This document shows positions 1-64,000 of a stretch of DNA of 64,000 bases, in pieces; the first letter of the stretch is position 1, and every line of letters starts with the position of its first letter. The translations under genes were made by a program, and so were the position numbers. The notes below the pieces were generated by a model, which was not told where the DNA came from, did no database searches, and saw only the letters and a list, made by a program, of their open reading frames with translations. The DNA comes from Raja brachyura (Eukaryota), in NCBI GenBank assembly GCA_963514005.1, contig OY740807.1:5952001-6016000 (forward strand), read 5' to 3'.

Positions 1-1227
1 CCTCTAGACTCTCTCCAATGTCAGCACATCTTACCTCAGATATGAGGCCATAAACTGCTCACAATACTCCAAATGTGGTCTGACCAGTACCTTATAGAGT
101 CTTAGCGTTACATCCCTGTTTTTTATACTCTAGTCCTCTCAAAATAAATGCTAACATTGCATTTGCTTTCCTTTACAACTTACAAATTAACCTCTTTGGA
201 GTCCTGCATCAGCACTCCCAGCACCCTTTGCACCTCTGATTTCTGAATCCTCTCATTTAGAAAATAGTCCCTGCCTTTATTCCTACTTCACAGTATTCCA
301 TCTGTCACTTCCCTGCCCACTCTCCCAACCTGCGCAAATCCTTCTGTAGAGCTCCTGCTTTCTTTACACTACCTGCCCCTTCACCTTTCATTGTATTATC
401 CACAAACTTGGCCCCAAAGCCTTCAATTCCCTCTTCAATTCATTGATACACAACAAACTCCACTAGTCACTGGCAACCAACCAGAAAAAGCCCCCTTTAT
501 TCCCACTCTTTGCCTTCTGCCATTCGGCCATCTGCTGTCCACACTAGTATTTTCCCTCCAATACCATGGCCTCTCATTTTGTTTTTAGTAGCCTCACCTT
601 ATCAAAGGCCTTTTGAAAATCTCGGTAAACAACATCCACTGACTCTCCTTTGTCAATCCTGCTCTTTACTTCCTAAAATAATTCTAGCAGATTTGGCAGG
701 CAAGATCGATCACCCCTTCATCCCTAAAGGGATCAGGGGGTATGGAGAGAAGGCAGGTACAGGATACTGAGTTGGATGATCAGCCATGATCATATTGAAT
801 GGCGGTGCAGGCTCGAAGGGCCGAATGGCCTACTCCTACTCCTGCACCTATTTTCTATGTTTCCATGTTCATAAAACCATGCTGACCGTCCAAATTTATC
901 CTGTGCTTCTAATTACTCAGAAACCTCATCCTTGACAATGGACTCTAAAATTTTACCAACCACTGAAGTCTGTGCCAAACATGATGCCAAGCCCATCACT
1001 TATCTACCTGCACATAACCCATATCCCTCTTGAGTATGAATGAGTGTGAACAGGTGATCGATGGTCGGCATGGACTCGGTGGGCCAAAAGTCCTGTTTCC
1101 ATTCTGTATCTATAAATGAAACTTTCTGTCCATCTTGATTTGTATGTGTTTTACATTATGCAATATATTAGTGTTTTATTTAAAGGATTGTGTTAAAAAT
1201 GTTAAATTTCTCTCTGATTTGCTCTAG

Positions 1228-1332
1228 AGTTGGAGATTCAGGACATCGTCCCAATAAACATAGAGAGCCGAGAAGATAGTTGGGCTGTAAAACTTATTAA
1301 TTTTCTCTCGATGATACAGTTCTTGCAGGCAG
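1228..1332 (+). CDS. EXO5: Exonuclease 5 (EXO5/DEM1), internal coding exon; upstream exons lie outside the window
   Basis: ctctag| acceptor and G|gtagg donor, phase 1-1. Encodes (E)LEIQDIVPINIESREDSWAVKLINFLSMIQFLQA(G), which resembles the EXO5 ELELHDLV...EDAWAIKFLN segment. Not present in the ORF track. Confidence 0.88.
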
Positions 1333-2560
1333 GTAGGTCAAAGATATCAACAGATTGTTGCAAAGCCGACACATAAAAGTAGGGAAGTTGTATTTGGCAC
1401 CATTTTGGTTCGATTCTGACTGTTTAAAGTTTGCACATTCTCGTGTGACAATAGACAATAGGTGCAGGAGTAGGCCATTTGGCCCTTCGAGCCAGCACCG
1501 CCATTCAATGTGATCATGGCTGATCATCCACAATCAGTACCCTGTTCCTGACTTCTCCCCATATCCCCTGACTCCGCTATTTTTAAGAGCCCTATTTAGC
1601 TCTCTCTTAAAAGCATCCAGAGAACTGGCCTCCACTGCCCTCTGAGGCAGAGAATTCCACAGACTCACCACTCTCTGTGAGAAAAAGTGTTTCCTCGTCT
1701 CCGTTCTAAATGGCTTACTCCTTATTTTTAAACTGTGGCCCCTGGTTCTGGACTCCCCCAACATCGGGAACATGTTTCCTGCCTCTAGCGTGTCCAAGCC
1801 CTTAACAATCTTATGTGTTTCCTCCGGATTCTCTGGTTTCCTCCCTCATCCCAATGTTGTGTAGTTTGTGTAGAGCGTTTTATTGTCATATGTCCTGGAC
1901 GGGACACTGAAATTCTTCCTTCAGAATATGTGAATATGTAAACATTGTATATAACGGGTGAAGAGAAAAAATAAAAAGTTTAATAAATAACAAATATAAT
2001 GCAATAATAATATAGTCTTTTGCAGTTCAGAGCTCAGAGCTTATTCGTTGTTGTATTTAACAGCCTGATGGCTGTGGGGAAGAAGCTGTTCCTGAACCTG
2101 GACGTTACGGGTTTCAGGCTCCTGTACCTTCTTCCTGGTGGCAATGGTGAAATGAGAGTGCGGCCAGGATGGTGTGGGTCTTTGATGATTTTGGCTGCCT
2201 TTTTGAGGAAGGTTAATAGGCTTCTGTAAATTGGCCCTAATATGTAGGGAGTAGATGGAAAAGCGCACAACACAACATAACATTCTTTCTGTTTTAAAGC
2301 ATTGCTTTGCTGGCCTCTGTAAGGTGCGGATGGCCTGTTTTCACCATTTCTGGGCAGCACAGTGGTGCAGCTGATAGAGCTGCTGACTCATGGCACCAGA
2401 TACCCGTGTGCGATTCTGACTTCGGCTGCTGTCTGTGTGGAGTTTTACGCTCTCCTCTGACCGCTTGGCTTTTCCTCAGGTGCTCCTGTTTTCTCCCACA
2501 GGTTTGTAGGTTAATTGGCTTCAGTAAAAATTATAAATTGTACCAAGTATGTAGGATAGT

Positions 2561-2694
2561 CTCCTTCTTGCGCATGGCGTGCACAGCCTAAAGTTGTAAG
2601 TCAACTTGTTCTATTTGATCTTGCTTGTGCACGTCGGGTTGATTGCATTCGCCAAAACAGGGTGGACCACGTGAAGGTTGCAATCTCCCACCCC
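2561..2694 (-). mobile_element. Short 5'-truncated non-LTR element 3' end inserted in a V-SINE (possibly Vingi/RTE-like)
   Basis: 11-bp TSD tgtaggatagt (2550-2560 / 2695-2705); the minus strand ends ...gccatgcgcaagaaggag. Confidence 0.5.
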
Positions 2695-3336
2695 TGTAGG
2701 ATAGTGCTAGTTTGTGGGTGTGATCGCTGGTTGGCGTGGACTCGATGGGCCAAATGGCCTGTTTCCTCGCTGTATCTCTAAAGTTGAAAACTAGTGTGAA
2801 CCGGTCATCGATGGTCGGCATAGATTTGGTGGGCCGAAGGGCCTGTTTCCACACTGTACCTCCAAAGTTAATCTTGAGAAAGGAGATGAGAGGAATTTCT
2901 TTAGTCAGAGGATGGTGAATCTGTGGAATTAATTGCCACGGAAGGCAGTGGAGGCCATCAATGGATATTTTTAAGATGGAGATTGCAAGTTTCTTGATTA
3001 GCTCAGATGTCAGGGGTTATGGGGTGAAGGCAGGAGAATGGGGTTAATGGGGAAAGATAGATCAGCCATGATTGAATGACGAAGTAGACTTGAAGATTGA
3101 TGGACCGAACGACCTAACTCTGCTCCTATAACTAATGAACTTATGAAGTCTAAAACTAGTGTGAACCGGTAATTGATGGTCGGCATGGATCCGTGGGCTG
3201 ATTTTATAATCACAGCTGAGAATTGACAAATTCTAGCTGAAAACCAGTTGAATTTGGACTGTGAGACACTCTGCACAGAAATCTTTAGCAGATAACCAGA
3301 TAAGCCAATGTCATGATTTGGTTGTGTGTTCTTCAG

Positions 3337-3509
3337 GAGAGCGTGTACGAGAGCTGCCAGTGTTTGGAGAAGTGGAGGGGATCTTGCTGGTGGGTGTGAT
3401 TGATGAGCTGTGCTACAGTTCCAGTGGTGAGCTGGAACTGCGTGAGCTGAAAACTCGTGCCCAGCCGACATTCCCCAGTGCTGCCCAAAGGAAGAGCTAC
3501 CACTTACAA
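3337..3509 (+). CDS. EXO5: EXO5 coding exon with PD-(D/E)xK nuclease motifs
   Basis: cttcag| acceptor and CAA|gtaagt donor. Encodes [58 protein letters not shown] (G.IDEL and ELKT motifs). Phases join both neighbouring exons. Confidence 0.93.
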
Positions 3510-6500
3510 GTAAGTGAGTCGGGTGAGAATCATTCGAAACGCATTCATTTTAAACCGACGTATAGCTTACAGGTTTACGGAGTTTCCAATTAGGCCATTC
3601 GGCCCATCGAGTCTATTCCACCATTCAATCATGGCTGATATCTGCCTCCAAATCCCATTTTCCTACCTTCTCCCCGTAGCCCTTAACACCCGTTCTAGTC
3701 AAGAATTTGTCGATCTCTGCCGTAAAAATATCCACTGACTTGGCCTCCACAGCCCTCTGTGGCAATGAGATCCACAGATTAACTATCTTCTGACTCCTCA
3801 CCTCCTTTCTAAAAGAGCGCCCTTTAATTCTGAGACTGTGACCTCTGGTCCTAGACTCTCCCACCAGTGGAAACATCCTTTCCACATCCACTGTATCGAT
3901 GCCTTTCATTATTCTGTAGGTTTCAATGAGGTTCCCCCCTCAACCTTCTAAACTCCAGCTAATAGAGGGCCAGTAGGTTAACTTAGAACAAGTGTCGACG
4001 TGGACTCGGTGGGCCGAAGGACCTGTTTCCATGCTGTACTTTTCAATTCTTTCTTGATCCCAGCTAAAAATTGACAAATACAGGCTGCAAATTGCCTCCT
4101 GTGTGTAGGAAGTGGATGGGAAAGTGAGGTGACATGAAGAAGTGTGAGTGACTGATCGATGGTCAGCGCAGACTCGGTGGGCCAAGGACCTGTTTCTCTG
4201 CTGTATCTCTAAACTAAAGTTTAGAACAAAACAAATGGTCCTCCCTTGGGTCGGCATACCCAAGTGCATGTTGTGAGTTAGACTTTGTGCCATCTTATGG
4301 TAGAGTCAAGTTCATAGGCACTAACATGGGGCTTTTGTGAGTCACAGTAAATTCCAAGTGCATGCTGTGTGGCTTCTTTATCAGTCCCCTCTCCTCTGGG
4401 TCAGAATGTTTTTGGTTCAAGTCACCCATCAGGTCTTAAATGCACAACTGCAGTGCCGTAATACACACAGGACACTGGACACAAGGAACCGCAAATGTTG
4501 GTTTACAAAGAAAGACACTGTGCTGGAGCAACTCAGCGGATCAGGCAGCATCTCTGGAGCAACTCAGCGGGTGCAGCAGCATCTATGGAGCTATATTTCC
4601 TTCGCTCCATAGATGCTGCTGCACCCGCTGAGTTTCTCCAGCACCTTTGTCTACCTTATGAACTTTTGGGCCGGGCCAAATGGCTCCTGGAACTTGTGAA
4701 ACTGATGCCTCTGCGGTTCTCAGACCGCCTCACCCTAATTATCCGTTTCGGGCCGAAAGGCAACGTTTCGGGACGAGCCCTTCTTCAGACTGATGGAGGG
4801 TGGGGGGGGGGCAGGGAGAAGAAAGGAAAAAGGAGGAGGAGGAGCCCGAGGGCTGAGAAGGGGAGGAGACAGCAAGGGCTACCGGAATTGGGAGAATTCA
4901 ATGTTCATGCCGCTAGGGTGCAGACTGCCCAAGCGGAATATGAGGTGCTGTTCCTCCAATTTCCAGTGGTGCTCACTCTGGCCATGGAGGAGGCCCAGGA
5001 CAGAGAGGTAGACTTTTGTCTACCTTCGATTTTCCAGCATCTGTAGTTTCTTCTTTAACAGAGCATCTCTGGAGAACATGAGCGATGTTTCAGGTCAGGA
5101 TCCTTCTTCAGCAGTTGTGGGGGTGGGGTGGGGAGAAAGTTGAGAAGAAAGGTGGAGGCTGGATAAGGTCTGGTAAGTGATCGGTGGATACAGGTGAGGA
5201 CATTTTTATTGGCATATCGGTGGACAAAGGCCAGAGATGAAATGAAGCCACTAGGCTGATAAGGAGATGTGGAGTAAATTCTGAAGCCAGAGGAAGGGAT
5301 ACAGGTGGAAGGGGACGGGGAAAGCATCTGTGTGGGGCACAGCGGAGAGAATGGGGGGGGGGGGGGGGAAGAGAGGTTTGTTGGGGTGGGTGGTTTGGGT
5401 GGGTTGCTAACTTAGATTGGAGAATTCAATGTTCATACCGTTGGGTAGTAATCTACCAAAGCAGAATATGAGGTGCTGTTCCTCCAGTTTGTGTGTGGCC
5501 TCAATCTGGCAATGGAGGAAGCCCAGGACAGAAAGGTCGTTGTGGGAAGGGGAGTTAAAATGATTAACAAAACTGGAGATCCAGCAGGCCTTGGTAGAAA
5601 ACGTCACCTGGACAACGCTTGTAAAGGTGTAAAGGTGGCCACATCGGAAACACCAAATGCAGTAGGTGAGGTTAGAGGAGGCGCACAGGAACCCTTGTTA
5701 CACCCCTGCTGCCATCCCTGGATAGATCTGAGGGAGGAAGTATAGGTGTTGTTTTGGATGAGAGTGTGACCATCAAGTTGAGAATAGAATGGTCTCTGTG
5801 GAAAGTGGAAAGTTGTATTACCCTGCTGTAAGAGTCATCTTTCAACTCCAACCGGGTCCCCATCTTGAAACAGATGTTTAATTGCACATTAAAAATGCGA
5901 ATAACAGAACAAAAGCAGTATTCTTTTATATTCATGTCTACATCTTACTTTTGGATAATTGATAGATAAAATGCTGGTGTTAGTCAGTGGGTAAGGCAGC
6001 ATCTCTGGGGAAAAGGAATAGGTGACATTTCAGGATCGAGACCCTTTTCAGACTGCTTCAGATAATTGGTTTAATTTGTTGGGCGATTCACAGTTAGTTT
6101 AGTGTAGTTTATTGTCAAGTATACTGAGGAAGAGGGAAAAGCGTTTGTGTTGAGTGACATCTAAGCAGTGGAAAGTATACGTGATTACAATCAAGCCGTC
6201 ACACAGAGTATAGAGGTAGAGGATAAAGGGAATAACGTACAAGATACAAGATATATTTATTTGTCACATGTACCAGTTGGCACAGTGAAATGTGTGGTCA
6301 CCATACAGCCACACAATAAAATAAAGATCACAACACACGATAGAGTCCAACATAAAACATCCCCACACAGCAGAATCAAAAAGCTTCCCACTGTGAGGGA
6401 AGGCACCAAAGTCAGTCATCTTCCTCTAATGTTCCTGATGTTCACCAGTTTGGTGCAATATAAAGTCAGTTTAAATTCATATTATCTGTGAGAGTGTTCT

Positions 6501-7132
6501 GATTTATTTCAAATCTATGTGAATTTGCTGATATCCCCAAATCGCCAAAATCTCCTGTTAATTGTTTAGTTATAACTTATCTTTCACTCTCACAGAAAGT
6601 TACAAAAGAGTGATAAAATGTCTTGGCACTTGATTATGCAACTGCAAGAAGAAGCTGTATGTTTGTGTGTTTTGTTTCCATGTTTCTTTACCACAAAACT
6701 AGGGACCCTAGTATGTTATCTGGCTTCTACGCAGATATTGTCTCTGTGGTCCACAGATAGGGTAGGGTAGTTTAGTTTAGAGATGCAGCATGGAAACAGG
6801 ATGTTCGGCCCACTGAGACCATGCCGACCTTCGCTCATCATTCACACTAGTTGTATGTAGAGACAAGGAACTGCAGTTCTATGTTGTCCCATATCCTCAT
6901 TCACTCTGTACATGCTAGGGCAACTTACAGAGAGCCAATTAACTGACAAATCAGCAAATCTTTGGGATGTAGGAGGAAACTGGAGCACCCATGCGGTCAC
7001 AGAGAGAACATGCAAACTCCACACTGACAACAAATGAGGTCAGGATCGAGTCCGGGTCCCTGATACTGTGAGGCAGCAGCTCTACCAGCTGCGCTACTGT
7101 GTGCCCTCAAGAGGCTTTTTTATTCAGTGTAA

Positions 7133-7707
7133 AGGGCCTGTCCCACCAGCATGCAACTCCATGCGATGAGCGCGACCTAACGTGGTCGCTTGAGCCGTCC
7201 GGCGTCGCGGGGCCGGTCCCACTTCGATCGCCGGAGCCGAGCGGAATTGTGCGGAGTTCGTCCCGACATTGTGCGGGGCTCCGAAAAACTGACTATGTTC
7301 GAAAATTCTGCGCGGCAACGGCTTGTCGGCTCGCAGTCGCCTCGACACATTACACACCGTCTCAACGTCGTGCCTCCGTGAACCTCTCTGTAGGTGCCTC
7401 CGTGACCCTCTATGTGTGTGGCTCCGTGCCCTCTGTGTGTGTGCCTCTGTGCCCCTCTCTGTGTGACCCTCTCTGTCCTGGCGCACTTACCTGAAGACTT
7501 CGCTCCAAGTTCGCCTCACTTTCCGCCACGTTGCGCCACACACCCTACCTCCGCGCGGCCCTCGCTGCCGGTTTGGTCGCGCTTGCCGCATGCAGGCGCA
7601 TGCTGGTGGGAACGGCCCTGTACAGGGATCACCCGACCTCCGCGCGGCCCCCGCTTCTAGTTTGATCGCGTTCATTCGCATGGTCGGATGCTGGTAGGAC
7701 AGGCCCT
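7133..7707. mobile_element. PIF/Harbinger-type MITE
   Basis: TIR AGGGCCTGTCCCACCAGCAT / ATGCTGGTAGGACAGGCCCT with TAA TSD. A copy of the same subfamily lies inverted at about 23940-24408. Confidence 0.82.
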
Positions 7708-7761
7708 TAAGGCTTTAATGATAGCTTTCCTCTAATAAAACCAAATTCCTTTGATTACCAG

Positions 7762-8229
7762 GTCAGTGTGTACAAGCTTCTGTTTGAGGCTTTGGTCAAA
7801 GGCCAGCTGAAGAAAGACACAATCGTTCAACATCTTCAGTTGCAAACAGAGCGGAGCTTTGGTTCGGAGGTCATGCTGCACGCAAAGAAGATGGGTCTGT
7901 TTGTAAACACATTTGGTGAACTTTTGGATTTGATATTTCTGAACCTGACGTACATTGAGATCCCCACCATTGACGTTCTGAAGATCGAGTACTGCTACCA
8001 AGCCGATGCCTCTGTGATCGGGACGGAAGTGGTGCGCTTTGAGGAGAAGCGGGTTGTAAAGGAGCTGAAACATTACTGCTCCTTCTGGAAGGGCCAGCGG
8101 GAGGCCCAGGGAGTGGATATCGAGGAGGCCTGGAAATGCCGATCGTGCGACTTTGCAGACATCTGTCAGTGGAGAGAGAAGAAAGCCGAAGAAGCTGTCG
8201 CGAGGAATCGAGCAAATCACAGAAAATGA
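7762..8229 (+). CDS. EXO5: EXO5 last coding exon, containing the C-terminal Fe-S cluster cysteines
   Basis: ttaccag| acceptor, phase 0. Encodes VSVYKLLFEAL...GQREAQGVDIEEAWKCRSCDFADICQWRE...HRK*; CxxCx5C is typical of EXO5. Confidence 0.95.
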   Translation, partial: VSVYKLLFEALVKGQLKKDTIVQHLQLQTERSFGSEVMLHAKKMGLFVNTFGELLDLIFLNLTYIEIPTIDVLKIEYCYQADASVIGTEVVRFEEKRVVKELKHYCSFWKGQREAQGVDIEEAWKCRSCDFADICQWREKKAEEAVARNRANHRK

Positions 8230-8879
8230 TCATAGACCTACAGCTCGGAAACAGGCCCTTTGGCCCATCGAGTCCACACCCACCCGCGAGTACTATCCTA
8301 CATTAGGCACCCACCCACAAGTACTATCCTACATTAGGGACTAGTTACACTTATACCATGCCAATTAACCTACAATCTGTAGGAAGGAACTGCAGATGCT
8401 GGTTTAAATCGAAGGTAGACACACAATGCTGGAGTAACTCAGCGGGTCAGGCAGCATCTCTGGAGAGAAGGAATGGGTGATGTTTCGGGTCTGAAGGAGG
8501 GTCTCGACCCGAAGGTCAATGATGGACCTGTACTAGTTATTTTTGTGATGATTTATCGTTGATGTGGAAACTAAAAGAACTTGTTTCGTGCCACACATTT
8601 CATAACCAGAGGATGGTCCAAAGGACTTTGGTCAATTAAATTGTGCCTAAAGTCGTTAACTGCACTTATTATTGCGTTGTGAAACACAGTTTGTATTTAA
8701 CAGATTGTAAGTAGTGATCCGACCGATGCATTTAGACAAAGTGTACTGTTTCCTTAAAAAACTTTCAGGACGAGTTGCCCGGTGGATCAACGGTAATGTC
8801 TTACAACGCCAGAGACCCGGGATAGTTTCTGACAATGGGTGCTTGTCCTTACGAGGTTTGTAAGTCCTCACCGTGACCT

Positions 8880-10080
8880 GCATGGGTTTTCTCCAAGATC
8901 TTTGGTTTCCTCCCAATCTCCAAAGCACGTACAGTTTTGTAGGTTAATTGGCTTTGTATCAATGTAAAAAAAATTGTCCCTTGTGTGTGAAGGGTAGTGT
9001 TAGTGTGCGGGGATCGCTGGTCTGTGCGGACTTTGTGGGCCGAAGGGCCTGTTTCTGTGCTGTATCTCTAAATTAAACAATGTATTCCAGATTTCAAACA
9101 CCTTCTAATTAAACGGTCCACTCCAAATGTTCTTACCTGGGTATAGATGCAGTTGCTGAGGTGAAACGTTTCTCATTATTTACTCTACCGATGCCTCATC
9201 TGGATGGAGTTATAAAACGTATCTCTGTCCAGCATTCCAAATGTGACATTCTTATCGGAATGGAAGGAAGCATTCCACATGAAATCCAAGAATTGGCCTG
9301 CCAGTATCCCAGTGATTCATTTCAATGTCTTTGCCTTGTTGAAAAATAAGCTGCTGTTGATGTTAGATATTATTATCATGTCTATAAGCGCCAAACGTTT
9401 GTACATTGTCCAGAACTACTAATAGCATTTATTGAGCTTCAAATATTTATAGCACTGAAAAATTGTCATTACTTTTTTTAAACCTCAAACAACATTTGCT
9501 GACGTTATTGTGTTTTGTATCTATTTCTCTATTAGGTTCAATAAGCAAACATAATAAAAAACATGAGTTTGTATAAAAATCAATAATTTTTTTCTCCGAA
9601 AGTGCTGATAAATGTGCTTGCAATGTTTCCATTGATGTGTTGTATGTCAAGTTGTTTTTATATCCTTTGGGTAATAATTCCTTGGGAGTCAGCTGCAGTT
9701 TTACCAGTATTAACATGGAAGGTATATTTGTTTATAGTTCAGCTTCAGTTTAGTTCAGTTTAGTTCTTTGTCACGTGTATCGAGGTACAGTGAAAAGCTG
9801 TAGTTGCGTGCTAACCAGCCAGCAGTAAGACAATACATGATTACAATCAATGCATGTACAGTGTATGGATACATGATAAGGGAATAATGTTTACTGCAAG
9901 GTGAAGTCAGCAAAGTCTGATAAAGGATAGTCCGAGGGTCACCAAAGAAATAGATAATAATTATAGAAACAAGGCACTGCAGATATTGGTTAACAAAAGA
10001 AGACACAGAGTGCTGGAGTAACTCTGCAGGTCAGACAGCAACTCAGGAGAACGTGGAGAGGTACCGAATAATGCAAGGAC
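8880..10080 (+). repeat. Local segmental duplication, copy 1 (copy 2 at about 12650-13820)
   Basis: Collinear SINE, unique 3'UTR sequence, LINE tail and Penelope tail in both copies. Confidence 0.88.
9553..9558 (+). terminator. Candidate EXO5 polyadenylation signal
   Basis: AATAAA about 1.3 kb after the stop codon in non-TE AT-rich sequence, followed by T-rich sequence. Confidence 0.45.
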
Positions 10081-10084
10081 AGGA

Positions 10085-12005
10085 TAGATTCAAGATTCAA
10101 GAGAGTTTATTGTCATGTGTCCCAGATAGGACAATGAAATTCTTGCTTTGCTTCAGCATACCAGAACATAGTAGGCATGACTACAGAACAGATCAGTGTG
10201 TCCATACACCATTGTATAAATATATACACACAGGAATAAATAAACAGATGAGGTGCAAATAAACAGATAATGGGTTATTAATGTTCAAAGTTTTGTTTTG
10301 AGGAGTTTAATAGCTTGATGGCTGTGGGGAAGTAGATCAAGTCAAGTCAAGTTTATTCGTTGCATACACATACGGGATGGCCGTGCCTGCGGACTTTGTG
10401 CAAAAAACAAACAAACAAACTACAAACAGAATCACATGTTCTTTTTCATATTAAATATTGTGGGCGGTATTGTGGTCCAGTAAGTTAGTAGAGTTAGTCC
10501 CTGGTGAGATAGGATTTACAGGCCGAATGGCCTCTGGCAAGAAACTCCTTTTCATCCTCTCCGTTCTCACAGCATGGCAACGGAGGCGTTTGCCTGACCG
10601 TAGCAGCTGGAACAGTCCGTTGCTGGGGTGGAAGGGGTCTCCCATGATCTTGTTGGCTCTGGAGTTGCACCTCCTGATGTATAGTTCCTGCAGAGGGGCG
10701 AGAGAAGTCCCCATGGTGTGTTCGGCCGAACACACTACTCTCTGCAGAGCCTTCTTGTCCTGGGCAGAGCAATTCCCAAACCAGATTGTAATGTTTCCGG
10801 ACAAGATGCTTTCCACAGCCGCAGAGTAGAAGCACTCTACTTCTGTGAATAGCTATTCCAGAACCTGGTCGTTAAAGTCATCAGGCTCCTGTACCTTCTA
10901 CCTGAAGGTAGCAGAGAGATGAGTGTGTGGCCAGGATGGTATGGGTCCTTGATGCTGCCAGCCTTTTTGAGGAAGTGACTGCGATAGATCCCCTCGATGG
11001 TAGGGAGGTCAGAGCTGATGTTAGACTGGGCAGTGTTTACTACTTTTACGCAGCAAGGCAAATTCCTTGTATTTGTATAGTTGGCCAATAAACGTACTTA
11101 CTTATTACTTTTTGTAGTCTTTTCCTCTCCAGGGCGCTCAAGCTGCCGAACCAAGCCACGATGCAACCGGTCAGCAAGCTCTCTACTGTGCACCTGTAGA
11201 AGTTAGAGAGAGTCCTCCTTGACAGACCGACTCTCTGTAATCTTCTCAGGAAGTAGAGGCGCAGATGTGCTTTCTTGATAATTGCATCAGTGGTCTCGGA
11301 CCAGGAGAGATCTTCAGAGATGTGCACGCCCAGGAATTTGAAACTCTTGGCCCTTTCCACCATCGACCCATTGATATAAACGGGACTGTGGGTCCCCATC
11401 CTACCCCTTCCAAAGTCCACAATCAGTTCCTCGGTTTTGCTGGTGTTGAGGGCCAGGTTATTGTGCTGCCACCATTTCGTCAGTCGGTCGATCTCACTTC
11501 TATACTCTGACTCGTCCCCATCAGTGATACGTCCCACAACAGTGGTGTCGTCAGCGAACTTGATGATGGAGTTCGCACCATGACCGGCTACGCAGTCATG
11601 AGTATAGAGTGAGTACAGCAGGGGGCTGAGCACGCAGCCTTGAAGTGCTCCCGTGCTGATTGTTATCGAGTCTGACACATTTCCACCAATATGAACAGAC
11701 TGTGGTCTGTGGATGAGGATGTCGAGGATCAAATTGCAGAGGGATTCGCAGAGGCACCGTTCTGCTAGTTTGGTAACCAGCTTGGAGGGGATGATTGTAT
11801 TAAATGCTGAGCTTTAATCAATGAATAACAGTCTGACATATGAGTTTTTGTTGTCCAAGTGGTCCAGAGCGGAGTGGAGGGCCAGGGAGATCGCGTCCAC
11901 CGTTGATCTGTTGTGGCGGTAAGCGAACTGCAGTGGGTCCAGGTTTTTGTCGAGGTAGGAGTTGATTTGCGCCATGATCAACCTCTCAAAGCACTTCATC
12001 ACGAT
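10085..12005 (-). mobile_element. Composite of Rex1/Babar-type LINE 3' fragments
   Basis: [49 protein letters not shown] and [14 protein letters not shown] motifs. Confidence 0.85.
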
Positions 12006-14118
12006 GATACAGTGGAGATGGAGAGGATGTTTGCACATCCAGTGTGATAGTCTAGGACCAGGGGGCATAGCCACACAATAAAATAATGTACCTTTTAGAA
12101 AGGAGATGAGGACGTTCTTTACCAGAGGGTGGTGAATTTGTGGAATTCATTGCCACAGGCAACTGTGGAGGTCAGGTATTTTTAAAGCGGAGACTCACAG
12201 CATCCTGATTAGGAAGGATGTCAGGGGAGAAGGCAAGAGAGTGGGATTGAGAGGGAAAGATAGATCAGCCATTATCGAATGGTGGAGTAGATGGCCTGAT
12301 TTTACCCCTACAACTTGTGAACATTTTGGGTTGGGATCTTTCTTCAGACCCGAGTCTGAAGAAGGATTCTGACAAAAACATTGTCAATCCATGTTCTCCA
12401 GAGATGTTGCCCGACCTGCTGAGCTACTCCAGCATTCTGCATGTGTTTTAGATATATTGGATTGTCACCAGGCCTTTCCTTATGATATCAAGTTGCATCA
12501 GTGGTGGACACAAATATGACCATGAATTTTCAGGATGTGTACCACATAGATGATGTCTGAGGTGCATAACGAATCCTCCAAGTTTGCACACTGGCGGACA
12601 GAGGTACTAGTATAGTATAGAGCTACAGCATGGAAACAGGCCCTTCGCCGTGGGTTTTCTCCAAGATCTTTGGTTTCCTCCCACTCTCCAAAGACGTTCA
12701 GGTTTGTAGGTTAATTGGCTTGGTATAAATGTAAAAAAAATGTCCCTTGTGTGTGAAGGGTGGTGTTAATGTGCAGGGATCGCTGGTCCGTGCAGACTCG
12801 GTGGGCCGAAGGGCCTGTTTCAGCGCTGTATCTAAAGTAAACTAAATTCCAGATTAAAAGGTCCACTCCAAATCGTCTCCTTACCTGGCTATAGATGCCT
12901 TTGCTGAGGTGAAAAGCTCCTCATTACTTACTGTATCTATGCCTCACACACATCTGGATGGAGTTATAAAATGTATCTGCCCAGCATTCCAAATGTGACA
13001 TTCTTATCGGAATGGGATGAAGCATTCCACATGAAATCTAAGAATTGGCCTGCCAGTATCCCAGTGATTCATTTCAATGTCTTTGCCTTGTTGAAAAATA
13101 AGCTGCTGTTGATGTTAGATATTATTATCATGTCTATAAGCTCCAAACCTTTGTACATTGTCCAGAACTACGTATAGCATTTATTGAGCATCAAGTATTT
13201 ATTACACTGAAAAAATGCTCATTACTTTTTTAAACCTCAAAACAACATTTGCTTATGTAAGTGTCTTTTGTATCGATTTCTCTATTACGTTCAATAAGCA
13301 AACATAATTTTTAAAAAACTGCAGTTTTACCATGTTAACATGGAAGGTATATTTGTTTATAGTTCAGTTTAATTCATTGACATTTGTACCGAGGTACAAT
13401 GAAACATCTTTGTTGTGCGCTAACCAGTCAGCAGAAAGACAATACATGATTCCTATCAATGTATTTACAGTGTACAGATACATAGAGTCATAGAGTGATA
13501 CAGTGTGAAAACAAACCCTTCCGCCCAACTGGCCCATAGCAGACAACATGTCCCAGCTACACTAGTCCCACCTGCCTGCGCTTGGTCCATATCCCTCCAA
13601 ACTTGACCTATCCATGATAAGGGAATAATGCTTAGTGCAAGGTAAAGCCAGCAAAGTCCGATCAAGGATAGTCCTAGGGTCACCAATGAGGTCGATAGTA
13701 GTTATAGAAACAAAGCACTGCAGAGACTGGTTTCCTAAAGAAGATTCATAGTGCTGGAGTAACTCAGCCGGTTAGACAGCAACTCAGGAGAACATGGAGA
13801 GGCACTGAATAATGAAAGGATGTGGAGAGGGTGTTTACATTAGTGGGACAGTCTAGGACCAGGGGCCATAACCTCAGAGTAAAAGGACATACCTGTAGAA
13901 AGGAGATGAGGAAGAATTTCTTAGACAGAAGGTGTTCAATCTGTGGAATTCATTGCCACAGACAGCTGTGGAGGCCATCATTGGGTATTTTTAAAGCAGA
14001 GATTAACAGGGATTTGATTAGTAAGGGCAATGAACTCCCTCGTAAGGGAGTTCAGAAAGTGTTTTCGACCTTCAAGCTCGAGGGCACTCGCCTGGAAAAC
14101 CTCGAGCTGGATCGCCAA

Positions 14119-14119
<1 letters not shown>

Positions 14120-14185
<66 letters not shown>
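14120..14185. repeat. (CA)n microsatellite
   Basis: Uninterrupted CA repeat of about 33 units. Confidence 0.98.
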
Positions 14186-14186
<1 letters not shown>

Positions 14187-15414
14187 GTTTACAGATACAA
14201 TGTGGAAACGGGTCCTTCAGCCCACTGAGTCCATGCTGACCATCGATCACCTGTTCACACTAGTTCTATATTATCCTTCTGTCTCATTCACTCCCTACAC
14301 ACTGCCGGCAATTTAGCGTCTGATTAACATGCGTGCCGTTTTGATATGGTTAGAAACCAAGACCGGAAATGTAGCCTATCCACGTTCTCCAGAGATGCTG
14401 CCTGACCTGCTGAGTTAGTCAACACCACATGTCTATTTTTGGTGACCATCGATCATCCCTCACACTAGTTCCATGTTACCCCACTCACTCATTCACTCCC
14501 TACACTCGAGGGACAATTTGCAGAGGCCGATTTACCTCCAAATCTTTGGAATGTGAGAAGAAACCGGAGCACCCAGAGGAAACCCACGTGGTCCCAGGGA
14601 TAACGTGTGGGAGATTTGATGGCACATTGAATGTAAAGAAAGAAGTGTACTGATTGCCTTGCATTTCCTGTTTATATTTTCTATGAATAAAGTATATTCT
14701 GGAAATAGAATGTAAGAAATAGTTTAGTTTATACAGCGCAGAAACAGGTCCTTTGAGTCCGCGTCGACCAGCAATTCCCCACACACTAACCCTTACACTG
14801 GAGATAATTTACAATGATACCAAGCCAATTAACCTACAAACCTGTACGTCTTTGGGGAATAGAAGGAAACTGGAGCACCCGGAGAAAACCCACGCGGGCC
14901 ATGGGGAGCACATACAAACTCCATACAGACAGCACCTGTAATCATGATCGAACCCGGGGCTCTGGTGCTGTAAGACAGCAACTCTACCGCCCCCTAAGGG
15001 GTTGGGGGAGGCCATTTGGCCCTTCGATCCTGGTCCACCGTTCACTGATCATGACATGACACCCATGACAATTCTCCCCCCGCACAATCCCATCTAGTTT
15101 GATTGTCACACCTCCTCAAACCTACCCATTGACCACGGCCCCACACACAGACTCCAGGCCACCAGCCTCCAGGCTGTTACCAGTCCCATCACCCCTGGCA
15201 ATCTCCCCTCTCCTCCACCCCCCGCCCCCACCCCCCCTTCCCCTCTCAACTCCCCCTCCAGCCCCCTCCTTCCCTCCTCTTCCCAACCCCCATCCCCTCT
15301 GCTTCCCCTCTCCACCCCTCTCTCCTCCCCATCCCCTCTCCGCCCACACTGCCTGCACAGTGACAATCTCCAAACCAACCTTCCTTACCCCGGAAGCTAC
15401 CGCGTAGGATCCGA

Positions 15415-15430
15415 GAAATCGAAAGTGAAA
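15415..15430 (+). promoter_or_regulatory. Tandem ISRE / IRF-E in the promoter of the tapasin-like gene
   Basis: GAAATCGAAAGTGAAA is three GAAA cores at 6-nt spacing, ending about 60 bp before the ATG. An ETS-like CCGGAAG lies at about 15390-15396. Confidence 0.75.
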
Positions 15431-15492
15431 TGACTGGCGTTGTGCTACCACCGGCCCGCTCCACATCTATCTACTCGGCATCTTTGCTCGGC

Positions 15493-15526
15493 ATGTTCCC
15501 TCTGCTCCTTCACATTCTCCTCGCTG
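15493..15526 (+). CDS. TAPBPL: Tapasin-family protein exon 1 (signal peptide)
   Basis: ATG TTC CCT... encodes MFPLLLHILLA, then G|gtaag donor (phase 1). Hydrophobic leader directly downstream of the ISRE. Confidence 0.8.
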
Positions 15527-16338
15527 GTAAGACCACCCGGCGCTGTCAGGCGCTGCGGGCCTGTCCCACTTGCGTGTCCTTGGCACGCACAGTGTTGCTT
15601 GGAACCCGTGTCCGAAGAAGGCACTCGACCCGTCTCTCCATTCCTTCTCCCCAGGGATGCTGCCTGACCCGCCCAGTTACTCCAGCATTTTGCGTCTATC
15701 TTCGGCTTAAAGCGGCGCCTGCAGTTCTTTCCCACACAAACCATTCGCATTGGACCTCCAGCAAACCCTAATGCCCAGTTTAGTCGTTCTAAATCCAACC
15801 TCAGGCAGAGCCAGCAACAATATCCTAAAGCAGGGGCGTGAGTTGCTTCTTTGGGACCATAGAGCACACAACAGTACAGCACAGGAACAGGCCCTTCGGC
15901 CCACAATGTCTGTGCCTAACATGATGCCAAGACCAACTCTTCTCTGCCTGCATGCAATCCATATCCCTCCACTCCCTGCACATCCATGGGTCTGTCCAAA
16001 AGACCACCATCGTATCCGCCTCCACCACCAACTCCAGCAGCGCGTTCCGGGCACCCACCACCCTCTGTGTAAGACAAACCTGCCCCCCACATCTCCTAAC
16101 CCTTTCAGGTTGTTTGAGGAAGGGTCCCGACCCCGAAACGTCGCCTATTCTTTTTCTCCGCAGATGCTGCCTGACCCGCTGAGTTAGTCCAGCACTTTGT
16201 GTCTACATTCTCGTTTATAGACCGTATGGACATCTAGTTTATATGCATATATTCTCAATGAAGTGGCGCTGTTAAATGCGTTGTCCAAGCATTGTTACAA
16301 AAATGTTCCCTTTTGTTTTATACTTTTTACCTCTTCAG

Positions 16339-16518
16339 GGCCAGCGCTGGGCCACAATGGACACACTGATGCAAACAGAAAGTTGGAATGCACCTTTCGA
16401 GAAGAGAAGCAAAATGAAGGGGCTCATATGTTGGACCAGTTGACCATCTCGAGGAAGGCGTTTCTGCTCTTTGGTGGTATCGATTCCGATGAGAAAGCAA
16501 TTCATTTTAAAGTAAAAG
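16339..16518 (+). CDS. TAPBPL: Tapasin-family protein exon 2 (N-terminal domain)
   Basis: ctcttcag| acceptor and G|gtacg donor, phase 1-1. Encodes GPALGHNGHTDANRKLECTFREE...KAFLLFGGIDSDEKAIHFKVK. Confidence 0.8.
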
Positions 16519-17474
16519 GTACGCTGACACATCAAGTGAAGTCAGCAAGCAGGTTTTTTTTTTGGATAGACAACTTCTATTAGCTGCCTTATTGAGGCGG
16601 TACTTCCTGGAGATCTCTTCATAAGGTCATAAGTGATAGGAGTAGAGTTAGGCCATTCGGCCCATCAAGTCTGCTCCACCGTTAAAACCATGGCCGATCT
16701 ATCTCTCCCTCGTATCCCCATTCTCCTGCCTTCTCCCCATAACCTCTGACACTCGCACTAATCAAGAATCTATCCTTCTCTGCATTAAAAATATCCACTA
16801 ACTTGGTCTCCACAGCTGCCTGTGGCAAAGAATTCCACAGATTCACCACCCTTCGATGGCGAGGAGGTCGGTATCCGTGATGGACCAGGCATTGTCCACC
16901 ACTATCTGCAGCCTTTGTTCGTGAGCATTCGACTTCTCTATGATGCACGAGTAATATTTCTAAAGTGCTTTTATGGAGTCACACAGTGTGGAAACAGGCC
17001 CTTTGGCCCAACTCGCCCATGCCGACCCACGTGCCCCATCTACGGTAGTCCCTCCTACCTGCCTTTGGCTCATAACCCTCTAAACCAATCCTATCCATGT
17101 ACCTATCTAAATGTTTCTTCACCATTGTGATAGTCTGGTACCTCAACTACCTCCTCGTGAAGTGTATATGGGTGAATGTATCAAGTACATCATGGATAGG
17201 ACTGGTTTAGAGGGATATAGGGAGACACAAAATGCTGGAGTAACTCAGCGGGACAGGCAGCATCTCTGGAGAGAAGGAATGGGTGAGGTTTCGGGTCGAG
17301 ACCCTTCTGCAGACTGAGGGATATAGGCCATACGCAGGCAGGTGGGACGAGTGTAGATGGGACACGTTGGCCGGTGTGGGCAGATTGGGCCTGTTTCCAT
17401 GCGGTACAACTCGACGATGCTTGTGAATCATCACTCCGCCTAATAGAAATGCGATCTTTTCCTTTTCTTAACAG

Positions 17475-17765
17475 GCTCCTCTGTAGATATTTTCCAATAT
17501 GTGGACGGGAAACACGAGGAATTGGAGTGTGAAATCAGCCGGTATTCCACACACAACCACCATGTTGACTGGCCCCCCCGGGGTGAGGAAACCCCGGGGA
17601 GGCGATGGTTCACCATGACTCTGAAGCACAGACACGGCAAGTTCACCACAACCAGCTTCATGAGGGAACTAAAACTACCGGAGCACGAGGGCAAGGAGCG
17701 GATTGAAGCACCAACCGACGAGGACAATCCACCCATTGGTAACACGGACACCCTCATCATTCAAG
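17475..17765 (+). CDS. TAPBPL: Tapasin-family protein exon 3 (N-terminal domain)
   Basis: ttaacag| acceptor and G|gtaac donor. Encodes GSSVDIFQYVDGKHEELECEISRYSTH...RWFTMTLKH...; CEISRY is a tapasin/TAPBPR signature. Confidence 0.9.
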
Positions 17766-18182
17766 GTAACGCTTTCACACTCGAGGCGTCTAAAGAAGCC
17801 ACCGCAATCTTGCTCAAAATGACACAAGAAAGGACAGGTGTTTTTAAACCATGCATATTTTAGTTTTAACCAATAGTAAATCAAAACTGCACGGTGGCGC
17901 AGCGGTAGTGCTTCTGCCTTACAACGCCGGACACCCAGGTTCGATCCTGACTGCGGGTGCTGTCTGTACGGAGTTCGCACGTTCTCCCTGCGACTGCGTG
18001 GGTTTTCTCCGATGCTCCGGTTTCCTCCCACACTCCAAAGATGTGCTCTACCTACAAAGATTGTAGGTTAATTGGCTTCGGTAAAGAATTGTAGATACAT
18101 ACAGGAAGCAGCCAGAGTCATGATCGAACCTGTGTCTCTGGCGCTGTAAGGCAGCAGCTCTGCTGTTGTGCTGCCGTGCTAT

Positions 18183-20160
18183 AAACATAGAAAATAGGTG
18201 CAGGAGTAGGAGTAGGCCATTAGGCCCGTCGAGCCTGCACCGTCATTCAATATGACCATGGCTGATCATCCAACTCAGTATCCCGTACCTGCCTTCACTC
18301 CATACCCCCTGATCCCTTTAGCCACAAGGGCCACATCTAACTCCCTCTTAAATATAGCCAATGAACTGGCCTCAACTGCCCTCTGTGGCAGAGAATTCCA
18401 CAGATTCACCACTCTCTGTGTGGAAAATGATTTTCTCATCTCGGTCCTAAAAGATTTCCCCCTTATCCTTAAACTGTGACCCCTTGTCCTGGACTTCCCG
18501 AACATCTAGCCTGTCCAACCCCTTAAGAATTTTGTAAGTTTCTATAAGATCCCCCCCTCAATCTTCTAAATTTGAGCGAGTACAAGCCGAGTCTATCCAG
18601 TCTTTCTTCATATGGAAGTCCTGATATCCCAGGAATCAGTCTGGTGAACCTTCTCTGTACTCCCTCTATGGCAAGAATGTCTTTCCTCAGATTTGGAGAC
18701 CAAAACTGCACGCAATACTCCAGGTGTGGTCTCATCAAGACCCTGTACAACTGCAGTAGAACCTCCCTGCTCCTATACTCAAATCCTTTTGCTATGAATG
18801 CTAACATACCATTCACTTTCTTCACTGCCTGCTGCACCTGCATGCCTACTTTCAATGAGTGGTGTACCATGACACCCAGGTCTCGTTGCATCTCCCCATT
18901 TCCTAATCGGCCACCATTTAGATAATAGTCTGCTTTCCTGTTTTTGCCACCAAAGTGGATAACCTCACATTTATCCACATTATACTGCATCTGTCATGCA
19001 TTTGCCCACTCACCCAGTCTATCTAAGTCACCTTGCAGCCTCCTAGCATCCTCCTCACAGCTAACACTGCCCCCCAGTTTCGTGTCATCCACAAACTTGG
19101 AGATGTTGCATTCAATTCCCTCGTTCAGATCATTAATATATATTGTAAATAGCTGGGGTCCCAGCACTGAGCCTTGTGGCACCCCACTAGACACTGCCTG
19201 CCATCCTGAAAAGGACCCGTTCAATCCTACTCTTTGCTTCCTGTCTGCCAGCCAGTTCTCCATCCACATCAATACTGAACCGCCAATACCGTGTGCTTTA
19301 AGTTTGTATACTAATCTCTTGTGTGGGACCTTGTCGAAAGCCTTCTGAAAGTCCAGATATAACACATCCACTGGTTCTTCCTTATCCACTCTACTAGTTA
19401 CATCCTCAAAAAAGTCAATAAGATTCGTCAGACATGATTTACCTTTTGTAAATCCATGCTGACTTTGTCCAATGATTTCACCACTTTCCAAATGTGCTGC
19501 TATCCCATCTTTAATAACTGAATCTAGCAGTTTCCCCACTACCGATGTTAGACTAACTGGTCTGTAATTCCCCGTTTTCTCTCTCCATCCCTTGTTAAAA
19601 AGTGTGGTTACATTAGCTACCCTCCAATCCTCAGGAACTACTCCAGAATCTAAAGAGTTTTGAAAAATTATCACTAAGGCATCCACTATTTCTGGGGCTA
19701 TTCCTTAAGTACTCTGGGATGCAGCATATCTGGCCCTGGGGATTTATCGGCCTTTAATCCATTCAATTTACCTAATACCACTTCCCGGCTAACCTGGATT
19801 TCACTCAGTTCCTCCATCTCATTTGACCCCCGGTCCCCTACTATTTCCGGCAGATTATTTATGTCTTCCTTAATGAAGACAGAACCAAAGTAGTTATTCA
19901 ATTGGTCTGCCATGTCCTTGTTCCCCATGATCAATTCACCTGTTTCTGGCTGCATTTGGCCCTACATTTGTTTTAACTAATCTTTTTCTCTTCACATATC
20001 GATACAAACGTTTGCAGTCAATTTTTATGTTCCCTGCCAGTTTTCTTTCATAATCCATTTTCCCTTTCCTAATTAAGCCCTTTGTCCTCCTCTGTTGGAC
20101 TGAATTTCTCCCAGTCCTCTGGTTGGCTGCTTGCTCTGGCTAATTTTTACACGTCATCTT
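18183..20160 (-). mobile_element. CR1-clade LINE (HER1-like), 5'-truncated and degenerate ORF2
   Basis: Minus-strand ORFs carry RT motifs NYRPVSLTS, LDFQKAFDKVPH, SGVPQGSVLGP and KFVDDTKL, plus the 3' tail GYGVKAGTGY and tttctatg repeats. Confidence 0.93.
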
Positions 20161-21013
20161 TTGTTTTGATTCTGGCTATTTTGTACTTTGTAATTTGTAA
20201 TTAGTGGGGTTAGGTGTATTATTCTCATGTGTACCAAGGTGAAGTGAAAAACTTTGTTTTGCATGTTATTCAGTTAATTCACAACTACAAATCTAGTCAA
20301 ACTCAAGTAGACTAGGTGGAGCAAAGGGGACGATACAGAGTGCAGAATAAAGTTCTCAGCATTGTAGCGCACCAGTTCCAGAGACAAAGTCCAATGTCCG
20401 CAATGGGGTAGAGGTGAATTGGGCAGTACCCTAGCTGATGGAAGGACCGTTCTGAAGCCTGATAACAGAGGGGAAGAAGCTGCTCCTGAGTCTGGTGGTT
20501 ATTTTTCCCATGGGAGAATGACTTTGTAATTGTAAGTTTGAAATATTGGAGCCCTCAATGACACAATTGTTTTTATAATGCCAGTTCCCATAACCATTAT
20601 GAGGGGAAAACTAGAGGTATGAAAAGGTACAGAACAAATCAGAGCCGGCCCTGATGGTCCACGGCTGGCTGTGGAAGAAGTGATAACGAAGGGATACAGG
20701 GAAGCAAACAGTGGAACTAGCAGGATGGCTGCTGTGGGGGAGGGGCGGAGAGAGAGAGAGGGAGTGCAGGGGTTATTTGAAATTAGACATATCAATGTTC
20801 ATACCGCTCAGTTGTAAGCCGCCCAAGCGAAATATGAGGTGCTGCTCCTCCATTTTGTGTGTGTGGCCTCACTCTGACAGTGGAGGAGGCCCAGGACAGA
20901 AAGGTTCGTGTGGGAATGGGAGGGGGAGTTAAAATGTACTCCAGCTTTAGTGTCTCTCTTTGACATAAGCCAGCATCGGCAGTTCCTTCCGACACATTTT
21001 ACCTGCGCTCTTA

Positions 21014-21233
21014 AGGGCCTGTCCCACTTTCATGACCTAATTCACGACCTTTTTTACTCGTGGACATTTTTCATCATGTTGAAAAAACGCCCCGACCTAC
21101 TTGATGCCACGGGTACCTACGACTAGCATCATGACCTACCTACGACCTCCTACGACCTCGTGACCTGCGAGTATGAGTCAAGGGCAAACTCGGCAGAGGT
21201 CGTGAATTAGGTCGTGAAAGTGGGACAGGCCCT
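21014..21233. mobile_element. PIF/Harbinger-type MITE
   Basis: Long TIR beginning AGGGCCTGTCCCACTTTCA with TTA TSD. Confidence 0.82.
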
Positions 21234-21572
21234 TTAGATCCCTCTGATCTACAACACTGCCATTCACGGTATTGGTCCCGCCCCGGTTAGACTTTCCAAA
21301 ACGCACCACCTCGCACTTATCTGCATCAAACTCCATTAACCAATCCTCAGCTCGCCTACCCAACCGATCAAGATCCTGGTGTGTTATGCATAGTATTATC
21401 TGATCAGTTTGGATAGCATGCAAAACCAAGTTTGTCACTGTGGTATACGTGACAATAACAAATATAACGCTAAAACATAATATAATTTACCCACTTAGAA
21501 ATGCCGTAATATTTTTTGACCTCAGCAGGGAATAGCGGAGGAATGGTTTACAAACCCCCTTTTCCAACAATA

Positions 21573-21929
21573 CAGGACCATCGCCCGGTTCTCCGGCCCC
21601 CTTGGTTCCCGAGCCTTGCCGTACTATCCGTTTTGCCGGACCGTCAGAGGTCACGGCCCGCAAAGTCGGCCTCGGAAGTGGGACATGGGAACGGATCTGC
21701 CGGCTCTGGCCGGGCCGGAGTTCCAGAGCCCCGGCCGCAGGGGGCAAATCTGACCTGGCGATCGGCCGCGGAAGTCCCCCGATGAGATCGAGATCGGCTG
21801 CCTCACCCGGACTAGGGGCCACGCGCTCAGGGGGACTTGCGGGGGGAATGTCAACTGCGCTCTCGTGATTTTGTCCGGATTAAAGGAGGTGCTGGACCAC
21901 CAGTTGCCGGAAGATCGGGGATGGACCTG
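21573..21929. mobile_element. CpG-rich MITE, pogo/Tigger-like (further copies at 41038-41375 and about 49975-50362)
   Basis: Three diverged 340-390 bp copies with imperfect TIRs (ta|CAGGACCAT... / ...ATGGACCTG; ...GGCGGAGCTG|ta) and the shared subterminal motif ccggc(a)cccttggttc. Confidence 0.6.
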
Positions 21930-22294
21930 GATTACAAAAGAATTAAAGCCTAGACGGCAATAAATAGGTAGACTAAAATGGTACGCATCTGAGGTAAATA
22001 AATGTGTAGGAAGGAACTGCAGATGCTGGTTTAAATCGAAGATAGACACAAACAGCTGGAGTAACTCAGCGGGTCAGGCAGCAGCATCTCTGGAGAAAAG
22101 GAATAGGTGATGTTTTCGGTCGAGACCGTTCTTGCGATCCGGCTCTTATCCGAAATGACACCTCTTCCGTTTCTCCAGAGATGTTGTCTGGCCCGCTGAG
22201 GTACTCCAGCATTATGTGTCTTTCTAAGGTACTTAAAACGTGGGTGATATCATTAATAATCGATGTGATACTGTCGTTTCTTTTCTCTTGCTAG

Positions 22295-22633
22295 TGAACT
22301 ATATTATCCGCACACGAACTCCATTGGTCAGAAGCAAAATGAAGCAAGACGTGGTTCTGGACTGCGGCTACAAGATTGACCGCAGGATGGACTTTTACAT
22401 TGACTGGAGGTATCAGCACCGAGGGGTGAGGAAGAAACTGTTTGTCTACAACGGGAAGAACCAGCACACCGAACAGATCGAGAAGGGAGTTGGAGCATTC
22501 TTGGATCGGATCGGGGACGGGAACGCATCCATCCGCATTAACAACGTCGACATTAGCAGCGAAGGAACCTACACCTGCTTGGTGTATGTCCCTCCACTCT
22601 TTGGAACGCACACCATCAATCTGGAGATATGGG
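22295..22633 (+). CDS. TAPBPL: Tapasin-family protein exon 4 (IgV domain)
   Basis: ttgctag| acceptor and G|gtaag donor. Encodes IRTRTPLVRSKMKQDVVLDCGY...IDWRYQHRG...GNASIRI...EGTYTCLV (tapasin-like WRxQHRG and IgV C-W-C pattern). Confidence 0.93.
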
Positions 22634-23939
22634 GTAAGATGCCAATGTTGATGACACGACCAGCTTAGTTTAGCGATACCGCGCGGAAACAGGCCGTTCG
22701 GCCCACTAAATCCAGCAATCCCCGCACACTAACACTACCCTACACACTCTAGGGACAATTTACTCTTCTACCAAGCCAATTAACCTACAAACCTGTTGGT
22801 CTTTGGAGTGTGGGAGGAAACTGAAGATCTTGGAGAAAACCCTCACGGGGAGAAGGTACAAACACCGTGCAGACAGCACCCGTAGTCAGGATCGAACCCG
22901 TGTCTCTGGCGCTGTGAGGCAGCAACTCTACCGCTGCGCCACCGTGCCAGCCTTGAGTATTGAAGTTAGATTAATATTTTTGGGTGGTGGAGATATTAGC
23001 AGAAAATCAGGAGGAAATCTTCAGCTGGAGTAAGGCAGCGGGTCAGGCAGCATCACTGGAGAACATGGATGGGCGATTTTTTTGGTCATGTCCCTTCTTC
23101 AGACGAGTCCCATCCCTGAAGAAGGGACCCCGAACCATAATATCACCTATCCTTAAAGATAGATACAAAAAGCTGGAGTAACTCAGCGGGACAGGCAGCA
23201 TCTCTGGAGAAAAGTAATAGGTGATGTTTCGGGTTCAGACCCTTCTTCAGACTCTCGAACCAAAACGTCACATATTCCTTTTCTCCAGAGATGTTGCCTG
23301 TCCCGCTGAGTTGCTCCAGCTTTTTATGTCTCTCTTCGGTGTGAACCAGCATCTGCAGTTCCTTTGTTTAGGAAAAACGACTGGGCTTATATTCACTGGA
23401 ATTTAGAAGGATGAGAGGGTATCTTATAGAAACATATAAAATACTTAAGGGATTGGACAGGCTAGATCCAGGAAAAATGTTCCCGATGTTGGGGGAGTCC
23501 AGAACCAGGGGCCACAGTTTAAGAATAAGGGGTTGGCCATTTAGGACTGAGATCCGGAGAGTGGTGAATCTGTGAAATTCTCAGCCACAGACGGCAGTGA
23601 AGCCCAATTCCATGGATGTTTCCAAAAGAGAGTTAAATATAGCTCTTAGGGCTAATGGAATCAAGGGATATGGGGAGAAGGCAGGAACAGGGTACTGATT
23701 TTGGTTGATCAGCCATGATCATATTGAATGGCAGTGCTGGCTCATAGGGCCAAATGGCCTCCTCCTGCACCTATTGTCTATGTTTCTATGTCAGTCTTCG
23801 GAGTGGGATTAATTACTGTATGGCAAGTTCAGTGCCAGGGTGAAGTGCAGAGTTCTGTGGTTAAGATTAATGCAAATACTTGATAAAACATCTTCAATCT
23901 TCACCGAGCATTTAACATGGTTGAATCCCACATGGTTAT

Positions 23940-24408
23940 AACTCATGTCCCACCAGCATGCAACCTGCATGCGGCAAGCGCCACCAAACCAGAAGCGGGG
24001 GTCACACGGAGGTCGGGTGAGTGACGCGAAGTTGGAGCGAAGTCCGCAGTAAGTTTGCAAGGACGGAGGGACACAGAGGCACACACAGACAGGGTCACGG
24101 AGGCACATAGAGAGGGTCACGGAGGCACATAGAGAGGGACATGGAGGCACATAGAGAGGGCCACGGAGGCACGACGTCGAGGCGGTGCGTAATACGTTGA
24201 GGCGGCTGCGGGCCGACAGGCCGTTGCCGTGCGGAATTTTGAACACGGTCAGTTTTTCGGAGCCCCGCGCGATGTCGGGACCAGCTCCGCACAACTCTAT
24301 ACGGCTCCGGCGATCGAAGTGGGACCGGCCCCGCGAGGCCGGACGGCTCAAGCGACCACGTTAGGTCGCGCTCACCGCATGGACTCGCATGCTGGTGGGA
24401 CAGGCCCT
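23940..24408. mobile_element. PIF/Harbinger-type MITE (same subfamily as 7133-7707, opposite orientation)
   Basis: Internal sequence is closely similar to the reverse complement of 7133-7707; right TIR GTGGGACAGGCCCT followed by TTA. Confidence 0.8.
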
Positions 24409-24474
24409 TTACAGTAAATTAGCAAACTAAATATGCAGAGAATGGAGGGATATGGACCATGTGAGTTTTAATCC

Positions 24475-24630
24475 TATAAAATGTGTACGTTTTAAACCTA
24501 AAACGTTTCTATGCCTTAAAACCACGATGTTTGTACGTTTTAAAACTACACCATTTCTCTGTTTCAAACCGACAACGTTTCTGTTTTAAAACTATGAAGT
24601 TTCTATGTTTTAAAACTTTAAAAAACTTTG
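24475..24630. repeat. Degenerate AT-rich minisatellite with a unit of about 21 bp
   Basis: Recurrent gttttaaaac core at about 21-nt spacing. Confidence 0.7.
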
Positions 24631-25402
24631 ACGAAAGGCCTGTGTGGAGTGAATGTGGAGAGGATGTTTCCACTAGTGGGAGAGTCTGCGGCCAGAGTCT
24701 CAGAATAAACGGACGTACCATTAGAATGGCGATGAGAAGTAATTTCTTTAGTCAGAGGATGGTGAATCTGTGGAATTCCTTGCCACAGAAGGCTGTGGAG
24801 GCCAAGTCAGTGGATATTTTTAAGGCAGAGGTGGACAGATTCATGATTCTTTGGAGCGCAGAAGGTTAAGGGGGGACTTGATTGAGGTCTTTAAAATGAT
24901 GAAAGGGTTAGACAGAGTTGACGTGGATAAACGTCTCCCATTGAGGGTAGGGAAGATTCAAACAAGAGGGCATGACATGAGAATTAAGGGACAGAAGTTT
25001 AGGGGTAACATGAGGGGGAATTTCTTTTCTCAGAGAGTGGTGGCTTTGTGGAATGATCTTCCAGCAGAAGTGGTGGAGGCAGGATCGATTTTAACATTTA
25101 AAAGTAAGGTGGATAGGTATATGGACGGGAAGGGAATGGAGGGGTATGGTCTGAGTGCAGGTAGATGGGACTAGGGGAAAATAAATGGTCGGCACGGACT
25201 GGAAGGGCCGAGAAGGCCTGTTTCCGTGCTGTAATTGTTATATGGTCATATGGTTATGATTAGTACGGGTGTCAGGAAGGCAGGAGAATGGGGTTGAGGG
25301 AAAGATAGATCAGCCATGAATGAATGGGAATAGACTTGATGGGCCGAATGGCCTAATTCTGTGCCCAGCACATATGAACTTACAAAGTTTCAATTTAATT
25401 TA

Positions 25403-25629
25403 AGGGCCTGTCCCACCTGCTGAGTTTTTCGGTGACTGCCGGCATCATTGACTGACGTATCAGGTCACCAAAAAATACGTGGCGTGATAACGTGTGACGC
25501 GCGGTGTTTTTTTCAAGGGTCGTAACATTTTTCTTTGTCACCGCTGGATTTTGAAATGTTCAAAATCTTTTGGCGGCACCGATATGATGCCGGCACTCGG
25601 CGAAAAAATCGCTAAGTGGGACAGGCTGT
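25403..25629. mobile_element. PIF/Harbinger-type MITE
   Basis: AGGGCCTGTCCCAC ... GTGGGACAGGCTGT with TTA TSD. Confidence 0.75.
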
Positions 25630-26174
25630 TTAGTTTATTGTCACGTGTACCGAGGTACAGTGGAAAGCTTTTGTTGCATGCTAACCAGTCAGCGGAAAGA
25701 CAATACATGATTACAATCGAGCCATTAGCAGCCCATAGATACATGATAAGGGAATAACGTTTAGTGCAAGGTAAAGCCAGCAAAGTCCATTTAAATGTAG
25801 TCCGAGGGTCTCCAATGAGGTCAGGACTATGTTTTTGAAGGTACAAAATGTGTCAGATTCCAACCTACAGTGATAAACGTCAGCCGAATGCTCATCATCA
25901 CACTGTGGCAAAACCATCCCCTTTGATGTCTTGTTTTCACACCCTACCCTTCCATATCTCTGTGCCTCCCTCTCCCCTGAAAATGTAGAATCGATCATTG
26001 TCGGGGCCTCCTCCACTGTCAGAGTGAGGAAAATTGGAGGGACAGCACGTCATATATCGTTTGGGCAGCTTACACCATATGAAGATTGACTTCTCTAACG
26101 TCACGTACCCTTGCTTTCCCTCTCCATCCCCCCTCCTCTCTAGTTCGACCAGTCTGACTGTCCTCTGATTAAAT

Positions 26175-26352
26175 ATGTATAAGAAGGAACTGCAGATGCT
26201 GGAAAATCGAAGTGCTGGAGAAACTCAGCGGGTGCGGCAGCATCTATGGAGCGAAGGAAATAGGCAACGTTTCGGGACGAAACGTTGCCTATTTCCTTCG
26301 CTCCATAGATGCTGCCACACCCGCTGAGTTTCTCCGGCACTTTTGTCTACCC
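26175..26352. mobile_element. Palindromic unit made of two inverted Penelope termini
   Basis: Near-perfect inverted arms of about 60 bp (26210-26340) centred on aacgtttcg-gga-cgaaacgtt, flanked by the direct repeat ctgattaaat (26165-26174 / 26353-26362). Confidence 0.75.
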
Positions 26353-26616
26353 CTGATTAAATTTTATCTCAGTATGCTTCGTTGTCACCTACTCCTCGCT
26401 AACAATGATCAATTCTACATTTACCTGGGCCCTCGTCCACTTTGATGTCACGTTTTAACACCTAACACCTCCTTATCTCTGTCTCTTCCTCATGCCCTGA
26501 CTCTCGGTCTGAAATTCCGGGTCTCGACCCGGAACGTCGCCGATTCCTTCTCTCCGGAGATGCTGTGCCTGTCCCGCTGAGTTACTCCTGCATTGTGTTG
26601 TCTCTCCCCTGTGCAG

Positions 26617-26943
26617 AGGCGCCCACAGTGTCCCTGAGCCACAGCTCGCTCTCGTTGAGGGAGGGCGACGAGCAGAAGCTGGCGTGCAGTGCGGAGCGGT
26701 ACTACCCGCTGGACGTGACGGTGCGCTGGCAGTGGCGGCAGGGCGGAGAGCACCTGCTGCCCAACTACCTGGACAACACCATTTTCTCCCCACACGTGCC
26801 GAACAGGGATGGCACCTTCAACGTGACCAGTTACTTCCGCTTCACCGCCTCCCTCAAGGACAACGGAGCCACGTTCATTTGTCACGTCGACCACGTCAGC
26901 TTGGAGAAGACAATCAAACGCTACGTCCATGTAAAAGTGCAAG
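26617..26943 (+). CDS. TAPBPL: Tapasin-family protein exon 5 (IgC1 domain)
   Basis: gtgcag| acceptor and G|gtaaa donor. Encodes EAPTVSL...LACSAERYYPLDVTVRW...NRDGTFNVTS...FICHVDHVSL (C1-set signature). Confidence 0.94.
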
Positions 26944-26983
26944 GTAAACAATGAGCAGGCATTTTAAATACTGCCTGCAAACG

Positions 26984-27870
26984 GGATGGCGGGGCTGTCA
27001 TATGCTGAGAGAATGGAGCGGCTGGGCTTGTACACTCTGGAGTTTAGAAAGATGAGAGGGGATCTGATTGAAACATATAAGATTGTTAAGGGCTTGGACT
27101 CACTAGAGGCAGGAAACATGTTCCCGATGTTGGGGGAGTCCAGAACCAGGGGCCACAGTTTAAGAATAAGGAGTAAAGGGCCTGTCCCACTAGCGCGCGA
27201 TTAGACGCGACAAGCGCGACCTACCGTGGTCGCTTTAGTCGCCCGGCCTCGCGTGACCCTGTCCCACTGCGATCGCCGGAGTCTCGTCGAGTTGTGTGTA
27301 GCTGGTGTCGACATCGCGCGTAGTGTCCAAAAACCGACACTGCTTAAAAAATTACGCGCGGCAAAATCCTGTCGCGCAGAACGTGATTAACGTGATGACG
27401 TTTTGACGTTGTGCGTCTTCAGCGTGGCGTTGCGTGATGACGTCACTGCCCGACGTCGTGCAACGCGCATGCTCATGCGCATCGTCACGTGATGAAAAAT
27501 AACGTCCTTCCTTCGGACGTCGCGCGTGTAATCGCGCGCTAGTGGGACAGGCCCTTCACTCGCACCGGGATCGCCTGACCCCCACGCGACCCCCGCGTCC
27601 GAATTTGTCGCGCTTGTCGCGTCTAATCGCGCGCTAGTGGGACAGGCCCTTAAGCCATTTAGAACGGAGATGAGGAAACACTTTTTCTCACAGAGAGTGG
27701 TGAGTCTGTGGAATTCTCTGCCGGTGGAGGCCGGTTCTCTGGATACTTTCAAGAGAGCTAAATATAGCGGATATGGGGAGATGGCAGGAACGGGGTACTG
27801 ATTGGGGATGATCAGCCATGCTCACATTAAATGGGCTGAATGGCCTACTCCTGCACCTATTGTCTATTGG
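26984..27870 (+). mobile_element. CR1 LINE 3' fragment interrupted by a Harbinger MITE
   Basis: MAGLSYAERMERLGLYTLEFR...TRGHSLRIRSK; the sequence resumes as gccatttagaacggag after 27653. Confidence 0.88.
27177..27650. mobile_element. PIF/Harbinger-type MITE, apparently young, inserted in CR1
   Basis: Perfect 44-bp TIR. The TAA duplication is demonstrated by the host CR1 sequence (gagTAAgccat). Extra internal right end at 27529-27555. Confidence 0.9.
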
Positions 27871-29683
27871 CTATTGAAACGGGTCCTTCAGCCCACACGG
27901 ACCATCCATCACAGCATGGCGACACAGCGGTACAGCTGCTGCCTCACGGCGCCTGGGATCTGGGTTCGATCCTGACCTCCGGTGCTGTCCGTGTATTGTT
28001 TCCACGCTCCCTCTATTGCCACGTGGGTTTCCTCCGGATGCTCCGGTTTCCCCCCACATCCCAAAGGCGTGCGGGTTTGTAGGTTAATTGTTCTTTGAGC
28101 TGTCCCCTTAGTGTGTGGGGAGTGGACGAGAACGTGGGATAACATGGAATGAGCGTGAACGGGTGATCGATGGTCGGAGTCGACCAGGTGGGTGGAGGTA
28201 AGCCATCATCTGCAGTTCCTCGTATGGACAACCTGCAAAGCCGCACGTCTTTGGGAAGCGGGAGGAAACCAGAGCATCCAAAGGAAATCCACACGGTCAC
28301 AGGGAGAACGTGCACACTCCACACAGACAGCACCCGTAGTCAGGATCAAAGCCGGGTCTCTTGTACTGTAAGGCAGCAACTCTACAAGATGCACCAATGT
28401 GCCGTCCCTATTGTTAAGAATGAGTGCAGAACTATTTGTTTCTGATGGTGGATGCATGAAGGCTGAACAAAACCAGGAGACAGTTCCTCACCATGTCTCT
28501 GGGAACTTAATAGTTTAGAGATACAGCGCGGAAACAGGCCCACCGAGTCCGCACCGACCAGCGATCCCCGCCCTCTAACACTATCCTACACACACTAGGG
28601 AAAATCTGCATTTACACCAAGTAAAAATTAACCTGTCAACCTTTGGAGTGTGGGAGGAACCTAAGATCTGGGAGAAATCCCGCGCAGGTCGCAGGGAGAA
28701 CGTACATACTTTGTACAGACAAGCACCTGTAGTCAGGATCGAACCCGGGTCTCTGCCGCTGTAAGGCAGCTATTCTACCGCTGCACCACCGTGCGGCCCT
28801 TGTTTCCAATCTACGCAATGAAGTGTCGCACTATTCCAGGATGTGGAGTTTTCGGAGAGGGTGCAGAAGGGGTTTACCATAGTGACGCCTGGATTAGAGG
28901 GTTTATTTTTTTCTAGAGTTTGGGAGGTTGAAGGGAGACCAGATAGAGGTATGTAACATCATGAGAGGTGTGGATTGGGGAGACAGTCTATGAAGGGAAT
29001 GTCCAGAGATAGACGCCATACCTTCCAGGTGAGAAGGGGAAAGTTTAATGGAGTTGAGCTGGGTAGGTTTTTTTTACACAGAGGGCGGTGGGTGTCTGGA
29101 GCGTGCTGCCAGGGGTGGTGTTGGGGCAGATGCAATGGTGGCATTTAAGAGGGGCACATAGATATGCAGGGAATGGATGGACATGGATCACGTTGATGAA
29201 CTGTACAATGCAAGGTCCAGGAAGCGAGCGGGCATCTCTCACCCTGGCCACAAACTCTTTGAATCACCTCCCTCTGGAAGGCGACTCCGGACTGTCAAAG
29301 CTGCCGCAGCCAGACATAAAAACAGTTTTTATCCACGAGTAGTTCTACTCAACAGCCAAAAATCTGTGGCCTCCCTTCGATCTGGTATTTTGTTGGTTCA
29401 CGTGCTTGATCAATGGTGTTTGATCATTAATGTTTTATTATTATTAATATCTAGTGTATTCTGAGTCATTCGTAACTGTCACTGTATGTCATGTTGTTAC
29501 TTATGGGCGGAGCACCAAGGCAAATTCCTTGTATGTGAATACTTGGCCAATAAACTTAATTACTTACTTACATGCAGCCACAGGGGAGATGAGTTTAACG
29601 TCATCATGCTCCACATGGGCTGAAGTGCTTCTTCCTGTCCTAAGTCTCAAATCAGTAATGCTCAATATTTTTTTATTCCACAG

Positions 29684-29776
29684 CACGACCTCAGATATTA
29701 TTTTACATCTTAATTTTAATATTGTTCCTATTCGTCTGCGCTATTGTGATCATCCTACTAATTCACTTGAATAAAG
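29684..29776 (+). CDS. TAPBPL: Tapasin-family protein exon 6 (transmembrane)
   Basis: ttttattccacag| acceptor and G|gtgag donor, phase 1-1. Encodes ARPQILFYILILILFLFVCAIVIILLIHLNK. Not present in the ORF track. Confidence 0.88.
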
Positions 29777-30882
29777 GTGAGTGCTGTCTGTTTTATTTTA
29801 CATGTTATTAATGAGTGGGGAGGTGACCCCATCTCTCGAGGATTCCTTTAGTCTAGAGAGACCGCGTGGAATCAGGCCCTTCAGCCCACCAGACAGAGTC
29901 CGTCCAGACCAGCGATCCTCCCTCACACCAGTTCTATCCCACACATTAGGGACAATTTACAATTTACAGAAGCCAATTTGTCTACAAACAGCTACATCTT
30001 TGGAGTGTGGGAGGAAACTGGAGAAAACAAACACGATCACGGGGAGAACATGCCAACTCCACACAGACAGCACCCGTAGACAGGGTCGAACCCGGGTCCC
30101 TGGCGCTGTCAGGCCGCAACTCGACCGCTGCCCTTTGTTGATGTATAGTTTTGGGTTTGTTCTGCACAAGATGACGTCACCTGATGTTTACCGGGGCGGC
30201 CCGGCGGCGCAGCGGTAGAGTTGCGAAGTTGCAGCGCCAGAGAACCGGGTTCGATCCTCACTACGGGTGCTGCCTGTGTGGAGTTGGCATGTTCTCCCCG
30301 TGATCGTGTGTGTTTTCTCCAGTTTCCTCCCACACTCCAAAGATGTGGATGTTTGTAAGCTAGTTGGCTTCTGTAAATTGTAAATTGTCCCTAATGTGTA
30401 GGATAGTGTCAGTGTACGGGAGGATCGCTGGTCTTCACGGTCTCAGTGGGCTGAAGGGCCTGATTCCACGCGGTCTCTCTCGTCTAATCTTTTCTCCGGG
30501 TGCTCCGGTTTCCTCCCACATTCCAAGACGTACGGGTTTGTTGGTTAATTGGCTTCAGTGAAAATTGTAAATTGTGCCTAGTGAAGAGGATAGTGTTAGT
30601 GTGCGGGGTCGCTGGTCGGCACGGACCCGGTGGGCCGAAGGGCCTGTTTCCACGTTGTATCTCTAAACTAAGCTAAACTAAACTATTCATGACCAATGTG
30701 TTTCCATTCCTGTAGCTTTAGTGGAGAGGAAGGGACGAGTTTGTGCACATAGCCGTGTGAATTTTGCCCTGTAGTGTATCCATTTTGTAAACGTATTTTG
30801 AACGAAGCTAGCAATGATGATGCATCAGTGGTGTGGTGGTGCTGACATGCGTTGTAATGCCGCTGTATCCTTTGCTTTGCAG

Positions 30883-30899
30883 TTATGGACAAAAACAAG
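30883..30899 (+). CDS. TAPBPL: Tapasin-family protein exon 7 (17-nt cytoplasmic micro-exon)
   Basis: tttgctttgcag|TTATGGACAAAAACAAG|gtaaga. Encodes VMDKNK and converts phase 1 to phase 0, which the last exon needs. Confidence 0.75.
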
Positions 30900-31231
30900 G
30901 TAAGAGAAATATTGTCTTTCAATACTACATTTATTCATGCAGGAAAACAGTACAAAACATTCCCAAGTTCCTAAACCACTGGAGCAGAAATAGGCCATTT
31001 GACCAATCTCGTCTACTCCGCCATTCAATCATGGCTGATCTTTCTTTCCCTCTCAACTCCATTCTCTTGGCCTCTCCCTATAACTCCTCACACCCGTACC
31101 AATCAAGTATCTTTCAATCTTGGCCTTATAAATAACCAATGACTTGGCCTCCATAGCTGTCTGGCAATGAGTTCCACAGCTTGACCACCATCTGACCAAA
31201 GACATTCCTCCTGATCTCCTTTCTAAAGTTA

Positions 31232-31616
31232 CAGTGCATTCAGAAAGTATTCAGACCCCTTCACTTGTTGTACATTTTGTTACGTTACAGCCTTATTTTA
31301 AAATGCATTAAATTCAATTTTTTTTAATCATCACTCTACACACAATACCCCAGAATGAAGAAGTGAAAACACGTTTATAATTTTTTGCAAAGTGATTAAA
31401 AAGAAATAATTGAATAAATATTCAGACCCTTTGCAACGACACTCAAAATTGAGCTTAAGGTTCATTCTGTTTCCATTGATTATCCTTGAGATGTTTCTAC
31501 AACTTAGATTGGTCCACCAGGGGTAAATTAAATTGATCGTACATGATTTGGAAAGGCACATCCCTGCCTATATAAGGTCCCACAGTTGACAGTGCATGTC
31601 AGAGCAAAAACCAAGC
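31232..31616 (+). mobile_element. Left end of a Tc1-like transposon (IR/DR type), truncated before the transposase
   Basis: TA|CAGTGCATTCAGAAAGTATTCAGACCCCTT with an inner direct repeat tattcagaccctttg at about 31419; ends at gtcagagcaaaaaccaagc. Confidence 0.8.
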
Positions 31617-32125
31617 AACATTGCAGGGTCGGCCTGGCCAAGTGTAACCATGGTGACATCCGCTGCTGTAGGCCGCGTCCCGTCCACACTCTCGGCCTCT
31701 TGGAGAGGCCCCCGGTCCAGTCGAGCCCCAGGCTGCTGCAGGGCCTCCAGCGGCCACTCCCTCATCGAGGCCGTGCACTCCCTCCCGGCCCTCCAGGTGG
31801 GCCCCGTGGGCTCTCATAGAAACATAGAAACATAGAAAATAGGTGCAGGAGTAGGCCATTCGGCCCTTCGAGCCTGCACCGCCATTCAATATGATCATGG
31901 CTGATCATCCACAATTAGTATCCCGTACCTGCCTTCTCTCCATACCCCCAGATCCCTTTAGCCACAAGGGCCACAGCTAACTCACTCCTAAATATAGCCA
32001 ACGAACTGGCCTCAACTACCCTCTGTGGCAGAGAGTTCCTGTGGCTCTCGATCTGCGGCGGGCGAGGCGGGTTCCGGTCCACGGCGCGGGTTTTCCACTC
32101 ATGTTTCCTTTGTCTCCCCCATCAG

Positions 32126-32140
32126 AAGAAGCCGTATTGA
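32126..32140 (+). CDS. TAPBPL: Tapasin-family protein exon 8 (KKPY-stop, di-lysine ER-retrieval motif)
   Basis: tttgtctcccccatcag|AAG AAG CCG TAT TGA. The assembled CDS is 1296 nt (431 aa). Confidence 0.8.
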   Translation, partial: KKPY

Positions 32141-32719
32141 GCCCAGGGAAGAGCACTTCGGGCAGGATGCAGCTGCTGAGGCTGAGAAAGGATCTAATCT
32201 CATGCAGAAACCCTTTGTGTCCTTGGAACGTATTCAAGTGCCTTCCCGCCAATGAACCTCTTCAACACTGGTTGCTGTCGGCCAATGCGGTGGAGATTGG
32301 ACACACCAGCAGCCCACACGGACCCATTGAGGCGAATCACCCAGTTATTTGTTTGCTGGGGGAGGAATATTGACCAGGACACCAGACCCACTCATTGGTG
32401 CATCACATCCACTTGACCCCCCTCCCCCCAGGAAATGGAAAGTGGAGCCTCCATTTAAAGTTCCACCCAATGGGCGTTTAATGAGGATTCTTACTGACGA
32501 TGAGGAATACTGGTCTTGAAATGAATCTGAACCTACAACCTACCGACTTTGAGGCAGCAGCTTTAGCCATGGAGTCCTAGAGAGACGCGCCGGCACACCA
32601 AGTCTGCACTGGCCACCAATCAACAAATGGGATGGCATAGAACTGGTATGGACGGGTCGGACTTGGTGGGCCGAAGGGCCTTTTCCATGGTGAATAAGTG
32701 CTCTAAAGTCTAAGGTCTT

Positions 32720-33022
32720 CCTGTCTTTCACTGTTATCCTGCTTCGTTTCACAGTTCGTATCCCTTTGCCATCACCTCTCCCGCAGCCAACAATGGACCA
32801 TTGTGGGCTCCACCTCTCCTTGATCATCGGTGCCGGGCGGCTCTGATTTGTTCTTCTCATGCCTTTCATTCATTTGTTCTTTGCACCTTTTTCACACCTC
32901 TAGTCCCCGTCTCCCAGGCACTCTCAGTCTGAAGAAGGGTCTCGACCCGAGACGTCAACTGTTCCTTTTCCCCAGAGATGCTGCCCGGCCCGCTGAGTAA
33001 CTCCAGCACTTTGTGTCTTACC
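32720..33022 (+). mobile_element. Penelope-derived 3' tail in the putative 3'UTR of the tapasin-like gene, with a mutated hammerhead (32926-32960)
   Basis: CTGAAGAAGGGTCTCGACCCGAGACGTC followed by the family tail agagatgctgcccggcccgctgagtaactccagcac. Confidence 0.75.
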
Positions 33023-33090
33023 TTCTTGCCTTAGTTGGCTGCAGTACTTAGACCAAGATGAGGAAAGAAATGTGTTGCTTTCTTGGAATT

Positions 33091-33096
33091 AATAAA
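33091..33096 (+). terminator. Candidate poly(A) signal of the tapasin-like gene
   Basis: First AATAAA I found downstream of the KKPY stop (about 950 nt of 3'UTR). Confidence 0.5.
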
Positions 33097-33654
33097 GTAA
33101 CCTGATCCCATTTTCGAAGCTGAGCCGAGATCCCAATGGATACCCCTTTATTCCAAGGGTTCCTAAGGTTAAGTGCATTTGCGGGTTGGTATTTGGATGG
33201 TGTGGCACAGAGATGGCTGGGGTTTGATTTCTTAAAGAGGAGATCTGGAAGTTCCCCTTCCAAAGGTATTGGCCATGGCTCATTGGGTAGTGCTCTAACC
33301 CCTCAGCCGGAAGGTTGTGAGTTCAAGTCCAGGGACCTCTGCACAAATTAATACAGGTGAATACTGATGGAGTGCTGCACTGCCAGAGGTAATGTTTTTC
33401 AGATGAAACGTTAAAACTAAAGCCTTGTCTATGCTCTCTGCTGAAGACGAACTTGGGAGTCATCCCTGTTGTTGAAACCCCCCCAAAAAACCCTAAAACA
33501 TCATCAGTCAGCGTAATGAGTATGACGTTGGGAGGTCACGTTGCAGTTGTAAAAGACATCGGTGAGGCCGCATTTTGAGTTGTGTTCAGTTCTGGGAACC
33601 ATATTAGGGAAAGATGTTAAGTTGGAAAGAATGCGGAGAAGATTCACGCAGATG

Positions 33655-34340
33655 GCAATAGACAATAGGTGCAGGAGTAGGCCATTCGGCCCTTCGAGCC
33701 AGCACCGCCATTCAATGTGATCATGGCTGATCATCCCCAATCAGTACCCCGTTCCTGCCTTCTCCCCATATCCCCTGACTCTGCTATCTTTAAGAGCCCT
33801 ATCTAGCTCTCTCTTTAAAGTATCCAGAGAACCAGCCTCCACCGCCCTCTGAGGCAGAGAATTCCACAGACTCACCACTCTCTGTGAGAAAAAGTGTTTC
33901 CTCGTCTCTGTTCTAAATGGCTTACTCCTTATTCTTAAACTGTGGCCCCTGGTTCTGGACTCCCCCAACATCGGGAACATGTTTCCTGCCTCTAGTGTGT
34001 CCAAACCCTTAACAATCTTATATGTTTCAATAAGATCCCCTCTCATCCTTCTAAACTCCAGAGTATACAAGCCCAGCTGCTCCATTCTCTCAGCATATGA
34101 CAGTCCCACCATCCCAGGAATTAACCTTGTAAACCTATGCTGCACTCCCTCAATAGCAAGAATGTCCTTCCTCAAATTAGGGGAGCAAAACTGTACACAA
34201 TACTCCAGGTGCGGTCTCACTAGGGCCCTGTACAACTGCAGAAGGACCTCTTTGCTCCTACACTCGACTCCTCTTGTTATAAAGGCCAACATGCCATTCG
34301 CTTTCTTCACTGCCTGCTGTACCTGCATGCTTACTTTCAT
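33655..34340 (-). mobile_element. CR1 LINE 3' fragment
   Basis: ORF 33741-34340 encodes the CR1 ORF2 C-terminus (LVRPHLEYCVQF, TRGHSL, FFSQRVV) followed by the 3'UTR. Similar short 3' fragments lie at about 1450-1820, 3590-3970, 23370-23790, 24848-25255, 39590-40035, 42575-42910, 55935-56715 and 60680-61310. Confidence 0.9.
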
Positions 34341-34600
34341 AGATATGGGATGTTGCCAGGACTCGAGGGCCTGAGCTATAGCGAGAGGATAGGCAGGCTG
34401 GGACTGTCGGTGCGCAGGAGGCTGAGGGCTAATCTTATATAGGCGCTTAAAATCATGAAGTAATCAGATTGTTTAACCCAAAGTAGGAGAATCAAAAAAC
34501 AGAGGGCATAGGTTTAAGGTGTGAGGGGGAAAGATTTAATTAGACACAAAAAGCTGGAGTAAATCAGCGGGTCGGACAGCATCTCTGGAGACAAGGAATA

Positions 34601-34634
34601 GGTGACGTTTCGGGTCGAGACCCTTCTTCAGACT
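34601..34634 (-). ncRNA. Minimal hammerhead ribozyme motif (intact core) in a Penelope-derived tail (about 34540-34885)
   Basis: Reverse complement reads agu CUGAAGA a GGGUCUCGACCC GAAA C GUC acc. Confidence 0.72.
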
Positions 34635-36734
34635 GAGAGTCAGGGGAGAGGGAAACGAGAGATGTAGAGAGATATAGAACAAATGAATGAAAGATATGCA
34701 AAAATGTAACGATGATAAAGGAGACAGGCCATTGTTAGCTGTGAGCTAGGTGAAAATGAGTTACAGACAATGAGACTCAACAAGACAATATTGAAACTGG
34801 TACGACGACTTTGGTGGGGGGGGCGGGGGGCGGGGGGGTGGGGTACGGAGAGAGAGGGTTGCAAGGGTTACTTGAAGTTAGAGAAGGACGTTGAGGCAGG
34901 TACTATAATAACAGAACCTGGACAGGTACACAGAGAGGAAAGGATTAGAGGGATCTGGGCCAACAGTGGGACTAGAGTAGATGGGGCATCTTCGTCAGCA
35001 TGGACAGGATGGGCTGAATGGCCTATTTCCATGGTGTATCACTCTCTGATGTGAATGGAAATAGAAGCATAATGGAGAGGAGGCACGGACACAGGCGGAG
35101 GCCAGCACCACCCAAGCCTGCCCTGTTCAATATGATCTGTGCAGGCCTCGACACAGTGACACAGAGTGAACAGCTGTCCCCTCCCCCAGCTAACTATGAT
35201 CTATTCTACATTTTCCTTGATCTTAATCCCCTTTGATCTCTCGTTTTCACACCTTACCCTTCCATATCTCTGTGTCTCCCTCTCCCCTGACTCTCAGTCT
35301 GAAGAAGGGCCTCGACCAGAAACGTCGCCCATCCCTTCTCTCCAGGGACGTTGCCTGTCCCGCTGAGTTACTCCAGCACTTTGTGTCTGTCTCAGGTAGA
35401 TGAACGTTTTCTTGCCTCCACAGAAGCTGCCTGGCCTGCCGAGTCTTCCCAGTATTTTCTGTTTTTTAATTCCAGATTAGTGTCTTTTGCTGTGTTCTGC
35501 TTGCTGTGCTGCCGGCGTCCGGTTACACAACCCGTGGCACAAACACTGGCGGTCTGTGATTACATTGTTGTGATGTGACCTCTTTTGATTTGAGTTTGAG
35601 AATCCTGGTCACGTGGGACAATTGATTTATTAAACGTTTTATTGTTGACACACACAAGTCAGCTCCTTAGTTTGGAGATACAGCGTGGAAACCTTGGCAA
35701 CCATCAATGGGGCTGGTAGACCCGCTGCCTCACGGCACCAGGGACCCGGTTTCGATCCCGTCCTGGGGTGCTCTCTGTGTGGAGTTTGCACGTTCTCCCT
35801 GTGACCGCGTGGGTTTCCTCCAGGTGCTCTGGTTTCCTCCCACATCCCAAAGACGCGCGGGGTTTGTAGGTTTAATTTGCATCCATAAAATTGTCCCTTG
35901 TGTGAAAGTTCATATGTCATGGATACAGAATTAGTCCATTTGGTCCATCAAGTCTACTCAGCCATTATCTGACTTTAGTCTACATTGTCGACTCCACCAT
36001 TCAATCAATGCTGATCTATCTCTCCCTCTCAGACCCATTCTCTGACTTCTCCTCATAACCTTTGATGCCCGTACTAATCAAGAAACTGTCCATCTCCGCT
36101 GTAAAAACAACCAAACGCCTCCTCAGCGTCTGGCAATGAATTCCACAAATTCACCACCCTCTAAAGAAATTCCTCCTCATCTCCTTTTATACTGAAGCTC
36201 TGGCCTCTGGTTCTAGACGCTCCCACTAGTGGGAACATCCTCTCCACATACACTCTATCCATTCTTTTTACTCTTTGGTAAGTTTCAATTAGGTTCCCCC
36301 CTCATTCTTCTGAACTCCAGCGAGCACAGGCCCAGTGCCGTAAAACGCTCATCACCCATCCTTTTTCTCCAGAGATGCTGCGTGACCCACTGAGTTACTC
36401 CAGCACTTTGTATCTTGTCTTCAGTTTCCCCCTAGACACCAAACCGTTCCTAGTTTGTAGTTTGGTTTGTATGGTTGCAGAGCCCAGAGGTTGGGAAGAA
36501 GCAGCTCCTGAACCTGGAGGTCCACAGATTCACCACCCTCTGATTGAAGAAATTCCACCTCATCCCCTTCCTAAAGATAAGTGCAGGGAGTGGATGAGAA
36601 AGTGGGATAACATGGAACTAGAGTGAATGGACGATCAGTGGTGGGCACGGACTCAGTGGGCCGAAGAGCCTGTTTTGTACTGTATTTCTAAACTAAACTA
36701 TTCAGGGCATTAAACCGTACTTGATCATTTCTAG

Positions 36735-37030
36735 CGGCACGGTGGCGCAGCGGTAGAGTTGCTGCCTTACAGCGCCAGAGACCCGGGTTCAATCCTGACT
36801 TACGGGTGCTGTCTGTGTGGAGTCTGTACGTTCTACCCATGACCCGCGTGGGTTTTCCCCGGCTGCTCCAGTTTCCTCCCACACTCCAAAGACGTGCAGG
36901 TTTGAGGGTTAATTGGCTTTGGTATAAATGTAAATTGTCCCTAGTGTGTAGGGTAGCGTTAGTCTACGGGGATCGCTGGTCGGCACGGACTCGGTGGACA
37001 GAAGGGCCTGTATCTCTAAACTAAGCTAAA
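36735..37030 (+). mobile_element. tRNA-derived V-SINE (HE1-like), representative full-length copy
   Basis: A-box ggtggcgcagcgg, B-box ggttcaatcc, V-domain-like gtgtggagtctgtacgttct...ggtttcctcccacactccaaagac, CR1-like tail and (aaact)n. More than 20 further copies, e.g. about 2355-2780, 6770-7100, 8770-9075, 14720-14990, 17888-18085, 22665-22950, 28510-28795, 49458-49770, 50568-50820, 57280-57595, 58188-58486 and 63590-63882. Confidence 0.85.
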
Positions 37031-38489
37031 CTAGCAGTGTTGTCACCACGGTTGACTAACGGGAGGATTATACAATCATCTTCACTCTGGTTGTCTCCAG
37101 CACTCATTGTACAACCTCCACTGGCTCTGTTAATGACGAGACCATGGGCAGTACTGCAAGGCACCACCAGAGGGTGGTCTAGACCACATTTGTAAAGTGA
37201 TATTGTAGATGCAGCAACAATTAGAAACTGCGCAACAGATTGTTGACTCTATAACTGCGTACCCTTCATTGTCTTCACTAGATTACATGTATATTCCAGT
37301 GGTGCTGCTGGTAGAGTAGCTGTCTCACAGCGCCGGAGACCCGGGTTCGATCCTGACCTCGGGTGCTGTCTGTGTGGAGTTTGCACCTTCTCCCTGCGAC
37401 AACGTGGGTTTCCGGTTTGCTCCCACATCCCAAAGACGTGCGGGTCTGTGGGGTAATTAGCCTCTGTAATTTGCTCCTGTTGTGCTGGATGAACAAGTGG
37501 GACAACACAGAGCTAGTGTAAACGGGTGATCAATGGCATGGCCTTGAGATTGATCTGAACGCTAGTTTAGGTTTAGTTTATTGTCACGTGTAGCGAGGTA
37601 CAGTGAAAAGCTGTTGTTGCGTGCTAACCAGTCAGCGGAAAGGCAATACATGATTACAATCAAGCCATTTACAGCGTACAGATACATGATACGGGAATAA
37701 CGTTTAGTGCAAGGTAAAGCCAGCAAAGTGCGATCGAAAATAGGCTGAGGGTCATCAAAGAGTTAGATAGTAGTTCAGCACTGCTCTCTAATTTGTGCTA
37801 GGATGGTTCAGTCGCCTGATAACAGCTGGGAAGAAACTGACCCTGAATCTGGAGGTGTGCGTTTTCACACATACACCTTTTGCCTGATGGGAGAGGGGAG
37901 AAGAGGGAGTGACCGGGCTGTGACTCCTCCTCGATTACGCTGCTGGCCTTGCCGAGGCAGCGTGAGGTGTTTGGAGTCATTAGAAGGGTCTGGGCTGCGT
38001 CCCCAACTCGCTGCAATTTCTTGCGGTCTTGGATGGAGCTGTTGAGGTCCACGTTGATCTCTATTGTCACATGCACCAGTTAAGGTACCGTGATATTTGA
38101 GTTACCATGCAGCCATACAAGCAAAAAAAGAAGGCAATGCACAATAATTTTAACATGAACATCCACCACAGTGGAATCCACATTCCTCACTGTGATGGAA
38201 GGCAATAACGTTCAGGCATCTTCCTGCTCTGTCCACCTGTGGTGGTCGGGGCCTTGAACCCCCCGCACTGCCTCTGGCGACAGCTCGATGTTCAAGCCCT
38301 CGCGTTGGGATGATGGAGACTCTGGCATCGGGACGGATCGGAACACTGCATGTTTTTGATGCATCCCGATAAAATGCTTCCTACGGCGCCCTTGTAGAAG
38401 TTGGCGAGAGTTGCAGGGGACATGCTGAACTTCCTTTGCCTTCCAAGGAAGTAGAGTCGTTGGTGGGCCAAGAGGCCAGGCTGTAACTT

Positions 38490-39400
38490 TGTCAACACCA
38501 TTGTCAAATTTGCAGACGACACAACGGTGATCGGGCTGATCACCAACGGTGATGAAACAAACTATAGAGTGGAGGTGCAGAACCTGGCGGACTGGTGCTC
38601 ACGGAATAACTTGTCGCTAAACACCTCCAAGACCAAGGAGCTGATTATCGACTTCAGGAGGTCACAGAACGGGGAATACGCCCCAATCTCCATCTACGGC
38701 GACAGTGTGGAGAGTGTCCAGCTTCAAGTTTCTGGGCACTCACATCTCAGAGGACCTCACATGGTCCACCAACACCGCTGCGCTGGTCAAAAAGGCACAG
38801 CAACGACTGTTCTTCCTGAGAACATTGAAACGGACTGGTCTGCCCCAACAGCTGCTGACGACCTTCTACCGCTGCACCACAGAGAGCATACTAACGTATG
38901 GCATCTCAGTGTGGTATCTCAGCTGCATGGAGGCGGAGAGGAGAGCTCTTCAGCTCGTTGTCCATAGAGCGCAACAGATTATTGGGACACCGCTACCAGC
39001 CTTGGAGGGCATCTACCACACACGGTGCCTCAGGAAGGCCGTCAGCATCCATAAAGACTCCTCTCGCCCTTGTAATGGACTGTTTGAACCACTCCCTTCC
39101 AGCAGACGTTACAAGGCCTTCTACGCCCGCACTACCAGACTCAGGAACAGCTTCATTCAAGAGCTATAGCGGCTCTGAACCGGCCCTGCTGAGTGCCCCC
39201 CCCCCCCCCCCCCCATGGACTGTCTCCCTCGGTTTTGGTTTTGACTGTTCCACTGGTCTAATGTTCTCTTTACAAACCTTGTTCTCGGGCTATCTAAACC
39301 TAAATTGTATTAGTTGTTTAAGTTATGACATCGGATGGAAGTTGCAAACCAAATCTCGTTGCACTTATGTGTAATGGCAATAAAAGATATTATTATTATT
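38490..39400 (+). mobile_element. Rex1/Babar-type LINE 3' fragment
   Basis: [12 protein letters not shown]...LNTSKTKELIIDFRR, then (frameshifted) FKFLGTHISEDLTW...RLRNSF; ends with aataaa and (att)n. Confidence 0.85.
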
Positions 39401-41488
39401 ATCTCGGAACGAATATAAATTAGTTTTCATCAATGAAAATTTGACGCAACTCAATATGACTTGACATGTGACAACTGACTTGTGAATGCGATGAATGGTC
39501 GGTGGTGGACGGGCCGAATTGGCCTGTTTCCATGCTGCATCCCCCAGAGCAAACACAACATGTCTCAATGACACAGTCATTAGTCTTAAGGTCATAAGTG
39601 ATGGGAGCAGGATTAGGCCATTCGGCCCATCAAGTCTACTCCGCCATTCAATCATGGCTGATCTATCTCTCCCTCCTAACCCCATTCTCCTGCCTTCTTC
39701 CCATATCCCCTGATACCCGTACAAATCAAGAATCTATCAATCTCTGCCTTAAAAATATCCATTGACTTGGCCTCCACAGCCGCCTGTGGCAAAGAATTCC
39801 ATAGATTCACCGCCCTCTGACTAAAGAAATTCCTCCTCATCAACTTCCTAAAAGAACGTCCTTTAATTCTGAGGCTGTGATCTCTAGTCCTAGACTCTCC
39901 CACTAGTGGAAACATCCTCTCCACATCCACTCTGTCCAAGCCTTTTGCTATTGTGTATGTTCCAATGAGGTCCCACCTCATTCTTCTAAACTCCAGCGAG
40001 TACAGGCCCAGTTCCTCCCTTCAAATGCTCATCATATTATTATTCAGGGAGCCACTGTAATATAGAGAGCAGGATACATACGTGGGTGGTTGAGATGAAC
40101 AATTTACTGTCACTGAACTCGTTAACCTCATGAGTTGTGTCCATTGTTCTTTCAATTAAAGGAATATACATGCTAGGGACACGCCTCAGGGTTTAACGCA
40201 GGGCTTAAAATAAAATACAAAAGAGCTGGAATAACTGCTTTTCTCATTTAATCTTCATTGATCATATTATAGTGCAGCACAGGATCTGGCCCTTCGGCCC
40301 ACAATATGCTGAACACGATGCCAAGACCAACTCTTATCTACCTACACGGTAGAATTGCTGCCTTACAGCGCCAGAGACCCGGGTTCGATCCTGACTACGG
40401 GTGCTGCCTGAAAAAGAGATTCTCGCCAGGACCCCGTGGGTTTTTTCCGGGTGCTCCAGTTTCCTCCCACACTCCAAAGACGTGCAGGTTTGTAGGTTAA
40501 TTGTCTTGTCTTAAATTATAAATTGGCTCTAGACTCTAGGACACTGCTAGTGCACGGGTGATCGCTGGTCGGCACGGACTCGGCGGGCCGAAGGGCCTGC
40601 TTCTGTGCTATATCTTGAAATGAACCTAAGCTAAGATCCATATCCCTCCATATCAACGTGCCTTTCCAAAAGCCTTTTGAACGCCACTATCGTATCTCCA
40701 CCGCCACCTCCGGCACCGCGTTCCAGGCACTCGCCACCCTCTGTATGAAAAGACACTTGTGCCACACATCTCCTTTAAACTTTGCCCCGCTGGCCTGCTG
40801 AGTTACTCCAGCTCCCAGTGGCCAATACCTTAATGCATGGAGCCTTCTTCACCACTCTATCTACATGTGTAGCCACTGTCAGAGAGCTATGGACTTAAAA
40901 GAAGAAGGGTCTCGACCCGAAACCCTTAGATGCTGCTGCACCCGCTGAGTTTCTCCAGCCTTTTGTGTACCCTATAGATTTAAACTCCCAGCTCCCTCTG
41001 TACATCAATACTGTTGAGGGTCTTGCCATTAATTGTCCAGGTCCATTACTGATTTCTACCGGTGGATGGGCCCTCCATTAATCCAGACAAAATCCCCACG
41101 CGGAGGTCCCCCCGAAAATGTGGCCCCTAGTCCGGGCGAGGGGGCTGATCTCGGCTTCATCGGGACTTCAGCGGCCGATCGCCGGGCCGAATTTGCCCCA
41201 TGGCCAGGGCTCTGTAACTCCGGCCCGGCCAGAGCTGGCAGGTCCGTTCCCATGGGCGATTTTGTGGGCCAGTAACTCGGCCTCTCAAGCCCGTGACCTC
41301 TGTTGGTCCGGCAAAACGGATAATCCCGCAAGGCTCTGGAACCAAGGGTGCCGGAAAATACCCCTAATGGTTTTGTACCCCTCTATAAGATCACCCCTCA
41401 GCCCCCCTGCGCTCCAAGGAATAAAGTCCTAGCCAGCCCAACCTCCCCCGATAGCTCAGGCCCTTGAGTCCTAACTCCATCCAGGTAA

Positions 41489-41790
41489 TAGCCCTGTCCC
41501 ACTGTACGTGATCATTCCAAGAGCTCTCACGAGTAAAAAAAAATCAAACTTGTGGTAAGCACGGAGAATGAACGTAGCGGGTACGTCGGAGCTCGGGGAC
41601 GTCTCTTAGTGGCTCGTAACGCTAACGGCAGGTAAGCTCGAGAAGACTCGTGAAGATTTTTCAACATGATGAAAAATGTCCACGAGAGCCCCGGGTACCG
41701 ATGAGCGGCCATTACCGTAAATCTCCGAGTTTGAATCAGGGCAAACTCGGGAGAGCTCTTGGAATGAACTCGTGCCGTGGGACAGGGGTT
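41489..41790. mobile_element. PIF/Harbinger-type MITE (variant TIR)
   Basis: tagCCCTGTCCCAC ... GTGGGACAGGGGTT with TAA flanks. Confidence 0.7.
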
Positions 41791-41868
41791 TAATTGTTTC
41801 TCAAGTCCACTTCCCACACGGACAATGCACACAATTTGCAGCTCGATTGGTTCTTGACACAAAATACA

Positions 41869-41874
41869 TTTATT
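41869..41874 (-). terminator. Candidate poly(A) signal of the RAP1GAP2-like gene
   Basis: TTTATT on + (AATAAA on -) at the end of a unique, 3'UTR-like block (about 41800-42430). Confidence 0.5.
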
Positions 41875-43309
41875 ACTGTGCAATGCTACACAAAATGAGT
41901 CAGCAGCAAACAGAATGTACATACAGGAAATTCCGGATCCTCCAGTTTTTACATCACAACAAAATTAATTTTGCCAAAGTAGCAATAAATTAATTGTACA
42001 ATATTTACATCTGTGGATCAATCAGGCAGCTTTGTAAAGCCCAGCCGCTTGTTAACGGCTGTTCTACTCGCGATGTACATCTATCTGCACGTTTACCCAG
42101 CGGCCTTACACACTCCATATTAGCCCGGGCCAGAGGGTCAAGTCTCCGGAATCCCAAAAACACATTACAGCAGGATCGTGAACGGCCCTCGCCTCCTAAA
42201 CGCCCGTCCTGATGTGTGTGTGTGCGCGCGTGCGCGAGGGTAAACTAAATAACGAAAATAAAAAATGTTACAATGGGCAATTACCAAATGGCAGGGGCCC
42301 TTTGGCCACGCGGCAGGAGAAACTACAATCACATTTTATTTCTACATCACGCCGTTAAACCTGGCGAACGAGACCCAAGCCGCTTCACGAAACATAAAGC
42401 AGAACAAACAGTCGCGCAGCTGCACGGTCATGGATGGGCAGGAGAGGTTGGCGTGGGCATGGGCTGGGCAAGTGGCATGAGCTTGGCACGGCAACTGGGT
42501 CAGGATGAAGGTGCAAAGTGCAGGGGCTGAGGAGTACATGGTTGAAGGGGAGGGGAAGACGTGTGTGGTGGCGTAGAGTGATACAGTGGAAACAGGCCCT
42601 TCGGCCCAACTTGCCCATACCGGCCAACATGTCCCAGCTACTCTAGTCCCACCTGCCTGCGTTTGGTCCATATCCCTCCAAACCTGTCCTATCCATGTAT
42701 CCGTCTAATTGTTTCTTTAATGTTGGGATAGTCCCAGCCTCAACTACCTTGTTCCATACACCCACCACCTTATGCATGAAAATGTTACCCCTCAGATTCC
42801 TATTAAATCTTTTCCCCTTCACCTTCAGCTTGTGTCCTCTGGTCCTCGATTCACCTACTCTGGGCGAGAGACACTGTGCATCCACCCGATCTATTCCTCT
42901 CATGATTTTACACACATTATTAGTACAATAAGCATACAGCAAGTCAGTCACCTCAGTTTGAAACCCGCACACTCCCAACATCACCCACACATCTCAAACA
43001 TCGTGCGGGTTTGTAGGACAGAGACCGGGTTCGATCCTGACCTCGGGTGCTGTCTGTGTGGAGTTTGCACATTTTCTCTTTGACCGTGTGGGTTTTCTCC
43101 GGATGCTCTGGTTTCCTACCACGTCCCAAAGACGTGTGCAGGTAAATTGGCCTCCCTAAATTGCCCCTGGTGTATCGGGAGTGGGTGTAAAAATGGGATA
43201 ACATAGAACTAGGGTGAACAGGTGGTTGGCATGGACTCGATGGGTCGAAGGGCTGTAACTCTAAATTACATTAAAACAACCAATTGACAACTCTTTGGGA
43301 GAAAAAGGT

Positions 43310-45249
43310 TTTTCTCACCTCAGTTTTAAATGGCCTCCCCTTTATTCTTAGACTGTGGCCCCAACATTGAGAACATTTTTCCTGCATCTAGCTTGTCCAG
43401 ATCCCCTCTCATCCTTCTAAATTCCAGTGAATACAAGCCCAGTCTTTCCAATCTTTCATCACATGACAGTCCCGCCATCCTGGGCATTAACCTCGTGAAC
43501 CTACGCTGCACCCTCGATTGCAAGGATGTCCTTCCTCAAATTAGGAGACCAAAACTGCGCACAATACGTGGTCTCACCAGGGCCCTGTACAACTGCAGAA
43601 GGACCTCTTTACTCCAATACTCAAATCCACTTGTTAGCTCTCTTCTCTGCCTGCTGTACCTGCATGATTACTTTTAGTGACTGATGTACAAGGACACCCA
43701 GGTCTCGTTGCACTTCGCTTTTTCCTAATCTAACACCATTGAGATAATAATCTGCCTCATTGTTCTTGCCGCCAAAGTGGATAACCTCACATTTATCCAC
43801 ATTATTTGCCATGCATCTGCCCACTCACCCAACCTGTCCAAGTCACCCTGCAACCTCCTAGCATCCTCTTCGCATTTCACACTGCCACCCAGCTTTGTGT
43901 CATCTGCAAATTTGCTAGCGTTACTTTTAATTCCATCATCTAAATAATTAATATATATTGTAAATAGTTGCGGCCCCAGCACCGAGCCTTGCGGCACTCC
44001 ACTCGCCACTGCCTGCCATTCTGACAGGGACCTGTTAATTCCTACTCTTTGTTTCCTGTCTGCCAACCAATTTTCTATCCATGTCAACACCCTACCCCCA
44101 ATACCATGTGGTCTAATTTTGTCCACTAATCCCCTGTGCGGGACCTTATCAAAGCCTTTCTGAAAGTCTAGATACACTACATCCACTGGCACCCCTTCAT
44201 CCATTTTACTTGTCACATCCTCAAAAAATTCCAGAAGATTAGTCAAGCATGATTTCCCTTTCATAGATCCATACTGTCTTGGACTAATCCTTTTACTGCT
44301 ATCCAAATGCCCCATTATTACCTCTTTAATAATTGACTCCAGCATCTTCCCCACCACCGATGTCAGGCTAACTGGTCTGTAATTCCCTGTTTTCCCTCTC
44401 GCTCCTTTCTTGAAAAGTGGGATAACATTAGCTACCCTCCAATCCACAGGAATTGATCCTGAATCTATAGAACTTTGGAAGATGATCACCAATGCGTTCA
44501 CGATTTCTAGAGCCACCTCCTTGAATACCCTGGGATGCAGACCATCAGGCCCTGGGGATTTACCAGCCTTCAGTCCTATCAGTCTACCCAATACTATTTC
44601 TCACCTAATACAAATTTCTTTCAGTTCCTCTGTCTCACTAGATCCTCGGTCCTCTAGTACATCTGGGAGATTGTTTGTGTCTTCCTTAGTGAAGACAGAT
44701 CCGAAGTACCTGTTCAACTTCTCTGCCATTTCCTTGTTCTCCACAATAAATTCACCTGTTTCTGCCTTCAAGGGACCCACATTTGTCTTTACTAATCTTT
44801 TTCTCTTAACATACCTAAATAAGCTTTTACTGTCCTTCGTTATATTCTTGGCCAGCTAATCCGCGTACTTCATCTTTTCAGCCCGTATTGCCTTTTTTGT
44901 TTCCTTCTATGGTCATTTGAAAGTTTCCCAATCCTCCGGCTTCCGGCTACTCTTTGCAATGTTATACACCTATTATTTTAGTTTTATTCTATCCCTAACT
45001 TCTCTTGTCAGCCACGGTTGCCTCTTACTCCCCTAAGGATCTTTCTTCCTCTTTGGAATGAAATGATCCTGCATCTTCTGGATTATGCCCAGGAATTCCT
45101 GCCATTGGTATTCCATCGTCATTCCTGCTAGGATTCTTTTCCAGTCGACCTTGGCCAGCTCCTCTCTCATGCCTTCATAGTCCCCTTTGTTCAACTGCAA
45201 CACTGACACTTCTGATTTAACCTTCTCCCTCTCAAATTGCAGATTAAAG
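43310..45249 (-). mobile_element. CR1-clade LINE (HER1-like) fragment
   Basis: 288-aa RT ORF 43725-44591 (KSPGPDGLHPRV, GVPQGSVLGP, KFADDTKL) with frameshifted flanks. Confidence 0.93.
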
Positions 45250-45705
45250 GGAGGGGGAGGAGGCCAGAACAAATACACTCAGACCCTCATGGGCTACGGG
45301 ATCAGCTGGTTGCCGAACATTGTAACACTGACCTTTCGACCCGACCCGCTCCTTCTCCGCAGAGATGCTGCCTGTCCCGCTGAGTTATTCCGGCATTTTG
45401 TGTCTATCTTCGATGTAAACCAGCATCGGCAATTCCTTCCTAAACATTATTCCTTGCATACCCAAAAGCCTCTTAAACGCCACTATCGTATCTGCCTCCA
45501 CCACCACCCCCTGGCAATGTGTTTCAGACACTCACCAACCTCTGGGAAAAAAACAATTACCCCAGACATCCTCTTTAAACGTTCCTCCAGCATATTCTGT
45601 TTTTTTATTTTGTAAACCAGCATCTGCAGTTCCTTATTTCAACTTAGAACATGACAGCACTGATTGGGGTGTGAGCAGTAGGCAAGAGGTCTGGACCAAA
45701 GACCC

Positions 45706-46086
45706 TACAGCGAGCAAGATAGACCACTCGACGAAAAAGACGTAGTACGGTCATGGGCGGATTCATGGGGAATTTTCGGCCCCATTTCCGTAACCGGCTT
45801 CCGTCTCCGCACCAAAGATCCCGTAGCGGAGCAAAGATACCTAGTGCGGAGACGGAAGCCGGTCACGGAACCATCCTCGTAAAAATAAAAGTTCTTTGGT
45901 AAAAGTCTTCTCCTCATTTTCAGAATTATAATTTATTAACACAAACTGTTCCCCTGCAATGTTGATTACACTGCGAGTCGGATCGGGTTACTGAAGTGGA
46001 TGAAATAAAGGCCCACGTGCTGCTCCGTTGCGTGCTACACGTCAGCCCATTGCGTTTAGCAGGAGTGGTCTATCTTGCTCCGCTCT
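45706..46086. mobile_element. Unclassified MITE-like element with an internal hairpin
   Basis: Perfect 18-bp inverted repeat gagcaagatagaccactc (45712-45729 / 46063-46080) and a 27-bp internal stem (45786-45812 / 45844-45870). Confidence 0.6.
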
Positions 46087-46170
46087 GGTGCTAAGTTGGA
46101 GGGTAGGCAGCCATTATCAGAAGGCAATGCCTAGGCTTTGGTAATACAGTGGCTTCTCTCAGCCAAACCT

Positions 46171-46236
46171 CCAAAACCAAAGGCCCCAAAACCAAAGGCC
46201 CAAAAACCAAAGGCCCCAAAACCAAAGGCCCCAAAC
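46171..46236. repeat. 15-bp tandem repeat (ccaaaaccaaaggcc) x4
   Basis: Directly visible in the sequence. Confidence 0.9.
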
Positions 46237-46650
46237 AACCAGGAAGAGGTAGAAACAAAGAACTGCAGATGCTGGTTTACACCAAGGATGGACACAAAGT
46301 GCTGGAGTAACTCAGTGTCTGCATGGTCAGCATGGGGTTTGTGGGCCGAAGTGCCTGTTCCTGTGCTGTACTGTTCTGTGATAGACACAAGGTGCTGGAA
46401 TATGTCAGCGGGTCAGGCAGCATCTCTGGAATGAGGAAAGGAATAGGTGCCATTTTGGGGCGAGACCCTTCTTCAAGCTCTGGGGAAATGGAATGGGTGA
46501 TGTTTCACAAGTTCACAAGCTGGAGGAGTAGAATTAGGCCATTCGGCCCATCGAGTACTCCGCCATTCAATCATGGCTGATCTCTATCTGCCAATCCCAT
46601 TTTCCTGCCTTCTCCCCATAACCCCTAGACACCTATTTTAATCAAGAATT

Positions 46651-46848
46651 TGTGTAAGGAGGAACTGAAGATAAGACACAAAAAGCTGGAGTAACTCAGC
46701 GGGACGGGCAGCATCTCTGGATGTTCCCTCTCTGACATTCCGTCACCCATTCCTTCTCTCCAGAGATGCTGCCTGGCCCGCTGAGTTTCTCCAGCATTTT
46801 GTGGCTACCTTTCGATTTAAACCAGCATCTGCAGTTCTTTCCTACACA
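46651..46848. mobile_element. Palindromic Penelope-terminus unit inserted in a CR1 3' fragment
   Basis: Termini TGTGTA...TACACA, inverted arms, and flanking direct repeat tttaatca(a/t)gaatt(tg). Confidence 0.72.
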
Positions 46849-48033
46849 TTTAATCATGAATTTGTCTATCTCTGCCTCAAAAATATCTGCTGACGGCCTC
46901 CACAGCCGTCTGCAGCAATGAGTTCCACAGATTAACTACCCTCTGACTAAAGAAGTTCCTCCTCACCCCCTTTCGCAAAGAGCGCCCTTTAATTCTGGAG
47001 TCTCGGGTTGGCACCGTTCTTCAGAGCAGGAAGAAGGTGAAAGTGAAGATCATAAGGGCCACAAGTGATAGGAGTAGAATTAGGCCGTTCGGCCCATCGA
47101 ATCGTCCGCCATTCAATCATGGCTGATCTATCTCTCCCTCCTAACCCCATCCTCCTGCCTTCTCCCCATAACCTCTGACACCCGTACTAATCAAGAAATG
47201 ATCGTCTGATGACCTGATACAATCCTCTCACTCAGAATGTTCGGAGATGAACCCTGTTGGTCATTCTGGTGATGAATGTTTTACTGAAACCTGCAAAGCA
47301 AAGCCGCGGCCCGAGGCTGAGGAGGGCAGATTCTCCTTTGCACAACAAACACATTAAGCGGGAGGACAAACGAGACACAAGGCTGGTCCTCGTTAATCAG
47401 CAGTGTGGACAATTATGGCAGCTGGAAGATGACAGCGCAAGGTTGAGGCTCATGCTACATCTGCTGGGATTGTGGGGAGGGGGAGAGAGAGGGAGGGAGG
47501 GGAATGCGGGCGGCCACTGGCGTCTCCACATTGACGAGCAACCCCACCCCCGCCACCACGGAGCTTCTTGGAGATCGCTCGCGATTCGAGACGCTTCAAG
47601 ATCCATCCCATCGTAGTGCCGTCGCGCCAAGATCCATCGCGTCCGAAGTGCCGACCCCCCTATACAGACTCCGTGAAGGAAATCCGTGCAGTCCCAAGTT
47701 CCCAGAAAGAAAACCTGGATCCCAGAAGGTTACAAGAAAGCCAAGGTAAGCGTCGGAAAGATTGACGGTGACCCAGGCCACACATCCAATGCTATCTTCT
47801 ACTTGTACGTCTTGCAAGGTGCCGATGCCGGTGGATCAACACGCCCCCCCAAAGAGGCGTTGAGATGGTTTTCATTCTGCAGGTGAACGGCCAGGGCAAC
47901 TGGAACCCCTGCAAGGGCACCCCTGAGGCCCGTCGTCCCGACCGTCTCCGTCCACCCTGGGGTGCCTCAGATACGGGAGGGGTGGGTGCGGCGTACGATG
48001 TGGGTGGGGGTTGAGTGTCTGTGCCGGCTTCAG

Positions 48034-48066
48034 TTACATCTGCGGTGAAGGGTAAGGTCCCAGCAT
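48034..48066 (-). CDS. Candidate terminal coding exon start of the RAP1GAP2-like gene (MLGPYPSPQM*)
   Basis: Good acceptor ttctttgttgttgtcgcag| followed by mostly unique sequence; phase-0 compatible, but I recognise no homology. Confidence 0.3.
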   Translation of the reverse strand: MLGPYPSPQM

Positions 48067-50417
48067 CTGCGACAACAACAAAGAACAGGTTTTCAGTCCA
48101 AACCGCCCTCAATGACTGCTCGACACAGGAGAGTCCAGAGGCAAATGCCCATTTAGTTTAGCGTAGAGAAACAGCATAGAATAGAGACCACGCTCGCAAT
48201 GCTCTGCCTTAGACAATAGACAATAGGTGCAGGAGTAGGCCATTCGGCCCCTCGAGCCAGCACCGCCATTCAATGTGATCATGGCTGATCATCCCCAATC
48301 AGTACCCCGTTCCTGCCTTCTCCCCATATCCCCTGACTCCACTATTTTTAAGAGCCCTATCTAGCTCTCTCTTGAAAGCATCCAGAGAACCGGCCTCCAC
48401 CGCCCTCTGGAATTCCACAGACTCACCACTCTCTTGGCCTGGGCCTACCTGATCTCCCGGTTGCCAACACTTTAACTCCCCTCCCATTCCCACACTGACC
48501 TTTCTATCCTGGGCCTCCTCCACTGTCAGCGTGAGGCCCAGCGCAAATTAGAGGAGCAGCTACTCATATTTTGCTTGGGCAGCTTACACCCCCATTTCAA
48601 GCAAACCCCAGCATTCCTTCCATATTCGCCAAATATCAGGTGCTGCTCCTCCAATTTGAGCGGAATTGCTCTGACAATGAAGGAGGCCCAGGACAGAAAA
48701 TTGCCAAATTAAAATGTTCGGCAACCGGGAGATCACGTAGGCCAAGGCGGGCTGAGCATATCTGTTCTGGTGCCCACCTCCATTATTCAGTCTGAAGAAG
48801 GGCTTCAACCCGAAATATCACCTATTCCTTTTCTCCAGAGATGCTGCCTGACCTGCTGAGTTGCTCCAGTGTTTTGTATCTATCTGCGGTGTGAACATTG
48901 AATTCTCCGATTTCAGGTAACTAAACTACAAACAAACCCCCCTTCCCACTGCCCCCTTTCCCCCCGATCTCTTCCCTTTGTCCCACCTTGATTTACACCA
49001 ACTTTTCCCCTTTCTCCCATCCGCTTCCACCTAAATTCCTCCCTCTGGCTTCACAATTCCCACCTCTTCCATTCTGATCTCACACGTTTTTATCTCTGGT
49101 CTTTGCCCAACTATCCACCCATGGACCTGTATCCACCTATCACTTGCCAGGCTTTGTCCTGCCCCCATCCCTCTACCCCCCGACCCAATCAGTCAGAATA
49201 AGGTTCACCACCCGAAACGTCACCTATCCATGTTCTCCAGCGATGCTGCCTGAAGTTACTCCAGCACTTTGTGTCTTTTTTCTGTAAACCACCATCTGCA
49301 GCTCCTTGTGTCTCCATAATCGAGGCCCTTTCACAACTCAGTCATTCCCTCTATTCCCCCCCCCCATCCATCGGGCAGAGGGTACAAATTCTTGAAAACA
49401 TGCCCCACCTCGTTCAGGAACATCATCTTCCCTGCTGTTGTCAGACTACGGAGCGTAGGGTGGCACGGTGGTGCAGCGGTAGAGTGGCCGTCTTACAGTG
49501 CTTAGACCGCCAGGGTTCGATCCTGACAACGGGTGCTGTCTGTACGGAGTTTGTACGTTCTCCCTGTGGCCTGCGTGGGTTTTCTCCAAGATCTTTGGTG
49601 TCCTCACACACTCCAAAGACGCACAGGTTTGCAGGTTAATTAGCTTGGTATAAATGTAAATTGTCCCTAGTGTACGCAGGATGGTGATAATGGGTGGAGA
49701 TGGCTGGTTGGTGCAGCCTCGGCGGGCCAAAGGGTTTGTTTCCACACTGTATCCCTAATACTAAAACTAAAAACTGAAACTAACATCTTACAAGTTGATA
49801 TATCTTCCAGCCTACCTCAAAGCAGCCCTGGCAATTTTATTAAACCTGCACTTTCTCTTCAGCTGTAACACTGCATTCTGCACTCTGGTTATTGTTCTCT
49901 TTGCACTAACTGTTGCACATGTCTATGGCCTGATTGCACTCACATCTAGTATGATTTGACTGGATTGCATATTATGGTCCACCGCCAATTTTCCAGTAAC
50001 TGGTGGTTCGGCAATTCTGTTAATCCTGACTAAATTAAGAGCACGCCTTAAAATCCCGACCCAAAAGTACCCCCAAAAATATGGCGCCTAGATCGGGCAA
50101 GGCGGCAGATCTCAACCTCATCAAGACTTCTGCGGGCGATCGGCAGGTTGAATTTGCCGCCTTCGGCCGGCGCTCTGGAACTCCGGCCCGGTCGGATCCG
50201 TTCCCATAGCGGGCTTTGCGGGGCCGGTGTCTCGGCCCATCGGCGGACCGTTCCGGCAACGTTGGACTCCTCTCGGAGGCCGCGACCTCGGCTGGTCCGG
50301 CAAAACGGGCAATCCTGAACGGTTCTTGAACCAAGGGTGCCGGGAAATTGGTGGCGGAGCTGTATGTATGTCACACCGATAATAGCAAATAATACAACAC
50401 CAATGTGCCACACTCAC

Positions 50418-50494
50418 CGGGTTCGAGCTCTGCTGCAGTTTCTCAAATCGCAATTTCAAAGTATTTCTCGGAGAGGTTTTACACTTTGTCGAGT
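50418..50494 (-). CDS. RAP1GAP2: RAP1GAP2-like near-terminal exon
   Basis: gtgtcacag| acceptor and |gtgagt donor. Encodes DSTKCKTSPRNTLKLRFEKLQQSSNP, resembling DAKSRNSPRSNLKFRFDKLSH. Confidence 0.88.
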
Positions 50495-52408
50495 CTGTGA
50501 CACAAAGGAGAAGAATTCAAAATATGCAAATACACAGTAGTAGTAACTTTGTGGCTTCTAAACTAGGGCGGGCCCGGTGGCGCAGCGGTAGAGTTGCTGT
50601 CTGTACGGAGTTTGCACGTTCTCACCGTGGGTTTTCTCCGGCTGCTCCGGTTTCCTCCCCCATCCCAAAGACAGACTGGCCTGTAGGTTAATTGGTTTTG
50701 GTAAACTTGTAAATTGCCTTTGGTGTGAGTACAATAGTGTTAATGTGCGGGTATCGACGGTCGGTGTGGACTCAGTGGGACAAAGGGCCTGTTTCCGTGC
50801 TGTATCTCTAAACTAAACTTAATTAAAAACTAAACTCAGTCAGAACAAATGCATTTTGTGATGAATAACCCACTCGAGGTAGCCCATGGCCTTCCCTGTA
50901 TTTACAAGGCAGAAGTCATGAATACAGGGCATTTAAAGACCTTCACAGTGTATAGCAGGGCCCTGGGAGTATTATAGAGCAGCCAGGAGTGCAGCTACAG
51001 AGTTCAATCAACAATAGGTGCAGGAGTAGGCCATTCGGCCCTTCGAGCCTGCACCGCCATTCAATATGATCATGGCTGATCATCCAACTCAGTATCCTGT
51101 ACCTGCCTTCTCTCCATACCCCCTGATCCCTTTAGCCACAAGGGCCACATCTAACTCCCTCTTAAATATAACCAATGAACTGGCCTCAACTACCTTATAA
51201 TTGGTATAAAATGCTGGAGTAACTCAGCGGGCCAGGCAGCATCTCAGGACAACAGGAGCCATTAAGCTTAAGTCAGTATATTGTAGCCATGCCTAATATT
51301 TTTAGTTTGTATCTGTCTGTACTTTTGTAGGTGGGATTTAATGCATAGAAGGGGTATATCTATTTCTAGAGGAGATGAGTGCAGACTCACAGATTAGTTG
51401 GGTCTGGGATGGATGGTGAGAATACAGTTTTTAGCCACGACATGATCACGACACACACAAGTTAATGAGATGACGTACTTTTATAAGAAGAAACTTTCAT
51501 ATGATTTATCTGACACAGCGATTAAGAGGGTGGCGGAATATTTCTTTGCCACGTACTACTTCAATAAAAGACCCATTAATTAAGAAACAACGTTTGAATT
51601 TGAATTTTTTTAATTTGAATTTTTTAAAATTTCAACAGGGACAGTGTTGATGAACATTTACATGTAAATATGCAAGATTATAGCCAGTAACTAATTTCCA
51701 TCTTTAGTGCCTTTGGCAGCAAGAAGAAACAATTAACAAGACCCACACCAACACAATTCACACAGACATCCATCACAGTGAATCTCCTCCTCACTGTGAT
51801 GGAAGGCAAAGTCTTGTCTCTCCCCTGCTTTCCATTCTTCTCCCGATGTTAAAGCCCCCGGCGGGCGATGGCAAGTCCCGCGGCCGTTAAAGCCGCGCTG
51901 GGCGATGTTAGGCCCCGCTCCGGGTCACCTTCAACCCCCCAACTCGGGTGGGAGAAGTTGCCGCCGTGGGAGCTCTGGAAAGCGGTCTCCCACCGGGGAC
52001 CCGCGAGCTCCCGATGTCACCGTCCACCGGACCTGCGGCTGGAGCCCCCGAAGCTCCGGAGTCGGGTCACAGCCGCGCGCCACCACAGCTCCCCGCGCTC
52101 CGAAGCCGGCCAGCCCCACGATGGCGAGTCCGCAGGCTCGTCGACTGGAGCCCCAGGTCGTTCCGGTTGGAGGCCGCTCCACGGTGCTAGGCCTCGGACA
52201 ACGGAGACCCGACAGGGAAAAGGTCGGGTCACCCGCACAGGGAAGAGATTTAAAAGTTCCCCCCCCACACATACGCAGTTAAAAACAATATAAAAAACCA
52301 CAGCAACGGGACAAAAATAAAAACAAATTGACAGACGAGCTGCAGGGGCAGCGCCATTACAGCGCCGCCAGTTTCTTTCCTTTGATGGATTAGTTTTTTC
52401 AATCTTAA

Positions 52409-52616
52409 AGGGCCTGTCCCACTTTCGCGACCTTTACAGGCGACATGTCACGGTTGGCCTCTCACGACCGAGGTTGAGAGAGATCTCCTACGGTCGTGAG
52501 AGGTCCCCAAAGAGTCTTTCTGGTTGCCGCTGAATTTTCGACATGTTGAAAATTTCGGCGACCTATTACGGGTGCCGGCAGTCGCCTGTAAAGGTCGCGT
52601 AAGTGGGACAGGCCCC
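52409..52616. mobile_element. PIF/Harbinger-type MITE
   Basis: TIR AGGGCCTGTCCCACTTTCGCGACCTTTACAGGCGAC with TAA TSD. Confidence 0.82.
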
Positions 52617-53235
52617 TAAGTGTGACGTCAGTGCGTAAAATATACCTCCGAACCATCCCCAAGGGGTAATGGCTATCGAAGTTGGACTTTGAGAACATCG
52701 ACTTTGAGAACGTCACCATTATAGGTTGGAAGGGACTGCAGATGCTGGTTTATATAGACACAAAATAATGGAGTGACTCAGCGGGTCAGGCAGCATCTCT
52801 GGAGGAAAGGAATAGGTGATGTTACAGGTTGAGACCCTTCAGACTGAGAGTGAGGGGGAGGGAAACTAACGGTGTGAATAGTTACAAAGAGCAAATGAAT
52901 GAAAAGTATGCAAAAGGACAAATCAAAGCCAGCAACGGTGTACGAGGAAATGTGGAGCCCACAATGGTCCATTGTTGGCTGCGGAAGAGGTGACAACAAG
53001 GGGGATACGAACAGTGAAAGGAAGGAAGACCTGAGTTAGAGTTTAGATCAGATACACAGCATGGAAACAGGCCCTACGGCACACCGAATACATGCCGTTT
53101 CGGGTCAAGACCCTTCTGCAGACTGAAGAGGATTTCCGCGCTGTATTTCTAAAGTAAATGGAGAATAAAAGGTTGGCCCTGCGGGTTGTGCCGAGGCAGT
53201 GCAGGGTGTGACAGTGCGATGGGCAGGGTACAGAC

Positions 53236-53341
53236 CTGTGGGACTCTTGCACGAGCTGACTTGCCCCGAGTTGCTCTGGCTGTCGCTGCTGTACACAAAG
53301 ACATCCTGCCGGAAAGGCGATGCTGTGGACGGCTGGCTTCC
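53236..53341 (-). CDS. RAP1GAP2: RAP1GAP2-like exon
   Basis: ccctgcag| acceptor and G|gtctg donor. Encodes GSQPSTASPFRQDVFVYSSDSQSNSGQVSSCKSPT, resembling GSQPSTTSPFKQEVFVYS...RSPT. Confidence 0.88.
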
Positions 53342-53723
53342 CTGCAGGGACAGAGGAACCGTCACCATTCAAACGTTCATGTGCATAAGGTAATACAAGA
53401 TAGGAGCAGAATTAAGCCATTCGGCCCATAAAGTCTACTCCGCCATTCAACCATGACTGATCTATCTCTCCATCCTAACCCCATTCTCCTGCCTTCTCTC
53501 CAGAACCCTTGTCACCCATATTAATCGAGAGTCTATCAATCTCTGCCTTAAATATATCCACTGACTTGGCCTCCACAGCCACCTGTGGCCAAGAATTCCA
53601 CAGATTCACCACCTTCTGACTAAAGAAATTCCACCTCATCTCCTTCCTAAAGGAACATCCTTCAATTTTGAGGAGCTGTGACTCTCCCACTAGTGGAAAC
53701 ATTCTCCACACATCCACTCTATC

Positions 53724-54753
53724 TAGGTATGTTACAATACCTATCTTGAGCAGCGTTGCAGTTCTGCCGCTCCCCGTGTGTGAGACTTTGGCGCCTTTCA
53801 GAGGTGGGCGGGTTTAAAATGCCGTTTTTCCCCAGACAGTCCAAGTCGATCCATGTCGGGCGATTTCGTCGCTAAAGAGAAATCGCTCCGACATTTCATT
53901 CATGAAGCTATTTTTAAACTACGCTAGATTATTTATTAACTAGACTAGTTTAAAAATCATCTTCTAAAGCTCTGAATGGTGACAGTGGAACGGACCTAAC
54001 GTAGGCGATAAAAGAAGCTACACAGTTTATTTTTACATAAAAACTTGGTTCTTAGGGAACATTTAATCAAATTTTCATGTTGCGAAATGGGGACAAAAAA
54101 AAATGTATGAACGGCCAGTATTTTTCATACCGACTTCACCGCAAACCGCAACGTTCTAATCCACCGCATTCCACTAAAACCCACTCGCTAGTTGATTTAA
54201 ATGGCCATTAATTTACAGGCATTAAGCTCTAAATTCCTTCCATTTGTCCTATAAATTCATGAAAATGACATTTAAAAATCATGTTATATTGTGGATTATT
54301 GTGTGAATGTTATTTGGACAATTAGGCAATTTATGTTTGCCTAATCTTAAGAAATGGATAGATGTTTAGATCTAGTAATTGAATTTTGTAATTAGCTATA
54401 ATTAGGTAACTAACTAATTATATGCTTTAATTTCAGGTCATCCAAGTAAGATTGTTTCATATTTGTTTCAGAATGCTTCAATCTATAATAACTGAAAATT
54501 TCATTGAGTTCTCTTAATTTTTAAGAAAGTTATGGGCTTTTAACTGTTCTAGATCACAGCTTTTGTGTTAAGTCAATGGAAAGGCAATGGGGAACAAGAT
54601 GCGAATTTCCGAGTATGAAAATGGACATAACCTTTTTAATACTGAAGATATGAAAGTGAATTAGGTGTCAAATTAAACTTCTTTTTATGCTTTATCTGAT
54701 GGAATAAATTGCAGACTTGATTTTTAAAATTTCAAAATTTTGTAACATTGCTA
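53724..54753. mobile_element. 1030-bp non-autonomous TIR DNA transposon with 7-bp TSD (hAT-related candidate)
   Basis: TAGGTATGTTACAA / TTGTAACATTGCTA termini; CTCTATC duplicated at 53717-53723 and 54754-54760; AT-rich interior with no ORF. Confidence 0.8.
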
Positions 54754-54943
54754 CTCTATCCAGGCCTTTTACTGTTCACCATTCGACTCAGGTCCATCCA
54801 CTCTGATTGGACTCATAGACGGTGGAGATCACAGTGTTGGCTCATCCCATCCCTCGTCATCCCATTCCATTCCATCCTAGCCCATTCCTTCCCATCCCAT
54901 CCCATCCCAGTCCATCCATCCCAGCCCAGCCCGCAGTACTCAC

Positions 54944-55061
54944 GGCGGTGTCGTATTCCTCCATGGCCTCGCTCTCGCCCGCCGTGCTGCTGAAGCTGCT
55001 GGTGCTGGAGGACGAGCGCGAGATGTTCGCCCGGCCATTCTCCCGCCGCTTGATGTAGGCC
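54944..55061 (-). CDS. RAP1GAP2: RAP1GAP2-like exon
   Basis: cccccagcag| acceptor and |gtgagt donor. Encodes AYIKRRENGRANISRSSSSTSSFSSTAGESEAMEEYDTA, resembling RAP1GAP2 ENGRAISRSSSSTSSVSSTAGEGEAMEE. Confidence 0.9.
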
Positions 55062-55167
55062 CTGCTGGGGGACGGAGACGGACCGTGAGATGCCTGGGGT
55101 GGAGGGACGGGGGAAGCCCAGCTCTGGGAGGGCAGGGCAGGGATGGGTCAGGGGCTCAGTTGGAGAG

Positions 55168-55482
55168 TTTGGGGGGGGGGGGGAGGGGAGGGGAGAGGGA
55201 GAGAGTAGGAGAGAGGGAGAGAGAGAGAGGAAAAGAGGAGGGAGAAAGGGGGGGAGTGAGAGGGAGGGGGGAGCGTGAGAGGGAGGGAGGAGAGTGATGG
55301 AGAGAGGGGAGAGAAAGAGAGGGCAAGGCGGGGGGAGAGGAGATTGAGAGAGAGAGAGAGAAAGAGAGAGAGCGAGAGAGTGAAAAGAGAAAAAAGGGGA
55401 ACGAGAGAGTGAAAGAGGTAGATAGAGAGAGGGAGAAAGACAGAGCAAAATAGAAAGACAGAGGAAAAGAGGAAAAGGAGCA
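55168..55482. repeat. Polypurine (GA-rich) low-complexity tract; (ATCCC)n-like tract at 54844-54930 on the other side of the exon
   Basis: Directly visible in the sequence. Confidence 0.9.
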
Positions 55483-58400
55483 GACTGGGGCTGCTGAACT
55501 GTAGGAAGAGGTTGGGCAGACAAGGATTTTATTCCATAGAGCACAAGAGGCTGAGGAATAATCCTACAGACGTGTATAAATCATAGGTGGAATAGATAGG
55601 GTGGAATTTTAACCCAGGGGATGGGAAACTAGAGGGGCAACTTTTTCACTCAGAGGGTGGTGAGCGTATGGAACGAGCTGCCATCAATCTTTCCCTTGTT
55701 GAAGTTGGTGTGGTGGGTGTATGGAACGAGCTGCTAGAGGAGGTAGTTGAGGCAGGTACTATCACAAACATTAGATAAGTACATGGATCGGACAGGTTTA
55801 GTGGGACATGGGCCAAACGCAGGCAGGAGGGACTGGTGTAGATGGGGCATGTTGGTTGGGCCGAAGGGCCTGTTTCCGCACTCGACGACTCCGTGAATCT
55901 ATAACAGTATTTCAAAGACACTTGGACTTTGAAGGAAAAAAATTCCCAATGTTGGGCAAGTCCAGAACCAGGGGCCACAGTCTTAGAATAAAGGGGAGGC
56001 CATTTAGGACAGAGGTGAGAAAAAACATTTTCACCCAGAGAGTTGTGAATTTGTGGAATTCCCTGCCACAGAGGGCAGTGGAAGGCAAATCACTGGATGG
56101 ATTTAAGAGAGAGTTAGATAGAGCTCTAGGGGCTGGTGGAATCAAGGGATATGGGGAGAAGGCAGGCACGGGTTATTGATTGGAGACGATCAGCCATGAT
56201 CACAATGAATGGCGGTGCTGGCTCGAAGGGCTGAATGGCCTCCTCCTGCACCTATTTTCTATGTTTCTATGGACAGGTAAATGGACAGGGATGGTTTGGA
56301 GGGATATGGGCCAAATGGGGCTTGCTTGGATGGGGTACCTTGGTCAGCAGTGGTAAGTTGGGCCGAAGGGCCTGCTAAAAGACTGTGTGATTCTGTGTGT
56401 TCCCGACGTTGGGGGAGTCCAGAGCCAAGGGCCACAGTTTAAGAATAATGAGTAAGCCATTTAGATGAGGAAACAATTTTTCTCACAGAGAGTGATGAGT
56501 CTGTGGAATTCTCTGCCTCAGAGGGCGGTGGAGGCTGGTTCTCTGGATACTTTCGAGAGAGAGCTAGATAGGGCTCTTAAAGATAGCAGAGTCAGGGGAT
56601 ATGGGGAGAAGGCAGGAACGGGGTACTGATTGGGGATGATCAGCCATGATCACATTGAATGGCGGTGCTGGCTCGAAGGGCCGAATGGCCTACTCCTGCA
56701 CCTATTGTCTATTGTCCATTGACCATTTGAACTCCACTCTGCTCTTTGGGGCAACATCTTCAGCGGAAGGGACGCAGCACTTCATAAAATGCAGCACATC
56801 ACCGCCTTGTCTGGGGCAACGAGCATTGGATGTCAAATACTGAGCCGGCCAGGGAACTTATGCATGGAGCAGCAGAGCCAGGCTGGAGCCCAGCAGATGG
56901 CTCGCTCATGGTTCATGGTAGATGATTCGGAGGTTGGGGATGATGGTGATTGGAAGTGACTCATTTGGGACCATTTCACGATCAAACACTTGGCCGCGCG
57001 CCGTGACGTGACATATGCCACCGAAGATGGAACAGAATACAGAACTGAGGATAAAGAGAGAGCCATGCCTTTTAGTGACTAGAATGGGTCGCCTGCTTGG
57101 CTGAGGAGATTCGGTATGTCGCTGAATATTTTATCGTAGAGTCATACAGCGTGGAAACTGGACCGTTTGGCCCGCCCCCCACGCCGTCCAAGATGCCACA
57201 TCTAGTCCCACCTGCCTGCATTTGGCTCATATCCCTATAAACCTTTCCTATCCATTTACCCATCCAAATGTTCTTAAAAGGGCGGCACAGCAGTAGCGTT
57301 GTTGCCTTAGAGCGCGTGTACCGCCAGAGACCCGGGTTTGATCCTGGCTACGGGCGCTGTCTGTACAGAGTTTACACGTTCTCCCCGTGACCTGCGTGGG
57401 TTTTCGCCAAGATCTTCGGTTTCCTCCCACACTCCAAAGCCGTACAGGTTTTGTAGGTTCTCATTGGCTTGGTATAAATGTAAAATTGTCCCTAGTGTGT
57501 ATAGGGTAATGTTATTATGCAGGGATCGCTGGTTTGGCATGGACTCGGTGGGCCAAGGGGCCTGTTTCCATGCTGTATCTCCAAACTAAACTAAACCTAT
57601 CTCTGCCTTAAATATATCCATTGACTTGGCCTCCACAGCCGTCTGTGGCAATGAATTCCACAGATTCACCGCCCTCTGACTAAAGAAATTCACCTCAGCT
57701 CCTTCCGAAAGGAACGCCCTTTAATTCTGAGGCAATGGCCTCTGGTCCTAGACTCTCCCACTAGTGGAAACATCCTGTCCACATCCACTCTATCCGGGCC
57801 TTTCACTGTTCACTATTAGACTCAGCAAACTACAACATTCACCCGGTGATGGTACATCCACTCTGATTGGACTCATAGACGGTGGCGATCACAGTGTTGA
57901 CTGTTGCCGCAAGCTACAAGAACGGAGAACAGTCCAGAATGTGTAGGAAGGAACTGCACCCGCTGGTTTGACACACGTACTGAGCAGTCCCCACAATCTT
58001 ACTGAACCTATCAATCTCCACTTTGAAAATATCCACTGACTCGGCCTCCATAGCTGCCTGTGGCAATGAATTCCACAGATTCACCGCCCTCTGACTAAAG
58101 AAATTCCTCCCCATGTTTGTTGTTTGCTGTGCCCAATATGGCTGTAAACCTACAACAATTCATTCTTCCTATCTGGTACATCTTGGGGTTTAGAGATACA
58201 GGGCGGAAACAGGCCCTTTGGCCACCGAGTCCGCGCCGACCAGCGATCCCCGTACACTAACACTACCCTGCACACACTGGGGCCAATTTACATTTAACTG
58301 AAGCCAATTAATCTACAAACCTGCATGCCTTTGGAGAGTGGGAGAAAACCGGAGCACCCGGAGAAAACCCACTTGGTCACGGGGCGAACGTACAAACTCC

Positions 58401-58508
58401 ATACAGACAGCACCCGTAGTCAGGATCGAACCGGGGTGTCTGGCGCTGTGGGGCAGCAACTCTACCGCTGCGCCACCGTGCCGCCCTGCTTGACTCCCTT
58501 GAACGTAC

Positions 58509-58622
58509 CTCTCCTTGTTGGGGCCCATTTCAGGCGAGCTGGGGTTAGACGACGTCTCCCACTTGATGTCCGGCGATATCTGGCCACTCTCAGGAGTCTT
58601 TGACAAGCTCGACAGACTCTCA
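58509..58622 (-). CDS. RAP1GAP2: Rap1 GTPase-activating protein 2-like, C-terminal region exon
   Basis: ctttgcag| acceptor and AG|gtacg donor on the minus strand. Encodes ESLSSLSKTPESGQISPDIKWETSSNPSSPEMGPNKE(R), resembling RAP1GAP2 ...KSETSSNPSSPEICPNKEK. Confidence 0.88.
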
Positions 58623-59724
58623 CTGCAAAGGACAAATGAAAACCAACGTCAGTGTCAGCGAGAGAGAATGGATACACATACAAGGAATTTGCCTTGGTGC
58701 TCCACTCGCACGACATATGGGAAACAATTAAGAATAAAACATTATGGTTTAAACATGTGAATGAAATAAAATACCAGAGCAAACAGAGGCGACAGAGTAT
58801 TGGTTATTGAGTAGAGCTACTGCTCGTGGAAAAAAGATGGTTTTATGTCTGGCTGTGGATTCCGCGCTGCCCAGCGATCCCCGCACACCAACACTAATCC
58901 TACACACACTAGGGCCAATTTACAGTTATACCAAGCCAATTAACCTACAAACCTGTACGTCTTTGGAGTGCGCTGGAGATCCGGGAGAAATCCCACGCAG
59001 GTCACGGGGAGAACGTGCAAACTCCGTACAGACAGCACCCGTAGTCAGGATCGAACCTGGGTCTCTGGCGCCGTGAGGCAGCAACTCTACCGCTGCACCA
59101 CCGTGCCGCACTCTGGTTCATGGTTCCCCTACCCTGGGTAAAGCATTCTGAGCACCGACCCAATCTATTCCCTTAACCTAAGAGAGATTCTGTATAAGCA
59201 TGTTTCATTAATTCCTTTTAAGACACAAAGTGCTGGAGCAACTCAGCGGGTCAGGAAGCATCTCTGGAGGACATGGATAGGTGACGATACGGGTCAGAAT
59301 GACATTGGGACACTCCGAAACGTAGCCCATTCATGTTCTCTGCAGATGCGGTGCACCGACAATTTGCATATATGTAGCAACTTAGACATAGTAAACTGCC
59401 CCAGGTTGTTTCACACTGGACTGTGGAAATCTTAGGAGCTGCAAACTCAAAACTGACCAGAGGACCATGTTAAGGAACAAATATTGAATGAAGAAAGGGA
59501 GGCTGAGGGTTTTTAGAGAGGTTCAGACATGAGTTGGTGGAGGAGCAACGTTGACTAGGCCAGGACTGGAAGAGGGCAGATATTGGGCGACACTTTGGTG
59601 CAGCGGGTAGGGCCACTGCCTCACAGAACCCGAGTCTCTGGCGCTGTGAGGCAGCAACTCTACCGCTGCGCCACCGTGCAGCCCTCTGGTTCTTGGAGAA
59701 TAAAGTAAATAATGACGTCAGGTG

Positions 59725-60043
59725 TGGGCCTGTGCCATTTTGGCCATTTTTTAGGGAACTACAGGCGACTAGTTTGTCGCCAAATGTTCGCCGGGAGTCG
59801 TCTCCTCAGTCGGGCAAAAAGTAGTAGCATCTTTATGGTCGCCGCTGAATTTTCAACATGTTGAACATTTGTCGGTGACAGTGGGTTTGACGCCAATGAG
59901 CGTAGCTTGCCTTCTCCTGACGTAGGCGCTGTCGTACGCTGTCGCCGGGTTGACGTAGGTTGTCGCCGGTTTTTCGCCGGCCTGCTACGACTATGACAGT
60001 CGTCGGCAGTTGCCCGAAAAAATCGGCAAGTGGGACAGGCCCG
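59725..60043. mobile_element. PIF/Harbinger-type MITE (degenerate left end)
   Basis: gggcctgtgccatt ... aagtgggacaggcccg followed by TAA; shares the internal palindrome with the 52409 copy. Confidence 0.7.
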
Positions 60044-61886
60044 TAAGTTTAACTTGGAAGTTGGCAAAGTTACTGGCATCAACTGGTTGAACGGCTGGTG
60101 GGTGTATGGAACGAGCAACCAGGCGTGGTAGGTGAAGCAGGGACTATAACATTTAAAAGACAGGTACGCGGATAGGAAAGGTTTAGAGGGATATGGGCCA
60201 AACACGGGCAGGTGGGACTAGTGTAGATGGGCCATGTTGGTTGGCGTGGGCAAGTTGGGCCAAAGAGCCTGTTTCTATTTTATGTGAGTCTATGACTTTA
60301 TGACTGTGGACCAGTTAGATATGGGAATGGGTGGGAGGTCAGGACAAGAGGAATGAACCACAAAAGGAGGTACTACAGGATGGGTGTGGGCTGTGGAAGG
60401 GATTTGTGAGGCTGAGAAGTTCAATGTTGACCCATGCATCAGCAGATACATCTGCCACACAGACACATCTGCTCATCTCAACTAAACAGTCTGCTGCCCT
60501 AATCAGTTATTTATATTCAGCTTGATGGGCATCCGGCCTGATTAAGTTCAACAGCCCGGTGGTTTGTGCCAATGTTCCTCTGACGCAAACAAATGGCAGG
60601 TCATGAATGTGAATCGCTGTAAAATAAAGCCTTCATCAGCACATGGGGGTCTGCGATTGAAGAGTCTGGTCCAGTGAGAACATAGACCATAGATCAGTAC
60701 AGCACGGGAACAGGCCCTTCGGCCCACAATGTCTGTGCCCAACATGATGCCAAGACCAACTCTTACCGGCCTGCACATGCTCCAGATCCCCCCATTCCCT
60801 GCATATCCATGTGCCTATCCGAAAGTTTCTTAAACGCCACTATTGTATCTGCCTCCACCACCACCCCCTGGCAGCGCGTTCCAGGCACCCACCACCCTCT
60901 GTGCAAAACAAACTTGCCCCACACATCTACTTTAAACTTTGCCCCTCTCACCCGGGAGCTCTGCCCTCTAGTATTTGATATTTCCATACTGGGAAAAAGG
61001 TTCTGACTGTCTACCACATCGGTGCCTCTTATAATTTTATACACTTCTATCAGGTCTCCCCTCAACCTCCAGCATTCTGGAGGAAACAATCCGAGTCTGT
61101 TCAACCTCCCCCTGCAACTGAAACCCTCTAATCCAGGCATCGTTCTGGTAAACCACCTCTGCACCCTCTCCAAAGCCCCACACCCTGTAATGGGGGTGAC
61201 CAGAACTGCAGGCAATACTCCACATGCAGCCTAACCAAAGTCCCATAAAGCCGCATCCTGACTTCATGATTCTTATATTCAGTGCCCCGACCAATGAAGG
61301 CAAGAGTACCGTGTGCCTTCTTTATCAGTTAAACATTGCAAATTCCCCAGAGTTACGCCGGATTCTACGGGGATCACCAAGGTACCATTCGGCCCATCTA
61401 GTCCATTCTGAGCATCATTCATCCCTTCACATTAGTTAGGTCATAAGGGATCGGAGCAGAAGTAGGCCATTCGGCCCATTAAGTCTACTCCGCCATCCAA
61501 TTATGGCTGATCTATCTCTCCCTCTTTACTCCATTCTCCTGCCTTCTCCCCGTAACCTCTAACACCTGTACTAATGAAGAATCTGTCTATCTGTGTCATA
61601 AAAATATCCACTGACTTGGCCTCCATGGCACTTCTGTGGCAAAGAATTCCACAGATTCACCGCCCTCCTCCACTGTTGATACCTGTTCTTTGTCACAGAG
61701 AGAAGAAATTCCTCCTCATCTCCTTTCGAAAGCAACATCCATTAATTCTGAGGCTATGACCTCTAGTCCCCGACGCTCCCACTATTGGAAACATCCTCTC
61801 CACATCCACTCTATCCAGGCCTTTCACTATTTGGTAAGTTTCAATGAGGTGCCCCTTCATCCTCCTAAACTTGACGATGTGGAGCA

Positions 61887-63085
61887 GAGGCCAGTGACTC
61901 CCACAGCTACCTGGACTACTCTTCCTCCCACCCTGCTTCCTGTAAGGACTCCATCCCCTATTCCCAATTCCTCCGTCTACGCCGCATCTGCTCCCAGGAT
62001 GACGTGTTCCACACCAGGTCATCGCAAATGTCCTCGTTCTTCAGAGAACGGGATTTCCCCTCCCCCACTATAGATGAGGCTCGCACCAGGGTCTCCTCCA
62101 TACCCCGCAACACTGCCCTCTCTCCCCATTCCCCCACTCACAACAAGGGCCGAGTCCCCCTGGTCCTCACCTTTCACCCCACCAGCCAGCGCATACAACA
62201 GATAGTCCTCCGCCAGTTTCGCCACCTCCAACGTGACCCTTCCACTCGCCACATCTTCCCATCTCCCCCCCGTCTGCCTTCCGCAAAGACCGCTCCCTCC
62301 GCAACTCCCTCGTCAATTCTTCCCTTCCCTCCCGCTCCACTCCTTCCCTGGGCACTTTCCCTTGCAACCGCAAGAGATGCTACACTTGTCCCTTCACCTC
62401 CCCCATCCACTCCTTTCAGGGACCCAAGCAGTCATTCCAAGTCCGACAGAGGTTCACCTGCACCTCCTCCAACCTCATCTACTGCATCCGTTGCTCCAGA
62501 TGCCAGCTGATCTACATCGGTGAGACCAAGCGGAGGCTGGGCGATCGTTTCGCCGAACACCTCCGCTCGGTCCACAATAACCAACCCGACCTCCCGGTGG
62601 CTCAGCACTTCAACTCCCCCTCCCACTCCGTATCCGACCTCTCGGTCCTGTGCCTCCTCCACGGCCAGAGTGAGCAACACCGCAAGTTGGAGGAACAGCA
62701 CCTCATATTCCGCTTGGGGAGTCTACATCCTCTGGGCTTAAAGATTGAATTTTCTCAATTCTGTTAACCCAGACTGCCTCCTCCCCACCTCTCCCTCTGC
62801 CCTTGGGCCCTGGCATTCCTTCTCCATCTCCCCCCCCCCCCCCCCAGTCACACTAGCTTCTCATTTTCACACCACAAACAGCTTACAATGGCCTGCTTCC
62901 TTTATCACCAATACTTTTTTGCATATCTTTCATTCATTGTTCTTTATCTCTCCACATCACCATCTATATCTCTCGTTTCCCTGATCCCTGACCAGTCTGA
63001 AGAAGGGTCTCGACCCGAAACGTCGCCTAGCTCCTTCGCTCCTTAGATGCTGCTGCAGCCGCTGAGTTTCTCCAGCTTTTTGTGT
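61887..63085 (+). mobile_element. 5'-truncated Penelope-like retroelement (Neptune-like): RT thumb, Cys linker, GIY-YIG endonuclease and a 3' tail with hammerhead motif
   Basis: DSHSYLDYSSSHPASCKDSIPYSQFLRLRRICS..., then a frameshift near 62270, then FPCNRKRCYTC...SNLIYCIRCSRCQLIYIGETKRRLGDRFAEH...HFN...RKLEEQHLIFRLG...IEFSQFC* (stop 62765-62767). Confidence 0.9.
62994..63027 (+). ncRNA. Minimal type I hammerhead ribozyme motif in the Penelope 3' tail (intact core)
   Basis: agu CUGAAGA a GGGUC-uc-GACCC GAAA C GUC gcc: CUGANGA box, stem II, GAAA box, palindromic ACGU stem III and GUC cleavage triplet. Confidence 0.75.
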
Positions 63086-64000
63086 AACGCCCAGTGCCGA
63101 CAAACGCTTGATGCAACAACACACTAGCTGTATGTGATCCCACTTTCTCATCCACTCCATACACATTATGGGTAATGTACAGAGGCCAATTAACCTACAA
63201 AGCCACACGTCTTAGTTTAGTTTAGAATTACTATTGTTTATTTATTTGTCCGTTTGTGTTTTTAATATAAACGGAACTTTGTTGTTGTTTATTATGGGTT
63301 TTACAGAGTACTGTGTTTACATATTCTGTTGTCCTGCTGCAAGTAAGAATTTCATCGTTCTGTTTCTGACTCTTGACTAGTTTGTTAGCGTCTCATGGAC
63401 TAAGCTGTAGTGAAAAGCTTGTTGCTTTCTGGGCAGGTCAAACATCGTTGATTTTAGGTCCAGGTTATAAAGGTCGACTTCCCTTCCATTGTCCACTAGT
63501 CCTGATCTCTTGAACATTCCTGAGTTTAACTCCTCCACTGTTAATACCTGTTCTTTGTCCTGCTAAAGCCTCAACCTCTGAAATTAGTTTAGTTTAGTTC
63601 AGTTTGGAGACACAGCGTGGAAACAGGCCCTTCGGCCCACCAGGTCCGTGCCGACCAGCGATCCCTGTACACTAGCACTATCCTACACACACTAGGGATA
63701 ATTTACATTTAAACCAAGCCAATTAACCTACAAACCGGCATGTCTTTGGAGTGTTGGAAGAAACCCACGCAAGTCACGGGGAGAACGTACAAGCTCTGTG
63801 CCGCCAGAACCCGTAGTCAGGATGGAACCTGGGTCTCTGGCGCTGTGAGGCAGCAACTCTACCGCTGCGCCACCGTGCCGCCCATTGAATGCCACTGTGC
63901 TGCCTCCTTAACTCATCAGGCATGTGACCGGCAGCGTGCTGTCAACAAATGATGCTTACCACAAACTGAGCTGTTTAACAAATCTTAATCAAGCTGAATG

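Follow-up and report, generated by a model that had tools for sequence, protein, structure and literature searches.

A skate member of TAPBPL, the third tapasin lineage, with changes at class I-contact positions

The 64-kb stretch of skate DNA analysed here (the window) carries a real and intact tapasin-family gene that belongs to the third tapasin lineage as the TAPBPL ortholog of cartilaginous fish. This lineage was named in 2018 (Grimholt; PMC5824609) from teleosts, gar, frog, turtle, birds and opossum, the word 'shark' being absent from the supplement, and it differs from the human gene carrying the symbol TAPBPL, which is TAPBPR. Our search of open-licence papers returned neither a functional study of this third-lineage TAPBPL nor a report of it as a third lineage in cartilaginous fish, and a 2022 review states that information on TAPBPL interactions is lacking (PMC9372762). 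The initial annotation had placed the gene in a 'little-studied' third lineage; the description holds as regards function, but the lineage had already been named and its features noted for bony vertebrates (PMC5824609).

The placement itself was confirmed by phylogeny. In a 22-row tree (LG+G4) the window protein fell inside the TAPBPL clade at 100/100 support, and AU tests rejected its joining either TAPBP (p 0.00027) or TAPBPR (p 0.000395). It clusters with gar, teleost, frog, bird and marsupial TAPBPL, apart from TAPBP and TAPBPR, and the Xenopus sequence P0208 has the same start as the frog TAPBPL of PMC5824609. A quick search with 53 rows gave the same three clades; P0274, pre-labelled TAPBPL, grouped with TAPBPR and is counted there throughout. 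Profile scores were 573 bits for TAPBPL, whose profile includes close skate orthologs, 263 for TAPBP and 231 for TAPBPR. Moreover, Heptranchias, Latimeria, Protopterus and Acipenser are each represented in all three clades. The RefSeq names of the orthologs are inconsistent ('tapasin-like', 'tapasin-related protein') and could suggest that the gene is plain TAPBP or TAPBPR of the skate, or that its model was mis-predicted, but we consider this extremely improbable: the 53-row tree and the AU tests refute both orthologies, four taxa hold the three paralogs separately, and the model matches its orthologs end to end. The presence of TAPBPL in skates, rays, sharks and chimaeras, and of all three paralogs in one shark, indicates that the three-way split predates the divergence of the cartilaginous and bony lineages. 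In non-mammalian genomes, two distinct genes are confused under the symbol TAPBPL and under automatic names.

The gene comprises eight exons on the + strand, all with canonical GT-AG borders, and its coding parts sum to 1296 nt, that is 431 aa plus the stop codon. The features are as follows:

15415..15430, + strand: triple GAAA ISRE/IRF-E-type element, a predicted interferon-response site 63-78 bases upstream of the ATG
15493..15526, + strand: exon 1, with the start codon and most of the putative signal peptide; skate orthologs P0214 and P0215 agree at their N-termini
16339..16518, + strand: exon 2, N-domain part 1, with Cys29 and the editing-loop equivalent; located by ortholog tblastn
17475..17765, + strand: exon 3, N-domain part 2, with Cys90, Gly83 (TAPBPR C94 position) and Met119 (position of the bony-vertebrate TAPBPL extra Cys)
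22295..22633, + strand: exon 4, IgV, with Cys192/Cys263 and sequon N245 at the tapasin N233 position
22295..22633, + strand: exon 4, class I-contact equivalents, TN5/TN6 positions D205, R207, Q209, T262 and T273 and hairpin R214 (PMC5824609 Text S4 alignment)
26617..26943, + strand: exon 5, IgC1, with Cys305/Cys370 and sequon N350; covered by related-animal contigs in X1 and X2
29684..29776, + strand: exon 6, uncharged TM helix with Cys409, without a tapasin-type acidic cap
30883..30899, + strand: exon 7, a 17-nt micro-exon that fixes the frame of the last exon
32126..32140, + strand: exon 8, coding part, KKPY and stop, followed by the 3' UTR, which an X1 contig covers up to 32584

The model matches orthologs along its full length. 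Its TM and tail exons, micro-exon included, are backed by ortholog tails and by the X1 contig from a related animal (run type guessed as RNA), in which exon 5 is joined to exon 8 with 110 letters between, equal to exon 6 (93) plus exon 7 (17). This read comparison spanned positions 26500-33200 of the window, that is from exon 5 on, the junctions of exons 1-4 and residue R198 lying outside; neither exon 5 nor the last exon was covered by runs X6 and X8, which were uninformative on expression.

Recomputed from the exons, the 431-aa protein agreed with the initial description in having six luminal Cys (29, 90, 192, 263, 305 and 370), two sequons (N245 and N350), an uncharged TM and a KKPY tail; a seventh Cys, C409, which that description omitted, sits inside the TM. 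The hydrophobic helix (about 395-417) lies within a 28-residue run free of D, E, K and R, and the KKKPY end, which fits both KKxx and KxKxx, upholds the dilysine motif reported initially. A signal peptide is predicted from hydrophobicity and from helix 2-18 of an ortholog model, and three disulfides are predicted from homology to TAPBPR C18-C101, C191-C262 and C300-C361 (PMC5441866). Pfam detected a V-set in exon 4 (E 6e-11) and a C1-set in exon 5 (E 5e-11) and no family for exons 2, 3 and 6; virginiamycin B lyase was rejected for the N-domain exon, its matches being at chance level. The AlphaFold model of skate ortholog P0214, which is 87% identical to the window protein, has a pLDDT of 89.3, and in Foldseek its ranks 1-11 were all tapasin or TAPBPR chains, with tapasin as best match (TM-score 0.63/0.70). 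On this fold the protein has the tapasin-family architecture of a fused N-domain and IgV, followed by IgC1, TM and short tail. A fold search against viral models gave generic Ig-domain matches only.

Frequencies in what follows refer to 46 TAPBPL (16 chondrichthyan, including the window protein, and 30 bony), 31 TAPBP (11 chondrichthyan and 20 bony) and 13 TAPBPR sequences, which are related and do not represent independent events; the alignment is without mammalian, bird or teleost tapasin, and human positions were set via the published alignment and armadillo TAPBPR. KKKPY ends 14/15 chondrichthyan orthologs of the alignment, including assembly-derived skate proteins, so that a dilysine end is found in the window protein, those 14/15 and 20/30 bony TAPBPL, as against 2/13 TAPBPR rows. 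The other 10/30 bony entries (gobies included; some are probably poor gene models) indicate that ER retrieval is not universal. A KPY end is present in 35/46 TAPBPL rows vs 0/44 TAPBP and TAPBPR rows.

By sequence, the Ig domains matched B7-H6 (E 1.4e-29) and TAPBPR (E 5.8e-29) equally well. TAPBPL might then be a B7/B7-H6-like immunoregulatory ligand that is retained intracellularly and let out to the surface, for instance when the 17-nt exon 7 is skipped, a change that shifts the frame and loses the dilysine KKPY end. B7-H6 is the top or equal-top PDB sequence match and ranks directly behind the tapasin family in the fold search, it clusters with TAPBP and TAPBPR (PMC13262535), and human TAPBPR is a reported T-cell co-inhibitor (PMC8103088). 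We nevertheless hold such a role to be very unlikely, given the tapasin N-domain that B7-H6 is missing, the KPY end kept in most TAPBPL rows, and the inclusion of the micro-exon, by length, in X1, the sole informative spliced contig.

Class I-contact positions that are near-invariant in TAPBP and TAPBPR are altered in TAPBPL, which is a new observation. The Q272 position, part of TN6, is Gln in 44/44 TAPBP and TAPBPR vs 1/46 TAPBPL (Thr in the window protein); the TN5 position, I261, is I or L in 44/44 vs Thr in 12/16 chondrichthyan TAPBPL, the window protein among them; and the hairpin Gly (G214 position) is found in 44/44 vs 0/46 (Arg in the window protein). D/E205 (16/16), R207 (16/16) and Q209 (15/16) are kept in chondrichthyan TAPBPL, and these residues are mostly lost in the amphibian, reptile, bird and marsupial rows. 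TN5 corresponds to I261K (PMC4718805) and TN6 to E205K/R207E/Q209S/Q272S; in human cells the TN6 mutant lost binding to folded class I while still chaperoning nascent class I, and when overexpressed it rescued HLA-A*02:01 in tapasin-KO cells (PMC9956121). The role of 'peptide editor' offered at the outset is thus made less likely by the TN5, TN6 and hairpin changes. A separate set of residues is TAPBPL-specific from sharks to marsupials: T97 (44/45), P105 (44/45), D197 (45/46), H198 (44/46) and K302 (43/46). The window protein departs from the lineage at R198, where His occurs in 44/46, and at V342, where 41/45 others have K or R.

Two arguments of the initial annotation had to be recast. Cys95 is indeed absent here, but its absence was rejected as an argument that the protein is ERp57-independent and unlike tapasin: a Cys95 equivalent occurs in 0/11 chondrichthyan and 4/20 bony-vertebrate tapasins (all squamates), and since 27/31 non-mammalian tapasins are without it, the trait is uninformative. 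Chicken tapasin functions without co-chaperones (bioRxiv 2023.06.23.546255). The TM is likewise uncharged as stated, but the missing TM Lys is no ground for denying TAP binding, because a 2026 cryo-EM study found that Lys408 makes no critical TAP contact, whereas E391/D392 of tapasin make TAP salt bridges (PMC12758552). An acidic TM cap is present in 31/31 TAPBP, 0/46 TAPBPL and 0/13 TAPBPR, and its absence is, on this evidence, a better putative marker of TAP-independence than the missing TM Lys. The absence of a TAPBPR C94 equivalent held, this position being Cys in 13/13 TAPBPR and in 0/46 TAPBPL (Gly83 in the window protein).

Regarding the genomic setting, a location outside the MHC, as initially claimed, is supported. 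No MHC gene was seen in the 64-kb window, nor do CD4/LAG3 adjoin there, and in sawfish TAPBP is on the MHC chr34 (P0234, 19.9 Mb sequence) and TAPBPL on a separate 39.0 Mb sequence. The neighbours in the window are EXO5 and a downstream minus-strand gene which we take to be RAP1GAP2-like and which gave no Pfam or Atlas match; a literature search on the rap1gap2 and exo5 pairing returned nothing relevant. Upstream of the ATG, the ISRE site is the sole match in 64 kb both to GAAANNGAAANNGAAA (0.02 expected; a pattern picked post hoc) and to GAAASYGAAA (0.71 expected anywhere), the IRF-E core. GAS-type TTCNNNGAA was found 9 times in the window vs 20.7 expected and at no point in the 700 bases before the ATG, the nearest being at 14679. 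Salmon TAPBPL genes rise by log2 1.5-3.0 under IFN-gamma (PMC7573153), and together with the ISRE this makes interferon induction likely in skate, in line with the earlier proposal.

Our best reading, with a probability of roughly 0.45, is that the protein may be an interferon-induced, TAP-independent chaperone that assists nascent class I-type molecules, is retrieved by COPI and edits peptides poorly. The gene would be induced together with the class I pathway when an IRF binds the upstream ISRE. Its product would enter the ER as a type I glycoprotein whose luminal Cys are all paired in three disulfides; lacking a free thiol there, it would form neither a tapasin-type ERp57 disulfide nor a C94-type UGT1 link, and with a long uncharged helix and no acidic cap it would not dock to TAP. 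Its concave N-IgV surface would hold newly made, peptide-poor class I-type heavy chain/b2m, and after drifting to the ERGIC/cis-Golgi it would return through COPI, which binds KKxx/KxKxx (PMC3521961), via KKKPY. Given the replaced TN5 Ile, TN6 Gln and hairpin Gly, it may resemble a natural partial TN6 variant; TAPBPL would then be expected to support nascent class I-type molecules while being an inefficient editor of folded classical class I.

It should be considered that sharks and skates retain three of the four TN6 residues, that the I to T and Q to T replacements are milder than the laboratory mutations, and that the equivalent of the editing loop has its full length (23 residues, Cys29 to Ala52, vs 17-23 in TAPBPR and 19-23 in TAPBP), with a tip that is hydrophobic in chondrichthyan TAPBPL; some editing may therefore be retained. 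The TN6 rescue was seen under overexpression in human cells, and the likeness of the Ig domains to B7-H6 also counts against the chaperone reading. A full TAP-independent editor of classical class I, TAPBPR-like without UGT1 and with contacts co-evolved with non-mammalian class I, would agree with the fold, the kept D/E205, R207 and Q209 and the loop length, and also with the editing retained by the TAPBPR C94A mutant (PMC5441866) and with salmon cells without TAPBPR transcripts that induce TAPBPL, whose authors suggest a similar role (PMC7573153). This is unlikely, however, since TAPBP and TAPBPR of the same sharks retain the invariant E-R-Q-I-Q set, indicating that shark classical class I needs no changed surface, and since E205, R207 and Q209 are mostly lost in tetrapod TAPBPL rows.

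The diverged contact face, the TAPBPL-specific residues conserved from sharks to marsupials, which fit a different conserved partner, the missing TAP docking motif and the binding of MHC-like MR1 by TAPBPR (PDB 7rno) could instead point to a dedicated chaperone/editor of non-classical class I or another MHC-like lineage, both lost in placental mammals. We regard this as doubtful, as those residues may be structural; were TAPBPL to have its own client, it would mark an antigen-presentation route lost by placental mammals. An improbable extension is that TAPBPL has been, since the jawed-vertebrate ancestor, a third TAP-independent, TN6-like arm of MHC quality control for such a placental-lost client, in which case the TAPBPL-specific residues would mark the client binding site.

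Compared with known systems, the window protein shares with published TAPBPL (PMC5824609) the six conserved Cys, the sequon at the tapasin N233 position, the absence of a TM Lys and the KPY C-terminus, and the salmon orthologs are the IFN-gamma-induced genes cited above (PMC7573153). It differs at the position 11 residues beyond C95, where PMC5824609 proposed a 'unique' extra Cys as a functional thiol: this Cys is missing here (Met119), occurs in 0/16 chondrichthyan and 11/30 bony rows, and is missing from frog, turtle and opossum in that paper's own alignment, so that it does not define TAPBPL. With tapasin the protein has in common the N-IgV-IgC1 fold, the C-terminal dilysine, the N233-type sequon and the R187/Q189-equivalent residues, but identity is 22-32%, the equivalents of Q261, L250 and the hairpin Gly are replaced, the gene is not MHC-linked, and the TM basic residue of 11/11 chondrichthyan tapasins (read by eye) is absent. 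TAPBPR is alike in its three predicted disulfides, its lack of a TAP-docking motif, its position outside the MHC and its similar loop length, and differs in identity (22-28%), in the replaced Q272, I261 and G214 equivalents and in the dilysine end of the window protein. Finally, B7-H6 (NCR3LG1) resembles it in the IgV-IgC1 pair, both in sequence (profile E about 1e-29) and in structure, but is a surface NK ligand without the tapasin N-domain (PDB titles), whereas the window protein carries a dilysine retrieval end.

Read by coordinates, the TAPBPL gene comprises eight exons on the + strand (15493-32140), with AG/GT at every border; the first six introns are phase 1, the seventh phase 0. The predicted product of 431 residues contains a V-set domain in exon 4 and a C1-set domain in exon 5 (Pfam), N245 and N350 lie in sequons, and a hydrophobic helix spanning ~395-417 is followed by a tail of 14 residues with KKKPY at its end. 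This agrees with the length and the six luminal cysteines (29, 90, 192, 263, 305 and 370) of the initial annotation, and adds a seventh, Cys409, which lies within the membrane helix and was absent from its list. A single copy was found in the window by tblastn with four family members as queries, and the nearest named proteins were skate 'tapasin-like' entries, with 87% identity to the Amblyraja ortholog P0214.

The gene model was compared over 26500-33200 with contigs from sequencing runs, exons 1-4 being supported through orthologs only; no run was recorded as RNA. In run X1, from a related animal (10 differences across exon 5) and by our guess RNA, a contig of 1804 letters matched exon 5 at 576-901 and the last exon at 2-465, and the 110 letters separating them match the summed length of exon 6 and the 17-nt exon 7. 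Run X2, marked as probably DNA, yielded a contig of the same exon-only layout, and both contigs may come from a processed copy; in two of the four runs compared over this interval, exon cover was absent. Assembly-derived skate proteins have the same tail as the window protein. Skipping of exon 7 would, as computed from the gene model, put the last exon out of frame, with loss of the dilysine end, and no such form was seen among the contigs over 26500-33200.

A search with exon 4 found 15 proteins from chondrichthyans (sharks, rays, skates and one chimaera), and profile searches then yielded bony-vertebrate orthologs, TAPBPR and TAPBP. Three clades were recovered in a 53-row quick tree as well as in a 22-row careful tree, and Heptranchias, Latimeria, Protopterus and Acipenser each have members in all three. 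The window protein grouped with coelacanth, sturgeon, teleost, frog, bird and wombat proteins (100/100), a clade that is the TAPBPL of Grimholt 2018 (PMC5824609), so that the third-lineage identity first proposed was confirmed. Trees forcing it to be an ortholog of TAPBP or of TAPBPR were rejected (p-AU 0.00027 and 0.000395, respectively), and we give such orthology practically no credence. In a Foldseek search with the AlphaFold model of P0214 (pLDDT 89.3), ranks 1-11 were structures of tapasin or TAPBPR, followed by B7-H6; that TAPBPL acts as a B7-H6-like ligand seems to us quite improbable. TAPBPL orthologs stand in RefSeq under mixed names. A TAPBPL-clade protein of Paramormyrops (P0275) is called 'Dehydrogenase/reductase (SDR family) member 13b.2' in UniRef, a mis-annotation that perhaps arose from an adjoining dhrs13 gene.

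The following features were found around the gene:

1226-1328, 3338-3508 and 7763-8227, + strand: exons of EXO5 (exonuclease V; Pfam PF09810, Exo5)
14120-14185: (CA)33 microsatellite
43725-44855, - strand, and 61875-62767, + strand: long open frames that look like retrotransposon remnants
~47880-48070, 50416-50493, 53230-53345, 54945-55060 and 58500-58625, - strand: 3' (last) exons of a converging gene downstream of TAPBPL

EXO5, here interrupted by introns, ends ~7 kb upstream of TAPBPL, and the converging gene, for which no Pfam or Atlas match was obtained, is presumably RAP1GAP2-like. SINE/LINE-type repeats (very high contig depth) crowd the introns and flanks. Reading of the 64-kb window revealed no gene for TAP, PSMB or class I, and sawfish TAPBP and TAPBPL (P0003) lie on separate sequences of 19.9 Mb and 39.0 Mb; on this evidence TAPBPL is therefore outside the MHC, as originally held. 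The sawfish MHC tapasin has been placed on chr34 (PMC10751288). Supplemental Table 1 of that paper gives a sawfish 'tapbpl' on chr21, apart from a2m (chr46), with cd4 and lag3 not found, and this entry may represent the third-lineage gene under a TAPBPR label.

Residue comparisons were based on 90 aligned sequences, hand-picked from 306 proteins: the window protein, 15 chondrichthyan and 30 bony TAPBPL, 13 TAPBPR, and 11 chondrichthyan and 20 bony TAPBP. We excluded fragments, multi-Ig proteins and duplicate isoforms; the set contains no tapasin from mammals, birds or teleosts. Rows outside the tree were grouped by motifs, and the counts refer to related sequences rather than independent events. 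The TAPBPR cysteine for UGT1, C94, is present in 13/13 TAPBPR and 0/46 TAPBPL. The tapasin cysteine for ERp57, C95, has an equivalent in none of the 11 chondrichthyan tapasins and in only 4/20 bony ones, all four squamates, and its absence is therefore no distinguishing mark of TAPBPL. Thus, the reported lack of an ERp57/UGT1 cysteine stands, but not the difference from tapasin drawn from C95. Chicken tapasin chaperones without co-factors (bioRxiv 2023.06.23.546255). The extra TAPBPL cysteine proposed in 2018 occurs in 11/30 bony and 0/16 chondrichthyan rows. In the four squamates, all lizards (P0187, P0249, P0256 and P0257), tapasin carries Cys at the human C95 position, a residue absent from every non-human tapasin of PMC5824609, where squamates were not included; the ERp57 disulfide may extend beyond mammals.

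Independence from TAP had been argued from the missing transmembrane lysine. This lysine is indeed absent, but it does not carry the meaning assigned to it, since 2026 cryo-EM work maps the TAP interface to E391/D392, F397 and F401 and excludes K408 as critical (PMC12758552). A sounder basis is the acidic transmembrane cap (E391/D392 type), which 31/31 TAPBP have and every TAPBPL and TAPBPR row lacks; its absence suggests that TAPBPL is TAP-independent. The ER-retrieval motif also annotated was upheld: a dilysine end, with Lys at -3 plus -4 or -5 as COPI requires (PMC3521961), occurs in the window, in 14/15 chondrichthyan and 20/30 bony TAPBPL, in 26/31 TAPBP and in 2/13 TAPBPR, and a KPY end in 35/46 TAPBPL and 0/44 others. 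Six goby-like TAPBPL (P0027, P0028, P0030-P0033) have all lost the dilysine end, and some teleost members may therefore be localised differently. Near its C-terminus, the window protein has an uncharged run of 28 residues, versus 15-18 in shark tapasins. Long helices favour ER exit.

Binding of TAPBPR to folded class I is abolished in mutants TN6 (E205K, R207E, Q209S, Q272S; PMC9956121) and TN5 (I261K; PMC4718805). These five positions read E-R-Q-I/L-Q nearly throughout the 44 TAPBP and TAPBPR rows, and D-R-Q-T-T in the window. Gln at the Q272 position is found in 44/44 of those rows and 1/46 TAPBPL, 14/30 bony TAPBPL having Ser, the TN6 residue; a hairpin Gly is likewise present in 44/44 and 0/46. 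The E205, R207 and Q209 positions are mostly lost as well in TAPBPL of amphibians, reptiles, birds and marsupials. Counting against a simple loss of function are the full-length editing-loop equivalent of the window protein (23 residues; loop role, PMC11913765), the N233-type sequon kept in 16/16 chondrichthyan rows, and the near-invariant TAPBPL-specific residues T97, W104-P105, D197-H198 and K302. The window has Arg198 (codon 198, exon 22295-22633) versus His in 44/46 rows, and Val342 (codon 26796-26798) versus Lys/Arg in most; other skates also lack a basic residue at 342, and X1 shares the window base at 26797.

Because nascent HLA-A*02:01 is still rescued in tapasin-null cells when TN6 is overexpressed (PMC9956121), TAPBPL would be, by analogy, a chaperone more than an editor. 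Of the 'chaperone or peptide editor' initially suggested, the first part is thus preferred, and the second is weakened by the Q272, I261 and hairpin Gly changes, even though the loop is full length. Full editing of classical class I by TAPBPL is unlikely, despite the persistence of editing in the TAPBPR C94A mutant (PMC5441866), and a dedicated partnership with a non-classical or MHC-like lineage is about as unlikely.

A triple GAAA element at 15415-15430 was the sole match in the window (0.02 expected, the pattern having been chosen after the site was seen), and the IRF-E core pattern matched once, at the same site (0.71 matches expected across the 64 kb). In salmon, IFN-gamma raises all three TAPBPL genes by log2 1.5-3.0 (PMC7573153), and from this response and the predicted element we infer that skate TAPBPL is interferon-induced, in line with the initial annotation. 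An in-frame upstream ATG at 15430, overlapping the ISRE end, would add 21 residues (15430-15492, + strand), and Leucoraja model P0215 has a comparable N-terminal extension; this stretch is probably non-coding promoter sequence.

Our tentative reading, with a probability of roughly 45%, is that TAPBPL would be induced by interferon, retrieved by COPI and independent of TAP, serving as a chaperone for nascent class I-type molecules that are poor in peptide and as a weak editor of folded classical class I. In the literature accessible without subscription, we found neither a functional study of the third lineage nor its placement in cartilaginous fish, and sharks are not among the species listed in PMC5824609. 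That paper describes TAPBPL as lacking C95 and the transmembrane Lys, with an ER signal in some members, and leaves its function open; two reviews also name the lineage (PMC9586880, PMC9372762). The tapasin family and its TAPBPL lineage are thus already known, and what is reported here is a testable residue signature.
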